This document shows positions 1-64,000 of a stretch of 64,000 nt of DNA, one piece after another. This stretch comes from Novakomyces olei. Its lineage: Eukaryota. Both the position numbers and the translations under genes were made by a program. Location: positions 1-64,000 of the forward strand of contig JADEYG010000015.1 of the NCBI GenBank assembly GCA_016906335.1, in the 5' to 3' direction. Each line of letters opens with the position of its first letter. Position 1 is the stretch's first letter. The notes beneath the pieces were generated by a model that ran no database searches, was not told the DNA's origin, and worked only from the letters and a program-made list of their open reading frames with translations.

Positions 1-92
1 AACCCTAACTAACCCTAACTAACCCTAACTAACCCTGACTAACCCTAACCCTAACTAACCCCTAACCCTGACTAACCCTAACTAACCCTGAC
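1..92 (-). repeat. Telomeric repeat tract; G-strand units TTAGTTAGGG, TTAGTCAGGG and TTAGGG mixed
   Basis: Window starts with tandem AACCCTAACT (x5), AACCCTGACT (x3, last one partial), AACCCT and AACCCCT units, with the C-rich strand on +, as expected at a left chromosome end. Confidence 0.95.
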
Positions 93-286
93 ACAATCTT
101 TCTTTCAATTACTCTCCTTTTTCAACCTTTTTTTGCCAAAATCTACATAAATCTATTCCCATTTTCTACTTCTATTTCCCATCTCAACTCCAACTCTCTC
201 CATCCTTTTCTTTATCCAACAATCTCAACAAATTTCTCTACTCCACTCCCTGATAAACAACCCTAACCCTAATAAAACAACTTCCT

Positions 287-1180
287 CATACATTATAATA
301 CCACATACATTATCCCAATAATTACCCCTAACCCTAACTGAACAAATCTCATACATTATGCCCCCATACATTAATGCCCATACATTAATTTACCATACAT
401 TATTCCTCTATACATTATTCATCCATACATTATTCATCCATACATTATTCCTCCATACATTAATGCCCATACATTAATTTACCATACATTATTCCTCTAT
501 ACATTATTCATCCATACATTATTCATCCATACATTATTCCTCCATACATTATTCCTCCATACATTATTCTACCATACATTATTCTACCATATATTATAAT
601 ACCATACATTATAATGCCATATATTATTATACCATACATTATAATGCCATATATTATTCTACCATACATTATTATACATACATTACTTTACCATACATTA
701 TTCCTCCATACATTATTCTACCATATATTATTATACATACATTACTTTACAATACATTATTTTACTATATATTATTATACCACACATTATTATACATACA
801 TTATTCCTCCATACATTATTCCTCCATACATTATTATACATACATTACTTTACAATACATTATTATACCATACATTATTATACATACATTATTCACTTTA
901 CAATACATTATTTTACCATATATTATTATACCACACATTATTATACATACATTATTCCTCCATACATTATTCCTCCATACATTATTATACATACATTACT
1001 TTACAATAACTTTACAATACATTATTCTACCATATATTATTATACCATACATTATTATACCATACATTATTATACATACATTATTCCTATACATTAAATT
1101 ACCATACATTATTATACTATACATTATTATACATACATTGCTTTACAATAAATTATTCTACTATACATTATTATAATGCC
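287..1180. repeat. Subtelomeric AT-rich satellite, about 15-bp unit with core CCATACATTATT
   Basis: Dozens of tandem degenerate copies such as ccatacattattcat, ccatacattattcct and ccatacattattata. Confidence 0.95.
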
Positions 1181-1399
1181 ACATAAAATGCATCCTGCGC
1201 CGTCATGAGCTTTTTATAAATCTTTAAACCCATATATCTCCATAATTACTAATCCAATCTTGTAAACAAGTATATATTTACACTCCTACTGCACCCCTCT
1301 ATCCAACCATACACTTTTTGTAAAAACACTTGTTCATTCGACGTTTTGTCACCTCTACACATGGACTACACACTCTTAATTTTTCTTATTTTTCTGACG

Positions 1400-1566
1400 T
1401 TTTTCTTATTATACTTTATTACTATGGGGCTCTCTCTATAATATTTTTATTATATTATCAGATAGCTATAATATGTGTAGACCATCTTGTATAATAATTA
1501 TATTTTATAAATTCAGCAACCCTACCCTCGCCGCAATATGGTTTGCCAATGTTTTGGAATTAAGGC
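1400..1566 (+). repeat. Subtelomeric dispersed repeat, module B (ttttcttattatac...tattatcagata..tat...caaccctaccct)
   Basis: Related copies at about 1906-2040, 2366-2447 (partial) and 10409-10497 (partial), with an inverted degenerate copy at about 16715-16810. Confidence 0.85.
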
Positions 1567-1606
1567 GGAAACTATTTTTGCTCTTACGTCGTTCTTACCC
1601 CCGTTT

Positions 1607-1905
1607 ATGCCAATTTCCTTAGCATTCCCGCGCAATTTCCCATATTATAATTTGGAATTTAGTCGGAAAATTCTCCCTAAAAAACCCTGCCTCCACGTTT
1701 CTCCTACCATTCTTATTAGAATTACGCCATAATTCGCGGGAATGCTAAGGAAATTGGCATGACCCCCCCCTCATACATTAATTATTTTTCGAAATGGAAT
1801 TATGGCGTAAAGGAAAAGCGAAAACCCTGACTAGAATTATACATAATAAGAATCGCATTACATAAAAATGGAATTTCGCCATAATTCCGTCTTGAATATA
1901 TCTAG
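1607..1905 (+). repeat. Hairpin module A, copy 1 (two inverted-repeat stems, ends gaatatatctag)
   Basis: Perfect 26-bp inverted repeat at 1607-1632/1735-1760. Second stem ggaattatggcg...cgccataattcc. 1750-1905 is nearly identical to 7216-7373. Confidence 0.85.
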
Positions 1906-2074
1906 TTTTTCTTATTATACTCTATTACTATGGTGCTCTCTCCATAATAACTATATTATATTATCAGATAACTATACTATGTGCCATGTGCGATGCAATA
2001 ATATTATTATTTATAATATACCCTTACCCTACCCCAAGCAATGGCTGTGATGAATTTATCAAAAATCCACAGCC

Positions 2075-2365
2075 TATCAATATTTCGTCGATATGTCAGC
2101 TTGCGCTACTGTATTATCCAATAGCATCGCTGTATTCAGCGATATTTCGTCGAAATGTCGCAACTTTTTTAGGGGAACTTTTCGCAGTTTAATATATGGC
2201 AATCCACTAGCGCCTTGCGACATTTCGCCGAAATATCAGTGATAGGGTTTTCTCGAATTTTAGACATAATGCAATTATTATACAAAAAAAATAATACCAG
2301 CTGACATTTCGTCGAAATGTCGCTAGTAATAATAGCTAGGCGTAATGCGCGCTGGAATATGTACG
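2075..2365. repeat. Palindrome module C: four copies of a GACATTTCGnCGAAATGTC-like palindrome, ending at junction motif ggaatatgtacg
   Basis: Palindromes at about 2079, 2140, 2217 and 2301. Inverted degenerate copy at about 16480-16700. Confidence 0.8.
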
Positions 2366-2447
2366 TCTTGTATAATAATTATAATTTATAAGTTCAGCAA
2401 CCCTACCCTCGCTGCAATATGGATTGCCAATGATTTGGAATTAGGGT

Positions 2448-2540
2448 CCTCCATACATTAATCCTCCATTTATTAATCCTCATACAATAATCTTCATACA
2501 ATAATACTCCATACAATAATCCTCCATACATTATTGCATA
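2448..2540. repeat. Second short patch of CATACA(T/A)TA satellite
   Basis: tcctccatacattaa / tcctcatacaataa / tactccatacaataa tandem units. Confidence 0.8.
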
Positions 2541-2718
2541 ACTTGCGCATTACTTATAAAATTGCTCTCCATACTATAGTTATAGTTGAATAAATTCGTG
2601 ATGCCACACTCGACATATAATAGGTTTCAATTCATAAATTTTCCATTATATCTATGAATCCTGCATACGTTGAATCACATATTAATACAATAAATGAAGA
2701 TAAATTAGATCCAACAAA

Positions 2719-5700
2719 CTACTTTTGTTCCGCCATTTTGGTTGGCCTGTCATTGCTGAAATACCAATGCACGAACTTTACACCCGCTATTTGTGTGGGA
2801 CCGATTGTGATTTGACCGGCCCACAATAAGCATGCTGTGCCTTTGGCCGGTAAAGCTTCACCAGTCCAGGTTTTTAGTTTGTCTTTCATTTCTAATTTTT
2901 CGTGTGCTAATTCAAATATAGTAAATAACGATGGCATGATCTTGTCTGAATATTGACATTGCCGTTCCTCTTTCTCAAATGCCGTCCGACATATTGTTTG
3001 AGGTAGGTAGCACCGATAGCAAACGCTCCCAGATTTTATCCAATTTCGCTGATTTGCTTTCAATACTGTTCTTTTGGCGTCCAAGTACAAAAACTTTATC
3101 CTGTTCCGGCATTGGCCAAAGCCGTGTGAGTACTGACTAGCACCGGAAAGGAGACACAAAACACATTTGTCTGAAAGATAAAGCATTAAATTGTGAATAT
3201 CTTCAGCAATTATGATGTTCGACCGATCTCTCTGTAACACGGCTTGTCGACCATATCGGCAATCGGGCTGCCTCTCGTTTGCTTCAGCCCGGACCTTGCG
3301 GCGCTTCGACATCTGACATAAGTCACAATGATTCTCGTCCGTCTGACATCGCGCTAAGTCTTCATCATAGTCGTTGAAATATCTGTCTAGTACTAATCTC
3401 CTGCACTCTGTTTCATGTACATATCTTCTCAATGGTTTCTCCATTGTGCTTAGATCATCCTCACTAAATATGATTAGGCTCTCGGCTCTTCTGCCATCTC
3501 TTCCAGCACGTCCTGATTCTTGGAAATAGTCTACCAAACTGTAAGGCGCTTTGGCATGCACAACCAGTCTCACATGTTGGAAATCAACACCAGTTCCAAT
3601 AGCAGTCGTTCCAACTAATACTTTGCTTTTCTCACCTAATATCCACCGATTTATTATTCCAGCCTTCTCAGCAAAGCTAAGCTTTGATGTTATGCAATGC
3701 GCACGACTAGCAATAGCAATTGTTTCGGCGTCTGACTTTGTTCTTGCGATACACATTACGCGATCATCTTCATCTTTGAATTCAAATTGTTTCAGAGTAT
3801 TTATTACTTCGGACTGTAGTGCTCCAGTAGCTTGCCTCGCTTTGTAAACAATGTTGTGTCTACGACATCGTACTTTAAACCAAGTCGGATTCTCTAGCAC
3901 AAAATGGTCTATAAATTCGCTCCTTTTGCACGGAGGAAGCGTTGCCGACAAGAGCACTATTGGTACATCCAATAGTCTTAAACTAGGTATTTGTTGAATT
4001 GCCTTTCTGTATGACGTAGTAAATGCCAAATGGCATTCATCGACTACCAATCGATCAAGAATTCCTCTTTGGCGTAAAAGTGTTAAATATTGCCGTCCCG
4101 AGTCCGACACAGCTGTCTCCACCGACATCAAGGTTAAGCGATAAAACTTTTGCGGCGAATCATTCGCGGTCCATATTCCAGTGTCGATCCCCACTAGTTT
4201 GGACCGACGTTCCACATCAATCATCAACGCCACAAATGGTAAAACCATCACTGTGCATGAAGCTTGCGGCAAGCAAGCTGCAACCTGGATTACACATGTC
4301 TTTCCAAACCCAGTAGGAAATACAATAACTATTTCCTGTACCTTTCGGGCAACTGCTACAATAGCATCCGCCTGTATTGCAGCACGGAATTCAAAATCAG
4401 AACCAAACAGCTCTTTTGCTTTTCTAAATGCATTCTTTTTCAGTTGACCAATGGAGACTTCCAAATCTTCTGGTACTGCTTTAGTATTTTCGATCTTGTC
4501 CGTAGCATGAATATATTGTTCAGACATTTTGAAGAAATCCGCCCATGACTGACACGCCTTCCAACTATGGTTGAGCCAAAGATCAGCCGTATTCTTCAAA
4601 CCGCTACTGTTTCCGTACATTGTACTGTGTGTTGCGACACTGTGATTCGATAGGTGTATTAAATTGACAGCATTATGAGTCATAGTAAGACCTTCATCAT
4701 CGTCACTGTTGTCCTCAACGTCTGCGATGTGTTTTGAGAATTTGACATTTATAATGGACGAAGCAATCTGCCGCCAGGCAGATATTGACAACGTTGGAAC
4801 ACTTGCATGTGCGCAAGACTGCTCGAAGTACCGAGAAAGGCACTTACCGTCCCATTCCTTTCCATGTGACACAAATAATGCCGTTTGAGATAGTGCGTTC
4901 CCGAGGACACCCTGTAAGTATTCAGTAAACGGTTGAATATAAATCAAATAATTCAGAACCAAGTTCCCCACTTCGTGAGTTAGAAACCGTGCAAGGACTC
5001 GCGGGCGCCCAGTAATGTTTTGTGTTTTAGTATAGGTTGTATATACTAGCATCTGTCCATCTTTAATAAATATATTTCGCCCTCTCCTTCCATTTCTGAA
5101 CCATATAGTTATGGTTTCCGTACCGCGCAATGGGGGCGCTGATATTGTTAATAGTGTCCATATCCATCGCAAAAATGTGTGTACCGCAGCCAAATACCGC
5201 GCAATGGCTGATTTGTCCCAGTCTCCTGTTCCGTTATGAAAATAAGTTGTTAGACGTGTATTTGATTGCAATAGACGAACGAGCCAGTTTTCATGTTCTT
5301 TTAAATAAATAATGTTTGTTTTCAGCTGCTATCCCAAACCAGTAGCCAGGCTGTGAAATATGAATTAAATCACGAAGAGATTTTGTCGAAAGAAATTTGT
5401 AGTTGATTCCAAACAAAAGACTGTCGCTTAAAATTCCGTAGGCTGCCAAAACTGCGCGTTTGTATAAAATTGTGATTTCGGCCATTCGTAGAGAACTTCC
5501 TCTGTAAGAGACTTCTCTCTCTGCAATATCCCAGGTACATTGGTGCGGATTAACATAATATTTTGTATACTGAAAAAGATAAGCTCTCCAATTAAGAAGA
5601 ACTCCAACCGCAGTACTTCTTGATGGGTTGAGAAACTGCTCAACTAAAATGTCCAAGTTTGAACTAGCCTCTCCCGGCTGCGAGCAAGCCTCTTCAAACA

Positions 5701-6829
5701 AAGTTAATTGAGCGCAGTAAATCAATCCAGATAATATCGTATTAAATCCATTAGGCGGTTTCCAGCCTTTTGAAGCATCTCCTTGATATAAATAAGCACA
5801 TGATGCACAAAAGCTTAAGAGTGCAGAATCAAAATCGTTGTTTTTAATTGGTTGTTTTAAAAGATATAAACCAATATAAAAAAGAAACCGTCGCGCAGTA
5901 TCAAATAGACCAGCTTTGATTGCAAGTACAGTCCCCTCGACATTAGCCCTTTGAGCGTCGTCACAGTTCAACATCAGTCGAGTAATGAAAAATCGAATTG
6001 CCTGAGCCCAGTACGAAAAATATCTTTTCTTAGTCGCAGGTAAAGTTGTTCGTCGAAAGTGGCGCACTCGTCCAGAATTGTCCGGCACAAAACTACTCAG
6101 TCTAGTCGCCATAGCTGAAGTCATTTTCATATTGCTTTCATCAAATATATTGTTATATAAAAGCTCGATTTGTTCATCAATACTGTCAAGCACTGTGGAT
6201 TCGAAATTGCTCAGGTTTTCCGTTTGTAAACAGACTCGATCAAACCCAAACTTCGTGACCCACGGTGGAATGTCTCTTTGATCGACATCACTTTCTGTTG
6301 CAGCACTGGGAAGGGTTATAAGGGTCTTTTCCAAGAACTTTCCTACAACGCCCTCCGCGGCTGAATTTGAGCTTGGTTTTAAACCATCTTTCGCAGCAAC
6401 ACGAAAATATTTCAGAAATTGATTCTCTGTAAAACAAGTTTGTAGGGGTGAACAAACAATATGATCTTTTGATGTTCGAACAGTATGTTCTTTTGAGATA
6501 TGCTGCTCAATGACCTTTCGCGATGTTGAAGCAGCATCATAGCAAAAACTGCAGTAGTAGCCTTGGCAAACCTTTAGAAATAATAACGGTTCAACCACTT
6601 CACGCAGGCTCGGCGTGCTCCAATATATATTCAAAACAGGAGCGATATTCACGTCGTTTGCATTAATTACAGAAAGTGCAATTTGAAGTTCAGTTGACTT
6701 TAGCTTATGCGCCTGACGCAAATGCCTTTCGGCTGCGTTGGTTCCAACCTCGACCTTTACGCATGCCCGACAAGCCTTGCAAGCAACTACCTTTAAACCA
6801 AAGGCCTCCTCGATTCCCAAGTACTCCAT
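2719..6829 (-). CDS. tlh: Telomere-linked RecQ-family helicase (TLH-type), interrupted by a single-base frameshift at about 5299-5302; N-terminal Zn-finger-like region, central tyrosine-recombinase-like region, DECH helicase and C-terminal Cys-rich region
   Basis: Helicase motifs PTGFGKT, VVDECH, LSAT, QESGRAGRDG and an RQC-like CRR..C..CDLC. N-terminal CxxC...HxxxxH motifs. Removing one A from TTT AAA A GAA joins ORF 5291-6829 to ORF 2719-5271 (…HYLFK-EHENWLVRLLQSN…). Gene is telomere-adjacent and transcribed toward the telomere. Confidence 0.9.
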
Positions 6830-6917
6830 GACTGAGTATATCTGTTCAAGTCTTTAATTACTACTAGAAACATGCTGTAATCTATTTTCGATATAATGCG
6901 AATCTTATTATTAATAG

Positions 6918-7373
6918 TGTGAATTTCCTTTCCGTCGTCGCGATTTTTACCATATATTAACCTGGAATTATGCAGTAAAATCTACCCTCGAAAACCCTGT
7001 TTGACTATTTGTTATTCAATTCTTATTAGAATTACGCCGTAATTCGCGACGACGAGCAGCAAATTCACATGACCCCCCTCCCATACATTAATTAATTTTC
7101 AAACTGGAATTACGCCGTAATTCTACGTAGAACACCCTAACAAAAAATATAGCTAATAAAAACTACGATACATATATTTCGAATTACGGCGTAATTCGCG
7201 CAGGAATATGTATAGGAAATTGGCATGACCCCCCCCCCTCATACATTAATTATTTTTCGAAATGGAATTATGGCGTAAAGGAAAAGCGAAAACCCTGACT
7301 AGAATTATACATAATAAGAATCACATTACATAAAAATGGAATTTCGCCATAATTCCGTCTTGAATATATCTAG
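6918..7373 (+). repeat. Hairpin module A, copy 2, plus an abutting partial copy (junctions at about 7215 and 7373)
   Basis: Stem tgtgaattt...gtcgtcgcga / tcgcgacgac...aaattcaca, then a perfect gaattacgccgtaattc / gaattacggcgtaattc pair. 7216-7373 repeats 1750-1905. Confidence 0.85.
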
Positions 7374-7915
7374 AGCCATTGCCAGAGCACAAAGGAAACA
7401 GTACGAATTGGTCGTCGACCATGACACCTGCCGGGACATTTACAAACGTCCACATTGACCCTGTGGCGTACGGCAGTGTTATATTTGGGATATCAGGAAC
7501 GAAGGTAGTGCTGATGTGGCCTCCTACAGAAGTGAATCTAAGAACTTACGAGGAATATCATCGCTCTACTCAGGGTCGGGTCATACCAAGACACCTCCCT
7601 ACGCTTAAGAGCCTCCATTACAGTGTTTTGAGGAAAGGGATGATGTTGAATATGGAACCGGGAACGCTTCACGCGGTTATCGCTGTCTCGGACAGCTCGT
7701 TACTTGGATACAACTATGCCGCGAAGGACTGTGAATGCCTTCAGCGAGTGGTCGACTGGGAAGCCAAGTTAGCCCAGAAGAGACCAGGGATCAAAAGCGC
7801 GGTGATACAGGAACACCGGACTATGGTGGATTTTTACAGAGAGGTCTACGGGACGGACCTACCAGGGACAGCGAAAAGAGTGTTGTCGGGACTTACTCTC
7901 TTGGAGGGGGAGTAA
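7374..7915 (+). CDS. 5'-truncated JmjC/cupin-like 2-oxoglutarate Fe(II) dioxygenase ORF at the 3' end of an LTR element
   Basis: TPAGTFTNVHID (HxD), GTKVVLMWPPT and MEPGTLHAV (distal His). No ATG before the domain start; frame is open from the junction at 7373; last codons overlap the polypurine tract. Confidence 0.7.
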
Positions 7916-8291
7916 TGTCAGGGGTTGCTTAGAAAGGTGCTGGGAGCACTTGAATAAGCAACTTCGTAGTTTAGTTAGTTAGTTTATTTAGTTGTATTGT
8001 AGGAAGTTGCTTAGAGTAGCGCTTGGAGCGCAGACTCTAGCACTTCTGCAATAAGTTAGTTACTTTAATAGTTTCGTAGAGTGGGATCTTCGGCAAGTAA
8101 CGAGCCGAGCCCAAGTATAAGAAGAGGAGTTCTTCTACTGGGTTCGGGGCGTTACAACAACCAAGGTTCCGCTTAATATAAGTGTCTTGAGATTAGTTCT
8201 TCTATCTGCCTATCCTTTGCTACTCCCTGTCAAGGCCAACGTGTGATCTTGGCCGACTTAAGATTACTTTGTATTGAGTCACCCCCTAACA
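7916..8291 (+). mobile_element. 376-bp 3' LTR (TG...CA) preceded by a polypurine tract; inserted into the Copia pol
   Basis: PPT ggagggggag at 7903-7912, then taa, then TGTCAGGGG...CCCCTAACA terminal inverted repeat. TATA-like gtataagaa near 8115. Copia reading frame resumes right after 8291. Confidence 0.8.
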
Positions 8292-10075
8292 TAGAGCTTA
8301 TCAGCCCAGGAAATCAACCTGCGCGAAAAAGAAAAACGTCATCAGAGCAACTAGGAGACGAAAAATTCAGAAAAATAGACCCGCTGCAGGAAATCCTTTC
8401 TGGTGAAAGAAAATTAAATCTTGAAGGGATCTCCAAAGAAAAATTGAAGAAAATCCTTTCCCCCCTTTTCCTTAAAAATGGTCAAAGGAAAATATTAAAC
8501 AGACCCAAAGGAGGCGTTAATCACATTGAAGCTCCTGACATTGAGCCTCAAAATTACAATGAAGCCATCACTGGGCCATTTGGGAATCAGTGGAAAGAAG
8601 CAATAAATAAAGAACTAAAAGCAATGGAAAGAAATGAAGTATGGAAAGTCGTTTCCCAATCACAAAATATACGTACAGTTGGATGCAGATGGGTGTTTAA
8701 ACTGAAACAAGGAGAACAGTCGAATGAAATAATTAGAAAAGCAAGACTAGTAGCACAAGGGTACTCACAGATTTTTGGAAAAGACTATGAAGATACATAC
8801 GCCCCAGTCGCTCGTCCTGACAGCATACGGTGGTTATTAGCTTACAGCGTAATTAAAAATTATGAAATCTATCAAATCGACGTGGATACAGCCTTCCTAT
8901 ATGGTACACTAAAGGAGTCAGTGTACATGAAAAAACCCGATGGAGTGAAAATTAAAAAACCCGGCCTTGTCCTAAAATTAAACAAAAGTCTCTATGGTCT
9001 CAAACAGGCACCAAGATCGTGGAACAGTGAACTGGATTCTACATTGACAAAATACGGTCTAACAAAATCAAACAAAGATTCTGCCATATATTACAATGAC
9101 TCTTTAATTATTGCTGTCTACGTAGATGACCTCATGATCGTCGAAAAACAGAAAGGAAAGAGACTTGAATTTGAATCCTTTTTGAAAACATTTTACTCCA
9201 TCAAGTCACTTGGAAAAATAAAGAGATATCTTGGTATGGACATTACATATGACCGCGACAAAGGAATACTCAAATTGTCACAGTCACAATTTGCTAAGTC
9301 AATTATACGCACTTACGGAGACACTAACCTAAAATACATAAGTCAGCCCATCACAAACATCAATTCACTCTATCATCCCGCGGATGAAAATTATGATTGT
9401 CTGGAAATCTATCCAACTATTATAGGAAAATTAATATATTTGACTGAATGGACAAGACCAGACCTCAGATTTGCAATAAGTATGTTAAGCAAACATACAA
9501 AAAGACAAAATGAAGAACAAATACAGGCCTTAAAACACACCATGAGATATCTAAACGCTACACTGGACACATGTATCACCTACACTAGAGAAAATGATCT
9601 ACAGATACACTCGTGGGGCGACTCTGATTTCGCCGGAGACACTTGCGACAGAAAATCCCGATCAGGATACGTTGTCTCACTAGGAAAAAATAACGGCCCA
9701 ATAGCCTGGAACTCGCAAAAGCAAAAAATTGTAACACCAAGTACAATGATGGCGGAGTTCGAAGCTATGAAACTAACAGTCAATCAAGCCTTGTACTACA
9801 AATATCTAATGGACGAAATTAATAAAGGGCCCGATAACATCCCAATCGTCTACTGCGATAACAACGCCTGCATATTACTTGCAACTAATGGTGGAAACTA
9901 CCAGGGTTCAAAACATCTAAGTAACACCTGCTACTATGTGATGGATATTGTGAGAAATGGACTGGTAAGCATACAGAGATGCCCCTCACGAAACATGAAG
10001 GCAGATGGATTGACCAAGAACCTACTTGGAAACAAATTCACTAAATTTACAAAAATGCTATACAATGAAGAATAA
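8292..10075 (+). mobile_element. Ty1/Copia retrotransposon pol, 3' part (reverse transcriptase and RNase H), 5'-truncated
   Basis: WKEAINKEL, KARLVAQGYSQ, QIDVDTAFL, LYGLKQAPR, YVDD catalytic motif, RNase H DSDFAG...RKSRSGY and ADGLTK. No gag, protease or integrase core in the window. Confidence 0.95.
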
Positions 10076-10130
10076 CAAAAAAAAAAATAAATACAAGAAT
10101 ACAAAAAGGAAATAAAAGATTCAAGGGGAG

Positions 10131-10157
10131 TGTTGAAATATGAATCTATTATCCCCT

Positions 10158-10195
<38 letters not shown>

Positions 10196-10408
10196 ACTCG
10201 CCGACTCACTGACCGGCTAAGACAACTCAACCATGAGTGTCAGTTGTTTGACTTTTAGCTTTACAGAATACTCACTCAAAAATACATAGTTACATATATA
10301 TAGCTCAAGCGAACCCTCACACCCTCGGGGGATTCAGCTGAAGCAATCTAGAGTATCTAATTCATTTAATCTACCATAAGAGCAAATTCCAACCTTCTAT
10401 ATTCAACA
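10131..10408 (+). mobile_element. Copia 3' LTR (278 bp) containing a (TAA)n microsatellite
   Basis: PPT aaggggag at 10123-10130, then TGTTGAA...TTCAACA termini; module B sequence resumes at 10409. Confidence 0.9.
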
Positions 10409-10567
10409 TATTATATTATCAGATAACTATAATATGTGTAGCACATCTTGTATAATAAATATATTATATAAATACAACAACCCTACCCTTGCCGCCATTC
10501 TCTGCCCTGACATTATGCTGTAATCCTGTTTCGATCTGACGCTCTTTTTATAGCCTCCAGCCTCCAC

Positions 10568-10865
10568 TGTGAATTACCTTAACATACCCGCGCTTTTTCC
10601 CATACATTAACGGCGCATTATGCAGTAAAATCCGTCCCTGAAAACCCTCCCTACAAATTTCTACTGCATTTCTTATTTACATTACGCCGTAATTCGCGCG
10701 TATGTTAAGGTAATTAGCATGACCCCCCCCTCATACATTAATTTATTTTTTGGACCGCATTACGCCGCAAAATCAAACCGAAAACCCTGTCCAATTTTCA
10801 ATGCTATAATAATCACATAACAAATTATTGATTTTGCGGCGTAATGCGCGCTGGAATATGTATAA
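10568..10865 (+). repeat. Hairpin module A, copy 3 (ends ggaatatgtataa)
   Basis: Stem aattaccttaacatac / gtatgttaaggtaatt, plus a perfect 21-bp pair cgcattacgccgcaaaatcaa (10756-10776) / ttgattttgcggcgtaatgcg (10828-10848). Same gacccccccctcatacattaa and gaaaaccct spacers as copies 1 and 2. Confidence 0.85.
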
Positions 10866-11003
10866 GTAATATCAACCGTTCGAACTTCAACATAACTTCA
10901 ATTAATTCAACAAAGATTATTATATAGACCGTTCGAACAATATATCCAACATCAATAATTTTAACACAAAAGCTTAGTTTTATAAATATTTTTTTATTTT
11001 AGA

Positions 11004-12182
11004 ATGTTAGGGTTTATACAGATCAAAAGACGTACGCGTAGTGCGGTCATGTTAAATCGCCGTAAACGAAAGCCAGACGTGGCTAATGTTGACCGTGCTG
11101 GTGAAGCAAAATTGAAAATGATTGATAATGAGGAAATCGATGAAATGCGTTTGAATTCCTCGTCCGCAGTTAATGATAAGTTTCACGTCAGCGCCTTCAG
11201 GACTGCGTTTGAGGCATGGATCCCGCTTGAAACGCCGGTGACCGTTGCATCCAGTTCTGGAGTTAAGATATGCAATATACCATCTGCGTTTATTCAGCGC
11301 AGTCATTATGCAAATTGCGCTTATCTTGAGTTTGTCGTCGCATCTATCATACAAAACAAAGGTGTTCTCGAGTTCAATGGAACCCGTTGCCTACCGAATG
11401 ATCCCATTCAGGTGGGGAAATATGTTTATATAGTTGATGGTAAGTCGCAGATGAGAGGATGTTTAGACTGACTGTTTAGAAGATGCAGAAGAACTGAGAC
11501 CGCAAGAGGGACCCGAATCAAAAAGCAAAGCAAGGCCTTTTCGAAATTTACATCTTGATGAGCTTACGTCGACGTACAGCAAGTCTTCACGGAGCTCATA
11601 CGGACAGGTAGGGGAGGAAGAAATTTTCTTTGGTACTCACATGAACCTAGAATCGGTTCAGGGAGCGTTTGATGATGAGAGATGGCGGCTGTCTAGTGTT
11701 TGGTGAGTTTGGAGAAGACAGATGTGAGGCCTGCCATATTATTCCCAAATCGCGCGGAAATTATGTATGTTTGACCGGAACCTAAGTTGTTTAGAGTTGT
11801 TGCTTACCTGTCTCAGCTTTTGCACGGAATCCTTGATGCTAGCATAGCTGACGCTTTCGATATCGATTCTGTGCAGAACGGACTGTTTCTTTCCTATGAA
11901 CTGCACAAATACTTCGACAAGTATATGTTTGGTATTTATTGTCCGGTAAGACAGTATACTGGAGATTAGAGTACTTAAAATTACCAGGAAACAGAGGTTT
12001 TCGAAATTCATTGTTTTGTGCCGAAGGACAATTTGTTGGACTATCACGGAAAGCAGCTTCTACTAAATCCGAGGTTTAAAAAATACTGGCCCCGTAAAGA
12101 GTTTCTTGACTGGCATTACCGTCAATGCGTGATGGCCAGACTTCGAAGACATTCTTCATTCATGAGCGCAGAACAGGCATGA
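11004..12182 (+). CDS. HNH endonuclease (HNH_2-like) family protein, paralogue A, 4 introns
   Basis: GT-AG introns at 11440-11479, 11608-11650, 11765-11816 and 11946-11987 give a continuous frame with RDGGCLV, EACHIIPKS, NGLFLSYELHKYFD and WHYRQCVMAR. Start codon uncertain. Confidence 0.85.
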
Positions 12183-13149
12183 TTTCATGAGCCGAGACGC
12201 GTAACAATTTATCCGTCTGTAAACCATGGACAATGTATATCGATTATTTTGAGAAATTAAGAGCCAAAATTTTGATTATCGAGGTGATCCGATCCAGCAA
12301 TATAAAAATGATAGCTGTCATCTTTTTATTGGCCTGGCTACGGACATATATTGTCAACATATGAAGTTTTGACACATCTGGAGCGATATGGTCAGAACGA
12401 ATGCCTATTTCACTAGTCAATTCTACTAATTGCTCTTGAATCAGTCCAATGTCCATAGGACATATGGGCCTAGCAGCTGGTTCGAAAGTTCAGCCAGTGG
12501 GCCGTCGCCAAGATCAGAATATGAAGGTCAACCAATGAATCGTACGTGAGTTTGATTCTTTCTGCCCAACCAATCACGCTTAAATCGGCGATCTTGTCAA
12601 ATATATTTCACCCTTTAGCAATACGACATCAAAATATATTGCTGTAATAATTTGCATCAACCGTTGTCTCCAAGATTTTAGAAGCATGGCTGGCCTTAGT
12701 CGTCATAAATGGCTCTTCTTTCGGATCTGTGCATGCACACAATAGTCCGCAACTAAAATTGTTTTGGAATAGCTAGGCTTTGCATGGAAAGTCTCCAAGA
12801 AAGCGAGGTCAATACCGCATGGAGAGGCAAGTTCAGTAGTTTCATACCGCGAGATGCATTTGAACGTCTCAGGAAAGTGCGGTGATCCTTTAAGGTAAAT
12901 TTAGTACCATAAAGTTGTGGCGGCACATCTTGTCTGTCCGGCTCGTGATTTTTTAGTGTCTTTCGGGATACCTCTGGTCTCTTGAGAATTTCAATATCAA
13001 TTTACGTCCATTAGCGCAGTTTGATATATGTCTTCAATCCAGGATTGGCCTCTTTCCTGGTCGTATATTTAAGTTCGAGACACTGACGCCTCAATATTTG
13101 AACAATGATAACTATTCTTGCGATAGAAAAAATTTTATTCGCAAATCCC

Positions 13150-13650
13150 CACATACGGGAGAGACGGCGGTGGCAATATCTAACCCTGTAAACATTTATT
13201 TCACAGCAGTGAACTTTCTGGTACGATGCGCCGAAAATATGCACTACACATTTTGTCACTTCTGAAGGAGGTATTTGTCAAACTTGATCTGCAGAGCCCG
13301 GTCAAATGTCAGGCCATTTGATGGTGTAAACAAATCAACAAAGCTATGAGCAATTGCACGCGAAAACCTTAACCAAGACCGTAGTGTACAATAGTATATG
13401 CCATTAACGTGTTTCTCGTTACGTTCTTTGAAGGGATACATCCATGGTCACGAAAGAAATGGTTCTATGCGAAATTCTAAATATCTCTGCAATGGCATTA
13501 CCAAATTGCTCACGGGACAAAAAGATGCAGTCTCGTTAAGTTTTCTGCTTTTTGATCTCTCCTTCGGACCGAGCGCAATGCTCAAAGCCTTCGTACAATG
13601 TGTTGAGCGTGTAGTCTTATTTGACCAGTGATCACTCGGTCCGTAAAACG
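13150..13650 (-). pseudogene. Heavily decayed HNH family paralogue E
   Basis: Fragments LGPKERSKSR, EFRIE, DLFTPSNGLTFDRALQIKFDKY and VVHIF, in different frames, match the intact paralogue at 61671-62495. Confidence 0.6.
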
Positions 13651-14059
13651 GAGCCACCGGTCAAGTCGATACCACCAAAATCGCCATTGCTACGGCTTAT
13701 CAGCTCTAGGCTACTTGACAATTAAAGCGTGAGCCACGATATACAAGTTACGATTATCGGCTCTTCCCTGTTGCGCAAAATAAACGGAGGCTTTTCATTT
13801 GGAATCTAGATTTGCTAGACCTCACCGGCCATTAACGGTATGGCTTGTATCTGATCCTGTCGTTTGCTTGCTTTGCTTGTAAGCCATCGTCCAGATCCAA
13901 TGATAGATCCAGGCCAAGAACTATTTTTGCCCCCATAAAGGTATTAAGGGCTGGGTTTGGTTGAGAAAATCAAAAAGCCGTGCACGATAGCGTCACACAT
14001 GCATCTCTCCCATATCATGGATTCGAGGAGTCCACAAAGACATAACTGTTCTACCTAGC

Positions 14060-14330
14060 GCCATGTGCTAGGCAAAAGAGAGTTGCTGATGAGCAGTACA
14101 GAACACGCTAGTATTTGTTCTGCAGCAGATACTCTAGAGCATATACCAGTCGGTATCAGAATAAAAAACGACAGCACGGAACTTTCCAAAGAACGGAGCT
14201 TCCTTGAAGACTTGGCAGACATACCAGGCGTTCCGAAAGTCATTTTGTACTTCGTGGAAGATCGCTATCAATATCTCGCACAAGAAAGGATTGGAACGCG
14301 CATCAGCAAGAACTGCATGGAAATTTGATT
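14060..14330 (+). pseudogene. Possible protein-kinase N-lobe remnant
   Basis: VGIRIK...ELSKERSFLEDLADIPGVPKVILY...YQYLAQERIG resembles kinase subdomains II-V; no intact catalytic loop is visible. Confidence 0.4.
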
Positions 14331-15410
14331 TAGTCAATCTGATTTCGCATTTCTTTTAATGGTCTAGCTCTTCAGCTTCTAAATAGGTATTCTGGTTGCA
14401 CTGCGGGCCGATTGCCACGGGACAAAAGCATCCGAATATTTGGCGAGACCATTCGAAGATCAATTGCCAATCATTAACAGGTAATGTTATTGATGATGAA
14501 TTGTTTCGTGGCTGCAAAAATCCACTGCAAACTTGCAGTTGAGCTCATATAGAGTCGTCCTCAGCCAAAGGCAGTAAGAACAGCCAATGTGCATTCCCAA
14601 GCGCCCGAGTAACTTCTCCAAAGGCAATTGACGGCGTGGGAATACGACAGCCTTTAAAACTCCACATACATTCTGTTGGTGCTCGCTTAATCCGGCACAA
14701 CTTTTTTAAAGCTGGAGCTTTTATCGAAAATAGCCACGAAAGAGAGACGACGTCAAGAGCTCGACAACAACTGGTCTTTTGAGCAGTAATGTGCCAGTTA
14801 TCTTGATTCAAACGCTCCTCTGCTGGCGACGGCGACATACATACGGTCATACGGCCGGCACGGCAATCAAATGACTCGCCACAGCAAATTCGGAACTCAA
14901 AAAATGAGATGTCTAAGAAACTTGCACGTCATGGGCATTGCACGTCATGGGCAGCGGCGCACCGCAATTTGGTCGAGCGCTACTATCAGATACAAAGGAG
15001 TCAATTATCATGGACATGGCTGAATTAATCTTGAGACAAACTTTATTTTTCTCCCAGCTTTCGGTGTACCGCGATTTCCCCTGAATCAATGGCTCAATTG
15101 AGGTCTTAAATTGTTGCGAATTTTGTGTCTATGATGCTGCTCTTAAGAATACATCCAGTATGTAGAGAATATAGAATGCAAAGTTTAAAGAGTAGCTCGT
15201 TAGAATTCAGAAGAATCTGGTTTGTGTACAGTTTTTCCTGGAATCTGCATGTCCTCCAAAGCTACCAGCCGACAGCATTAACTCATAGTACGGCACAATT
15301 TGTTGTCATTGTCTCGATATGGCTAACAAAGTTCATATTGAAGACGGGGCTCTGAGCATTATAATTCTCCTACAGAGCACTGGCTGCGCTTTTTGGATAT
15401 CAAATGCTCA

Positions 15411-16227
15411 TCATACCATGGATACTGCAAAACCTCTAAATCTCGTCAATACACATTGTGTGTAATGCCAGCGTAGAAGAGGAGGGTAAGGCTTATCACG
15501 GTCGCGAACTAAATCTATGAACATGATCTCCTTTCCGTGATATTCAGATACATCATCTAGAAATGAATGAACATAATATCGTCCATTCTCAACCCAGATA
15601 CCAAAGACATATCGATCGAAAGCTTTATGCAATGAAGAACTGAGGGTCAGCCCGTTTCTCAACGCTGTACAAACCAACACGACCCTGAGTAAGCTCAAAT
15701 AAAAAGTTTTGGCCAAGGCTGTAGGGAATGATATGGCACGCTTCATTATAGTTTATATTTCTTTGGCCGCTGACCATACAGCGACCAAAATCGCGTATGA
15801 AGCATTCGAGACGAAATTGTGTTTGTCTTTGCGAGCTCCTCGAAGAACTACTTACGGTCGACAAACTATCAGTAACTGGGAGCGTTCGCATTCGCGATTT
15901 GCTCTGAGGTCCTGGTCAAAAGTTAATCTCGTAAGATGCAGGCTCGGCTAATATATACGTGGTCGGTAAAATTTCCGCATCTGACTCGCATGATCCTTCA
16001 TCGCAACATAACTTGATCGTCTCAGGTGCGTTCGTAATGGACGCAACGATAACTTCATAGAGATACTGAACCTTTTTCACACTGGCAAGTTTGGCACTAG
16101 CACAGAACTCAAAAGGCAGCTGAATAATCAGCTTGTTGTCGGAATTAACAATTTTGATGGTAAGGATGCTAGCCCAACTCTCCACAGAGGTTTTGTAAGT
16201 AGTCTCGTACAGCGGTTCACAAGACAT
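15411..16227 (-). pseudogene. Intronless HNH family paralogue B with a nonsense codon and a frameshift
   Basis: Colinear with 61671-62495. INF*PGPQSK versus ILFRPGPQGK (TGA at 15916-15918). One extra base near 15655 before NGLTL. Retains EACHIIPYS, LHKAFD and WHYTQC. Confidence 0.85.
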
Positions 16228-16479
16228 TGTAGATTTAGTGCTCCAGCAGTCAATCAAGACCCCCAGTTAAGCTGACAGCGGTCGAACTGACATGGGCAAG
16301 GGATCAATTATTCAATTGTATAGGCTGGAGGCGTTATTGAAAATCATTACCAGGTTTTTCTCTACTGGAAATATAACCTGCTTCGTTTCTGACGATTTGA
16401 AGACGGAATGAGTGACGAGGTGATGTCGCAGGAAGTGTTTAGCAATCTTTCAAATTGAAAGACACGGCTATCTATTATT

Positions 16480-16860
16480 GCTAGCGACATTTTGATGTAT
16501 GTCAAGACTGAGAAAACCCTTATCACTGATATTTTGGCAAAATGTCAGAGCGCGCTAGTAGATTACCCATATATTAAACAGCAAAAAAAATCACTTTCGC
16601 AGCAATATCAATGAAGGAGACATTCTATTGGATAAAACGGCAGGGCTAGCTGACATTTCGCAGCAATATTGATAGGTTGAGGATGTTTTATGAATACATA
16701 TAGATTTCATTCATTGCCTTTAGGGCGAGGGTATATATTTATAAAGATCATATTGCAAAGTGCATTTGCATATTTTATATTTATTTGATAATAATATACT
16801 ATAGATATAGCCTACCTGAATAAATATCCGTCTTGACTTAAGTCCAGGAATATGTATAGA
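16480..16860. repeat. Degenerate inverted copy of modules C/B followed by junction motif caggaatatgtatag
   Basis: gagaaaacccttatcactgatattttggcaaaatgtc...gcgctagtagattacccatatattaaac matches the reverse complement of about 2185-2255; ends ccgtcttg...ggaatatgtatag. Confidence 0.75.
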
Positions 16861-16895
16861 ATAAATGTAGTCGCCGGCCGCATACACGACCGTTG

Positions 16896-18500
16896 ATGGA
16901 GCATGATGCTTACTATGAATTTGGGCCTATTTTGGACGTGACAGAATACAATACAGTATTGAGCGTCTTTGGTATTTGGCTGAGATTGAAGATTTTACTT
17001 ATTCTGTTTTTAGGTCTATCTGTTGTAGTCTTTGGACTGGCTTCAAAATTCGTGAAGCATCGTCTTTTTATCAATGAGCCCCGTAAGCCAAATCTTTAGA
17101 AAAACCCGTAATAATTTGTGCAGTCATTTATTTCCTTGTTGGGATCGCGCTTGGTCCGGAAGGCGCCAATTTCATTCGGCCATCATCGTGGGGCCCTGTT
17201 GACCAGATTACTCATGTAATATAAACGACTTTTTGGTTTAATATCGGTGATCTCTCTGACATTGAAGGGATTGGCCCGTCTGGTTCTCGGCATTCAGCTT
17301 TTCATCATTGGGATTGATCTACCGGCACAATTTATTTACCGGCAGTGGAAAAGTCTTGCAGTCCTTTTGCTTCGTATGTTTTATTTAATATTCAAATGCT
17401 CACATTTTAGCGTGTATGACGTTGACTTGGATAATTGCGTCAATAATTATCTATCTCTGTTTTAATATACAAAAGTTCGTAAGTTTTGTTTCATTATTGA
17501 AAACGCTATTTACCTTCTTTCTGACTCTACATAGTTACATGCTATGATCATTGGAGCTTGTGTCACCCCAACTGATCCTGTCTTATCAAACTCAATTGTG
17601 ACAGGCGAATTTGCGGAAAAAAATGTCCCCTTAATTTTGCGTCATATTGTTGTTACAGAGGCAGGAGCCAATGATGGTAGGCACTGTACAAGCAGACTGG
17701 AAAGCTTACAGTTAGGTTTTGCTTACCCGTTCCTATTTCTTGCTATATACTTGGCAGATTATAGAGATGGACATTCTACCGGACTTTGGTTTGTCAATAC
17801 AGTCATCTACGAGGTTGTATTCTCCGTTGTTTATGGTTTTTGCGTTGGATATCTGTTCAAGCAATTTCTGTATTTTGCAGCACGACGTGATTTGGTGGAC
17901 AGAGAATCATTTGTAATTTTCGCAGTTGCAACTTCACTTTCTATCTTGGGAACAGCGGGCATGATAGGAACAGATGATTTATTAGCTTGCTTCATTGGTG
18001 GAAATGTGTTTGCGTGGGACAATTTTTATCATTCAATGACTGATAAAGAGTCTCTACATCCTATCATTGATATGATGTTGAATATCACTGTGTTTTGTTA
18101 TTTTGGAGCGGTTGTACAATGGAAAATGTTTAACTTTGTTAGTTTGGGTCTGGACTTTTGGCGATTTATAGTGTTTGGAATTACGTTACTACTTTTCAAG
18201 CGTCTTCCGGCGACTATATTGTTGTGGAAAGCTATTCCGGCGGTTACTTCTTTTAAAGAGACCCTGTTTCTAGGGTATTTTGGGCCCATTGGCATTGGTG
18301 CGTTATTCTACGTGATGCCAACGTTAGACGCTATTCGAGCGCAAATCGGTGACCCGTCTAAGCATCGACTATACGAAATCACAACGCCTATAGTTCATTT
18401 TGCAATTATTTCGTCTATATTGGTTCACGGGCTAACATTACCTTCGATGAAATTTGTCAAAATCCTGCACAAATATATGAAGTCTAACTCTGAGAGCTGA
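16896..18500 (+). CDS. Na+/H+ antiporter (Nha1/Sod2, CPA1 family), several 5' introns
   Basis: Motifs GACVTPTDPVLSNSIV, EAGANDG, GTDDLLACF, GYFGPIGIGA and SILVHGLT. Upstream exon fragments (VKHRLFINEP, RLVLGIQLF) are separated by short GT-AG introns. Confidence 0.9.
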
Positions 18501-19869
18501 GCGATGTGCTCTCAGTTGAGAATTGACGCGTGATGAAAGGTTCGGTCTCACCTTCTTGCACAACTAATCCTAACCCTGAATATAGAATTTAGAGGAGTTT
18601 TCAGTGAGTAATGTAGAAACAGAATTATCCATGTAAAGGGCAATTTATTTCAAAGAAATTTTATTAGATATAAGTTTTATAGAGTCATTTTCTCAACAAA
18701 ATTATTATATAGATATTTGTCAGTAGTAAATAGAATAAGATCGAAGCCAATACAAAAGACTAGTTTTAAACCGAATAATGCAACTTTACGGAGAGAATGC
18801 GTTTTACATTGGCCCTGTACCTTGTTCTTGTCATTCATTCCTTATTTTTATCTTAGTGTAAACAAAAGACGTCTAGGCCTCCTTAGAAGGCAATGCAGTA
18901 ATCCTTTATTTGATCACCTTTTTCATCATTCTCTCTATTGCCAGCGAATGGTTTTCTCTTCTGCTAGCATATGAAATTAGATATGTCGACTTCATTATAA
19001 AAAATAATGTCATTACGCAGTTCGAAAAAGCCGAGATTAGGATTGTATGCCATCTAGATATTGAAGATTTTTGTGGCTGCAGATTCCAAAAATCAATTTT
19101 ATCAATGAATCCCGATGATCAATATATTCTATTCAAATTTCCTACTACAATTAAGAAGGTCTTGACGTTACCAGCACTTATATCAGTAACCAGCTATTTC
19201 ATCAATCGCAGTGTATATTCGCAATGTGATACTCATTCCTCCAAATATAATACTCTGCTGCATAATATTTTTTAGACGAATACAGAATGATAGCATTCTA
19301 AATTACTGCAGCACTCAAACCAACGGGTCATCTTTATCTAGCCTGACAGATTGTTCATAGCGGACTCTGACTGACTACAAGGTCCTTACCAGACTTTTAC
19401 TAACACTTTCAATTTAAAAGGCATGAACGACGCTCAGCGTCATGGCCCACTGACCCACTGCGCTCTTATCGAGACACCTTTGTCGCTGCGTGGGAGCGGT
19501 AGGAATTTCCTGATATAGTCACTGTCGTATTCTTAATTCAGTTTTGGTTTATATTAACTGTGTACTGGACATAGATCCAACAATATTTTCTTTTTCGTTT
19601 CGCTAATTGGAACAGATTATCGAAATGTGTCCGGAGCTGTTGTACTCGCTTTCGGTATCAAATAGCTAAGTCGGAACCGCTGTGAAATTCGAAAAAGCAT
19701 ATATATGAATAAATCTCAGATTGTGGACACAATGGCTATTGTCGCGATAGATAAGATAGCTCGGCTCGTGGCTACAACATATTTGCTGCGAGGTTTCTAA
19801 AGCGCGTCATTTTTCCTTCGAGTTGCCGCGTAGCAATCGCTACTGCGTCTTCGCCACGTCAAAAGTTCC

Positions 19870-21020
19870 TGCGATGAAAGACGTGGAACTAATCTCAGTC
19901 TCATCATGAAATGGCGAAGCCATTGGCAAACCAACACGCGATACTCGGTTCGCGCTTTAATTTATGGAGCACTCTGGGGCTTGCTTTCTCATTCACTACC
20001 ACGCCATTGAGCACTTTATTGTATCTTACCTTTAGCTTATTGCAGGTGGTAGTTCTCTTTTCTTTTGTAGCTATGTAGTAGAGGCGATTTTGAACTTGCT
20101 CGTCTGGGCTAGCCTAAGCGAAGTTGCCGCTTTTCTTTTATACTATTCTGGTGAGCAAATCGTTCTTACGGCGTTTTCGCTAACCATCATTAGGTTAAGC
20201 TTGGTGGACCGCTCGGCTTGCATCAAAGTACGGCCTTTTCGGACTATTTACAATTTGCGAGCCTTCATTTACGGCTGAATCTTATCAGACGTATCTCCTT
20301 TACGTATGCCTGGCTCTATTTGCGGTGCCCATGAATACATTTGGGATCAGATTAATGCCATACATTTCGAAAGTAATGTTACTTTTAACGCCCGCTCATT
20401 GTTCACCTTCATTTTATTGGTACACTCGCATCCAAAAAGAAGAGCAACTGTAGTATTTGTCATGATTGTTAAAGAAACAGGCTGGGGCTTTATTGGTCTT
20501 GTTTTTTCCTGAGTCTACTTCCGACTGCAACAGCAATTATTGAATTCGATACAGCTGCTCACATGGCCGACGAAATATCTAATCAGCCGTGCCGTGCTCC
20601 ACAAGTCATGATGGGCACAGTTTTATTATGCGCACTGGGCAGTCTCGCTTATGGTGCTTGTGTATCTTCTGTAGATGAAACCAAAAAACCTGTACAACCC
20701 TGTTGGGCGGGCAGGTTATCTTACGGCTAATGGTAGACAGTTGTCACTCCCTCGCACTGGAAATAATTTAGGCATTGACATTTATCTATCTTTTTATGTT
20801 CTCATGCGCGTCTGTTATGACGTCCGGTAGCATAGTTTCTGGGGATTTGCAAGTCGTTGTCCCATTCAAAGCGGCTGGAAAAGGTTTACTCTACGCGTAT
20901 AAGATTCCTGTAGATGCCATTCTGAGCATTTTCGGTTTTTGTGTACTCTTGGGTTTTCTCGTCTTTGGATGGGCTAATGTGTTGACAAGCATCATTAAAA
21001 TGGAGCTTAAAATCTTGTAA
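19870..21020 (+). pseudogene. Decayed amino-acid/polyamine (APC) permease
   Basis: Fragments WASLSEVAA, DTAAHMADEI...APQVMMGTV and hydrophobic segments, broken by many stops and frameshifts. Confidence 0.5.
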
Positions 21021-21488
21021 ATAAATTAGACATTTAAAACCCGTTGATGGGTAGCGGCATTTTCACATACAATTATATTCACATTATGTATATAAAAGCC
21101 AAATACATATATTTATATAGGGATGTGAGGCGTTTAGTTCAATTTTATAGTTGTTTGTACTCAGCATTTAGGATCACGAAGGTACGAAAATTAAAGTATC
21201 ATTCATGGGGCGACAGAAAATTTCAGAATTCTGCATTTTTTCAAATTGAAGTAACTCTAAATAAACGAAATGCTCCGCTAAATTGCATATTTGAATAGGG
21301 GCTTGAATCCTTCTTTCACAAACCGCTGTAAGCAGCCTTAAAGAACATTTAAAGCTTTCAAACGATTCAATAGATGACGCAGAGATTGTAGGGATAGTGC
21401 GCTCTTTTTACCTCTACTACGTTGATATGTTGATGCAGAGCGTTGCCAGCAAACAAACATCAATAGCAGCCAAAGGCATAGGTATCAT

Positions 21489-22658
21489 TCAAATAAAAGA
21501 AGAGTGAGTGCGGAGTCTAGCCATAGCGCACTGGCGGTAGTGCCAATCGAAACATTCCTTCCAAGGCCAATAATCGCGGTAGTTTGGGTTGAGTTTTAAT
21601 TTTTGTCCATGGTATTGGGGAAAATAGTCAAAACAATGAATTTCATAATCACCGTTCTTCACTCATATTAGCAAAAATATTAAATCTTTATTTAGTCATA
21701 TACCCTGCAATATATCCCAATTTTATATTTGTCAAACTGCTTATGCAGCCCGGATTCTAGAATTAATCCATTTTGCATGTCGTCAATGTTTGCCATTAAC
21801 GCGATAGGCTCAGGGAGTAATTTCCTTAGAAGCTGTTTTTAGTCAAAAAATTTGCCCAAGATATTACAAATAAAGAAAATAAAGAGTTTAAAAAGCCTTT
21901 TTAGATTGGAGCCCTACGTCGTTGCCTCTGCTCTTTGGGATTATATGACAAGCTTCACAGCCGTCCCTGAACATTGGAAGTCCCGATATGAGACATCCGC
22001 CATCTCTATATCCGACCACATTTCGAAATTTATTCTAGACACAGAATAGTCAGTAAGCGAGCCAACTCAAAGAAGAATGAAGACTAACTTGAGTAGGAGA
22101 ACTACGCGACGATTTGCTGTAGGTAGATGAATATTCGTCAATATTAGGTCGTTTGAATGGCAGAGCAGGGTTTTTGGACTCTGGGCCTTTGCATAACTCA
22201 ATTTCGCAGTCGTCTAGGGTAATTAGAGCAGACAAAATGTGAGCAAGGTAATTACCTTCAATACAATAGGTATAACGCGTAAACTGTAGCTTTTCGCCGA
22301 GTTTACATTTCACATCGTTCAATTTCAGTGTGCCTTCGTTCTTCACAATAGATGAAACAACGTACAGTAGATATCGGCAATCAGCATATTGAATCGCCTC
22401 AAGAAAGGCCGATGGAATTGCACAGATAGTCACACCTGAATTTGATACGACAGAGACTACCTCTGGTGCTTTGGAGGGGAGCCATAAAATGACGGCAGTG
22501 TCAAACTGTTGTGGCTTGAAAGAAGTTGAAGCTGCCAGCGCGTCTTGTCCTACAAAATCAGACTCATTACTCCCTGTTTCTTGTTCTGTTTCCTCTAGAG
22601 GTCGGTTTGCCCGCTGATGAGATTGCTCGCCGCCCACTTTGCGCCTTTTACGTACCAT
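21489..22658 (-). CDS. HNH endonuclease family protein, paralogue C, 4 introns at positions equivalent to paralogue A
   Basis: Spliced frame: ...GPESK...YSKSSRSSPTQ | NKFR...RDGGCLIS...EACHIIPKSRGND | ...QNGLILESGLHKQFDKY...YCR | ...WHYRQCAMARLRTHSSFI*. Confidence 0.85.
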
Positions 22659-22801
22659 GTATATTGTCGTATGTCAGAGCTTTTATTCACTATGAAGAGA
22701 TTAACCCTTAATAAATAAATTGAGGATTAACCCCAAACCTATATAGTTCTTAGATATTGTAATAATGGAGCATGTTAGTAATAACTCCATGTTGGAGTTA
22801 T

Positions 22802-22967
22802 TGTTATTTTATCTTGAAGTAGAGTTCTTGAGGTAGAAATAGTTGCATTAGCGACGAACAGTAGCTTCAGCTGAATCCCTCGGAGGTTCTAGGAATTTGC
22901 TTGGGCTACATATATGACTATGTATTTTTCTAGTGAGATCCAGTAAAACTAAAGTCATAACAGGCAC
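22802..22967 (-). mobile_element. Degenerate LTR fragment related to the Copia LTR at 10131-10408
   Basis: gcttcagctgaatccc...gcttgggcta..tatatg.actatgtattttt..gtgag...gtaaa.ctaaagtca matches the reverse complement of about 10240-10408. Confidence 0.75.
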
Positions 22968-23535
22968 GAAGGACGTATCTGAATTTGAAAGGGTTAGCGA
23001 GAATTTCAGTTAGGTGGCTATTTTCCGATAAGCCGACCGTGCAAAGGTCGTAAAAGTCGTCAAAAATAGAAAAGCATTCATGCAGGGCAAAAGAAACGCC
23101 AGTGCCCCTTCAAGCATTACCCTTGCCGTCAAGAACAGAGCTTGATATAACACTATATCATGTTCGAGGCTTTCATTCGGCTGCTTCATCGTGGCTTCAG
23201 CAGACAAGTGAGCTGGAATCTTGTTATGCCGTTCTTGCAAAAAGTTACCAATCACTCGTGCCTTGCGCAATTTAACTGCTGCGGGAATGGCAGAGATTGT
23301 TTAACGTAGAAGCGCGAAGAAACGCGTAAATGCGACCAAATCATATCCATTGCATTAATACAGCAAGCCCAGCCGCTGAGTAATTCTGCTTTTGCACCAG
23401 TGACGTTGTTGGGTGGAGTACGGAACCGGTCTATAGAAAGCACTTCCTGTGTACGCCTAGCATCGTCAGAGAAAGACGTAAACCGCCTCTTTCGCTGTAC
23501 TGGACCGTAAAATTCCAGGATGTGTTGAAGCCAGC

Positions 23536-23563
23536 GGTTAGGGTTAGTTAGGATTAGGGTTAG
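23536..23563 (+). repeat. Interstitial telomere-like tract ggttagggttagttaggattagggttag
   Basis: Same TTAGGG/TTAGTTAGGG units as the terminal tract, in the opposite orientation. Confidence 0.7.
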
Positions 23564-23746
23564 AACTAAACCCTATGGAGATGGAACAGGCATAACACGG
23601 ATTTACGCTCTGCTTGGTGGCCCCATCCAAGGACATTATCTCATCTTGTAGTTGCAATGTTCGGAGATAAGCGGCATATCTGCGAATGCTTACAAATTGA
23701 AGTGTTCTATTAATACTCGGGATCTACGGGATGGATAGCACAGAAA

Positions 23747-24529
23747 ATGAAGGTCCTTATTGTATATGCGCATCCTGAGCCAAAGTCGCTAAATGCAGCT
23801 CTTCGCGATGTGACTGTTGAAGAATTCAAGGCGGGGGGGCACGATGTGGTGGTCTCGAACCTATACGCCATGAATTTTAAGGCGTGTGTGGATAGAGACG
23901 ACTTTCCTGAGCTCAAACCCGACGAGCGACTTCGTGTTAGTAGCGCATCATCCCACAGCTTTAAAACTGGCTCCTTGACGGACGATGTAAGAGCGGAGCA
24001 AGACAAGCTGCTCTGGGCAGATTTGGTGATTCTGCAATTTCCCTTATGGTGGTACTATATGCCAGCTATACTCAAAGGATGGGTTGACCGTGTTTTCTCA
24101 TACGGTTTTGCTTACGGAGTAGGCGAGCACAGTGACTTGCGCTGGGGCGACCGCTTTGGAGAAGGTACGTTAGTGGGGAAACGAGCTATGCTTATCGTAA
24201 CTGTTGGCGGCCGACCAACACATTACAGCCCGCGTGGCGTCAATGGGCCCATTGACGACCTCTTATTTGCGATAAACCACGGTATATTGTTCTATCCTGG
24301 TTTTGATGTTTTGCCCGCCTTTTTAGCGTATCAAGTGGATAGGTTGAGCTCAGAGGAATACGCATCTTTGGTCAAAGAATTGCAACAGCGCATACGCGGA
24401 ATTGAGTCAGACGCTCCGATTCCATTTCGGAAACAGAATGGCGGCGACTACATGATTCCTAGCCTGGAATTGAAGCCAGATCTAGAGAAACCTGGTGAGA
24501 CGGGCTATGCTTTGCATTTGAGCAGATAG
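23747..24529 (+). CDS. NAD(P)H dehydrogenase (quinone), flavodoxin-like fold
   Basis: MKVLIVYAHPEPKSLN and ADLVILQFPLWWYYMPAILKGWVDRVF; intronless. Confidence 0.92.
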   Translation: MKVLIVYAHPEPKSLNAALRDVTVEEFKAGGHDVVVSNLYAMNFKACVDRDDFPELKPDERLRVSSASSHSFKTGSLTDDVRAEQDKLLWADLVILQFPLWWYYMPAILKGWVDRVFSYGFAYGVGEHSDLRWGDRFGEGTLVGKRAMLIVTVGGRPTHYSPRGVNGPIDDLLFAINHGILFYPGFDVLPAFLAYQVDRLSSEEYASLVKELQQRIRGIESDAPIPFRKQNGGDYMIPSLELKPDLEKPGETGYALHLSR

Positions 24530-24684
24530 ATATCTATAAACTGAGTTGAGCGGCTTAATTACAATTATTTTACAACTCTTCGTTTCCACTTCTCTCTATT
24601 TATTATTTGTATTCATTCTTCAATGTTTTAATAAAGCAATAAACTCCCCTTAACCTCACGCCACGGATCGCAGAGGGCTATGCG

Positions 24685-24803
24685 TTTATTTTCGAATTTA
24701 TAATCATAGCGTGAAGGAAAAACCGAAAACTCAGACTATATTTCTACATAACTAGAACCACACTACATAAAGACCGAAATTCGCCACATGAATATATATC
24801 TCG
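24685..24803 (+). repeat. Old degenerate copy of the module A 3' half with junction motif
   Basis: gcgtgaaggaaaaaccgaaaactcagacta...ctacataa...ctacataaa...aaattcgcca...gaatatatatctcg aligns by eye with about 1780-1905. Confidence 0.7.
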
Positions 24804-24881
24804 GCTATAAGGACGCAGACCTAAGATAATCGTGTCCTGGTTTTATTAAACCGCGGAACAGAGTTTAGGTCGCGTTCGCCG

Positions 24882-26210
24882 ATGTTCATGTTTGATAAGT
24901 CTGGGGAAATGGGTCCGATGCATGGATTTTGGGCAGTTGCAGCCATTGCGTACTTTGCAATTCAAATTGCAGCACGGCACAAAAGAAGGGCTGATTTGGA
25001 GCGATTCTGCACAACACTGAGCCCAGATTATAGTGATATGACATTAGCCCAAGCCCAAAAGATCCAGTGCACTATCGGTGAATTGGAGTTTCCGTTCATG
25101 TTCCAAAAATCTCTAGAATTCGCTTTATTCAAGGTGTGTTTGAAGTTATTGATGATTGCTGAGCTGAAAGACATACGGAATACCAACAATTGCAACATTG
25201 CTAGTTCAAACACGGCAACTTTCGAAGGCAGAAAACGCACCCAAGCGCTATGCTGACACCGCCGTGTTTGTAAATGAGGTTTACGGAAATGTCCCCGCAG
25301 ATCCAAGAGCAATCAAAGCTTTTGCTCGAGTAAACTTCATTCATAACGTTTATATCAAAGCGGGTAAAATCAAAAACAGTGATATGCTTTACACCCTCAA
25401 CTTGTTTGCTTGGGAGCCAATTGTATGGATTGAGCGGTATGAATGGCGGAAGCTTACTGATCTTGAAATATGCGCTATTGGCGTTTTTGCAAAGGCCATG
25501 GGCGATGACATGGAAATCTCTTATCATGTTTTGCCTTCCTATCAAACGGGCTGGAAAAATGGGCTTGCTTGGCTTGAAGAATTGCGTGAATGGTCGATTG
25601 AGTATGAAAAGACCGAAATGGTGCCACATCCTGACAACCATCTACTCGCCGAGCACACTATTTCTTTGTTAGTTTGTGTTCTACCTGCATTTTTGCGACA
25701 GACGGCAAAAAGTCTAGTAGTTGTTTTAATGGAGGACAGACTTCGAAAGGCTATGATGTAAGGACAAAGAACGTGAAAATGTTCAATACATATTACAATA
25801 TCCCTGAAGCTAATAATCTGTTTTATAGATATGAAAATCCCTCGTTGCTATATTCCGTCTTTACTCGATGGTTTCTTTTTACACGTCGGTTTATATTGCG
25901 ATACTTTGCTCTTCCAAGACCAGATTTCATGCGGGCACGCAATATTTCTGATATCAACCAGTGTGGGAGATATAACGCTGTGCGGTATGATGCTTATCCT
26001 TTCTATGTAAAGCCAACTCTGTGGGAACGTTGGGGGGTTCGTGCTTGGATTCGGTGGATTTGTAACTTGCCTCTTCCTGGCGATTCTGGAAATCAATTTG
26101 GCCCCAAAGGCTATAAGATAGAAGACATTGGGCCCGAGAACATGAAAGAAGGACTTAAGGATTACGCTGAAATTGCTTTGAAGCGGACTGGAGGGTGTCC
26201 ATTTGCTTGA
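24882..26210 (+). CDS. MpaB/DUF2236-like ER-bound oxygenase family protein, 2 introns
   Basis: LEFPFMFQKSLEFALFK|TYGIPTI, KRYADT, DMLYTLNLF and terminal GCPF. Introns at about 25134-25170 and 25758-25829. Confidence 0.8.
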
Positions 26211-27070
26211 CTTTATTCTGTGCATGTTTTTCCTATGTAGTTTTTGTTTGATATATTTGTTAAATTAATTTGGTGCTTCTCGTGTTTAAGTCTTGTATAA
26301 ACTTTTGTTGGGAAGAGATGGAAGGCTGCACCGTTTTATGCTTGGGCAATCGCGAATAGTGTGTACAGACTGGTTTCATCTCCCTTTTTCTTTTTTAATC
26401 ATTTGTCTTGTTTGTTGAAACCAGCTATATGACAGCTCAGCGGTCAGTTTGATATTTCAGAAGTTCAACTATTACGAATTATTGGCCTTACTTTATTCAG
26501 TTTAGACTAACCAAACCAGCAAGTGCAATTGAGGCGAGCAGCTAATTTGCCTGCAAATAATTCTTGGCAAGAAAAATCATAAGCAATTTTGTAAATCGAC
26601 GTTCTGTTAAGTCATACGAAAATAAGAGACGAATGGGTTCGTGTATCGAGTTCAACGTCAATTGCTTGAGAAAATCGCTTTGGCGTTGAATTGCCGAGAC
26701 TTAACTGTTTTAAATACAGATAGGAATATAATTATAGGGTTGATTAGGGTAAAGGGGAATTATACTATAGTTTTACGTATTATATTTTTTTTTCATACGT
26801 ACAAATAAGAGCAGAAAAGAAATGTAGAATAATTAGAACTGGTCTACGAGCACATTGAAACTAGTCTTTATATTAATTAACGAATCAAACAACCAAACAA
26901 AAACTTTACCGTGATTGGCATATCTTATTTTTAATTTATTTCAATATATGTTTTTTTCGATGTCTATGACAGGAAAAGCGACGGAGAAAATTGGAGTTAG
27001 TCAATGGTATTACGGTCTTGAATTATACTGTTCCTTTCGAATTATAATAACTGCTGATATCTCAATAAAT

Positions 27071-28642
27071 TTACGGGCTTTCGCTCTTAACAGTCTTGAT
27101 GCCATGTTCATGACTGAGAGCGAGATAAAGAGGGTCGGTTCTAAACGGCAACTGACGGCTCTCGAAGATCATGCCCATATCTTCGAGCGTATGACCATGA
27201 GTCTCGGGGAATCCAATAAAAACGTGTATCATAACGACGAATCCGAGCACTGCGAAAATAACGTACATTCTCCAGGAAATATTTATGAAACCAGCCGGCG
27301 TTGCGATAGTAATCGCGAAATTAAATAGCCAATTAATCGCAGACCCAAAACTGTTACCAATAGACCTTTGATCGACGGGAAAAATTTCTGATAGGTAAAG
27401 CCAAGCAGCTGGACCCCAAGTGCAAGCAAAAGCGCCAAAAAATACATAAGTAAAAGCTAAAGCGGTCTTTGCGTATTGATTTTCGCTAGGTGGAAGTGTC
27501 TGTGAAATAGTGGGATCTCCATAAAGCCCATTGGGCCCAGTATCTACGCCTTTGGCGCCTAAAATTGCGGCAATTATTGCCATTGAAGTCATCATGAGGA
27601 ACGCACCAATAATAAAAACCCATCGGCGAGACCATCTGTCCATCCAAATCAAAGCAGGAATCGTCATTCCCACGTTAATCGCAAAGAGAATAACAGTAAA
27701 TCGAAAAGTGTCACCGTGATGGCCCGTCATATCCATTATGGAGGTGGCGTAAAACATGACAATGTTAGTTCCAATGATTTGCTGATGCATTTGTGATGAA
27801 AGAGCGGTGAGTGTTCGATACAGACTGACGCCTCGGAAAAGGTCGCCAACAGTAGTATTTGTGGCGGTTTCTGCCTGAATAGTTTTACGGTAGCCTTCGT
27901 ATTCCTGGCTGACCTCTTCCGAATTAATATCGGCTTTTCGTAAAAAGCACAATATATCTCGGCATTCGTCCCACCGACCCAATTTCGCCAAATACCGTGG
28001 ACTTTCTGTCAGAAACAATGAGCCCACAAGCAACACTGCACCGGGTATCATTTGCAGGCCCCAAGCGAGTCTGAAAGACGCGGGGCCGTGCATTGTTGAG
28101 CAGCCGTAAGAGATAAAATACATGATAAGAATACCAATTGTTTCGGAAAATTGAAAGGAGGAAACAAGCCGTCCACGAATGTTTCGAGGGCTCAGTTCAG
28201 CCAAGTAAAGTGGTACGTTTGACGAGGCCATCCCTACAGCAGCTCCGGCTATAATACGGCCCATACAAAGAGCGGCAATATTGTTGGCAGCGCACTGAAT
28301 AGCCGCTCCAATAATCCAAACACCCGCCAGTAACTGGATCATACCTCGACGACCGAGCTGGTCACCAATCACACTGGAGATGACAGAGCCCACAAAAGCT
28401 CCTGCCGGGAAAGCCGCGGAAATTCCGCCCTGGGCGATAGCTCCGGGGTATCCGAAATATTCATTATAATTAGAGTTGCCGATAAACGTTGTCATATTAC
28501 TGCCTGCCCATCCGAAAATCTGCCCACCCATTGTCGCTATAGCTGCTATGATGTAAGGGTTTCGGAACTTGAACTTTGTGGAAAACCGCCGTTCTAGCGC
28601 AGAGGGCTTGTGCACGTAAGTGTCCTTCATTGTCGAGCGCAT
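27071..28642 (-). CDS. MFS sugar porter (Hgt1-like high-affinity glucose transporter family)
   Basis: DQLGRR, GRIIAG, YLAELSPRNIRGRL, TESPRYL, SEIFP and PETHGHTLE. Confidence 0.92.
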   Translation of the reverse strand: MRSTMKDTYVHKPSALERRFSTKFKFRNPYIIAAIATMGGQIFGWAGSNMTTFIGNSNYNEYFGYPGAIAQGGISAAFPAGAFVGSVISSVIGDQLGRRGMIQLLAGVWIIGAAIQCAANNIAALCMGRIIAGAAVGMASSNVPLYLAELSPRNIRGRLVSSFQFSETIGILIMYFISYGCSTMHGPASFRLAWGLQMIPGAVLLVGSLFLTESPRYLAKLGRWDECRDILCFLRKADINSEEVSQEYEGYRKTIQAETATNTTVGDLFRGVSLYRTLTALSSQMHQQIIGTNIVMFYATSIMDMTGHHGDTFRFTVILFAINVGMTIPALIWMDRWSRRWVFIIGAFLMMTSMAIIAAILGAKGVDTGPNGLYGDPTISQTLPPSENQYAKTALAFTYVFFGAFACTWGPAAWLYLSEIFPVDQRSIGNSFGSAINWLFNFAITIATPAGFINISWRMYVIFAVLGFVVMIHVFIGFPETHGHTLEDMGMIFESRQLPFRTDPLYLALSHEHGIKTVKSESP

Positions 28643-30270
28643 TGTGTATAGTTTGTTTGCAGGTACAGTCTTGTATTTCAGTCCCGCGTTGATTGTACGA
28701 AAAGGCAGTTCCTTTTAATTAATTTTTATTTCCCACAAGAATCGATTACTTGCTGCAAAAAGTATTTGTTTCTTCAATGCGTGCAGACGCCGGTTGGCAC
28801 GGCTGTTTAATGTATTGAAGATTGCTGCCAATCAAAAACAACCTCTCCGATACGCGATATTCAAGGATTGCGTAGACGCAATTTAAATCATTTAAAAGTT
28901 GGAAGCGTACAGAAAATGGTTTGAGTCCCACATTCTTCCTTTTTATTTTCAGATCTTTGCGATCTAACCACGTTGCCGAAATCATGCGATTATGTACGCT
29001 TACAAACCTTATAACGGCTCATGTCTATCACACTACCTAATGCAGACGCCGACCCGACATTTCCTTTAGTACTGGCACACCCCAATAGAATCAGTATGGT
29101 ACAATTTTATTAGTCTGACATTCTAAGCAGGGTTTTCTGATCGGAACGCCGGCACCGAGTAATTATGGTAACAAAAGTGAAATAATCAGTAAATCTTGGC
29201 CGATAAAGAAATTCCCGATGTGGGTCAAACGATTAGGCGTATACATGGAATAGAAACAGATGGGACTAAGTGAAGAAAAAAGATCATATGTTTCATTCGT
29301 AAATTTTAACAATCTGTCAATGTCTTCAAATTTAAGTTTCCTGTGTTTGTCATTATTACGGAATTTTTTGCATATTCAAACACTAAGGGTGCAAAAGTCC
29401 CTTGCAAATCTTCTTTGGTGCTCCACGGAATCTTCTGCCGAGATCCCGAAATTACCGGATCCGTATTTATTATGTAATCACGATTGTTACTTGGGGAAAT
29501 GTATCTTCGACTATCACATATTAAAAAGTACCACTAATTAATTATTAACGTAAAAGCTGTGTTGACGGTATCGGAGACGCCGTTCCACAAGATTTATGAA
29601 ACGAAAACCAATAAAGTTTGCAATCCAATAATAAATAAGAACTGTCAGCTTTTTCCTTACAGTTAAAGCAAAGTAAAGACTAATGCCATCCAGGCTTTGC
29701 ATTGTTCCCTTTACGCTCCGTCTTAAAGCTTTTTGATTTACAATGTTTTATTGCCAGAGCAGTAGCGCAATACATTTAGTACCAGTAGGCAAAATCTTCG
29801 CTCGCTTTTGATGGGCAACATTCAAACAGAATCTTACCCCTAGCATCAAATATTTCTGCTTTGAACGCCTGTACCATTTGTATATAAGCGTAGTGCTTTT
29901 GAATACGATCGGTACCTGAATTCACTTATCTGTGGAACAAGGCAATTTCCATCTTCGCTTCACACGGCTACGGCTCTTCAGAGCTCCAGTTAATCTTAAA
30001 TGTGCTGCTATCAGGCAGTACCTGGGCACTCTTCTTCGGCTTTGAAGACGATTCTAAGTTGTAAGGTAGTTGCGCGTTAGTTTTGCTTCACCCGTGACAG
30101 CATTGACTCTAACAATTTTATTTTCGGCTAGATTGAGGAGCAGCAAATACTGTCTTACCTGGCAAACGTTTTGGAGCCACGTCCGTAACCACGTTGCAAT
30201 CGCCTCAAAGCTAAACAGCTCGTCTCCGCCATTCCACTATAGCGCCCGAAAATAAGTTTCACTTGCTATT

Positions 30271-30321
30271 CGTACCCGTACCCCGTACCCGTACCCGTAC
30301 CCGTACCCGCACCCGTACCCC
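30271..30321. repeat. (GTACCC)n hexanucleotide microsatellite
   Basis: About 8 tandem cgtacc units with minor variants. Confidence 0.9.
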
Positions 30322-31155
30322 ACAAACACCGTACTGAAAATGTACGGGGCCGACTGACAAAGTCGGGAGCGACCTCTCTATGTCCCATAGTGAACGGTTC
30401 AAAAATCAAGTAAGTGTGCCATGTTTCTTGAGCCGCAGCAATTGTAGTCTTAGCCCGAGCGGCAATAAGTCTGGTCGCGATAAACCTGCCATTCCTCTCG
30501 CCCGGCCAACAGCCTAGCAACAGCAAGCGAGGCCAACGTTCATAGCGTAAACAATTCTGAGCAAGAACCCATGATCTACGCATTCATAAATACGAAGTCA
30601 AACGTGGAAGGCGGTGCCATGTAAACTGCTGCTTTACTCTGTCGGCGTGGAAAGGCGAACTGCCAAAGTAGTGGCAAAACGATCTTATTGGTCGATAGGA
30701 ATTTAAATCGAAAAGCGTGTGTACCTAGTCTTGCGCACAATTTTACATGTTTGGATTGGTGTACTAGTTGTGACAAAAATCCAAGAATTTTGACTATGGT
30801 AATATAGCGTATTTTACATCTTATACAGTTCAAGTTTTGTGTAAATGGCTTCTAGGTTAAAACATAGAGTTAGGGTTAGCCAGAGTTAGTTATCTATTTC
30901 GGATGGCAATGCAACAAGTGCAAAATACACTACATAAACTACGATGGGTTTGGCAATACTTGCATGAATGTTTCTACGACATTTATCATCGTTATTAATG
31001 GGAACCAAAAAGAGAATGTTCAAAACCAACCACGTAAACTAAATCTCAATAACCAATTTTTAGGGCCAAACAGCTCCCAACTAACGAACAAAAGGTACTA
31101 AATCAAAGAATCAATCAAAATAGCAGTATTTTCTTGGTCAAGAAAGGAGCGTTTC

Positions 31156-32916
31156 CTATTGACCCGAACTGATCTTGATTTGCGAGGAGCCTTTTTCATT
31201 AGTCTCAACGCCAAATTCAGAGGGATAAGCTTTTGGCGACGATGTTCCAGCAGTAGACTGTGCTTCAACTGCGGGCTCACGGAAAGCAGGATCTTGCCAG
31301 AACCGTTTGTCACCTTTGGCCACACGTTTGACCCATTGAGGTAAGACTCCGCCCTTGATTTTGTACGTCCAACCTTCGCGGTTCTCATAGTCCCGGGGAA
31401 GGATACGGCCACCGGACAATTTGGCAATAATATAAACGACCGAGTTGATGCAAATATAAGCGCAGATACCGGCAATAAGACCGTAGGCGATGGAATAAGT
31501 AAACGGCATTAGAGCAATTGTAAGGAAAGCAGGAACCGAATCTCCATAATAGCGCCAATTAATTTCGGTAGTAGACCGCATCATCATCGATCCAACAATC
31601 ACAAGAGTGCCTCCCGTGGCCCAAGTTGGTATAGAAGCGAAAATTGGAGCGAAAAATAGGGAGATGAAAAAGCAAATACCGATAACGATACCAGTGATCC
31701 CAGTTTTACCGCCATCCTCAATGCCGGACCCGGATTCGATAAAGGCAGTAACGGGGCTGCATCCAAAGATAGACCCGATACTAATACAAAAGGCGTCGAC
31801 AATATAGGCCATAGCAGAGCCCTCAAAGTCGTGAGTTTCCTCATCCAGAAGCCCGGCAAAATTTGCCATAGAGTACAGGGTACCCGTAGTATCCATAATA
31901 TCCACGTACAAAAACGTAATTAGAGCAATCCAAAACTCACCAGTACTAGCATCCCAATGAAAGACATTCAGCGTCTTTTGAATCGGATGAAAACTGACAA
32001 CGTGCCGGAAGAAATCAAAATTGCTGTTGCCCATTTCGTCATGAGGGAACATAGTAACGGACGTGGGCCTAGGCCAGGCGGTAATGGAAACGAGAATAAT
32101 GCCGGCGAGGAAAGCACCACGAACGCGGTAAAGCAAGAGTAATACGATGAAAATGCCTCCGCAAAAGATACCAATCCACACTTTGGGATCCTGCAGGACG
32201 TGAGAAGTACACGCACCCGTATCCGGGTCGAGGTACTGAGCGGGGCAGCCAGCGAGAGCGAGCAAATTAGTTGGATCACTTCCAACAACGCCAATGCCGG
32301 CACCACTTTTAAGGCCGATAAGTGTCAAGTAAAGCCCGATGCCGGCACCGGTAGCGGCCTTGAGACTAGCGGGGATAGCTCGGGCGAGCCATTGCCGAAG
32401 GCCGAGGATGGCTAATGCGACAAAGATGAAACCTTCCACAAACACTGCAGTCAAAGCTTGGCGATAACTTACGTTGCCAGTCCCATGGAACCCGACGACC
32501 TGGTAGGCAAAGTAAGCATTGAGACCCATACCAGGAGCGAGGCCCAAGGGCAAGTTGGCAAGAAGGCCCATCGCGATAGAGGCAAGGCAAGCAATACCGG
32601 CAGTTGCGGTTACAAGGTCGCGGCGTACAACATTCACACAAGCCAAGTACTCTGTATTATTTTCACAGATAGGGTCCGCTTCAGAGCCATTGCATACACA
32701 GGTGCCCCCTGTATCTGACAGGATTGAAGCATTAACAGCCAAGATATACGCCATCGCGGCAAAAGTAGTCAAACCCGCACGGATCTCGGTGGTAAACCGC
32801 GATCCAAAGCGTTGACGTGCCTGTACAGATCGCGGGGCTTCCAATCCGAACCATTTGCCTACAGGCGAATGAGCTACGGCGTCATTGAGCCTTTCAACCC
32901 ATAAAGATGGCCCCAT
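31156..32916 (-). CDS. azgA: AzgA-type purine permease (NCS2-related)
   Basis: EIRAGLTTFAAMAYILAVN, APGMGLNAYF, DTTGTL, SPVTAFIESGSG and MPFTYSIAYG. Confidence 0.9.
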   Translation of the reverse strand: MGPSLWVERLNDAVAHSPVGKWFGLEAPRSVQARQRFGSRFTTEIRAGLTTFAAMAYILAVNASILSDTGGTCVCNGSEADPICENNTEYLACVNVVRRDLVTATAGIACLASIAMGLLANLPLGLAPGMGLNAYFAYQVVGFHGTGNVSYRQALTAVFVEGFIFVALAILGLRQWLARAIPASLKAATGAGIGLYLTLIGLKSGAGIGVVGSDPTNLLALAGCPAQYLDPDTGACTSHVLQDPKVWIGIFCGGIFIVLLLLYRVRGAFLAGIILVSITAWPRPTSVTMFPHDEMGNSNFDFFRHVVSFHPIQKTLNVFHWDASTGEFWIALITFLYVDIMDTTGTLYSMANFAGLLDEETHDFEGSAMAYIVDAFCISIGSIFGCSPVTAFIESGSGIEDGGKTGITGIVIGICFFISLFFAPIFASIPTWATGGTLVIVGSMMMRSTTEINWRYYGDSVPAFLTIALMPFTYSIAYGLIAGICAYICINSVVYIIAKLSGGRILPRDYENREGWTYKIKGGVLPQWVKRVAKGDKRFWQDPAFREPAVEAQSTAGTSSPKAYPSEFGVETNEKGSSQIKISSGQ

Positions 32917-34448
32917 TCTGATTGCGAAATAGGCGTATGATCACGGCTAAAAGAGGTCAAGGGACAGAGAGGCAAACAAGGACAAATTTAAAAAATTGTT
33001 TTTGCCCGCATTATATATAGATCCATTTTTAATTTTTAATTTTTTTTGGCATCAATCTTCGCTAGATAGGGAAGTGCTGATAACACGCAAAATTACTTAA
33101 TACGGCCGTGTGAGATTCTGCCGAGCAGATTGGCTATAAGCGAGGAGAGAGAACGTGTAGAACAGCCTTTTTAGGCACAATTGGAACATTGAATTAGGTA
33201 ATATTTAGCAATTTTCATTTTCGTGTAATGCTATTGGTGAGTTTTTCATATAGGCTGCAGCGGTCTCTCCGTCTTGGAATATCTCGTATTTTGATCAAAC
33301 TCAAATAATTTGAGTCATAAAGTAAGCAAAGTGCGGTAAAGCGGGTGACCTGAAGTGTTCCGAGATCAGCTGTCTAGCCACAAATTTTCCGTATATGAAA
33401 ATCGTATTCCATACGTGCTCGAGGGCAAAAGTGCCTCACCCAGGTCTGTCGGTGATTGCAACGAATGAACCGACGGTTCAAAATTTTTGAGGCTACCGGA
33501 TAATATAGCTAATACCTCTGGCACAGCCCATGAACCGACGGTTTGATGTTTCGCCTCGTAACGAGTCTCTATGGTTTTTGTGGTGCATTCTAGGCCGATA
33601 GAGTGAGTCTACGAGGAAATACATCGAGCTGTATTCCAATGGTTCAGCAAATGCTGTTTGTAACATCATATTTCTATCGTTTATATTTTAATAAACCTAA
33701 TCAGTCTCGTGCATAAATTTACGTGGGTGGCGTTCACGTAAACTGGTGGCGTTCCAACCAAAACTTTCCGTCTTTGTTTAACATTATTCCTAATAGCAGC
33801 TTTTTGTAAGCTAATTAATTTAGCCAATTTTGGTAACGAGCACTTGTCAAAGTGCTCCGACAAATTTTAATTGAATTGCCGAAATTCATTGAAAGCCACC
33901 TGAGTTTTCTTTATTTGCGTGCTTTGCTGTAATTGCTCGCTTTTATACTCTGACCATTCAACTTTAAGCTACTTTTGTTCCTGAAGGTACACTGTCGGAA
34001 GATGGCAATATAATCTTTAACCGGCATATTATTAATTGGCTTGTCTTACTACTAAATTAGTCTGCAGACAATAGTATTGATATTTTCAAGAAGCAGTCTA
34101 TTCCCAAGTAATCGAGCAAGCAAGTGGTGGCGTAAATCTTCAAACAAATTGGAGTTTTGTTGCAAGTTTTCAATAACGTTTAGTCTCCAAGTAATCTTAA
34201 CGTGCCTAATTTTGTCATATGATATTAATTTGGCAGAAATTTATCTAGTTCAAAAGTTTCCAGGTAGAATTATGGTATATTCAACGTGATCATTAGTCTA
34301 CGTCCGAGTAACCAAGTAATCTGCCACCGCGAATCAACCTCAATCATATATCAAATACATCTGTGCCAGACTAGTGCGCATCTAATTTCCAAACCTTGCT
34401 ACAAGACACTGTGCGTTTCAAAATTCAAATCGAATTAGCAATATGCTT

Positions 34449-36007
34449 TTAGAGAATATAACGGTAATCATCCGCAAAGTCTCCATCGGCTAAAGGATCC
34501 GTTTCGCCCTTTGCTGCCCTTTGATCGCGTCTCAAATTCACGTGCCGCAGACCAAAAAACATTAAACAGTAGCCAACAACGCAAACACAGAGGCAGCCCA
34601 AAGTGAAAGAGTGTCCCAAGATGTATCTGGGAGCATTATTAGAACGGTATATCTGGCCGGCTACAATTCCACCACAATTTGCAATTGTCTGTTGCATTCC
34701 AACTGCCGTAGCGCGCTTATAATGGCCCGCCACATTGTTACTGAGCCAGCCCAAATTGAGGCCCGGCCCTATGTAAGCTCCAACACCGACCAGGTAAACT
34801 GCACCGAGCCGGGCATGGTGGCTGGTCTCGGGAACGGCGACAAGGACAATGTAACCGATAATAGATATAAGAACAGCGGGCAGTAACACTAAAAACCTTT
34901 GTTGAAACTTATCGGAGATGTACGCCAGAATAAGGAAACTTGCGGCAATGACAACGTACACTGGGATAGTCATGTACTGTGAACTCAGCCCAGTATACCC
35001 GAGGCCATGCATAATACTGGGCAGGAAGGAAGATAGGCCGTACAGGCAAACATCCAAGCAAAACTGGCACAGAGCAGAGAGATAGACTTTGGGGTCAGCG
35101 GCGGCCCGCTTGACCTCCTTCCACTCAAATTCTTCACTGCCCAAGTACCGGGCATCTGCAGCCTTTCGCAAAGTGATGACCCGCCTTTCCCTTTCGTTCA
35201 AGAACCAAGCCGTCTCCATATCGTTAGGCAAAACAAAGTAGGCCAGCGGGACGCCGATGAACGAAACGAGGCCCTCGATGATATAGATCCATTGCCAACT
35301 CTGCACGCTCGATGTATGAATACGCTCGCAGCCATAAGCAACAAGACCGCCAAAAGCACCGGCGAGCGCGCTAAACGTGAAAAGGTACGATAAACGGGTA
35401 GCGTTCTCGGATCGACGGTAGACCGTGGCCAAGTACAAGTTTAAGGATGGGAAAAGCATTCCCTCTAAACCTCCAAGAATAAGCCGCGTTACAATCAGAC
35501 CAGCATAGTTCCTGACAAAACCTGAGCCGATTACTACAGCCGACCAGGCAAGGGAAATAAAAGCCAGTATTCTGTTTGGACCGATCCATTTGAACATTAT
35601 AGTGCCGGGAATTTCGACGAGGACGTATGTGCAGTAAAAGATACTTACACCGACGTTCAGCCGATCACCGTGCAAGTCCAGTGCTTCACTTGAAACTGTT
35701 AAAACTACATCCGACCATGAAAGAGTACAAGAGAACGACCAATAGAAATAAAATAACAAAAGCAAATTTAGAAAATGGTTGAAGTAATGAAAAGAGTATC
35801 ATACGTCATCCCAGCGACAGCTGCGTTGCCGATATTCGCCCGGTCCAGGGCAGCCATCATGTATAAAAATCCGATGATTGGAGAAATCACAAGGTCCATT
35901 TTGAAAAGGCATCTCTTTTCAATTTTTGGATCTATCACCGTGTCAATAGAGCCATTGGCCTCATTAATTTCCTCGAATTCGTTCTTTGAGTCGTGCTTCC
36001 CCTCCAT
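34449..36007 (-). CDS. MFS transporter, anion:cation symporter (Dal5/Tna1-like) family, one 5' intron
   Basis: Exon 1 KMDL..P......ALDRANIGNA; intron begins GTATGA at about 35804; exon 2 has RLILGGLEG, WQWIYIIEG and NNVAGHYKRA. Confidence 0.9.
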
Positions 36008-36118
36008 CTTCCGAAATCACGAGTATCGTGGCAGCTGTGGGGTTCAAGGAGAAACATGCGATCCGTCTACGTTTTAAATGTCCTTCAGAAAAGGATGCCA
36101 GCGCCAAAAGACTACAAT

Positions 36119-36324
36119 GAGGAGCTCCTCCGATAAGATAAGCAGATAATATTGATACTAGATTGTGGGGCTTCTATGATAAGTTATCTTTTTTCGCTTC
36201 GGAGATTTTCTATAGTAAAATTAGACGCCGATAAGTAACATAAATACCGAATATGGCGATGTACATACAAAAGCTTTGCAGACATATCTAATAGTCGCAA
36301 GAGGAGCCGATTGAGGAGCTCCTC
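36119..36324. promoter_or_regulatory. Divergent promoter with two GAGGAGCTCCTC palindromes and clustered GATAA sites
   Basis: Palindromes at 36119-36130 and 36313-36324; gataagataagcagataa at 36132-36149 and further GATAAG sites. Confidence 0.6.
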
Positions 36325-36491
36325 CATATCGTGGAAATGGCCAACGACGAATCTGGCCTACTCAAAAATCTGCCAGAAATCGGGCAATTGAGTGCAATGG
36401 TTAAACAAGACTGAGCAACAAACTTTATTGTGTTTTGGAAAGGCAGAGGAAATATACTACTGCAATAAGTTTATTTGCGAGCCGATTAATA

Positions 36492-37343
36492 ATGCACAGC
36501 AGGCAGACAACTGAACCGCGTGAATCGCGTTCACTGATCAGAGCTGGGAAGCTTAAATCTTCAACTACTGGCTGGTCCGACGGGTATTTGCAAGCAAATT
36601 TGCTGGTACTTCCTTCCAAATACGCAGACGATTTTCGCAACCTATGCCTGCGTAACCCTGTACCTTGTCCCCTGCTGGCGGAGACAGAGAAAGGTGACCC
36701 GACAAGACTGTCGCCCGCCTTTTGTGCGCGTGGTGCTAATGTGGCGAGCGATATTCCGTGGTACAATGTCTATGTGAATGGGAGACTAGAGCAAACAAGG
36801 GCCAATATTGCGGATGAGTGGACGGATGACTATATCGGCTTCCTGATCGGTTGCTCATTTTCGTTTGAAGCTGCTCTTTGCGAGGCTGGATTAGTCCCGC
36901 GCCATCTGCCATCTGGCCGATCTCCGCCCATGTTTATTACGACCTGGCCGCTAAACCCGGCCGGTCGATTTACGGGTACCTTTGTTGTTTCAATGCGACC
37001 TTATGCCCCGAGGGACATTGATCGTGTACGCAAGATTTCGGGGCGCTACAAATACTGCCACGGTGAGCCTATTGCCTGGGGGTGGGAGGCATGCAGAAGT
37101 CTGGGTATAGCGAATATCATGAAGCCAGATTTTGGTGAGCCCTCGGAGGTGTTTGGGGATGAGGTTCCCGTATTCTGGGGGTGCGGGGTCACACCTCAGG
37201 TTGCTGTTATGGCGAGTAAAATACCGGAACGCGTATTTTCCCATAAACCAGGCCACATGTTTATTACCGACATGACTAATCAGGACTCGGAAACGTTGTA
37301 TGACCGAGGCGAAAGGTCGGCCCACGTCTCTGCCGTTTTATAG
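36492..37343 (+). CDS. DUF1445 / YcsI (PxpI) / D-glutamate cyclase-like protein
   Basis: YLQANL, CLRNPVPCPLL, FLIGCSFSFE, VVSMRP, HGEPIAWG, VFWGCGVTPQ and HKPGHMFITD. Confidence 0.88.
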   Translation: MHSRQTTEPRESRSLIRAGKLKSSTTGWSDGYLQANLLVLPSKYADDFRNLCLRNPVPCPLLAETEKGDPTRLSPAFCARGANVASDIPWYNVYVNGRLEQTRANIADEWTDDYIGFLIGCSFSFEAALCEAGLVPRHLPSGRSPPMFITTWPLNPAGRFTGTFVVSMRPYAPRDIDRVRKISGRYKYCHGEPIAWGWEACRSLGIANIMKPDFGEPSEVFGDEVPVFWGCGVTPQVAVMASKIPERVFSHKPGHMFITDMTNQDSETLYDRGERSAHVSAVL

Positions 37344-37409
37344 GCGACGAGGGCAGTTTATCGATTTATTATTATATGTGCAGCCATAATAGCAAACTAA
37401 TAGAGATCG

Positions 37410-37560
37410 TCAAGGTTAGATATTACAAAGTCAATCAGTAAAGTTAGAAAGAGCGATAATGTTAGATAGAGTGATAAGGCTAGATATAACGCGATAATGT
37501 GAGTATAGTAAAATAAAGTCGGGTAGAGTAAAATAAAGTTAGATATAGTGAAATTAATAG
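37410..37560. repeat. Degenerate tandem repeat of about 20 bp (taaagttagatatagtgaaa-like)
   Basis: About 7 imperfect copies between the DUF1445 gene and the oxoprolinase gene. Confidence 0.6.
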
Positions 37561-37703
37561 AGAATAGTGTTAGTGAAGCAATCGAACAACGAGCAAGTGG
37601 ACAAGTTCAATTCCATAAACGCTGAAGGCACCTCTGAGCAAACAGCGCGTCCATAATCAAACACTGAAATGGGATTGCTTATCGCCGTGCTTCCTCCTCG
37701 GTG

Positions 37704-37764
37704 GCGGAGTGCTCCTCCGCAAGTCCCGATTCAATCTTAGATTGCGGGTTGCGGAGCTCCGCAA
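37704..37764. promoter_or_regulatory. GGAGCTCC-type palindromes upstream of the oxoprolinase gene
   Basis: gcggagtgctcctccgc (37704-37720) and the perfect 16-bp ttgcggagctccgcaa (37749-37764). Confidence 0.55.
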
Positions 37765-38025
37765 ACCTATCATTCATATAATGATGCAAGCGTCTGGCCG
37801 GGCTTTAAGAGCACCAGCTCGTCGGCACTAGATTCGGAAATCTTTAAAGCCTGGGTTCCACTATACTGCCTTTTAGTTGTGAGCAAACTTTCCCTGAGCG
37901 CGACTTGACTTGGTACAAGGACAATTCGTGAATATTTCATCAAACCACATCAATCCTTGTAAAGGACTTTTAGCTCAGTCTGCGTTTCATCTATTCCGGC
38001 ATCGTTGATATATACATTGAAAATT

Positions 38026-41000
38026 ATGGGCTTGAGAGTCCATATCGACCGCGGCGGGACGTTTACCGATGCGATTGCTACGTTTGACGGAAATGAGCGA
38101 GAGCCGATTGTGATCAAGCTTTTGTCAGAAGACCCCGATAACTATCGCGATGCGCCGCTGGAGGCTATTCGGCGGGCTTTAGAAATAGCCACGGGAACCA
38201 AAATTGACCGCCGCACAAAGCTTGATACTAGCCAGATCAGCAGTATTCGGTGTGGTACTACAGTAGCGACAAATGCCCTACTGGAACGAAAAGGAGAGCG
38301 TGTTGCTTTTATTACTACTAAAGGCTTCCGGGACTGCTTGATTATAGGCAACCAGACGCGGCCGGATATATTTGCCTTGGATATCAGGAGACCCGGAGTG
38401 CTTTATTCTACTGTCCTCGAGGTGGATGAAAGGGTCACATTGGAAGACTACGCGGAAGACCCGCTGCGTCATACAACGAGCCGGCAAAAGATCGAGCAAT
38501 CTAACGGTGACCTGGTCGAATCTGTCTCGGGCCAAGTTGTGCGTATTATTCGTCGACCCAACGAGTCCCAGATTCGTCGAGATTTGCTAAATCTCCGGGC
38601 CCAAGGCTATGAAAATATTGCAGTTTGTCTTGCTCACGGGTACATATTTCCAGACCATGAGCAATTGGTGGGCAATCTGGCAAAAGAATTGGGGTTCAAG
38701 CACGTCAGCCTCTCTCACGAATTAATGCCCATGATCAAGTTTGTTCCGAGAGCAACATCGGCCACAGCAGACGCTTATCTTTCGCCAGTAGTGAAAAAGT
38801 ACCTCGAAAGTTTTGAAGCCGGGTTCGCTCAAACTGATCTTACTGCCGGAGGAATGCCAACAGCACAAACTCAAGAAAAAGGACAGGAAGAAGGAGAAAC
38901 GACTAGATGCGATTTTATGCAGAGCGATGGAGGACTAGTGAACGCTCGTCTTTTCTCTGGCCTTCGAGCCATCTTGTCCGGCCCGGCAGGAGGAGTTGTG
39001 GGGTACGCATTGACATGTTTTGACAGGAAAACTGCCATCCCAGTCCTGGGCTTCGATATGGGCGGGACATCAACCGACGTTTCGCGCTACGCGGGCGAGT
39101 ATGAGCACGTATTTGAGACGACAACTGCCGGCGTTACTATACAATCGCCTCAGCTGGATATAAGCACAGTAGCTGCTGGTGGGGGTTCACGTTTGTTTTG
39201 GCGGAACGGGTTATTCGTAGTCGGTCCCGAAAGTGCGGGTGCCCATCCGGGTCCCGTTTGTTACAAGAAAGGAGGGTACTTGACCGTTACCGATGCCAAC
39301 CTCGTCCTGGGCCGATTGCTGCCCGAATTTTTCCCCAAACTATTCGGCCCCAATGAGGACGAGGAGCTTGATGTTGCACAAGCAAGGGCTCAATTTGCCA
39401 AACTGACAAAGGAGATTAATGCCGACTTGAACGGGCAAAGTGCGGGCAAGCAGCTATCAGTGGACCAAGTGGCCTACGGCTTCATCAAAGTAGCCAACGA
39501 GACAATGGCGAGGCCCATACGAGCACTGACAGAGGCTAAAGGCAACGACACTGCCGCCCATAGACTGGCCTCCTTTGGCGGAGCTGGGGGCCAGCATTGT
39601 GTAGCAATTGCAGAGAATTTGGGTATTTCTCAAGTCCTGATTCACAAGTACAGTTCGTTGTTAAGTGCCTACGGAATGGCTCTAGCGGACGTTGTCACAG
39701 AGGAGCAAGAGCCGGCTGCTCTTGTTTTGGGCGCTGAAGGGACACTGTCGGCTATTCAGCAGCGGTTTTCCGAGCTGCGGGCTCGTGCTAGTGCCACACT
39801 GAAACGACAGGGATTTCAAGAGCCACAGAGGGTGTTCAAGTACTATTTGAACTGCCGATACAGGGGCGCGGAAAGCCCTTTGATGATTGCCAAGCCGGGC
39901 GATGGGTCATGGGATTTTGCTGCTGCCTTTACGCAGCAGCACTTGAGGGAGTTTGGCTTCAGTTTCCCAGACAAGGATATCATTGTGGACGATGTCAGAG
40001 TTCGAGCGGAAGGAAAAGCGAGTAATATTGCTGCAGAGCAGAGCGTCGATGAGCAGTTGCAGAGTATTGCATTTAAAAGCGTCGATAGCGAAGCGGCTTT
40101 TGCCTATAAAGATGTTTACTTTGAGACAAATGGAGCCGATCATGGAGCCGGAGGAGGCGGCCGATTGCGGACGGCAATTTACGAATTAAGTGATCTCTGC
40201 CCGGGAACAAAGGTTCCTGGACCAGCAATAATAGCAGACAAGACACAGACGCTTTTGGTTCCGCCTTTGGCTCACGCACTGCTCCTCAAGACACACGTGC
40301 TCGTCAACATTGGGCGGGACAGTGTTGGCACTAGTAATAATAATACAGACACAAAGAGTGATGTCAATACTAATGTTAATACTGACGACAAAAACCCTGG
40401 TATAAACGTAAAAAAGTTACGAGCCTTCCCCTCTGCCGGACACCAAGTGGACCCAGTTTATTTGTCCATCTTTGGCTCACGATTCATGGCAGTGGCAGAG
40501 CAGATGGGCCGCGTTTTGCAAAAAACGAGTGTCTCTACAAACGTAAAAGAGAGGCTCGACTATTCCTGTGCTCTGTTCGATGCAGATGGAGGCCTCGTGG
40601 CCAATGCTCCTCATTTGCCGGTTCATCTAGGCTCCATGTCGACGTGTGTACGTACTCAGGCACAGCTACACGCCGGCAAATTGAAACGTGGCGATGTTTT
40701 GGTGACCAACCACCCCTCGTTTGGCGGCACCCACCTTCCCGATATCACGGTAATAACTCCACATTTTGATGAGCAAGACAAGATTCTATTCTACGTGGCC
40801 TCAAGAGCTCACCATGCGGATATCGGTGGCATTCTGCCCGGGAGCATGCCTCCGTCGAGTAAAACTCTGAGTGACGAGGGAGCAGCAATTGCCTCAGAGA
40901 AGCTGGTTGTTGAAGGCGTCTTCCAGGAAGAGTTGATGACAAACCTGCTTCTCCACGAGCCGGTTAAAGTTCCCGGAGGATCGGGAACACGGTGTTTGGC

Positions 41001-42267
41001 AGACAATTTAAACGATCTCAAGGCCCAGGTAGCAGCCAATCAAAAAGGCATTAGCCTTATTAATGCTATGATCCGGGAGTATGGCACTTCAGACACAATC
41101 CTGTTTTACATGGGAGCCATTCAGACAAACGCAGAGGCGGCTGTCCGCAGCCTGCTGACAAAAGTCAGCGAGAGGTTCCAGGGCCAGGATCTAGTGGCCC
41201 AGGATTTTATGGACGACGGGTCGAGAATTGCTCTACGCATCACTATCGACGCGGCCAAGGGGAGTGCCGTGTTTGACTTTACCGGCACATCGGACCAGGT
41301 CTACGCCAATACGAACGCTCCTGCTGCCGTCTCCTACTCCGCCATCATATACTGCCTGCGTGCCCTAATATCTCAACCCATCCCGCTCAATCAAGGCTTT
41401 CTAGCCCCGATTCAAGTAATCTTACCGCCGGGCTCGTTTTTAAATCCGAGTGCGAATGCTGCCGTTGTGGGGGGGAACGTGTTGACGAGTCAGCGTGTTA
41501 CAGACACTGTTTTAAGGGCCTTTCAAGTATGTGCCGCCAGTCAGGGCGATACAAACAACCTGACTTTTGGTATAGGCGGGGTCAAAAAAGGCGATATTAA
41601 TAGCAATAATGGCAGTACTGGCAGTACTAGCAGTAATAGCAGTACTGACAGTACTAGCAGTAATAGGAATAATAGCGCAGGGCAGCCACCGACTGTGCCC
41701 GGGTTTGGGTACTATGAGACGATAGCCGGTGGATCAGGAGCGTGTGAGACTGGTAGCGGCACTAGCGGAGTCCATACTCACATGACAAATACGCGTATAA
41801 CAGACCTGGAAGTGTTTGAGAAACGGTACCCTGTCCTTTTGCACGAGTTCCGTCTCCGGCCCGGCTCTGGTGGGCGAGGGCAGTTTTGTGGGGGCGATGG
41901 TGTAGTTCGCGATATCGAGTTTCGTATCCCTATGACCGTCTCCATTTTATCGGAGCGGAGAGTCTTCCAACCGTACGGAATGAAGGGCGGAGAACCCGCT
42001 CAGTGTGGGAACAATACTTGGATCTGTCACACAAGAGACGCTGAGGGCAGCATTACACAGACCCGGCGTATCCGTCTCGGCGGAAAGAACTCGGCTCTCA
42101 TGTCGCCGGGAGACAGAATCGTTATTGAGACTCCGGGAGGTGGAGGGTTTGGCCCTGTGGGAGAAAGCCACGGAGCCTGTCCGCCAGCAAGGCGAGGCAG
42201 CCAGGCCCCGTACCGACGAGCCAATGGCTCCATCCACCAAATAGCAGAGATGCAAGAAACCAATTGA
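38026..42267 (+). CDS. OXP1: ATP-dependent 5-oxoprolinase (fused hydantoinase A/B type)
   Basis: IDRGGTFTD, GTTVATNALLERKG, DMGGTSTDVS, FGGAGGQH, NVKERLDYSCA, HTHMTNTRITD and TPGGGG. Confidence 0.95.
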   Translation: MGLRVHIDRGGTFTDAIATFDGNEREPIVIKLLSEDPDNYRDAPLEAIRRALEIATGTKIDRRTKLDTSQISSIRCGTTVATNALLERKGERVAFITTKGFRDCLIIGNQTRPDIFALDIRRPGVLYSTVLEVDERVTLEDYAEDPLRHTTSRQKIEQSNGDLVESVSGQVVRIIRRPNESQIRRDLLNLRAQGYENIAVCLAHGYIFPDHEQLVGNLAKELGFKHVSLSHELMPMIKFVPRATSATADAYLSPVVKKYLESFEAGFAQTDLTAGGMPTAQTQEKGQEEGETTRCDFMQSDGGLVNARLFSGLRAILSGPAGGVVGYALTCFDRKTAIPVLGFDMGGTSTDVSRYAGEYEHVFETTTAGVTIQSPQLDISTVAAGGGSRLFWRNGLFVVGPESAGAHPGPVCYKKGGYLTVTDANLVLGRLLPEFFPKLFGPNEDEELDVAQARAQFAKLTKEINADLNGQSAGKQLSVDQVAYGFIKVANETMARPIRALTEAKGNDTAAHRLASFGGAGGQHCVAIAENLGISQVLIHKYSSLLSAYGMALADVVTEEQEPAALVLGAEGTLSAIQQRFSELRARASATLKRQGFQEPQRVFKYYLNCRYRGAESPLMIAKPGDGSWDFAAAFTQQHLREFGFSFPDKDIIVDDVRVRAEGKASNIAAEQSVDEQLQSIAFKSVDSEAAFAYKDVYFETNGADHGAGGGGRLRTAIYELSDLCPGTKVPGPAIIADKTQTLLVPPLAHALLLKTHVLVNIGRDSVGTSNNNTDTKSDVNTNVNTDDKNPGINVKKLRAFPSAGHQVDPVYLSIFGSRFMAVAEQMGRVLQKTSVSTNVKERLDYSCALFDADGGLVANAPHLPVHLGSMSTCVRTQAQLHAGKLKRGDVLVTNHPSFGGTHLPDITVITPHFDEQDKILFYVASRAHHADIGGILPGSMPPSSKTLSDEGAAIASEKLVVEGVFQEELMTNLLLHEPVKVPGGSGTRCLADNLNDLKAQVAANQKGISLINAMIREYGTSDTILFYMGAIQTNAEAAVRSLLTKVSERFQGQDLVAQDFMDDGSRIALRITIDAAKGSAVFDFTGTSDQVYANTNAPAAVSYSAIIYCLRALISQPIPLNQGFLAPIQVILPPGSFLNPSANAAVVGGNVLTSQRVTDTVLRAFQVCAASQGDTNNLTFGIGGVKKGDINSNNGSTGSTSSNSSTDSTSSNRNNSAGQPPTVPGFGYYETIAGGSGACETGSGTSGVHTHMTNTRITDLEVFEKRYPVLLHEFRLRPGSGGRGQFCGGDGVVRDIEFRIPMTVSILSERRVFQPYGMKGGEPAQCGNNTWICHTRDAEGSITQTRRIRLGGKNSALMSPGDRIVIETPGGGGFGPVGESHGACPPARRGSQAPYRRANGSIHQIAEMQETN

Positions 42268-42437
42268 TCATAGGTATATATAGACATTTGTATAGGGAAT
42301 AAAATAAAGCATTTGGCCTTTGCGCCCTTTTAATCTGCTCCTTTAATCTGCTCCTTTTATCTGCTCCTTTTAATCCGGTCTCAGACCAGATGGCGCCGCA
42401 ACCAGTGCTTCCATTTCGCTCAGTCTCGCTGCCACGC

Positions 42438-42980
42438 TCACACATTTGAATCGTTGTCGTTACCGGCAAATTCTGGTACGGTAGAGAATAAATTGTCGCC
42501 ATCTGGCGGTAAGCAAGTCGCCGGAGCAGACTGGTACAACGCGGTAAAAGCATCAAAATCAATATCCGCAGCCGTAATCATATTAAGGACCTCAAACGAC
42601 AAATCTGGCTGACGAGGTTCGGGCGGCACTGACCCTCTACTCGCGGCAGTTGCGTCTATTGGCTCGACGGGTGCCGTCTCTCCCTGTAGCGGAGCTATCG
42701 GCGGCCCTGCCGATTTGGGCGTCGGCACCCGACTGAAACCCATCGGCCCGTAATCTGCCAGATCAGCCGGCGGCACTGATAGCCCATAAGTACAGACTTT
42801 CTTTTGTATCATGGACAAGTAATCGCTCATGCTCCTGGCCTTTTCAAACGCTGTCTTTTCATAGCTCGTGGCTACTTTCCAGATCTGTTTCATCGGGATT
42901 TGCTCGCAGCCCTTGTGCAATGCAAGCATAAGCAGCTCTTCCATCCGCTTTCTCAGCCTCTGAACGCCTTCGTCCGCCAT
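42438..42980 (-). CDS. Small protein with a KIX-like (Med15/Gal11-type) helical domain and a Pro-rich then acidic tail
   Basis: VATSYEKTAFEKARSMSDYLSMIQKKV fits the KIX helix 2-3 pattern (A..YE...F..A.S...Y...I..K). Confidence 0.55.
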   Translation of the reverse strand: MADEGVQRLRKRMEELLMLALHKGCEQIPMKQIWKVATSYEKTAFEKARSMSDYLSMIQKKVCTYGLSVPPADLADYGPMGFSRVPTPKSAGPPIAPLQGETAPVEPIDATAASRGSVPPEPRQPDLSFEVLNMITAADIDFDAFTALYQSAPATCLPPDGDNLFSTVPEFAGNDNDSNV

Positions 42981-43948
42981 TGCCAACGATCTATTGCGCA
43001 AACTGCCACCCGTTACTGGGACGCCAAATCGTACACTTATAGAGGTTTGCGCTCAATGTTCTTGCTATACAGCGACCGCGTCAGCGTCCACACTGGCAGA
43101 GCAATTTGCCTTACTAAAAGTTGTGCTTTTGTAGCCACTGCGCTTTTAGTCGCGGCCTCAAGTAAACGCCGTTCCCGTCCTCGTCATCGTTACTGTGCGC
43201 TAGACATGTAGATTATAAAGATTATATAATTTTGAATAAATTATGCTGTGGATATAGATTATGTAGTCAATATAGACAACTATTGTCTGACAATATAGAA
43301 AGATTATAAAGGTGTCGAATCTGCCATACGTTTCATGTATAGATGGCCTGGGCGCCGTAACAGACACTTGTAGAAAACCAGTTAACAATAATGACACTTG
43401 GAGGCCCTTGGCCACTCTTTGAAGACAAGGAACAAGAAATAAGGACAAGCAAGGGAGCTACAAAAATATTATTACCCTTTTAGGAAATTATATTTACTTT
43501 GGAGACTGGAATCCCATAGTCGTCTTGTGTAATACTACTCACACTTTTCCCTCGAAACTTACTAGGTAATTTTCTTTGGTTTAGTCATATAAGGCGCTCT
43601 TGGCATTGGCCCTGCTAGACAGGGCTTTCAACCGTGTTGCTGTGTTTTGCTTTTATTTGTCGTTGTCTAGTTACCGGTTTTTGTTTAAGCCTTCTTGTGC
43701 TTGCCTTGTAATTATAGTATGTCAAAGTATATTGACTTGTTTGCACTGCCAAACTATCTGTCTGTATCTGCCTATCTATCTATCTATCATTTATTGTCTA
43801 TTTATCATTATTGTCTATTTATCATTATTGTCTATCTGTCCATTAATCTTTTATTTTGTCTGAATAATGTAATTAATCCTGATCAGAAATGCCGGCAAAC
43901 CTGTCGGGACGGAATTACCGCACTTGTTAAAACCATATAAGTCTACGC

Positions 43949-45667
43949 ATGAAAGGCGCTCGACTTACGAAAAACGCGGAGCGGAAACGTCAGCAGCGTG
44001 CAGAGTCAGAGAGCGATGAAAGGCGAAAGTTTGTATGTGATACGTGTGGCGAAAAGTTCACGAGGTACGAGAACCTGAAACGGCACCGCCAGGCCCACCA
44101 GGGCCCCCAGCGGTGGCAATGCCAGTTTTGCGAGCGTGCGTATATGCGGTCGGACCTGCTGAGGCGGCATGTAAAAAATGCGCATTCACAGGGCAATGGC
44201 GTTGCTGCTGCAAATGACGTCAGTCTAGATCCAGTGAAAGGCCACAAGCGTGTGGAGAAAACGATACGGTGGCCGACGTTTCATTCGGAAGATATACCCG
44301 ATGAGTTTAATCAGTACTTGGAACGCTATCTGACAGAAATGCCTTTGCTCCCGGCCGACTTTCTGGCTCATTATATCGAAATATATATTGATCGGTTTCA
44401 CCCTATCCTTCCCTTTATTCATTTCCCCACGTTCGAGTTGACCACAGTTGCCGCATCGTGTCTAAGATCAATCGCTGTTATTGGCTGTCTTTTCACGGAT
44501 TTGGATTCTGATCATCAGTTTGCAGGAGAGTTTCTGGATAGCGGGTTCCGTCTATTGCAGCTCTTACTGCAAAAAAAACGGTACAAGTTGAAAACACTCT
44601 GGGTATCACAGACCATCCTCCTCATGACCGTATCTTCTTTCCAACTAGTAGAGGATCACCGATGTCAGTCGTGCGGTGTGCTGCTTAACGAGGTTGTCAA
44701 TAGTATTCGCCAGCAGGGCTGGCTTTCTTTGACTGCTAATTTTACGGTTCGTGAGGAATCTATTATACGCACAGTAGCCAGCATCTACATTCTCGGTCTC
44801 GTATCAACCGTGTTGAATAACACACGTCTGCCTTTTTCGTTTTTGGAATTTAGAAGCAGATTGCCCTTGAATTTTGAGCTTTGGAATCACGCCCAAGACG
44901 TAATTAATGTTCCAGAGGGCTACCAAGCCCTTACGCTTTCAGACGCATTAAAAAGTCTTTCTAGCGGTCCAATCGTTTTTGAAGAGGATACGATTACTCC
45001 ACTGCTTTTGCTCTGCTCTGTCCTGGAAATGATACGACAAGAGCATAGTTTTGCACTGTTCGGCATAGAAAGAACGCGCTCCCTGTACTTGAAGACTTTG
45101 ATGACGAATTTGGGCCAAAGCTTAAAGTCTACCCCAAACCAGGCAGGGACAAATGACCTTTTCTGGGCAATTTGGAGACTTGCTCACTCGTACCTTTTTG
45201 TAACACCCGCAATCTTAGTCAGAGGCCAAGTAGCGTTCAGTTTGCCGTCTTTTGTTGAAACATATCACACTCTACGGACAATGGAAAAATCCGATTTTGA
45301 ATGCAACGAGTCCTTTCTGTTATCGATCGAAAAGAACTTTGAAGATGCTAGTTGGGCTATCGAGAAATTAAGGCTGCTTTCTGTGCAGCGGAAGTTTGAT
45401 ATACCTTTGACCCGCTCCATCCTGCTCTGTATTCTTCTTGAGAGCTATGTTCTGCTGAAAACTGCGTCGCATTGCACTGTACAATCTCTGCCATTCTCGT
45501 CTCAAATTGAGTTTCAAATATCGCGTTTTCTTCGCGTTGCCCAGATCGATATACGATCTCCGTCATATTGTGCAGAATATGGTCAGTTTTTGAAATCCTT
45601 ATTCGATGTCTCTGGCTGCTGGGGCTCAAGTCGTGCATTATCCAACATTTTTCGGCTGTCTAGCTGA
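43949..45667 (+). CDS. C2H2 zinc-finger transcription factor with a fungal-specific TF domain
   Basis: Two fingers CDTC...HRQAH and CQFC...RSDLLRRHVKNAH; FHPILPFIH motif. Confidence 0.9.
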   Translation: MKGARLTKNAERKRQQRAESESDERRKFVCDTCGEKFTRYENLKRHRQAHQGPQRWQCQFCERAYMRSDLLRRHVKNAHSQGNGVAAANDVSLDPVKGHKRVEKTIRWPTFHSEDIPDEFNQYLERYLTEMPLLPADFLAHYIEIYIDRFHPILPFIHFPTFELTTVAASCLRSIAVIGCLFTDLDSDHQFAGEFLDSGFRLLQLLLQKKRYKLKTLWVSQTILLMTVSSFQLVEDHRCQSCGVLLNEVVNSIRQQGWLSLTANFTVREESIIRTVASIYILGLVSTVLNNTRLPFSFLEFRSRLPLNFELWNHAQDVINVPEGYQALTLSDALKSLSSGPIVFEEDTITPLLLLCSVLEMIRQEHSFALFGIERTRSLYLKTLMTNLGQSLKSTPNQAGTNDLFWAIWRLAHSYLFVTPAILVRGQVAFSLPSFVETYHTLRTMEKSDFECNESFLLSIEKNFEDASWAIEKLRLLSVQRKFDIPLTRSILLCILLESYVLLKTASHCTVQSLPFSSQIEFQISRFLRVAQIDIRSPSYCAEYGQFLKSLFDVSGCWGSSRALSNIFRLSS

Positions 45668-46495
45668 ATTCGTAGTGCTATCTGGTTCTTCGTGAGCTGC
45701 CAACATTGGGGTTTTTGGTGTTTTTCCCAGTGAAGGGCGCATTATTTTTGAAGGAAAGCTGGACAAAATTTGGGCACCAAGTTGCCCAAATTTGGGATTC
45801 TATTACGCTCTTCTATTTCACCTGTTAAAAAGATTTGTTTTTCTGTGCCCTGTGAAACGCGCGGGATTTTATAATTTGGTTTGTAGCGCAAAGTATACTG
45901 AAGGATACTGCATTAGATAAACTTTGATTTAGTTAAAAATGCGTTGTGTTTTACATACGTAATAGCAGGTAAAAAATTAGCAACGATAGGTAAATAATTA
46001 GCAATAGATATGTTGAATTGTTAAAGTTATTTTGAAGTTCGAATGGTTGGCATTAACTCTGACTGTAGAAAAGGGTTAGTTAGGGTTTGGAAAATTCAAT
46101 AAGTAATGTAAAGACAGAATGATTTTAAAGAAATAATATTGAATATAAGTTATATAGAGTAAGTTTCTCAACAAGATACATAGGAACAAAAGACGTTCTA
46201 TAAAAAGTTTATTGTAAATTAGAATCGTCCTATATATGTTTCACATTATTAATCTGAACGCGCACTAATCCTTCGGCAATCCATCGGCATTTGGGTATTA
46301 ATGTTGTGTCATATTGTGTGCCCTCAGTTTATTACCAATTGTAATTATGTAATAGAGTTTCGGCTGAAACCCGAAATATTAACATTTATAATAGTGTCAA
46401 ACGTCATTTTCTATATCGTATAAATTGTTGCCTGCGTCACACGTCGAGCGGGCAAAAGGCCGACCAATTTTTACAAGGTATTTAAAAGCACAGTT

Positions 46496-47578
46496 ATGAC
46501 TTTACCCAAAACTTTCAAGGCCGCTGTCCTCCCCGAAAACGGCGCGGACCTTGTTGTTACCGACAGATCTCTGGAGGAGTCGATACAGCCTGGCGAAGTC
46601 GGGATAAAGATCAATGCTACGGCTGTAAACCCTGTGGATTGGAAATTGAAGGATATGATGAGCTCGTTTTTGGGAAGCTATCCTGCAGTGTTGGGAACAG
46701 ATGCCGCTGGAGAGATTGTGGCAGTCGGCCCTGACGTAGCTAATGTCGCTGTTGGAGATCGTGTCTTTTTCCAAGGCATTTTGGGCAAGTATGATTACTC
46801 TACCTTTCAGCAGTATTGCAAAATGCCGTCCGTTTTAGTGGCCAAAACTCCTCAGAATATTAGTGACGAGGCGGCCGCTGGTATCAGCTTGGCTACTGTC
46901 GCTGCCCTTGTGGCCTTTTACGACGGCACTGGCCACGCATTACCTCCACCGTGGGCTAGTGGGGGCGCAAAAGTGGGAGAGGGCAAATCCATCGTTGTCA
47001 TTGGCGGGTCCTCTTCCGTCGGGCAGTACGGGATTCAGCTGGCCCGTCTTTCCGGGTTCACCCGAATCATTACAAACGCGAGTCTGCACAACAAAGAGCT
47101 CCTTACCGGGCTTGGAGCCGACGTTGTACTAGACCGGCACAAGGCTACTGCGCAAGATTTTACGGAGGCTATTGGAGATTTGCCGCTTGAACTAGTATTT
47201 GATTCAATTGCTTCCGATTCTACTCACATTCTAAGCGCCCGAATCGCCAAAGGGTCGCAGACAAAAAGTACGGGAGTCGTTGCCGTATACTCTGGTGATC
47301 CACCAGAGGTAAACGAAACGGCAAAGGAAATCCTAAGCACAGAGCCAAAGATTGAATTCAAAACGACGTTTGGCGTTGGCAGTCTCCCCGCCCTACGACA
47401 CGTGAGCGAGCCTTTGTTTGCTCATCTTGGCGGTGAACAGGGGTATCTGGCAAAGAAACTGTTTACGCCCAACCGAACACGGCTTATCAAAGGCGGGCTG
47501 AAAGCTGCTAATGAAGCTTTGGAATTGAACAAAAGGGGCGTGTCTGGCGAAAAGGTTATTTTTGAAACGTACGTTTAA
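46496..47578 (+). CDS. MDR-family (enoyl-reductase-like) NAD(P)-dependent oxidoreductase
   Basis: AVNPVDWK, LGTDAAGEI, GGSSSVGQYGIQLA and GVSGEK. Confidence 0.9.
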   Translation: MTLPKTFKAAVLPENGADLVVTDRSLEESIQPGEVGIKINATAVNPVDWKLKDMMSSFLGSYPAVLGTDAAGEIVAVGPDVANVAVGDRVFFQGILGKYDYSTFQQYCKMPSVLVAKTPQNISDEAAAGISLATVAALVAFYDGTGHALPPPWASGGAKVGEGKSIVVIGGSSSVGQYGIQLARLSGFTRIITNASLHNKELLTGLGADVVLDRHKATAQDFTEAIGDLPLELVFDSIASDSTHILSARIAKGSQTKSTGVVAVYSGDPPEVNETAKEILSTEPKIEFKTTFGVGSLPALRHVSEPLFAHLGGEQGYLAKKLFTPNRTRLIKGGLKAANEALELNKRGVSGEKVIFETYV

Positions 47579-48189
47579 TCGTGCCCTATCGCGATCGGTT
47601 CGATGGTGCAATGAGCGCTAAGTTACATAGGTCTTGTATTTTTCCCCTCGGGTTACAACTAAATTTTCATAGTTTCAGAAGCGATACGAGGTAATTAATT
47701 AAGGAGCTTGATGTCCAAACATATGTCTAGTAAATCCAGAATTTTCCAAATTGTGTGTTTATTATCCATAGTGTGATCGATGGCTAATGGTAGCTGCTAA
47801 TTCACTCTAAACAAGTCCAAGATCGTCAATTAGTCATGTCAGTACATTTTTTGGTTACGAACGTTCGTTCTACCGAATATTCGGTGCTTCTATTGGTACA
47901 ACGAACCCCCTTCTTACTGATCTGCAACAAGAATGCAATTTAGTTCGAATCGGGTAATAAATAGTGTTCTAGCGCAATAAAGAATATAGTGAACATAACG
48001 ATACACTAGCAGCTAAGTAAGGTTACACGCGGTTGCATTTGCACATTTAACGCCAATACTAACTGCATCAAGCATGACAGATGCCCCGTGGCATTCAGCC
48101 ACTGAATATGATATTACAAAAAGCTACCTATTAAATTCATAAAACCATCTCCCACAAACGATCAATCAATTTCATGCGGACCATCAATT

Positions 48190-49119
48190 TCATGCGTTCT
48201 GAGGGAGAGCAATCTCCACTGCGGCGGGACCAGCGACAACAGTATCGTCGCTAACTACCATGTCACTCGTAATCAACACATAAACTTGCCCATTCAAACC
48301 GGACCCGGGAACCGTGGCAGTCGCCATGTTTCCCGAAATTTGCACGGAGACGAACTGAGGATCACCTATACCACTAACAAAGGCAGCATAATGAGCAGAA
48401 GAAGCATCAATATCACTCTCGCTAGTCAACGTTATCTCCGCATTTGATTGGGCCTGATATCCTGGTGGTACGGACAGGGCGGGGAAGGCTTTGAGGGGAA
48501 GTGTAGGGCTTGATTCCGGGCAAGACATGATAAAAGGTGCAGCCAAGGAATAAACTTCGTCAAAGCCCAGTGGAGTATCGAAGGGCGAAGGATAGGGCGA
48601 AAGATGCAGAGCGCTACGCAAGTACGAAGAGTGCCGCGCTTCTGTTGCCAAAATTGAGCCAGCGGCATCAAGAATTTCCGGACTAGAAATACTGCTGGCT
48701 GAGCCCAAGTAGGCTGAAGTCCCGATATTTTCCAGCACTTTGGCCAGTGTGATAAATTGGCCTGGCGAATTGTGGGGAAAATTATACGTACATCGTTGTA
48801 CGGCCGGAACTCCAGCTGTTTGAAGTGCGCTTGCAATAAACTCAATATGCTGAGCTTCGTCGTACACTAATCTTTGCAGATTAGCATAGAACGGGTAAGG
48901 AAATCCGGCATCAATAAAATCTTGTTCAGTATAATTTTGTAGGCCGCCAGTATAAAAAGTCGACTCGATATATTCGAGGGTAAGAGCATAATTGAGAATG
49001 ACTCCATCATTAATCATGCTTTGACGTTTGCCAACAGCTGCTGCTTCAGCTGGAGCGAGTGTTTGACTTGCGCTGTAAAAAAAGCCGAAGCTGATCAGCG
49101 AAAAGAGTGACGAAAACAT
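48190..49119 (-). CDS. Secreted ferritin-like Rds1-type protein
   Basis: Signal peptide and KR site, ILNYALTLEYIE, DEAQH, ENIGTSAYLG and TEARH. Confidence 0.85.
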   Translation of the reverse strand: MFSSLFSLISFGFFYSASQTLAPAEAAAVGKRQSMINDGVILNYALTLEYIESTFYTGGLQNYTEQDFIDAGFPYPFYANLQRLVYDEAQHIEFIASALQTAGVPAVQRCTYNFPHNSPGQFITLAKVLENIGTSAYLGSASSISSPEILDAAGSILATEARHSSYLRSALHLSPYPSPFDTPLGFDEVYSLAAPFIMSCPESSPTLPLKAFPALSVPPGYQAQSNAEITLTSESDIDASSAHYAAFVSGIGDPQFVSVQISGNMATATVPGSGLNGQVYVLITSDMVVSDDTVVAGPAAVEIALPQNA

Positions 49120-50389
49120 GTTGCAAGCTTCAGATTTTACAAGCGATTTGAAGGACAAACGGCCTCTTTTATTTGTAACAATGAGGATTGCTTCTTGTTG
49201 CCTAGTTCTTTGGAGCTGTCTTTCTACTAAAGGTGGAAGCGCAATTTATAATGAATCGAGACGGCTTAAATATTGACCATAAAATTTGTAAAAGCCTTCA
49301 AAATGGTCTTATAGTCCACAACTCTGAGAATTAGGCCGAGTTAAACTAATTTCATCTCATCTATTTCATCGCGAAACGGTTAGCTACAAATGCGCGCTCG
49401 ACTAAGTTTAGTGGGGAACTTGACGGATTAGATTAAATAATCAACAATTGGCCGTAAAGGTAATTTATGATCTCATTAGTGCAAATTAAAGGGTTTTCAT
49501 TATCCGAATTAGTGCGTCTGATGTAACTTACCACAGAAAGCAAGGGACCAAAAGGCCGAAAACGAACATCCATAGGCGACAGTCTATTTGGCGCTGCTTA
49601 CATCATAGAAGAGACTAATCGAAAATTAACGGAAATTGGCCATTTACTGGTAAATAATAATGGCACTTCATTTGTGATTGATTGCCTTTAGTCGAACGCC
49701 CCACAAAATTCTTTAAGATGACGTGTCCAATTCAAGTAATCAAGCAGAAATTATGGATGATCACATCCTGAGGCTTGCGCCTATTATAGTTTGCGATGAG
49801 AAATACAGAAAAATTTACGTCTTTGGTTAATCAAAGTTTGGCGCAAACTAATTGCCGATCTCGATACCAGAAACATGCCGTCACTTGGAACTGTATACGA
49901 AATCAATCTCGCAATTAAATTTACTTGCGTTTATCATGTGTCATTTATCATCTACTGTTTATTCCTTATTATTTATTTTCGAAGGGAGGAATGATGTATA
50001 AATTTTATTCACACAGTCGCTGGTACTAAATTCTTGAAAGAACGCGCTAGAGAACGAGAAATAAAAGCGAAAAAAGAATCCAAAGTATTTGCAAATACTT
50101 CCTGTTGTCAACGAACTGAAATTGATAGACAAATTTATTTATCATAGTGGTATACCAGATTTGGTCTCGTCTTAAGGTAGCCGAGACCTATGGATTACTT
50201 TTGCTGTTCTTTGTTGTTGAAAAACAAGATAAGTAAATGAGAATATGCATATTAATCAAATAATTAATGCATAATTGATAATATAACAAAATTAAATGAT
50301 AATTGTAAAGTCATTACAATTTGAACATTTTTGAACGTTCGGTTTTTCCAAAATGGACCAATTCTTCCTAGTCGACTATCCCCATAATA

Positions 50390-52093
50390 TCAAACATTGG
50401 AAGAGTCAATTTTTTCGATATGAACAAAATTCTGCTTCATTTCCGATTTTTCTGCAATGTTAGAATTGGCCTGTTTCTCGGCTTGCGCAGCCGTCAAATG
50501 GTCTCCTTCAAAAATATCCACCTTTGTCTGTGCAAATTTACGAGCGGATACTTTACGCTCGAAAAGCACATCAAGCTCAGCGTATGTGCGGTCTTTCGGT
50601 TCTGGTAGACGGAAAAAGATCCAAATGACACAAACCAAACAGGCACCGGACCAAAAAAATCCAGCTTTGGGGCCCCAATTCCACGAAGTTGGGTTCAGCA
50701 TGCGCGGGGTAATAATACCACAAGCTAATCCCACAATATTGTACCAAACACGGGCGATGGAAATAGTTTTTGTCCGCAAACGCGTCGAGGGCAGTTCAGC
50801 AACAAGAGTATAGCAGACAGGACCCACTGTCATATCGTAAGAAAAAGTGTAGATCAAAACAAGAGATCCAATTGCCCATTGTTGCCGACTGCTTTTCGGA
50901 GCCAAAGCCGCACAGCCAATAATGAATAAGAATATCATTAGAGCAATATTTCCAAAGAGATAAATCTTGCGACGACCAATCTTGGGCATCATTACCCAGG
51001 AAATCACTGTGCCAGCTGCTCCCATAACATATTGTCCTATTGAAAGATTAAAGGCCTGTGAGACGGGGAGCCCGGCTTGCAGGTAAAAGTAAGTCGAATA
51101 CGTCATAATCGTTGCCCCACACAAGTTTTGAATAATCCACGTAGCACAGACACATTCCGTGCGACGCAAGTCAATCCCTTTAAAACAGTGCCAGTATGAA
51201 GTTCCGTCTTGCACTTGCCGCTCCAGCTCGTTTGTATGAATAATCAAGGCAACACTGGCATCAATGTCGCGATCACTAACGTCGCGGGTGCTGTTTTTTA
51301 GGCGGCGTAATTCACGCTTAGCCTCGTTGATCTTGCCGTGCCGTACTAACCACCAGGGCGATTCTGGAGCAAAATAGCCGCCGATAATGATAGGCAGGGG
51401 CCATAGCCACTGAATTGCAAAAGGAATACGATAAGCCCATTGATCGTCACGCGCCAAACAGGCACGTAAAACTCCAGACCCGATAATCTGACCGAAAAGC
51501 CAGCAAACGTTGACATAGGCAGTCAAAATAGGACGTAGTGCAACAGGGCAGACATCGGCAGCATAAGTCGTAGTAACGACCTGGAAAAGGCCCCACGGGA
51601 TCCCACATAACAGTTCTCCCGCAGTCAACATCGCCTTATTGACAGCAAAAAAGACGACAAAAATAGCAGCACAAGCGGCAATGAGCCCACCAATCATTGT
51701 GCGACGATACCCGAACCGATCACAGATGTAACCGTTTATGAGCAGACCAATGACCTCTCCGGCAAGAGCGGCATTGCTCATGCCAGACTGCCAGGCAGAA
51801 GAAATGACGCTGGTACCATCGGGCTGAAGGGTCCCGTACTTGTTTTCGAATTGTGGCTGGGCAAACAAATTGGCAATGAGCAGTGTATCGTAGCCCTCCA
51901 TAACAACAGCAGTAGATAGCAGTATACTCCAGCCAACGGCAGCTGGATAAGCACGCACTGATTGCCAAAATGAATACTTGTGCTCTGCTTCAGTAGCCCG
52001 CCGGGCGTCCTCAACAAGAACGGCAAAGTCGTCAATGGTCTCTGCCATTCCCTGCAATTTCGTGTCATCTACACGAACCTCAGAGCTCGCCAT
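50390..52093 (-). CDS. Maltose/alpha-glucoside permease (MAL cluster)
   Basis: VMEGYDT, LCGIPWG, YAADVCP, APESPWWLVR, GIDLRRTE and LPEPKDRTYAELD. Confidence 0.93.
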   Translation of the reverse strand: MASSEVRVDDTKLQGMAETIDDFAVLVEDARRATEAEHKYSFWQSVRAYPAAVGWSILLSTAVVMEGYDTLLIANLFAQPQFENKYGTLQPDGTSVISSAWQSGMSNAALAGEVIGLLINGYICDRFGYRRTMIGGLIAACAAIFVVFFAVNKAMLTAGELLCGIPWGLFQVVTTTYAADVCPVALRPILTAYVNVCWLFGQIIGSGVLRACLARDDQWAYRIPFAIQWLWPLPIIIGGYFAPESPWWLVRHGKINEAKRELRRLKNSTRDVSDRDIDASVALIIHTNELERQVQDGTSYWHCFKGIDLRRTECVCATWIIQNLCGATIMTYSTYFYLQAGLPVSQAFNLSIGQYVMGAAGTVISWVMMPKIGRRKIYLFGNIALMIFLFIIGCAALAPKSSRQQWAIGSLVLIYTFSYDMTVGPVCYTLVAELPSTRLRTKTISIARVWYNIVGLACGIITPRMLNPTSWNWGPKAGFFWSGACLVCVIWIFFRLPEPKDRTYAELDVLFERKVSARKFAQTKVDIFEGDHLTAAQAEKQANSNIAEKSEMKQNFVHIEKIDSSNV

Positions 52094-52224
52094 TGTCGTG
52101 GGCTGATAGTATGATTTTGTTGACGAGGCACAAAGGGATAACGTTGTGATGCAATTAGAAAATCTCGTATTTCGCTTTGTCAAGAGGATGCTTGCAACGT
52201 GATGCGAAACCAGTTCCTTTTAAA

Positions 52225-52750
52225 TCTTTTCTGGGGACGGCGTCAGAAAAGTATACACGCGTTCTGGCTCTTCCTGTTTGGGCCAAAGCATCGAGAACCC
52301 CTGAATGTCTTCAACCCCATGTTTTTTGCAGGCTGATCTCCCGTCAAGCCAATCTAGTCAACTGCCGATCATAATATTGATTGTTTGGTTTCCCCACATT
52401 TCGCATCGTTTCCCGACCGACTTGTAGGCTAATATTGGAAAAAAAAAGAATCTGGAACATAAAATCGTATGTTGTATACTGTATTATCATTGGTCCAATC
52501 TCGGTCTCTAATAATTGTTGGTGGGCGCCGACAATGGTCCAATAATATTCAAGGAACAAGGAACTGGTAATAATAAAGCAAACGGGCTCTTGGTACAGCG
52601 AACATAATTTTACTGGCAAGGTTATACCCCACAAAAAGCAAGTCAGCTGTCCAATCACTATGCTTACCGATATTGAGCCAATAGGACGTTGCAGCCTGCA
52701 CCACCTTACTGAATTAAGGTTTTGCCAGTCGTGGTAAATTGGTGGAGGGC
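52225..52750. promoter_or_regulatory. MAL divergent promoter with Mig1/CreA-type SYGGRG sites
   Basis: ttttctgggg (about 52231), ccccacattt (about 52392), ccccacaaaaa (about 52627) and gtggag (about 52742), most with AT-rich flanks. Confidence 0.45.
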
Positions 52751-53147
52751 TCTTATTCGGAGCATTCTCTATCTAAATTTACATATATAAACCGACAGTT
52801 ATAAATTAAAATGATTTTTGAAGTACATCTCGAATCAAAGGTTGTAAGCGGAAATTGAAAGTTCCATTTAGCCACCGACGCTCTGATCTACCTGAGCGAC
52901 TATAAATATAGGCCGTCCGTCCCTCCTCCCCGAACTAGTCCATCATCTACCTTGATCAGACTCGGTATCTTAACACCGAGACTTTTGCTTGATTTTACCT
53001 TTGCAAAGGCACTCATTACCCAAGAATTGCCGACTCTGACGTTTGCGGCTCACGTACTCTTCAGAGCACACACTGATTAGCCTTTAAGTGTTTGGAATTG
53101 ACTATATTACTGCGTACGTCTTTGCCTATTAGTTTTTTCCCCTCACA

Positions 53148-54887
53148 ATGACGGTACATTGGTGGAAAGAAGGTGTCATTTACCAAATTTACCCTGCATC
53201 TTTCCAGGACTCAAACGGCGATGGCATCGGAGATATTCCGGGCATTATTTCGCGCCTGGATTACATCGCGTCGTTAGGCGTGGACATTGTGTGGATCAGC
53301 CCACACTACAAGTCGCCCCAGATTGATATGGGTTACGATGTGGCTGATTATACGGATATCCACGAGCCGTACGGTACGCGGGAGGATTGCGAGAAGCTTA
53401 TTGCCGAAACGCATGCGCGTGGGATGCGGATTATTTTTGACCTCGTTGTTAATCACACGTCGGATCAGCACCACTGGTTCCGTGAATCGCGTTCGTCACG
53501 CGACTCGCCGAAGCGTGATTGGTACATTTGGCGCCCGGCACGGTATGACGAGCAAGGTCAACGGCACGAGCCCAATAACTGGGCCAGTTTCTTTGGTGGC
53601 AGTGCCTGGAAGTGGGATGAGGAGACACAGGAATACTATCTCCATCTTTTTGCTGTTGAACAACCCGATTTGAATTGGCGAAATCCTGAAGTACGCGAGG
53701 CAGTCAAGCGGGATGCCATGCGATTCTGGCTGGATCGTGGTGTTGACGGCTTCCGTATCGATACTGTCAACATGTACAGCAAACCTGAGCAGTTCGTTGA
53801 TGTCCCCTGTGCTTCCCCAGACTCAGAGTTCCAAAATGCATCCCACATATTTTGCAACGGGCCGGAAATGCACAATTACTTGCGAGAAATGAACGATGTC
53901 TTGAGCGAGTATGACGCAATGACGGTGGGAGAGCTGCCGAGCACACCTGATCCCGCACACGTTCTAAGGTACGTGGGCGCCTCAGCTCGGCAGCTGAATA
54001 TGGTCTTCCAGTTTGATCTTTGTACAATCGGGTTTGAGAAAAAGTCTAACGAAGGTCGTTTGTTCCAGGCGCCCTATACCTTGACGGATCTCAAGGAAAT
54101 TGTCGAGCGGTGGCAGACTTTCATTGAGGGCAACGATGGCTGGACTACGAATTTTCTGGAGAACCATGATCGACCAAGGGCTGTTTCCTACTTTGCCGAT
54201 GATAGTCCCGAGTTCCGTGTGGCGTCGGCTAAAATGCTGGCAACATTACTGCTCACACTGACGGGCACGTGCTTTGTTTACCAAGGCCAGGAGATCGGAA
54301 TGACTAATGTTCCGCGTGATTGGCCGATCGAAGAATACAAGGACGTTGATTCTATCAATTTCTATGCTGAGCATTACGCAAAAAGCGGGGGAGATGCCAA
54401 AACAATGACCCGAGTAATGACTGACTTACGTATGCTCGCACGTGACAATGCTCGTACTCCTGTTCAGTGGGATGGAAGCGAATATGCTGGATTTTCAAAG
54501 ACTGATACAAAAGACAAGAAGGTCATTTCGAAACCCTGGATGCGTGTAAACGACAACTACCCAGAGATTAATGTTGCTCGGCAGGTGGGCGATAAGACCA
54601 GTATACTCTCGTACTACCGTAGCCTGTTGGAGTTTAGGAAGCAACACAAGGATTCACTTGTTTATGGTGGGTTTACAGTTCTGGATCGTGAAAATCAAAA
54701 TGTTTTTGCTTTCAAGAAGCGAGGACAAAGCGAAACTGCTGTCGTTGTGCTCAATTTTACAAATCGAAAACAGGATTTGCCTGCGGGAGTTTCATCAGGC
54801 TCTTCGAAATTGGCAAAGTCGTCGTTGGTAACGCCTTCAACTTCTGCCTCTCTTGAGCCTTTTGAGGCTCGCATTTACCTCGGTTAA
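53148..54887 (+). CDS. GH13 alpha-glucosidase (maltase/isomaltase)
   Basis: YQIYPASFQDSNGDGIGD, DLVVNHTS, GFRIDTV, TVGE and LENHD. Confidence 0.96.
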   Translation: MTVHWWKEGVIYQIYPASFQDSNGDGIGDIPGIISRLDYIASLGVDIVWISPHYKSPQIDMGYDVADYTDIHEPYGTREDCEKLIAETHARGMRIIFDLVVNHTSDQHHWFRESRSSRDSPKRDWYIWRPARYDEQGQRHEPNNWASFFGGSAWKWDEETQEYYLHLFAVEQPDLNWRNPEVREAVKRDAMRFWLDRGVDGFRIDTVNMYSKPEQFVDVPCASPDSEFQNASHIFCNGPEMHNYLREMNDVLSEYDAMTVGELPSTPDPAHVLRYVGASARQLNMVFQFDLCTIGFEKKSNEGRLFQAPYTLTDLKEIVERWQTFIEGNDGWTTNFLENHDRPRAVSYFADDSPEFRVASAKMLATLLLTLTGTCFVYQGQEIGMTNVPRDWPIEEYKDVDSINFYAEHYAKSGGDAKTMTRVMTDLRMLARDNARTPVQWDGSEYAGFSKTDTKDKKVISKPWMRVNDNYPEINVARQVGDKTSILSYYRSLLEFRKQHKDSLVYGGFTVLDRENQNVFAFKKRGQSETAVVVLNFTNRKQDLPAGVSSGSSKLAKSSLVTPSTSASLEPFEARIYLG

Positions 54888-55459
54888 TTGGGTGAATTTT
54901 ATCGATTCGAGCAAAAAACAGTGAAACAGCAGACCAGCATAGGCGTAATTGTGTAAATGTCACCTGCTCTGAATTAAAACTTTCATGAATTTCAATAATA
55001 AAGCTATTGTATACACTTATATATTGTTTCGTCATATTCAATTTGTTTGCTTCGGATTGGGTTAGTGATTTTGTGGATTTATTCTTTTATTAGTGAGTAT
55101 ATTGTCATCGTATTGGCAGTGCAGCAAAGTGAAATGGTCTTGTATACAAGTTTAAGAGAGTTGTGAATTAACCTGGCACGTGGAAAATAAAAGAATAGAA
55201 TGAGTTGGTTCATCATATAAAAATGTTCAGGGACAGCCTCGATAAAAGCGTAGAAAATAGAATCTAATAAGAATGACTATTACAGGGCAATATCAAAGCG
55301 GTTTATTCTTTTTGATGGGGAATACAAGAGAATCAGGATTTCAAGCTGTATTTTGTTTCATTTCGAACTAATTAATTATTGACTTATTTATTTATTTATT
55401 TATTTGACTCGCAACGTTTTATCTGCATTTCCACATGATAACGTAGCCAAAACTTACAC

Positions 55460-57007
55460 TTAAAAACTCCGGGGTAAGCGCGACAATGTCGCCTGAAACA
55501 TTTCTCTAACGCTCAATTCAAAGGCATCGTTTGCTTGGATATAGGCTCCAACATTGATCAGTTCACGTACGTGAGCCACGTACTCGGGTTGTAAAAGTGG
55601 CAGGCCACAATCAACAACATCGAAAATAGCATCGAGAATATCAAGTAACTTTCTCAGCAAACCGAAGCCCTGGCTGAGTAAGGAAGCCGGTTGAGCACTG
55701 CGCAACAAGAAGCTTAGCCTCGATGAAAGTGTGAGCGGAAAAACAAGCGACATTATGCTCTGCCCTTGAGCTCTCAGTGGAAACCGGGCAATAATAATTC
55801 TCCATAAAATAGTCTGCAGCCATTGATGGGTCACAATAATATCCACCTGGTGTAACTCTAAAAGATCCTGCAAAATTTCTGGGTTAATTTGAAAACTGTC
55901 CTGCATACGATTGAGCCAAGCTTTAGTAACTTTGTGTTTACTACTAGTACAAGCACGCAACAGCTCGCCGTCCACTAAGGAAAATGTGCGTACCATATGT
56001 GTAAACCACCGTTGGGTTTCCATTGAAATATCCTGCAACCCATCAATTTCTTTTACAAAAAACTCCGAACCGCGGTCACTAGTCATTAGCCCTTCATCTC
56101 CGTTCGCCTGGGAAAACCTGGTAACTTGCCCAGTCTCTTGATCGCCTTGTTCCATTGTACCCGAGTCAATATCCGCTTGTTCCATACTTTGCAGTTCAAC
56201 ATCACCCTCTTCCGTTTCCATATCGTTAACTGCCTTTAGTCGTAACTCTCGTCCAGCGTGCCTTAGCGCCTCGTACCTCTCGTGCATAAATAAAATCCAA
56301 AAAGAAGCACAAATAACTCGTTCCTGTTTATTCCTGGACCTCAAGAACTTGACTATAGTCAGTGCTTCTTGCAGGTAAACGTAGCACAAATCGTCCATTC
56401 CCAGCGCAGCGTAAGACTGTTGCACAAATACTGCCACCATCATTGCCCGGAAATCTATCGGCTTTAGAACTCCCGGGGGTCCACGAGCAATAAGCGCAAA
56501 CTTTACCAACTCTTCCGTGTCCCTCCGGTCATTCTCTTCCTTTTGTAGAGTCGGACGCAGAGACGCAATCGTCGCTGCCGCTGCTGCTGCTAATAGAGCA
56601 ACTGACATTGGATCCGAGCCCATACTCGCCTGCTCTTTTCTCAAGGTTTCAACATGAAGGATGGGCATCATTGGATAAACAAACGTTTCGTACTCCTGCC
56701 AACGGCGTTCAAAATAGTCAGTATCAAACCTGCCGAGCACTTTGGCGTTACTCGCCTGCACTGTCAAACTTGGCGACCCGATCTGTTCAGATTCAGACGG
56801 TTTCTCAATCAAAGAATTTGGTAGAATTGGCGCATTGCCAATAGGCGCTCGCTGGAAGGGCCGGATACGAGAATTTCTGCGTCGCCCACCCGTCTGTGAC
56901 GTATAAGTGCAGCGTAAAAACAGATGAGCGCATGTTTGGCATTGCCGTTCTCCATTGCATTTGACTTTACGGTGCCTGCAAGCATCGCAAGCGCCTTTTG
57001 CAGTCAT
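55460..57007 (-). CDS. Zn2Cys6 transcription factor (MAL-activator position)
   Basis: CDACRHRKVKCNGERQCQTCAHLFLRC; DIIVTHQWLQTILWR; adjacent to the maltase and permease genes. Confidence 0.9.
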   Translation of the reverse strand: MTAKGACDACRHRKVKCNGERQCQTCAHLFLRCTYTSQTGGRRRNSRIRPFQRAPIGNAPILPNSLIEKPSESEQIGSPSLTVQASNAKVLGRFDTDYFERRWQEYETFVYPMMPILHVETLRKEQASMGSDPMSVALLAAAAAATIASLRPTLQKEENDRRDTEELVKFALIARGPPGVLKPIDFRAMMVAVFVQQSYAALGMDDLCYVYLQEALTIVKFLRSRNKQERVICASFWILFMHERYEALRHAGRELRLKAVNDMETEEGDVELQSMEQADIDSGTMEQGDQETGQVTRFSQANGDEGLMTSDRGSEFFVKEIDGLQDISMETQRWFTHMVRTFSLVDGELLRACTSSKHKVTKAWLNRMQDSFQINPEILQDLLELHQVDIIVTHQWLQTILWRIIIARFPLRAQGQSIMSLVFPLTLSSRLSFLLRSAQPASLLSQGFGLLRKLLDILDAIFDVVDCGLPLLQPEYVAHVRELINVGAYIQANDAFELSVREMFQATLSRLPRSF

Positions 57008-58649
57008 ATATAAATCTAGTACATTTTTGTGGGGACTGTATGTGGGCTGAGGGCAGTAAACTGGTCCAAAACCAAGCTGTGGATAACTCGAACCCGGATT
57101 AGATTGCAATTACTTATTTTAAAGGTGAAGTAACAAGATGAATGTGGGGATGGATAAATTTGGGTCGAATTTACATATGTTTGGCTTGTCATTACATAAT
57201 GTACTGTACCACATGAAACTTCTAGGCCGGGTTTTGCGATTAGAAGAAATTATAATAAAAATTGACTAAATTTAAAGAACTTTTGGTTAAAGCACTTCTC
57301 AGACGAATGATTGATTGCATCTTGATTTTTGGAATTTAAGAAAACGTAAAAGGAGAACCTTGATAATTGTTTTAGTATCTGCTAAACACCAATATGACCT
57401 AATTCCGCCCTAATCAATCAATTATTTCATATACTGAACATCAACTCATGTCAACAACAAAGAGCAAATAGCGTCGCTTGTGCTCTTAGTCAACTCATCT
57501 ACATGTCTCTTGACTTGCAATGCTTATCGTATGTGTGATTGTTCTTCCTTCTTGTCATCGAGTAGGAAACAGAGAGTGTCATGATATCGGAATGGCTAGA
57601 GATGACGGATCTCGGTCCTCTCACTCGATTACTTAACATCGCTAATAGACGAAAACTATTTGTGATGTAGGTTTTAATTGAAGCATCAGAATTAATTAAA
57701 AATCAGCCAATAAAACGATTCATTTACGTATGATATTTAGAATCGGATTAGAGAGAAATAGCATTTGTAACCTGTAAGCGAGATTAGTTTTATCCCATTA
57801 TCAAATTTACCAATATATTTGTTGCAATTGTTTTACACGAAGACAATTTTTTAGCTGCTAATTGCCTCCCTCGGCCGCTGAATTTTTGATTTATTCTTAA
57901 TTTCTTTACTGTCGGATCTCGCTTACTCTGTGCACACCCGAGTTCCTTTGCGTGGGACGTTCTTCTTCTGAACACTACAAACTCAAATTGTTTTCTGTGG
58001 TGTATCTTAAATAATTTGTGCACGCGAATACATTAACATATAAACTGGATATAAATCACAAACGAACCCCACTAACTACCGGTCAGCATGAGCATATCTG
58101 AATCGCATTTTGCAGCCCGGCCATGTACAATGCGCTTACTGGAATATTCAATTGTATTCATATCATCTATAAATACAGATGTAATTAAGAGGAATAATAT
58201 TTACAAAGTATTCACCAGAAAACCTGCAATGTTTTAATTATTTTTCACATGTTATAGTGCTCGTTCGTGTGTGCTCCCTTACGCTTATTGGCCCTTTGAA
58301 ACAACATATTGGAAACAAGGTCTAGCACTTTTCATTTTGATGAACGATTACTCTTGAATTCGTTTCATTTCCACGCTGTCGTTAATAAACATGGCAAAAT
58401 ATCAATAGAGGGCTTTTATTTAGCACTACTTTTCATACATCGATATGTATATAATATGTTTACCAAAAAGTATTCCTTGTCGTTTATTTGCTCCTTATAT
58501 CGTTAAACCGATACTCATGATTACTTGTCGAATCTGATGATACGTGGGCAAGTGCGGATTCACTGATAACGGCGGCAGAGCGCAAGAAGCCAAAACATCC
58601 AAATTTTCAGCTTCAGGTCGACAGGGATAACTCTGATTTTATTCCTACA

Positions 58650-60817
58650 ATGGAGGAATCAAGCTGCCTTATCTGCCGCAAACGAAAAGTGAGTCTGAAC
58701 GCGTTTTCCTTGCCTCCACTATGAAATGGCCTTCTATTACTATCTTCGTCTTTTGTCCTAAGTCGCTTTCTCCACTTCGCCTTCCTTTGTCTTTGTTTCT
58801 GTTTTGTATTCGCTTGTTTTTTGAACAGGCTCTGACTCTGATCAATTCTAACTTGTAGATAAAATGCGATCGCACTCCCGGCTCGTGCCTTGCCTGCAGC
58901 AAGTTTGGTGAACGTTGTGTTTATAGCGCTGCAAGGCCACACATCACAGCACGACCCAGCTGGACTGACTCGTCAACTACACAAGCAGGTTTAAAAAGGC
59001 GCAGGGTGTTGGCGTCATGTACATCTTGTAAACGAGCCAAGGCCAAATGCTCGGGGGACTCGCCTTGTGCCCGGTGCGAATCAAAAAGCATTTCATGTAA
59101 TTATTTAAATATTGAAGTAGCCGCTAGCGACGGCGGCAATACCATTCCAGCTAGATATGCCTGGTTATTCTCGCGTGATTTACCTTTGGCAGATCGAGTG
59201 AGGGAACTTGTTGATACTTTTTTTGCGCGTGTTCATAATGTACGCTGCCTCGGGTTTATACACCCGCCTTCTTTTATCGAAAGGCTCCAGCACGGGACGG
59301 TAAACAGTGCACTTTTGTACATAGTATGCGCACTCGCAGCACCTTTTGTGGCGGCCGAATTTGACGCTTTTGATTCTCAGTATCAGAGTATTACAGCTGG
59401 CAAAGATTGGGCTGAAATAGCATTACAGCAATGTGTTTTTGATAACTTTGGAGACAGCAGCATTGAGAAATTGGAGACGGAAATTTTATTACACGAATAT
59501 TTTCTCCGTGTCGGAGAGTACGGCAAGGCTTTCTGCTTGTCTGGGCTCGTCGCTCGACATTTGCAGGTGCTGCAACTTAGCATCGAGGCAGATCATGATG
59601 TTTTATGCCTTAAATCCAGCAAGGTTGCTTGGATTGCAAAAGAGAGCAGGCGGAGGCTCGCTTGGACGTGTTATCTAATGGATGCTTTCATTGAGTGTGG
59701 AATTGATCAGCTTTGTTTCGTTTCCAGTCAACATATACACGTCCAATTACCTTGTCGTGAAGAATTTTTCATCGCTAATGTACCCTGCGTGACGGAGATG
59801 CTCTCTGCCGGCAAAATCTTACCTTTTTTAGACGCAGGCAGTAAAGGTAGTAGTTTTTCATCAACTGCAGCATGCTGGAGTCAAAATTTGGACATGAGAG
59901 CCTTGTACATACGTGCAATGGCGCTGAGATCAAGGATATTAAAGTACGTTAAACATTTGGAAGCCGAAGTGCCCTGGAACGCGACTTCGGGGTTTAAAGC
60001 GCTAAAAATGGAACTTTTATCGCTTGAATCTTCGATTCCGGATGTGTATAAAATGAATCGGGAAAACACAGATCTTTACAAGTCACTGAACCGGTTGAAC
60101 CTTTATTTTGGTCTTCATATTCTCATTGCACAAACATTTAACGACCTTTACCGTATTGGAGTCGCCAGACTTGTTCATCCGGATTTTGCAACCAGATGGA
60201 TCCGTGATAATTGCCCATTTTCGTTTGCGTTAGAATGTCATCGCACGTGTGCCGGTAAGGCTGTTTATATTGCTCGATTACTACGCGAACTGTTCCACTG
60301 TCATCGGCCTAGTTTCGTCGACACGCCTTTTGCTCTTCATATTCAATTATGCAGCAATGTTCTGGTTACAACAGTAGATTCCTGGCGCGGATGGGGGCCG
60401 TCATTAACTGCGGACGGCTGCAAGACGGAGGAAGACTCTTACGAATTGTACCAAAGTTTATTGGAAAATAATGTGGAAATGATAAAGTACTTGCAAAAGT
60501 ACCTTAAAGCCGACTTGTACTATGAATCCGTGACGCAAGCATTACTCCATTTTAATCGGACGTATCAAAAGCTATCCGCGTCCGGGAACGATAAAAAAGC
60601 TGTTGCCAATAAAGAAACAGCAAGCAATAATGGCACACTTAAAGAACGGCCGGGCAGTTGCCCGCCTCAGTTCTCTTTGGAATACATTCTAAATCCTTTG
60701 GGAACGTTGCCGATGGCACAGCAAGAAGCAAGTGAAAAGAACATGCTAGAATCGAGTGACGAGACTGAACAGCCGCCGCCGCTGAAGGGGATCGTAGTCG
60801 CTAACGGCATCGGCTAG
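58650..60817 (+). CDS. Transcription factor with two tandem Zn2Cys6 clusters and a fungal TF domain; intron 58689-58858
   Basis: Exon 1 MEESSCLICRKRK spliced (GTGAGT...CTAAC...TAG) to IKCDRTPGSCLACSKFGERC, in frame with a second cluster CTSCKRAKAKCSGDSPCARC; ESRRRLAW motif. Confidence 0.88.
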
Positions 60818-61670
60818 AATTCAGTGCTAGATCAAATTACGGATTGGGTATCGTTCATACCCGATCAAGGATACCCCACATTTCTAGAACATGAGGTTCG
60901 TCGTGTAGAAGGTGGTTTGTGAGCGAATTGTTATGATGCCTATTAGTATTAGGATGGCGATATTTTTAAGTGGGTAGATGTCAAATTGCGTTTTATAAAT
61001 CGGTAAACCCCCATTTAAACGGTGCACAGCCAATACTCGAATCGTGCAACCCGCACACACATTGTACTTGACACAATGCGTCAGCGATCACACCTACTTT
61101 GACTAATGAAATCAATAAACTGCACACGTTCCCTTGGTTTTCTGGTCTGGTCTGATTTTTGTAGACCTCTTTGGCGGCTTGAAGGTGGGACAATGGGTAG
61201 GAAGCAGACTAGTCTATAAAGCTCTATTGAAGATCAAGCCTTGCAGTTATCGGCTAAGGACTAACAAAGCGTGGCTCTTCAATGCCAGCGTCGAAAGGGC
61301 AAAGTCCATAGGTCAGCAGCTGAGAAGGTGCATTACCTAAAAGGGAGATTGTTCATCTTGGTACTGTATAGAGGTCAAGGGCTAATCCAACGATAGCTTG
61401 TGTAAAACCCGTGTTAAATTATCACGATAAACCCTATATTAAACAAAAATCAAGCAGCCATGAGAGCGCCATAATATAGCAGATCAATAGCAATATTTGT
61501 ATGCAAGTATAGGCCATAAATTAAATCAAATATTTATTCAGCAGTTTATACGGCAGTGTGTGCACTAGAACGCGTGGCATCTGGCCCATTTAGTCTGGGC
61601 TGTGTACGAAGCGCGGCGACAAAGTCTCTCAATATCGTCGGCATACTGTGCGGTATTGGACGTGTCGCGA

Positions 61671-62495
61671 ATGGTTCGCGAACGGGACTACGGGACGAGC
61701 ACAGAGTCGTGGGGCACTCCGGCCGTGACGGTTGTGGACTCTGACAACGCTGTTTTTCTGACAATACCATTGGCTTTTATCTCTACTGCGGGCACGGCCA
61801 GCGTGCAAAAAGTCGCATACCTCCATTATATCGTACACGCTGCGCTTGAAAATGACAAAGTGGAACTGCGCCGGGGCTCGAGTATCTGCGCGCTGGATGA
61901 CGAGATAATCGCGGGCTCGTACAGACTGACGCATCCTGTTGCAAGCGACATTTTATTCCGCCCTGGTCCACAGGGCAAATCGGCCTCTAAGAATATGTCC
62001 GCAACATCCTCCGAATCGACTGTGAGCCGGTCGTCTAGAAGCTCAGTAGGGCAAAACGAGTTTCGGCTTAAAGTACTCGGGCGCGATAGCCTTGGATGCT
62101 TGGTCTCCCATGACAGGGATCCGATTCCACTGGAGGCCTGCCATATTGTGCCATACAGCCTGGGACAGGTGTTTTTGGATCGCTTAACTGATTTCGCGAA
62201 TACAGGAGCGAGCGTTGGGCTGTACAGTCCGAGGAACGGGCTGACGCTAAACAAAAGCTTACACGCCATGTTTGATCGGTATCAGTTTGGTATCTGGGTT
62301 GAGGACGGGGTATACTATGTGCACTCGTTTTATATGGGCGGGGGCAAGTACCACGGCGAGCGGCTCCGGTGGTTCGTAGACGTCACTGATTCTGAAAAGC
62401 CTGATCCCTGCTTACTGGAATGGCACTACAAGCAGTGTACCATGGCACGGTTCCGGGGATTCAAGGTGCCAATGACAGAGTACGATACCCGCTAA
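61671..62495 (+). CDS. Intronless intact HNH endonuclease family protein, paralogue D
   Basis: RDSLGCLVS, EACHIVPYS, NGLTLNKSLHAMFDRY and WHYKQCTMARFRG. The ATG at 61671 aligns with the start of paralogue B. Confidence 0.88.
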   Translation: MVRERDYGTSTESWGTPAVTVVDSDNAVFLTIPLAFISTAGTASVQKVAYLHYIVHAALENDKVELRRGSSICALDDEIIAGSYRLTHPVASDILFRPGPQGKSASKNMSATSSESTVSRSSRSSVGQNEFRLKVLGRDSLGCLVSHDRDPIPLEACHIVPYSLGQVFLDRLTDFANTGASVGLYSPRNGLTLNKSLHAMFDRYQFGIWVEDGVYYVHSFYMGGGKYHGERLRWFVDVTDSEKPDPCLLEWHYKQCTMARFRGFKVPMTEYDTR

Positions 62496-64000
62496 CGCTC
62501 CCTCGCTGACTGTGTGTACAAGGGCACGCTGACCTGATGACATACGGCTCTGATATACTCTTGTATGGGCACACCGTAGAATTGGTCTTGCTTGTTTAGC
62601 AGTAGGCAAACCATTTATCCAGAGTCAAGCTTTTCTTGTATACTTATCCACCTCGATTTGACGCTACAAGAAATTGCCTGGCACTATTAAGCTGGACTAA
62701 TATTATAATCGTCAAATGGGCATGAGTCTAGACCGCCAGCTGTGGCTTTGCTAGCAATGCGGCAGCAGGCGGAGATCGTGGATTGGTCGGTTTTGTTCAT
62801 TCGTGATTTGCTGATATTGTCTCGTTTTTCATATGGATCAGGATCATGGTACAAGATCTTACAAATTCTTTGGAAAAGTCTGAAGACGGAAAGTGCAGTC
62901 GTTTGCACTCATGGGCAAGGCAAGGCCATTGTCAGCAATGGCAGACCGTTACCACAGTCAAACGAGGCAGTTTACATTGTAAAAGAGGTCTGTAAAGGCA
63001 AGTCTTGGCCAGTCTTACTGGCAAGGCTCCCTTTGCTCTCGAGTATGAGGTCGAATTGTACGATGAAGAGTCGAGACTGGTTTCGCGGGAGAGCCAGACT
63101 CTGCAGTCTACGAGCGTTAATGTCTGCCTCGTCACTGTGGGCCTGGGCAAAGCAAGATCTATACCTCCAAGCCAGGGACTTTTTGTTACCAGCTCACTGC
63201 TCTATCAAGTGCCTTTACAGGACTGGCTCTTTTGACGCTAGGCATAGAGGCGAAATTGAAACTGACGCTAGTCTTGTCAGCACTACAGTGTCAGATTATT
63301 TGCTGGTACGATGTACAACACAGAGCCCGAGAGGAGGCTCGATTAGTACGCTGCCGAATAAGCTAATGCGCGAATTGCGTTACTGTCTTGAATGGTACCA
63401 GATTGGATTAAACGTGCATGTTTTTACAGTTACTCTACATATACATAGACATAATTTTAATAGTACAGCATTATAAATAGACAAAAAATCATATTTGAAT
63501 TATAAAGTGATTGTTCAGGTCCCCCTGACTAACCCTGGCACTTGACAGCGCTCTTAAACCCTCAAATGCCAAGCAGCAATAAGGTGTATTATGGTATAAT
63601 TTGATTACATTTACTGTACATTTTTTGTCACATATTGTATGTTTATACGTATCTTGACCGCCTCAATATGTCCAGTCAATTATAGCTATAATATTCTTAT
63701 TATATTATTGACTATTTGTATTTAAAGTGCGCAAAATAAAATCACAGAACGCGATTAGTGCTATTACTTGTTTGGAACACAGAGAACGAAAACGTGCCTT
63801 AATACATTAGACTGACCAATCACATACGGCCCTAAAATTGATATATCGGCCAAACAGGTCGATCGTCACGAAAACAGGATCTGCCTCAATTTCGAGTGTC
63901 GGCACCGACGATTATGAACACGAAAACAGGACCAGCGTGACTCATTTATGAACTTTTACACGTTTTCGAAACAAATAGTGGGGTAATGAAAGGGGTAATG

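Follow-up and report, generated by a model that had tools for sequence, protein, structure and literature searches.

Seven homologous, mutually alignable repeat units of about 150 bp each, placed head to tail in three arrays (A1-B1, A2-B2a-B2b and A3-B3), were found near one end of the window, by which we mean the whole 64,000-nt stretch of Novakomyces olei contig JADEYG010000015.1 analysed here. The stems of these units change in sequence and nevertheless stay complementary. We tentatively regard the units, with a probability just short of even, as non-coding repeats of telomere-associated sequence that spread in blocks and whose arms co-vary through recopying rather than through selection on the fold. 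An earlier note on this DNA had described hairpin modules with changing but self-complementary stems, and an inverted-repeat scan recovered every stem that it quoted where it had been placed. The hairpins are thus real, but the three modules described there proved to be parts of seven units in tandem arrays.

Repeat units at the chromosome end

The window covers the end of a fungal chromosome (Table 1). Its telomere repeats are followed by a satellite, a gene for a RecQ-type helicase and a broken copia element, and its genes are of fungal type. The telomere repeats were resolved by TRF at 1-89 with period 10 and 9.6 copies, and the satellite with periods 15/30/44 and about 56 copies. The 15-nt satellite unit, compared by eye, is similar to the CCCATACATTAA motif at the head of each hairpin unit. 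The helicase has distant relatives only (best 26-28% identity), and the start of the OrsD-domain gene lies 89 bp from unit A2. No transposase, Rep, Pif1-type helicase, integrase or recombinase domain was detected by Pfam scan in any of the 25 distinct ORFs scanned in the window.

Further copies of the leader repeats U1 and U2 lie at 1905-1983, 2366-2446 and 10409-10526 (direct-repeat scan and blastn). The V insert holds four 19-bp palindromes of the type GAyATTTCGyCGAAATrTC, laid out as nested inverted repeats, and terminates in a fragment of the right half of stem 2 followed by the right arm (2339-2363). Its second copy carries deletions, and the centres of its arms have lost complementarity. 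The copia element retains a pol frame at 8177-10075 (RVT_2), a polypurine tract and a 3' LTR at 10131-10408 (TGTTG...CAACA), and its right flank at 10409 aligns to 1448 (blastn). A copia LTR identity was rejected, since the 3' LTR directly follows the polypurine tract and U1 begins only at 10409, after the LTR, which makes U1 the insertion target of copia.

Table 1. Positions of the repeat units and neighbouring features in the window.
Feature	Position	Strand	Basis
Telomere repeats, C-rich strand, AACCCTAACT and AACCCTGACT units, marking the left chromosome end	1..100	+	sequence
Subtelomeric satellite, 15-nt unit (CATACATTATT...)	350..1175	+	TRF, direct-repeat family D1
Leader repeats U1 (1399-1477) and U2 (1485-1565), ahead of array 1	1399..1606	+	direct-repeat families D6, D7, D9; blastn
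Unit A1	1607..1760	+	inverted-repeat scan, covariation, folding
Unit B1	1761..1905	+	inverted repeat I10, folding, alignment
V insert, between second U1 and U2	1984..2365	+	inverted repeats I3, I5, I6, I8; blastn
RecQ-type helicase gene, 777 aa, telomere-linked	2719..5052	-	Pfam DEAD, Helicase_C, RecQ_Zn_bind
Gene for OrsD-domain protein, 512 aa	5291..6829	-	Pfam PF12013; sequence
Unit A2	6918..7069	+	inverted repeat I4, covariation
Unit B2a	7070..7228	+	inverted repeat I13, folding, palindrome search
Unit B2b	7229..7373	+	direct repeat D4 (7231-7373, 99%); blastn
Truncated Ty1/copia element, inserted into U1 of array 3	8177..10408	+	pol frame with RVT_2, PPT, 3' LTR
Unit A3	10569..10718	+	inverted repeat I9, covariation, folding
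Unit B3	10719..10880	+	inverted repeat I7, folding
V element, degenerate second copy	16464..16808	-	blastn, sequence comparison
Solo decayed B-type unit, downstream of flavodoxin-like gene	24686..24806	+	nhmmer E 2.9e-5

Each unit is a quasi-palindrome that runs from a head (the old left arm, CCCATACATTAA) through the left half of stem 2, a loop with a telomere-like AAACCCTG motif and the right half of stem 2 to the right arm. The shared spacers described in the earlier note were confirmed: GACCCCCC..CATACATTAA has four matches at no more than two mismatches against 0.00 expected, and the telomere-like spacer GAAAACCCT is exact in five of the seven units. The telomere variant unit AACCCTGACT is exact in B1, where it lies in the loop at 1823, and in B2b.

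The outer stem, stem 1, characterises the A units, in which a palindrome lies immediately 5' of the right arm. It is fully complementary in A1 (1607-1632/1735-1760, 26/26, or 30/31 when one extra base is allowed), spans 29 nt in A2 (6918-6946/7041-7069, 24/29 paired, 83%) and 21 nt in A3 (10572-10592/10695-10715, 20/21, 95%). The B units keep only a remnant of it (9/10 or 8/9); the right arm of B2a, GGAATATGTATAGGAAATTGGCAT, has as its left partner only the decayed head (9/10). The inner stem 2 pairs perfectly in the B units, with 12 pairs in B1 (1796-1807/1877-1888), 17/17 in B2a (7107-7123/7181-7197, each arm itself a near-perfect palindrome) and 21/21 in B3 (10756-10776/10828-10848), and decayed in the A units (14/20 in A1, 15/20 and 12/16 in the others).

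Stem 2 of B1 and B2b pairs GGAATTATGGCG (1796, 7264) with CGCCATAATTCC (1877, 7345), and B1 terminates in ...ATATATCTAG. The two units are 99% identical (blastn of 1716-1905 against 7178-7373 gave 93.9% over 196 nt), and as direct repeats they bracket a 5.3-kb segment with the helicase and OrsD genes.

Folding and co-variation of the stems

The folding of each unit as single-stranded DNA was compared with 200 shuffles. Scores of z = -7.0, -4.6 and -6.0 were obtained for A1, A2 and A3 and of -4.4 and -5.2 for B2a and B3 (0/200 shuffles each), and B1 gave -2.3 (6/200), so that five of the six distinct near-telomere units fall between -4.4 and -7.0. No stem is left in the solo unit (z 0.05, with 95/200 shuffles folding equally well).

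Over the 26 bp of stem 1 in A1, A2 and A3, 72 of 78 cells are paired (92%) and 9 of 26 pairs are altered on both sides; none of 500 shuffles attained any of five measures of this co-variation, and slid controls were 28-44% paired. For stem 2 over the seven units the co-variation is statistically weak: 72.7% of cells are paired against 70.0% when shuffled (57/500 as high), and 10 of 22 pairs are doubly altered (8/500). Shuffled partners pair almost as well because both arms of stem 2 are near-palindromes themselves. The proposition that complementarity is kept while the sequence changes stands for stem 1 and, as far as the B units are concerned, for stem 2, but is poorly borne out for stem 2 over all seven. 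The sample is tiny, with three units of type A and three distinct ones of type B.

The pattern of change within stem 1 was inspected further. The arms are as variable as the interior, with 16/26 and 15/26 invariant columns against 60/102. The six Watson-Crick double changes of A2 fall into two clusters (columns 11-12 and 25-29), which give a derived CGTCGTCGCG block in both outer-stem arms, and the neighbouring four mismatches also form one block. The three double changes of A3 are isolated single pairs. Among the nine non-Watson-Crick cells, three are G.T and one is C.A, with no clear strand bias. Under a model of independent decay with 70% complementarity expected, the pooled arms (69/78) depart from expectation (p ~1e-4); taken singly, only A1 stands out (26/26, p ~9e-5; A2 21/26, p 0.16; A3 22/26, p 0.07).

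Spread of the units and origin of the co-variation

In run X1 a single 445-nt contig covers 1371-1815 at a depth of 75.6, against 21.3 for unique sequence. Since this contig runs through A1 without a break, at about 3.5 times the depth of unique sequence, the flanks of A1 are always the same and roughly three to four copies are indicated, contig depth being a rough measure of copy number only. The depth bins that contain A2 and A3 are single-copy (21.3 and 23.6), and depth overall suggests only a handful of copies in the genome. In 4/4 junctions the same GACCCCCC head comes after the right arm, and the left flanks differ. The identical head implies that target-site duplications are lacking, and at the unit junctions examined in the window there were none, nor was there a sign of independent mobility.

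Two of the seven units, B1 and B2b, end in a GGAATT..AATTCC hairpin, 13 nt and CTAG; the remaining units end in ...GTATAG or run on into the right arm. Several right flanks start at one and the same nucleotide after the CTAG end, in the window 1906 and 7374 and in X1 and X2 contigs 8114, 5862 and a variant of 2249-2267. The base after CTAG is T at 1906, A at 7374 and G or T in the contig joints. This shared breakpoint has the appearance of a defined terminus or a hot spot and not of random duplication breakpoints.

We suggest that the units multiply in blocks, through duplication and through ectopic recombination of one chromosome-end repeat with another and not by transposition of single hairpins, and that one arm would be repeatedly recopied from the other, so that the stems stay complementary while their sequence drifts. 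Recopying could take place while the DNA is in single-stranded form, by a template switch within the molecule in replication or repair, or alternatively by conversion of short tracts or correction of mismatches once the strand has folded. The co-variation would then arise as a by-product of mutation and would not prove that the fold is selected. Unit anatomy, co-variation, the pattern of copies in blocks and the lack of mobile-element hallmarks are observations; the recopying is inferred. In quasi-palindromes, template-switch mutation overwrites one arm of an imperfect inverted repeat with a copy of the other (excerpts of PMC8794818, PMC5453318 and PMC3820800), and the excerpt of PMC8794818 describes perfect stems and multibase compensatory changes arising in a single event, as would match the clustered double changes and perfect stems found here. 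The parallel is to a mutational process and not to a sequence family, and it is assumed here that the process bridges a spacing of about 100 nt between arms and acted repeatedly in several units. The copies are too few for ancestral states to be reconstructed.

The alternative that the fold itself is under selection, with compensatory changes kept in single-stranded DNA hairpins (a signal for recombination, replication or helicase loading, with a logic like that of attC sites or single-strand origins) or in a hairpin RNA feeding subtelomeric small-RNA silencing, appears unlikely. It would account for the strong co-variation of stem 1, for the fold scores near the telomere, for the retention of one strong stem, whichever of the two, in every near-telomere unit, and for the telomere-repeat unit within the conserved loop motif; the arrays also adjoin a RecQ helicase gene, and RecQ-class enzymes act on folded and forked DNA. 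Recopying is favoured over such selection because arms and loops evolve at the same pace, double changes are multibase and partly clustered, and stems are either perfect or absent, with decay tolerated in stem 2 of the A units and in the outer stem of the B units. The pairing is also lost in copies farther from the telomere, namely the solo unit at 24.7 kb and, at the centres of its arms, the second V copy. With about 100 nt between the arms, extrusion of a cruciform from duplex DNA is unlikely, none of the 25 ORFs scanned in the window is a recombinase, and Rfam 15 yielded no family match, its sole hit over 1-12000 being a sub-threshold one to the miRNA precursor MIR5512 (29 bits at E 0.049, where the gathering score is 139). 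Of the two causes offered in the earlier note, homogenisation of the arms within a copy thus fits better than selection on the fold, on account of arm and loop conservation, the A2 clusters, the perfect-or-decayed stems and the foldless relics. Counter to recopying, each unit retains exactly one strong long-range stem, as selection for one hairpin per unit also predicts, the isolated double changes of A3 are as expected from stepwise compensation, and a common CTAG terminus meets several right flanks. Recopying is the more likely process, but with seven units its preference over selection remains unproven. It is more improbable still that the symmetry reflects binding of a dimeric factor to duplex DNA, at sites given by the 17-bp palindrome GAATTACGsCGTAATTC and by its 19-bp relative in V, with the long-range stem 2 a side effect of two sites per unit. 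The 17-bp palindrome has seven matches at no more than three mismatches against 0.12 expected, all within units and in six of the seven (two in B2a, none in B3), the V type has five against 0.02, and the near-equal pairing of shuffled stem 2 partners agrees with such sites. Stem 1, however, with non-palindromic arms 102 nt apart, is left unexplained, and the two sites in B1 and in B3 have drifted from self-symmetry yet are perfectly matched to one another over 12 and 21 bp, a mutual match for which a duplex dimer site has no need.

Mobile-element termini or remnants were also considered, either foldback or MITE-like ends co-evolving through a shared transposase, or Helitron or Helitron2-like ends with subterminal hairpins recognised by shape, of which arrays would accumulate by repeated insertion or read-through in a rolling-circle version; we hold this to be doubtful. 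The A units do have terminal inverted arms of 21-29 bp, and several right flanks abut the CTAG end at the same nucleotide. The hairpin, 13 nt and CTAG of B1 and B2b may correspond to the canonical Helitron 3' end, in which a hairpin lies 10-12 nt from CTRR, and the inverted repeat of the A units with the palindrome before the right arm loosely recalls the inverted repeat and hairpin of Helitron2, whose hairpins are likewise kept by shape (excerpt of PMC5148889). The arms of 26 bp, however, exceed the repeats of 12-16 bp quoted in that excerpt (PMC5148889). Against mobility, target-site duplications are lacking with the same head after the right arm in 4/4 junctions, and copies are not independently dispersed: the A1 flanks 1371-1815 are common to all run X1 copies, and A2 and A3 are single-copy. 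The base after CTAG is T in only one of the two window cases, no 5' TC end preceded by A is definable, no consistent A/T insertion site was found, and among the 25 scanned ORFs the helicase is of RecQ type, with no Rep, Pif1-type helicase, transposase or recombinase. The units may still represent a single-strand origin or rolling-circle terminus, a reading that is kept because hairpin, 13 nt and CTAG ends meet several right flanks.

Independently moving MITEs were rejected, as the units lack target-site duplications and are not dispersed in unrelated flanks; the ordinary MITE families with duplications of their own that the earlier note had set against its reading were accordingly not encountered. 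The units share with MITEs and foldback elements a small size (about 150 bp), a strong fold and, in the A units, terminal inverted arms, of which the B units lack the left one. They differ in being tandem with shared junctions and in having arms as variable as the interior, whereas the transposase-bound end is normally the conserved part of such an element.

Related systems

The comparison with integron attC sites made in the earlier note fails on context, for the units lie on a eukaryotic chromosome end and 0/25 scanned ORFs in the window is an integrase. The attC sites are bacterial, need an adjacent tyrosine-recombinase integrase (IntI) and attI, and carry R''-L'' / L'-R' boxes with extrahelical bases in the folded bottom strand. 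They are imperfect inverted repeats that keep structure rather than sequence and bracket a gene cassette, much as the helicase and OrsD genes lie between B1 and B2b. The X and Y' elements of S. cerevisiae comprise a helicase-bearing subtelomeric element and short repeats with telomere-like protein-binding motifs, and spread via chromosome-end recombination. The arrangement found here is similar, with a helicase-bearing subtelomeric element accompanied by telomere-like short repeats, but the sequences and the helicase family are unrelated, and we know of no hairpin units in X or Y' elements.

The closest known system is that of the helicase-associated tandem repeats (HARs) beside telomere-linked RecQ helicase (TLH) genes in Magnaporthe. 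There, according to an excerpt of PMC1635262, TLH genes are flanked by tandem repeats of the subtelomere, in which telomere-like motifs and a conserved palindrome occur. The HARs of Magnaporthe oryzae resemble our units in their AT-rich region and in the telomere-repeat-like motifs within repeat units, and the HAR-D unit type has a conserved 23-bp imperfect palindrome (excerpt of PMC1635262). The likeness is one of description. The helicase here is at best 26-28% identical to its distant relatives, the arrays here are very short, with two to three units each, and long-range stems of 12-26 bp with co-varying arms are not mentioned for HARs in the excerpt of PMC1635262. A TLH-type subtelomere would also be expected at many chromosome ends of a genome, and depth in X1 suggests only about three to four copies of the A1 block. 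Two features of the TLH system are nonetheless present in the window, with the telomere at 1-100, arrays at 1399-2535 and 6872-7373 on either side of the RecQ helicase gene (2719-5052), and repeat units that carry telomere-like motifs and a conserved palindrome.

Anatomy of the hairpin units

Seven mutually homologous units, head to tail in three arrays, replace the three hairpin modules that the earlier note had claimed. Each unit consists, in order, of a head with CCCATACATTAA, the left arm of the inner stem (stem 2), a loop with GAAAACCCTG, the right arm of stem 2, and GCGC followed by a right arm of GGAATATGTATAGGAAATTGGCAT type. A left arm is present only in the first unit of each array (A type), where it is an inverted copy of the unit's own right arm and forms with it the outer stem (stem 1). 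Pairing between head and right arm of B units (TCCCATACAT with ATGTATAGGA) extends over only 9/10 or 8/9 bases, and we read the head as what is left of a former left arm that has decayed. The stems quoted in the earlier note were all recovered in place by an inverted-repeat scan: stem 1 of A1 (1607-1632/1735-1760, 26/26 complementary), A2 (6918-6946/7041-7069, 29 nt at 83%) and A3 (10572-10592/10695-10715, 21 nt at 95%), and stem 2 of B2a (7107-7123/7181-7197, 17/17) and B3 (10756-10776/10828-10848, 21/21). A 12-bp stem 2 pair, GGAATTATGGCG/CGCCATAATTCC, was found in two units. The shared spacers also proved real, GACCCCCC..CATACATTAA giving four matches versus 0.00 expected and GAAAACCCT being exact in 5/7 units.

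Features of the chromosome end, with pairing and single-stranded DNA folding of the hairpin units
Feature	Positions	Strand	Outer stem	Stem 2	Fold z	Shuffles folding as well	Remarks
Telomere repeats	1-100	C-rich strand					10-nt unit AACCCTAACT; AACCCTGACT and shorter variants (AACCCT) interspersed
Satellite	350-1175; also 2447-2535						15-nt unit (CATACATTATT...)
Unit A1	1607-1760		30/31	14/20	-7.0	0/200	
Unit B1	1761-1905		remnant 6/7	12 perfect pairs	-2.3	6/200	
V insert	1984-2365						382 bp; between U1 (1905-1983) and U2 (2366-2446)
RecQ-type helicase gene	2719-5052	minus					777 aa
OrsD-domain gene	5291-6829	minus					
Unit A2	6918-7069		24/29	15/20	-4.6	0/200	
Unit B2a	7070-7228		remnant 9/10	17 perfect pairs	-4.4	0/200	
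Unit B2b	7229-7373						
Reverse-transcriptase frame, Ty1/copia element	8177-10408 (pol frame 8177-10075)						truncated; distal pol and 3' LTR only
Unit A3	10569-10718		20/21	12/16	-6.0	0/200	
Unit B3	10719-10880		remnant 8/9	21 perfect pairs	-5.2	0/200	
V2, degenerate second V copy	16464-16808	minus					

The loop of B1 and B2b carries the exact telomere variant AACCCTGACT, which is otherwise confined in the window to the telomere. At 24686-24806 a profile of the seven units detected one more copy (E 2.9e-5), a solo unit of B type that has decayed and is now devoid of a fold (z 0.05). Arrays 1 and 3 are each preceded by the leader repeats U1 and U2, which are found again on either side of the V insert. 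Each arm of stem 2 is itself a 17-bp near-palindrome, GAATTACGsCGTAATTC, which has seven matches at three or fewer mismatches, versus 0.12 expected. V holds four 19-bp palindromes of a related form, GAyATTTCGyCGAAATrTC, arranged as nested inverted repeats, and its end is a fragment of a palindrome only, not the full 17-bp one. In V2 one palindrome is altered symmetrically, from TCG..CGA to TTG..CAA, the product that two mirrored CpG transitions would give. As a further test of co-variation between arms V gave no support, its second copy being decayed and partly deleted.

Co-variation of the arms and its cause

Covariation in stem 1 was counted on an alignment of A1, A2 and A3 only (n=3). In the 26-pair outer stem 72 of the 78 cells are paired and both sides have changed in nine pairs (10 cells), values matched by none of 500 shuffles whichever measure was used; sliding the partner by 1-3 columns reduced pairing to 28-44%. 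Strict Watson-Crick pairing holds for 26, 21 and 22 of the 26 positions in A1, A2 and A3, respectively. Under a crude model of independent decay with 70% expected complementarity this corresponds to p values of ~9e-5, 0.16 and 0.07 (pooled ~1e-4), and since A1 alone is individually significant, the evidence for stem 1 lies mainly in the count of compensated columns and not in the percentage paired. Covariation of stem 2 across the seven units is weaker. Here 72.7% of the cells are paired versus 70.0% when shuffled, 57 of 500 shuffles reaching as high, while in 10 of 22 pairs both sides have changed (8/500 shuffles); the test is weak because each arm is a near-palindrome, and the stem is also decayed in the A units. 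The nine cells of stem 1 that depart from Watson-Crick pairing (three G.T, one C.A and five others) display no usable strand bias, and thus nothing in them indicates an RNA made from one strand.

The earlier note had attributed these stems to selection on fold or symmetry, or else to homogenisation of the arms within each copy. Its observation that symmetry is kept as the sequence changes stands, and arm-to-arm recopying is the more likely cause of the co-variation, rather than selection on the fold. Invariant columns make up 16/26 and 15/26 of the two arms versus 60/102 of the interior, so the arms are conserved no better than the interior and there is no sign of a constraint on arm sequence of the kind expected if a transposase or another sequence-specific protein bound there. 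A2 differs from A1 by six Watson-Crick double changes, which fall in two clusters, columns 11-12 and 25-29, and form a CGTCGTCGCG block common to both arms; the four adjoining mismatches of A2 are likewise contiguous, the left arm there retaining the CCTT of A1 and A3. One multibase change followed by one copying event would be a far simpler account of A2 than point substitution at a dozen positions. Within each unit the stems are either perfect or clearly decayed, a pattern that would be produced if recopying depended on an already good stem, and the copies deeper in the chromosome, V2 and the solo unit (24.7 kb), have lost theirs. It is the combination of equal conservation, clustered changes, perfect-or-decayed stems and fold-less internal copies that favours recopying over selection. 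Template switching in quasi-palindromes is described in PMC8794818 as a process that can generate perfect stems as well as compensatory changes of several bases, and PMC5453318 and PMC3820800 appear to treat such mutation too.

Recopying must be weighed against a very small sample, in which three double changes of A3 are isolated pairs, and against the observation that each unit near the telomere has exactly one strong stem, as selection for one hairpin per unit likewise predicts; also the common CTAG boundary of the units could be a cleavage site, a point against recopying. That the fold itself is selected, as a single-stranded DNA signal or a hairpin RNA, would fit this one-stem pattern and the strong covariation of stem 1, but we consider it unlikely given that arms and loops change at equal rates, that the changes are clustered, that the alternative stem decays and that no RNA family is matched. 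The sole Rfam match in 1-12000, a miRNA-precursor family, scored 29 bits versus a gathering score of 139, and the possibility of a non-coding RNA entertained in the earlier note thereby finds no described family. Very improbable is the proposal that the palindromes are duplex binding sites of a dimeric protein: it fits the 17-bp and 19-bp palindromes, but leaves stem 1 unexplained, and the site pairs of B1 and B3 match each other perfectly though each site has lost its self-symmetry.

Covariation of a stem is normally counted as the strongest sign of a functional fold. The present locus offers a small natural example, from the non-coding DNA of a chromosome end, in which that signature is found and the details favour a mutational cause. 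If confirmed, recopying would be a useful warning for covariation-based discovery of RNAs and would make the locus a tractable substrate on which to study how templates are switched, or hairpins corrected, near telomeres. Should the fold instead prove to be selected, the units would point to a DNA signal read by its structure in subtelomeres that bear a helicase and whose mechanism of spreading is still poorly understood.

Unit boundaries, mobility and relation to known repeats

In the DNA run X1 one contig of 445 nt is unbroken from 1371 to 1815 at a depth of 75.6 versus 21.3 for unique sequence, and the bins containing A2 and A3 have the depth of single-copy sequence. Contig depth gauges copy number only roughly, and the much higher figures from a second DNA run, X2, with more than 1000 small records, are untrustworthy as copy numbers. 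B1 and B2b are 99% identical, and a wider match, of 1716-1905 with 7178-7373, reaches 93.9% over 196 nt. As direct repeats they bracket a 5.3-kb segment that contains the helicase and OrsD genes as well as V and a remnant of the satellite. Such an arrangement is expected where repeats of chromosome ends have recombined unequally or ectopically, or where a circle has integrated. In contig joints the B end, ...CTAG, joins at the same nucleotide to 8114 and to a variant of 2249-2267 (both in X1 and X2) and to 5862 (X2 only, with a short side). We take these joints as reshuffling at unit boundaries; they also supply the strongest argument that the terminus is a defined one.

Independently moving MITEs, raised in the earlier note with target-site duplications of their own, do not describe the units: the same head follows the right arm in 4/4 junctions, which leaves no target-site duplication, the flanks of A1 are shared and A2 and A3 are single-copy, so that no independent movement is seen in the contigs of X1. 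It is doubtful, too, that the units are the terminus of some other mobile element. At the ends of B1 and B2b a short hairpin is followed by 13 nt and then CTAG, near the canonical Helitron 3' end as outlined in part of PMC5148889, and the palindrome of the A units immediately before the right arm is loosely Helitron2-like. However, the arms exceed the 12-16 bp that the same part of PMC5148889 gives for Helitron2 repeats, the window has no Rep-helicase, no consistent insertion site or 5' end is seen and the copies are not dispersed independently. The likeness to integron attC sites is not borne out, since the units lie at a eukaryotic chromosome end and a scan of 25 distinct open reading frames, which took in a minority of the small frames, detected no integrase, recombinase, transposase or Rep domain. 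One may still speculate, although we hold it to be rather improbable, that the units belong to a subtelomeric element with a helicase and serve it as fold-selected single-stranded DNA signals, the equivalent in a eukaryote of attC or of a single-strand origin, read by shape and mediating excision, amplification or end-to-end transfer of a cassette. The stems would then possibly be read by the RecQ-type helicase or by a hairpin-directed nuclease cutting at the ...CTAG end, and the mobilised cassette would be the helicase segment bracketed by B1 and B2b.

The nearest described system is the subtelomere of Magnaporthe oryzae. As far as the relevant part of PMC1635262 describes it, a telomere-linked RecQ helicase gene is there flanked by blocks of 'helicase-associated' tandem repeats, which lie in an AT-rich region, contain telomere-like motifs and in one unit a conserved 23-bp imperfect palindrome. 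All four features are shared by the present locus, a likeness of description, whereas a long-range stem in each unit and concerted change of both arms distinguish it from the repeats in that account. The units are a helicase-associated subtelomeric repeat, akin to a known kind and set apart in that comparison by co-varying long-range stems. No account of such hairpin units, with arms that co-vary, in the subtelomeres of fungi came up in our literature search, which gives little ground for saying that none has been published.

The units are not the LTR of the adjoining copia element either, since its true 3' LTR is found at 10131-10408 (TGTTG...CAACA), after a polypurine tract. The pol frame ends at 10075 and the sequence from 10409 aligns to position 1448 of U1, indicating that the retroelement inserted into the repeat leader. 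The LTR contains an (ATA)12 microsatellite (10159-10194), and a weak partial LTR copy is found at 22864-22962.

Distribution and gene content of the chromosome end

The stretch 1200-11100 is present in only 3 of 24 listed public runs; the other 21, under the same species label, either contain almost nothing of it or are unindexed, and this chromosome end looks strain-specific. No RNA data set is listed as containing the stretch. The strain used for RNA may lack the locus, so the RNA runs X5 and X6, whose reads cover only an A-rich stretch at ~10071-10117 with poly-A loose ends and leave modules and genes uncovered, are uninformative on expression. Searches with GACCCCCCNNNCATACATTAA in metagenome contigs returned one locus unrelated beyond the motif (L001), and with GAATTACGSCGTAATTCGCG one locus in prokaryote genome contigs (L002, an Actinomycetota MAG in which the 20-mer alone matches), both by chance, and none in viral contigs.

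We treat the region as a chromosome end of fungal source carrying a telomere-linked helicase. That helicase has distant relatives only, the best at 26-28% identity in a collection of 5.8 billion proteins, and the OrsD-domain gene may be part of the same subtelomeric cassette. The 10-nt telomere unit AACCCTAACT had no match in two yeast-telomere papers, and a full-text search gave unrelated papers only. The variant AACCCTGACT equals the Yarrowia lipolytica repeat, but the proteins are not near any sequenced species. By eye, the satellite unit CATACATTATT is similar both to the motif in the heads of the hairpin units and to the complement of the right arm, and either of the two, satellite or arms, may have given rise to the other. 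The frames downstream of arrays 2 and 3 (7421-7915 and 11004-11471) are dissimilar (E 24) and hence not paralogous genes. The former, with no known domains, lies in a 740-bp segment (7374-8115) exactly between the end of B2b and the sequence that elsewhere directly follows a B end (joint 1903 to 8114 in X1 and X2), and this segment is an insertion/deletion difference at a unit boundary. A tRNA search of 1-20000 gave none. The rest of the window holds fungal genes of ordinary kinds, e.g. sugar transporters, oxoprolinase, alpha-glucosidase and Zn-cluster factors; the top matches of the alpha-glucosidase reach 58% identity only and are scattered across many fungal classes. Two open frames carry an HNH_2 endonuclease domain, one at 61671-62495 (plus strand) and a short one, probably a fragment, at 15411-15752 (minus strand).

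Follow-up and report, generated by a model that had tools for sequence, protein, structure and literature searches.

A truncated JmjC-like open reading frame lying directly against a polypurine tract and an LTR-like repeat in a subtelomere of Novakomyces olei

Introduction

Long terminal repeat (LTR) retrotransposons rarely fix extra enzymatic domains, and the chromatin-related additions known from them are chromodomains, which read histone marks. The locus described here raises the question whether such an element could also carry an enzyme of the JmjC type. Near a chromosome end of Novakomyces olei, an open reading frame (ORF) with the look of a JmjC oxygenase runs into a purine-rich tract and then into a 376-bp unit that resembles an LTR. 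A sequence-only reading had proposed that the three together form the end of a retrotransposon encoding its own JmjC protein, and had named the chance adjacency of a host gene as the explanation that would undo this proposal. It is therefore asked below what the ORF encodes, whether it lies inside an LTR element (here called element A) and by which events it may have reached its present place. The window, throughout, is the whole 64,000-nucleotide (64-kb) stretch of DNA that was analysed.

A rearranged chromosome end

The window begins at the end of a chromosome, with CCCTAA-type repeats at 1-100 followed by a 15-bp minisatellite that extends to about 1190; inward of it lie subtelomeric repeat units and then, on the minus strand, a RecQ-type helicase gene with an OrsD-like part upstream (2719-6853). 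The other ORFs of the window are ordinary fungal genes, including Zn2Cys6 factors, sugar transporters, an alpha-glucosidase and an oxoprolinase. The best database match of the alpha-glucosidase has 58% identity, and comparable scores are scattered among Mucoromycota, Leotiomycetes, Sordariomycetes and Lipomyces. Host-gene ORFs are long and uninterrupted, GC content is about 42% and the telomeres are of the TTAGGG type, and no tRNA gene was found in the 64 kb.

Between 7373 and 10409 the subtelomeric repeats give way to a 3-kb block made of three parts, namely the remnant of the JmjC-like ORF (7374-7915), the 376-bp unit and a truncated Ty1/Copia element (8292-10408), hereafter Copia B (Table 1). 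To the left of the block, repeat analysis identified 7231-7373 as a 99%-identical copy of 1763-1905, and the homology of the ORF to its protein family begins at 7374, exactly where this copy ends, which bears out the earlier statement that the 5' part is missing. To the right, the flank TATTA behind the LTR of Copia B continues the subtelomeric repeat unit. The block appears to be polymorphic among strains, given that 18 of the 21 indexed sequencing runs sharing the species label or the study are nearly devoid of its words, a figure that is no proof of absence.

Table 1. Coordinates of the features in and around the 3-kb block (positions in the window)
Feature	Position	Strand	Remarks
Subtelomeric repeat copies, families D4/D3	6922..7373	none	the JmjC-like ORF is truncated at their end, 7373
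JmjC-like ORF remnant, stop-to-stop, 183 aa	7364..7915	+	stop TAA at 7913-7915
H-I-D, aa 30-32, first two predicted Fe(II) ligands	7451..7459	+	from alignment to the family and to ceKDM7A/KDM2A
G-T-K, aa 45-47	7496-7504	+	carries Lys47
Distal His, aa 103 (in PGTLHAV), third predicted Fe(II) ligand	7670..7672	+	from alignment
Polypurine tract GGAGGGGGAG	7903..7912	+	made up of the final ORF codons (E-G-E); LTR follows after 3 bases
376-bp LTR of retroelement A, read as 3' LTR	7916..8291	+	TG...CA ends
Copia B interior, 5'-truncated (IN-RT linker, RVT_2, RNase H region)	8292..10075	+	one open frame, stop at 10073-10075
Copia B polypurine tract AAGGGGAG	10123..10130	+	directly before its own LTR
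Copia B 3' LTR, 278 bp	10131..10408	+	termini TGTTGAA...TTCAACA; loose contig ends at 10408 (X3) and 10409 (X1, X2, X3)
Subtelomeric repeat unit resumed (D6/D7/D5/D4/D3)	10409..10865	none	presumed former target of Copia B

An 8-base sequence, ATCTAGAG, occurs at 7368-7375 and again at 10346-10353 and was considered as a target-site duplication of the block as a whole. This candidate was rejected, the second copy lying inside the LTR of Copia B, whose true end is at 10408.

A truncated JmjC-like oxygenase domain

By sequence comparison and by structural modelling, the ORF is a JmjC/cupin-type domain with the predicted fold of a 2-oxoglutarate/Fe(II) oxygenase. On the ORF fragment the curated threshold was reached by none of the Pfam models JmjC (PF02373), JmjC_2 (PF08007) and Cupin_8 (PF13621), and the only match, to Cupin_8, stayed under its cut-off of 27.4 (E=0.021, 15.2 bits). 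Membership in the JmjC group is thus drawn from two other sources, phmmer links to proteins that do reach Pfam models and a profile search of the PDB. Against 1.84 billion representatives, phmmer returned 151 matches at E<=1e-3, of which 18 also satisfied E<=1e-10 but none E<=1e-30, the closest relative being 38% identical to the ORF. The nearest relatives are proteins of 300-450 aa, mostly without any Pfam match and several with a C2H2-like N-terminus, and the more distant ones are classical JmjC+JHD+PHD proteins. Among the 150 relatives listed, which were scanned with Pfam at E<=0.01 (32 proteins) or E<=1e-5 (118), 18 match the models PF02373, PF08007 or PF13621, and retroelement domains (RT, IN, gag) were found in none.

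The family profile, when searched against the PDB, found ceKDM7A (8.2e-13), KDM2A (8.6e-12) and PHF8 (1.9e-8), and PHF2 as well. An AlphaFold2 (AF2) model of the ORF, built on the family alignment, reached a pLDDT of 88.5 and a pTM of 0.83, and in Foldseek its first 29 ranks were all PHF8, KDM7, KDM2A or PHF2 (probability 1.00, query TM 0.53-0.62), with E-values of about 1e-10 to 1e-8 for PHF8, ceKDM7A, KDM2A and PHF2. A feature search of a protein atlas with the ORF returned JmjC clusters as well. The JmjC/cupin fold, for which the sequence-only reading had suggested a profile and structure check, is hence the common verdict of profile, AF2 model and Foldseek. The profile and the model both place the ORF closest to the KDM2/KDM7/PHF8 histone lysine demethylases, a likeness in sequence and fold that indicates a predicted enzyme class only.

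The active site, likewise, was found as it had been described, with an HxD...H triad (H30, D32 and H103) and a G-x-K motif in the form of G-T-K. Thr27 (three residues before the first His) and Lys47 (17 residues after it) correspond in the alignment to the Thr and Lys that bind 2-oxoglutarate in KDM2A/KDM7, and all five residues, H30, D32, H103, T27 and K47, fall on conserved columns in the alignments to the family and to ceKDM7A/KDM2A.

When aligned with 24 relatives, the ORF spans the C-terminal ~180 residues of these 300-450 aa proteins and ends about where they end. Its stop therefore appears to be about native, as the relatives end 10-70 residues past the conserved core and the ORF does likewise. 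What is missing are the N-terminal ~150-230 residues: the ORF has 29 residues before HxD, against 140-260 before the matched stretch in the relatives. Truncated at 7374 by the subtelomeric repeat, the window copy is unable to make a complete JmjC domain, and this copy of the element is a dead relic. The N-terminal region that the relatives possess in addition suggests that, in the intact element, the protein would stand as a separate ORF or as a sizeable insert and not as a small appended domain. No further fragment of the protein family was found in the window. In the RNA run X5 (raw reads, of which ~44% were read, from a strain that may lack the locus), no read fell on the ORF, the 376-bp unit or the Copia interior. 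The only X5 reads within the block are A-rich and lie at 10071-10117.

The composition of the ORF (GC 50.7%, GC3 0.56) is unlike that of the A-rich Copia B (37.9%, 0.37) and close to that of two host genes (GC3 0.52-0.53), which would fit a recently captured host gene. This leads to a first alternative, in which a host gene or a fragment of one was caught as a passenger by a defective or non-autonomous element A and plays no role in the life cycle of the element. The host-like GC, the stand-alone relatives free of retroelement domains, the low copy number and the failure of the searches described below to find an intact copy make this a serious rival; the retained catalytic residues speak against it, as do two further observations on the polypurine tract and on sequence variants, and on balance we regard it as unlikely.

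The polypurine tract and the 376-bp unit

The last codons of the ORF form a polypurine tract, and its stop codon is separated from the 376-bp unit by 0 bases. Purine runs of at least 10 bases occur 38 times on the + strand of the 64-kb window; for any given point, the chance of finding the end of such a run no more than 3 bases away is ~0.2%. The succession of polypurine codons, TAA and a 376-bp TG...CA LTR had been put forward in the sequence-only reading; the coordinates and the contig borders described below agree with it. For a passenger gene this arrangement is awkward, because its coding sequence itself would have become the polypurine tract, with no UTR-like spacer between them.

The unit has inverted termini, TGTCAGGGG at one end matching the reverse complement of the other end, TGTTAGGGG, in 8 of 9 bases. 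Inspection by eye of both strands revealed no TGG-type primer-binding site at either border. Taken together, the purine run upstream of 7916, the inverted termini and the lack of an adjoining TGG-type primer-binding site are consistent with a 3' LTR on the + strand. The window holds no second copy of the unit, nor any second LTR, primer-binding site, gag, reverse transcriptase (RT) or integrase (IN) assignable to element A, and an arrangement of two direct LTRs with a target-site duplication around the ORF was found neither in the window nor among copies elsewhere.

The single copy in the window, and the lack of any RT or IN that would go with it, could be taken to mean that the unit is a dispersed repeat of another kind, or that it forms the 3' UTR in a multi-copy JmjC gene family. 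The TG...CA ends, the inverted termini and the polypurine tract at the 5' edge all oppose this, and so do the sharp borders with several different flanks and the contig depth, which is higher on the unit than on the ORF (a depth, that is, and not a copy number). Several contigs from other strains reach 7916 from unlike sequence, so the unit is not simply the UTR of the ORF. A unit that is no LTR at all is, in sum, highly improbable.

Borders and copies in public sequencing runs

Most of the stretch is represented in three public sequencing runs, X1, X2 and X3, with word shares of 0.80, 0.77 and 0.69, and their contigs, which are short Logan contigs, were aligned to 6800-10900 at 85% likeness. 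These contigs break exactly at 7916 and at 8291. Among the loose ends listed for X2, four contigs carry unlike sequence before 7916, three behind 8291 and one before 8292; records 3 and 4 of X1 end at 7915, and record 20 of X3 ends at 8291. On the side of Copia B, matches start at 8292 in record 5 of X1, record 11 of X2 and record 21 of X3, with 2888, 435 and 195 unmatched bases before that point. At position 7954 the number of distinct contigs is 7 in X1 and 12 in X2, and the summed contig depth on the unit is about 2-4 times that on the ORF, a depth ratio that does not amount to a copy number. The 376-bp unit is thus a discrete, multi-copy repeat in other strains, with sharp borders and several flanks, all of this being read from reads and contigs.

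A joint from 7371 to 8114 was also seen in X1 and X2, with a side of 26 bases; it may represent a second junction between a repeat end and a truncated LTR, or a short chance alignment.

The runs also contain variants of the ORF. In X1, 7764-7915 is represented twice, by a contig with 0 differences and by one with 8, each of which terminates at 7915. X3 is without the window version of the ORF (depth 0 at 7485-7621) and has a variant at 7636-7897 with 7 differences; X2 has up to five variant contigs. There are at least two diverged copies of the 3' end of the ORF, both of which stop at 7915. Seven of the nine differences listed inside the ORF are third-position changes (binomial p=0.008). By their effect on the protein, the nine divide into six synonymous and three conservative changes (K>R, A>V and D>E), and no indel is listed in the ORF, against two indel sites in the LTR. 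These differences show signs of constraint at the level of the coding sequence, and the excess at third positions together with the absence of listed indels is not what a passenger without function would lead one to expect.

In X3, the contig with the LTR end continues past 8291 into sequence unlike the Copia of the window, and the contig with Copia sequence extends further upstream than 8292 and has no LTR there. The presence of the variant ORF only, the unlike right flank and the LTR-free Copia together speak for a copy at a different locus. None of the contigs listed bridges a variant ORF, the LTR and a new flank.

Search for intact copies

The sequence-only reading had suggested a search for full-length copies with the LTR and the ORF as queries. 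In the collections searched, no full-length copy of element A was retrieved from metagenome, viral or prokaryote contigs or from the protein index. The 24-mers of the LTR matched nothing in metagenome contigs and nothing in viral contigs, the ORF protein had no match in prokaryote genome contigs, and a word-index protein search with the ORF yielded no close relative at either 100-321 aa or 322-2000 aa, which is weak evidence. Two metagenome loci (L001 and L002) that had come up as matches to the ORF protein share only 14-15 residues with it; when the ORF and a set of 40 out of the 150 family proteins were run against them by tblastn, nothing more appeared, and they were set aside as spurious.

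The neighbouring Copia element and the position of the ORF

The element to the right of the 376-bp unit is a Ty1/Copia element by its reverse transcriptase (RVT_2, E=3.3e-66), its RNase H region, its polypurine tract and an LTR with TGTTG...CAACA-type ends. Its own LTR has no similarity to the 376-bp unit, and the idea that the unit is the 5' LTR of Copia B, brought near by an internal deletion, was dropped for this reason. The insertion point at 8292 lies 341 bases upstream of the RVT_2 match. A 30-base loose end of X2 before 8292 (agreement 1) has, by eye, no stop in the Copia frame.

This neighbour is informative on the place of the ORF. Copia interior lies directly to the right of the 376-bp LTR, and uninterrupted Copia copies carry other, non-JmjC sequence before 8292, so the ORF is not part of the DNA into which the insertion took place. 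Were the unit a solo LTR or a 5' LTR inserted into Copia B, there should be Copia sequence on its left as well; none is seen, so that the unit is read as a 3' LTR with the ORF inside element A. That the ORF is internal to an LTR element is, on these grounds, probable. The fuller statement, that 7374-8291 represents the 3' terminus of element A as a low-copy LTR retroelement, comprising the C-terminus of its last internal ORF, its polypurine tract and its 3' LTR, stands in our view at even chances. The retrotransposon with its own JmjC ORF of the sequence-only reading has therefore kept its discrete LTR, its polypurine tract and the logic of its flanks, and has gained no full-length copy, second LTR or gag-pol.

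The remaining alternative is the chance adjacency named at the outset, in which a rearrangement placed a host or subtelomeric JmjC-like gene beside an LTR, whether through ectopic recombination of an LTR situated by chance downstream of the gene with the LTR inserted in Copia or through a deletion that ended at the 5' edge of a solo LTR; the further copies of the ORF would then be subtelomeric segmental duplications. The subtelomere is evidently rearranged, a repeat having truncated the ORF at 7374, the relatives of the ORF are ordinary stand-alone genes, its composition is host-like, and none of the contigs listed joins a variant ORF to a different flank. This route, however, demands that the break fell precisely on the border of the LTR and that a purine run of 10 bases happened to lie there too, on the strand and the side proper to a 3' LTR, and it has to accommodate an ORF stop that touches the LTR. 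It also sits poorly with the X3 contigs, which point to a different locus. A mere juxtaposition is for these reasons, the exact breakpoint and the chance polypurine tract above all, less likely than a captured gene in a defective element, and is to be considered quite improbable. The second copy of the ORF is known from short contigs, none of which, among those listed, bridges variant ORF, LTR and flank, and a segmental duplication of a rearranged locus is conceivable.

Proposed history and function

If the ORF belongs to element A, the present arrangement could have arisen in three steps. Copia B would first have inserted into a subtelomeric repeat unit. Copia B would then have received element A, oriented as it is itself, in its IN-RT linker region. 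Finally, a deletion or rearrangement with its left edge at 7373 would have removed the start of the repeat unit, the 5' half of Copia B and everything of element A upstream of 7374.

In intact elements, the ORF may be an accessory gene expressed from the transcript of the element. Its product could have methylated chromatin proteins as its target, near copies that are new or already in place, and the outcome could be either that repressive methylation is countered or that the places where the element persists are biased. Whether the ORF is such an adapted and selected gene of the element, as opposed to a passenger, we would put at close to an even chance, if slightly short of it.

A wider proposal, and a tentative one that we hold to be somewhat doubtful, is that there is a family of fungal LTR retrotransposons whose last ORF, overlapping the polypurine tract and under purifying selection, encodes a KDM2/KDM7-like JmjC oxygenase, which would serve as an eraser of histone methylation and either protect new copies from silencing or shape the sites at which they survive. 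If the proposal is extended, transposons may also carry some of the poorly annotated fungal JmjC-like proteins of 300-450 aa, a family with 151 representative clusters of which many are fragments, much as fungal TET/JBP genes travel on DNA transposons.

Should this proposal hold, a histone-demethylase-type enzyme on an element would constitute a direct counter-measure to chromatin silencing, and one borne by a retroelement that is accessible to ordinary fungal genetics. It would also provide a functional lead for a large and unannotated family of fungal JmjC-like proteins. The present value of the locus, with only a truncated relic in hand, is that of a pointer to intact copies.

Comparison with known systems

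LTR retroelements with accessory ORFs are already known, and a cargo of the JmjC type would be unusual among them; in a search of the full-text literature, with subscription journals mostly outside its coverage, no paper came up that describes an LTR retroelement with a JmjC domain.

Among characterised proteins, the best profile matches (8e-13 to 2e-8) and the best fold matches are KDM2/KDM7/PHF8-PHF2, represented by ceKDM7A (3n9l), KDM2A (4qwn/2yu1) and PHF8 (3k3n), with which the ORF aligns in the T-x-x-H-x-D motif, in the Lys 17 residues past the His and in the distal His. It differs from these demethylases in its identity of only 13-19% in fold alignments, in the lack of PHD, CXXC, F-box and JHD modules, in a domain that is without its N-terminal part and in scores that stay under the thresholds of the Pfam JmjC models. 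The closest relatives of the ORF are the members of the fungal stand-alone family of 300-450 aa, with 21-38% identity and the common motifs TPAG.IT..HID, G.K, WPPT..NL, PG.IHAV and WE. That family differs in that its 150 listed members have no retroelement domains, whereas the tail of the ORF adjoins an LTR.

As regards position, the nearest parallel is offered by the chromoviruses, Ty3/Gypsy elements with a chromodomain at the C-terminus of the integrase, just before the polypurine tract and the 3' LTR. A chromatin-related module in the last coding position before the polypurine tract would be common to both. The chromodomain, however, reads histone methylation and targets integration, whereas a JmjC enzyme would, by analogy with its relatives, erase methylation.

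As regards enzymatic cargo, Ty3/Gypsy elements of Phalaenopsis, 25 kb in length, carry an extra ORF for an AlkB-type 2-oxoglutarate dioxygenase, according to the article that describes them (PMC9289625), and they are the one dioxygenase precedent that was found for LTR elements. The article presents this AlkB as an m6A RNA demethylase that is active in vitro and is proposed to counter host surveillance (PMC9289625). The likeness lies in an LTR retrotransposon whose extra gene product is a methyl-removing 2OG/Fe(II) dioxygenase; the case described here differs by its JmjC type, its fungal host and its being a relic known from sequence alone, and the term 'JmjC' does not occur in that article (PMC9289625). 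In fungi themselves, DNA transposons are reported to carry genes for TET/JBP dioxygenases (PMC12730594). These resemble the present locus in joining a fungal mobile element to a 2OG/Fe(II) dioxygenase whose substrate is an epigenetic mark. They differ from it in belonging to the DNA transposons, not the LTR retroelements, and in their enzyme, which oxidises 5mC and has another type of fold (PMC12730594).

Recurrent junctions at the end of the D3 repeat

The terminus of the subtelomeric repeat family D3 (...ATATATCTAG) recurs as a junction. At 1905 it adjoins the next repeat unit, and at 7373 it adjoins the truncated JmjC-like ORF (the JmjC remnant), which begins at 7374. Contigs from three public DNA sequencing runs (X1, X2 and X3) were aligned to the stretch 6800-10900, and in X3 a stretch of 14 bases separates this end from TTAGGG repeats. 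In X1 and X2, a joint with a 26-base side possibly links the D3 end to 8114, a position within the LTR of element A, the retroelement that probably carries the JmjC remnant. Taken together, these recurrent junctions suggest that the D3 end is a preferred point of recombination or healing.

A further junction involves the LTR itself, the start of which (7916) is joined in X1 to position 9193, in Copia, on the opposite strand, in a single contig of low depth (4.1). This contig hints at a second insertion of element A, into another Copia copy, and a preference of the element for Copia or for TE-rich DNA is possible.

Sequence differences and Copia LTR features

All the covering contigs of X1-X3 carry G at 7627 and at 7954, whereas the window has T and A, respectively; these mismatches stem either from a difference between strains or from an error in the assembly of the window. 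Within the reading frame of the 5'-truncated element Copia B, three bases present in the window at 8954 are absent from all three runs, an in-frame length variation between Copia copies or strains. An (AAT)n run lies at about 10157-10193, within the LTR of Copia B (10131-10408), and a 100-base piece of this LTR (10245-10344) occurs a second time at 22864-22962 on the minus strand with 79.6% identity, probably as a degraded solo LTR.

Telomeric and subtelomeric features

The telomere-linked helicase locus comprises two minus-strand ORFs. One (2719-5328) matches DEAD, Helicase_C and RecQ_Zn_bind and overlaps the end of the other (5291-6853), whose own match is OrsD/zinc-finger-like. Together they may constitute a single gene that carries a frameshift or is interrupted by an intron.

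Telomeric, helicase and MAL-like features of the window
Feature	Position	Strand	Detail
Irregular CCCTAA-type telomere repeats (chromosome end)	within 1-1190		units include AACCCTAACT and AACCCTGACT
Long array of 15-bp units, after the telomere repeats	within 1-1190		CCATACATTATTC-like; at least 31 copies
Telomere-linked RecQ-type helicase gene	2719-6853	minus	
MAL-like subtelomeric gene cluster	50390-57109		
Sugar transporter of the cluster	50390-52219	minus	
Alpha-glucosidase of the cluster	53133-54887	plus	
Zn2Cys6 regulator of the cluster	55460-57109	minus
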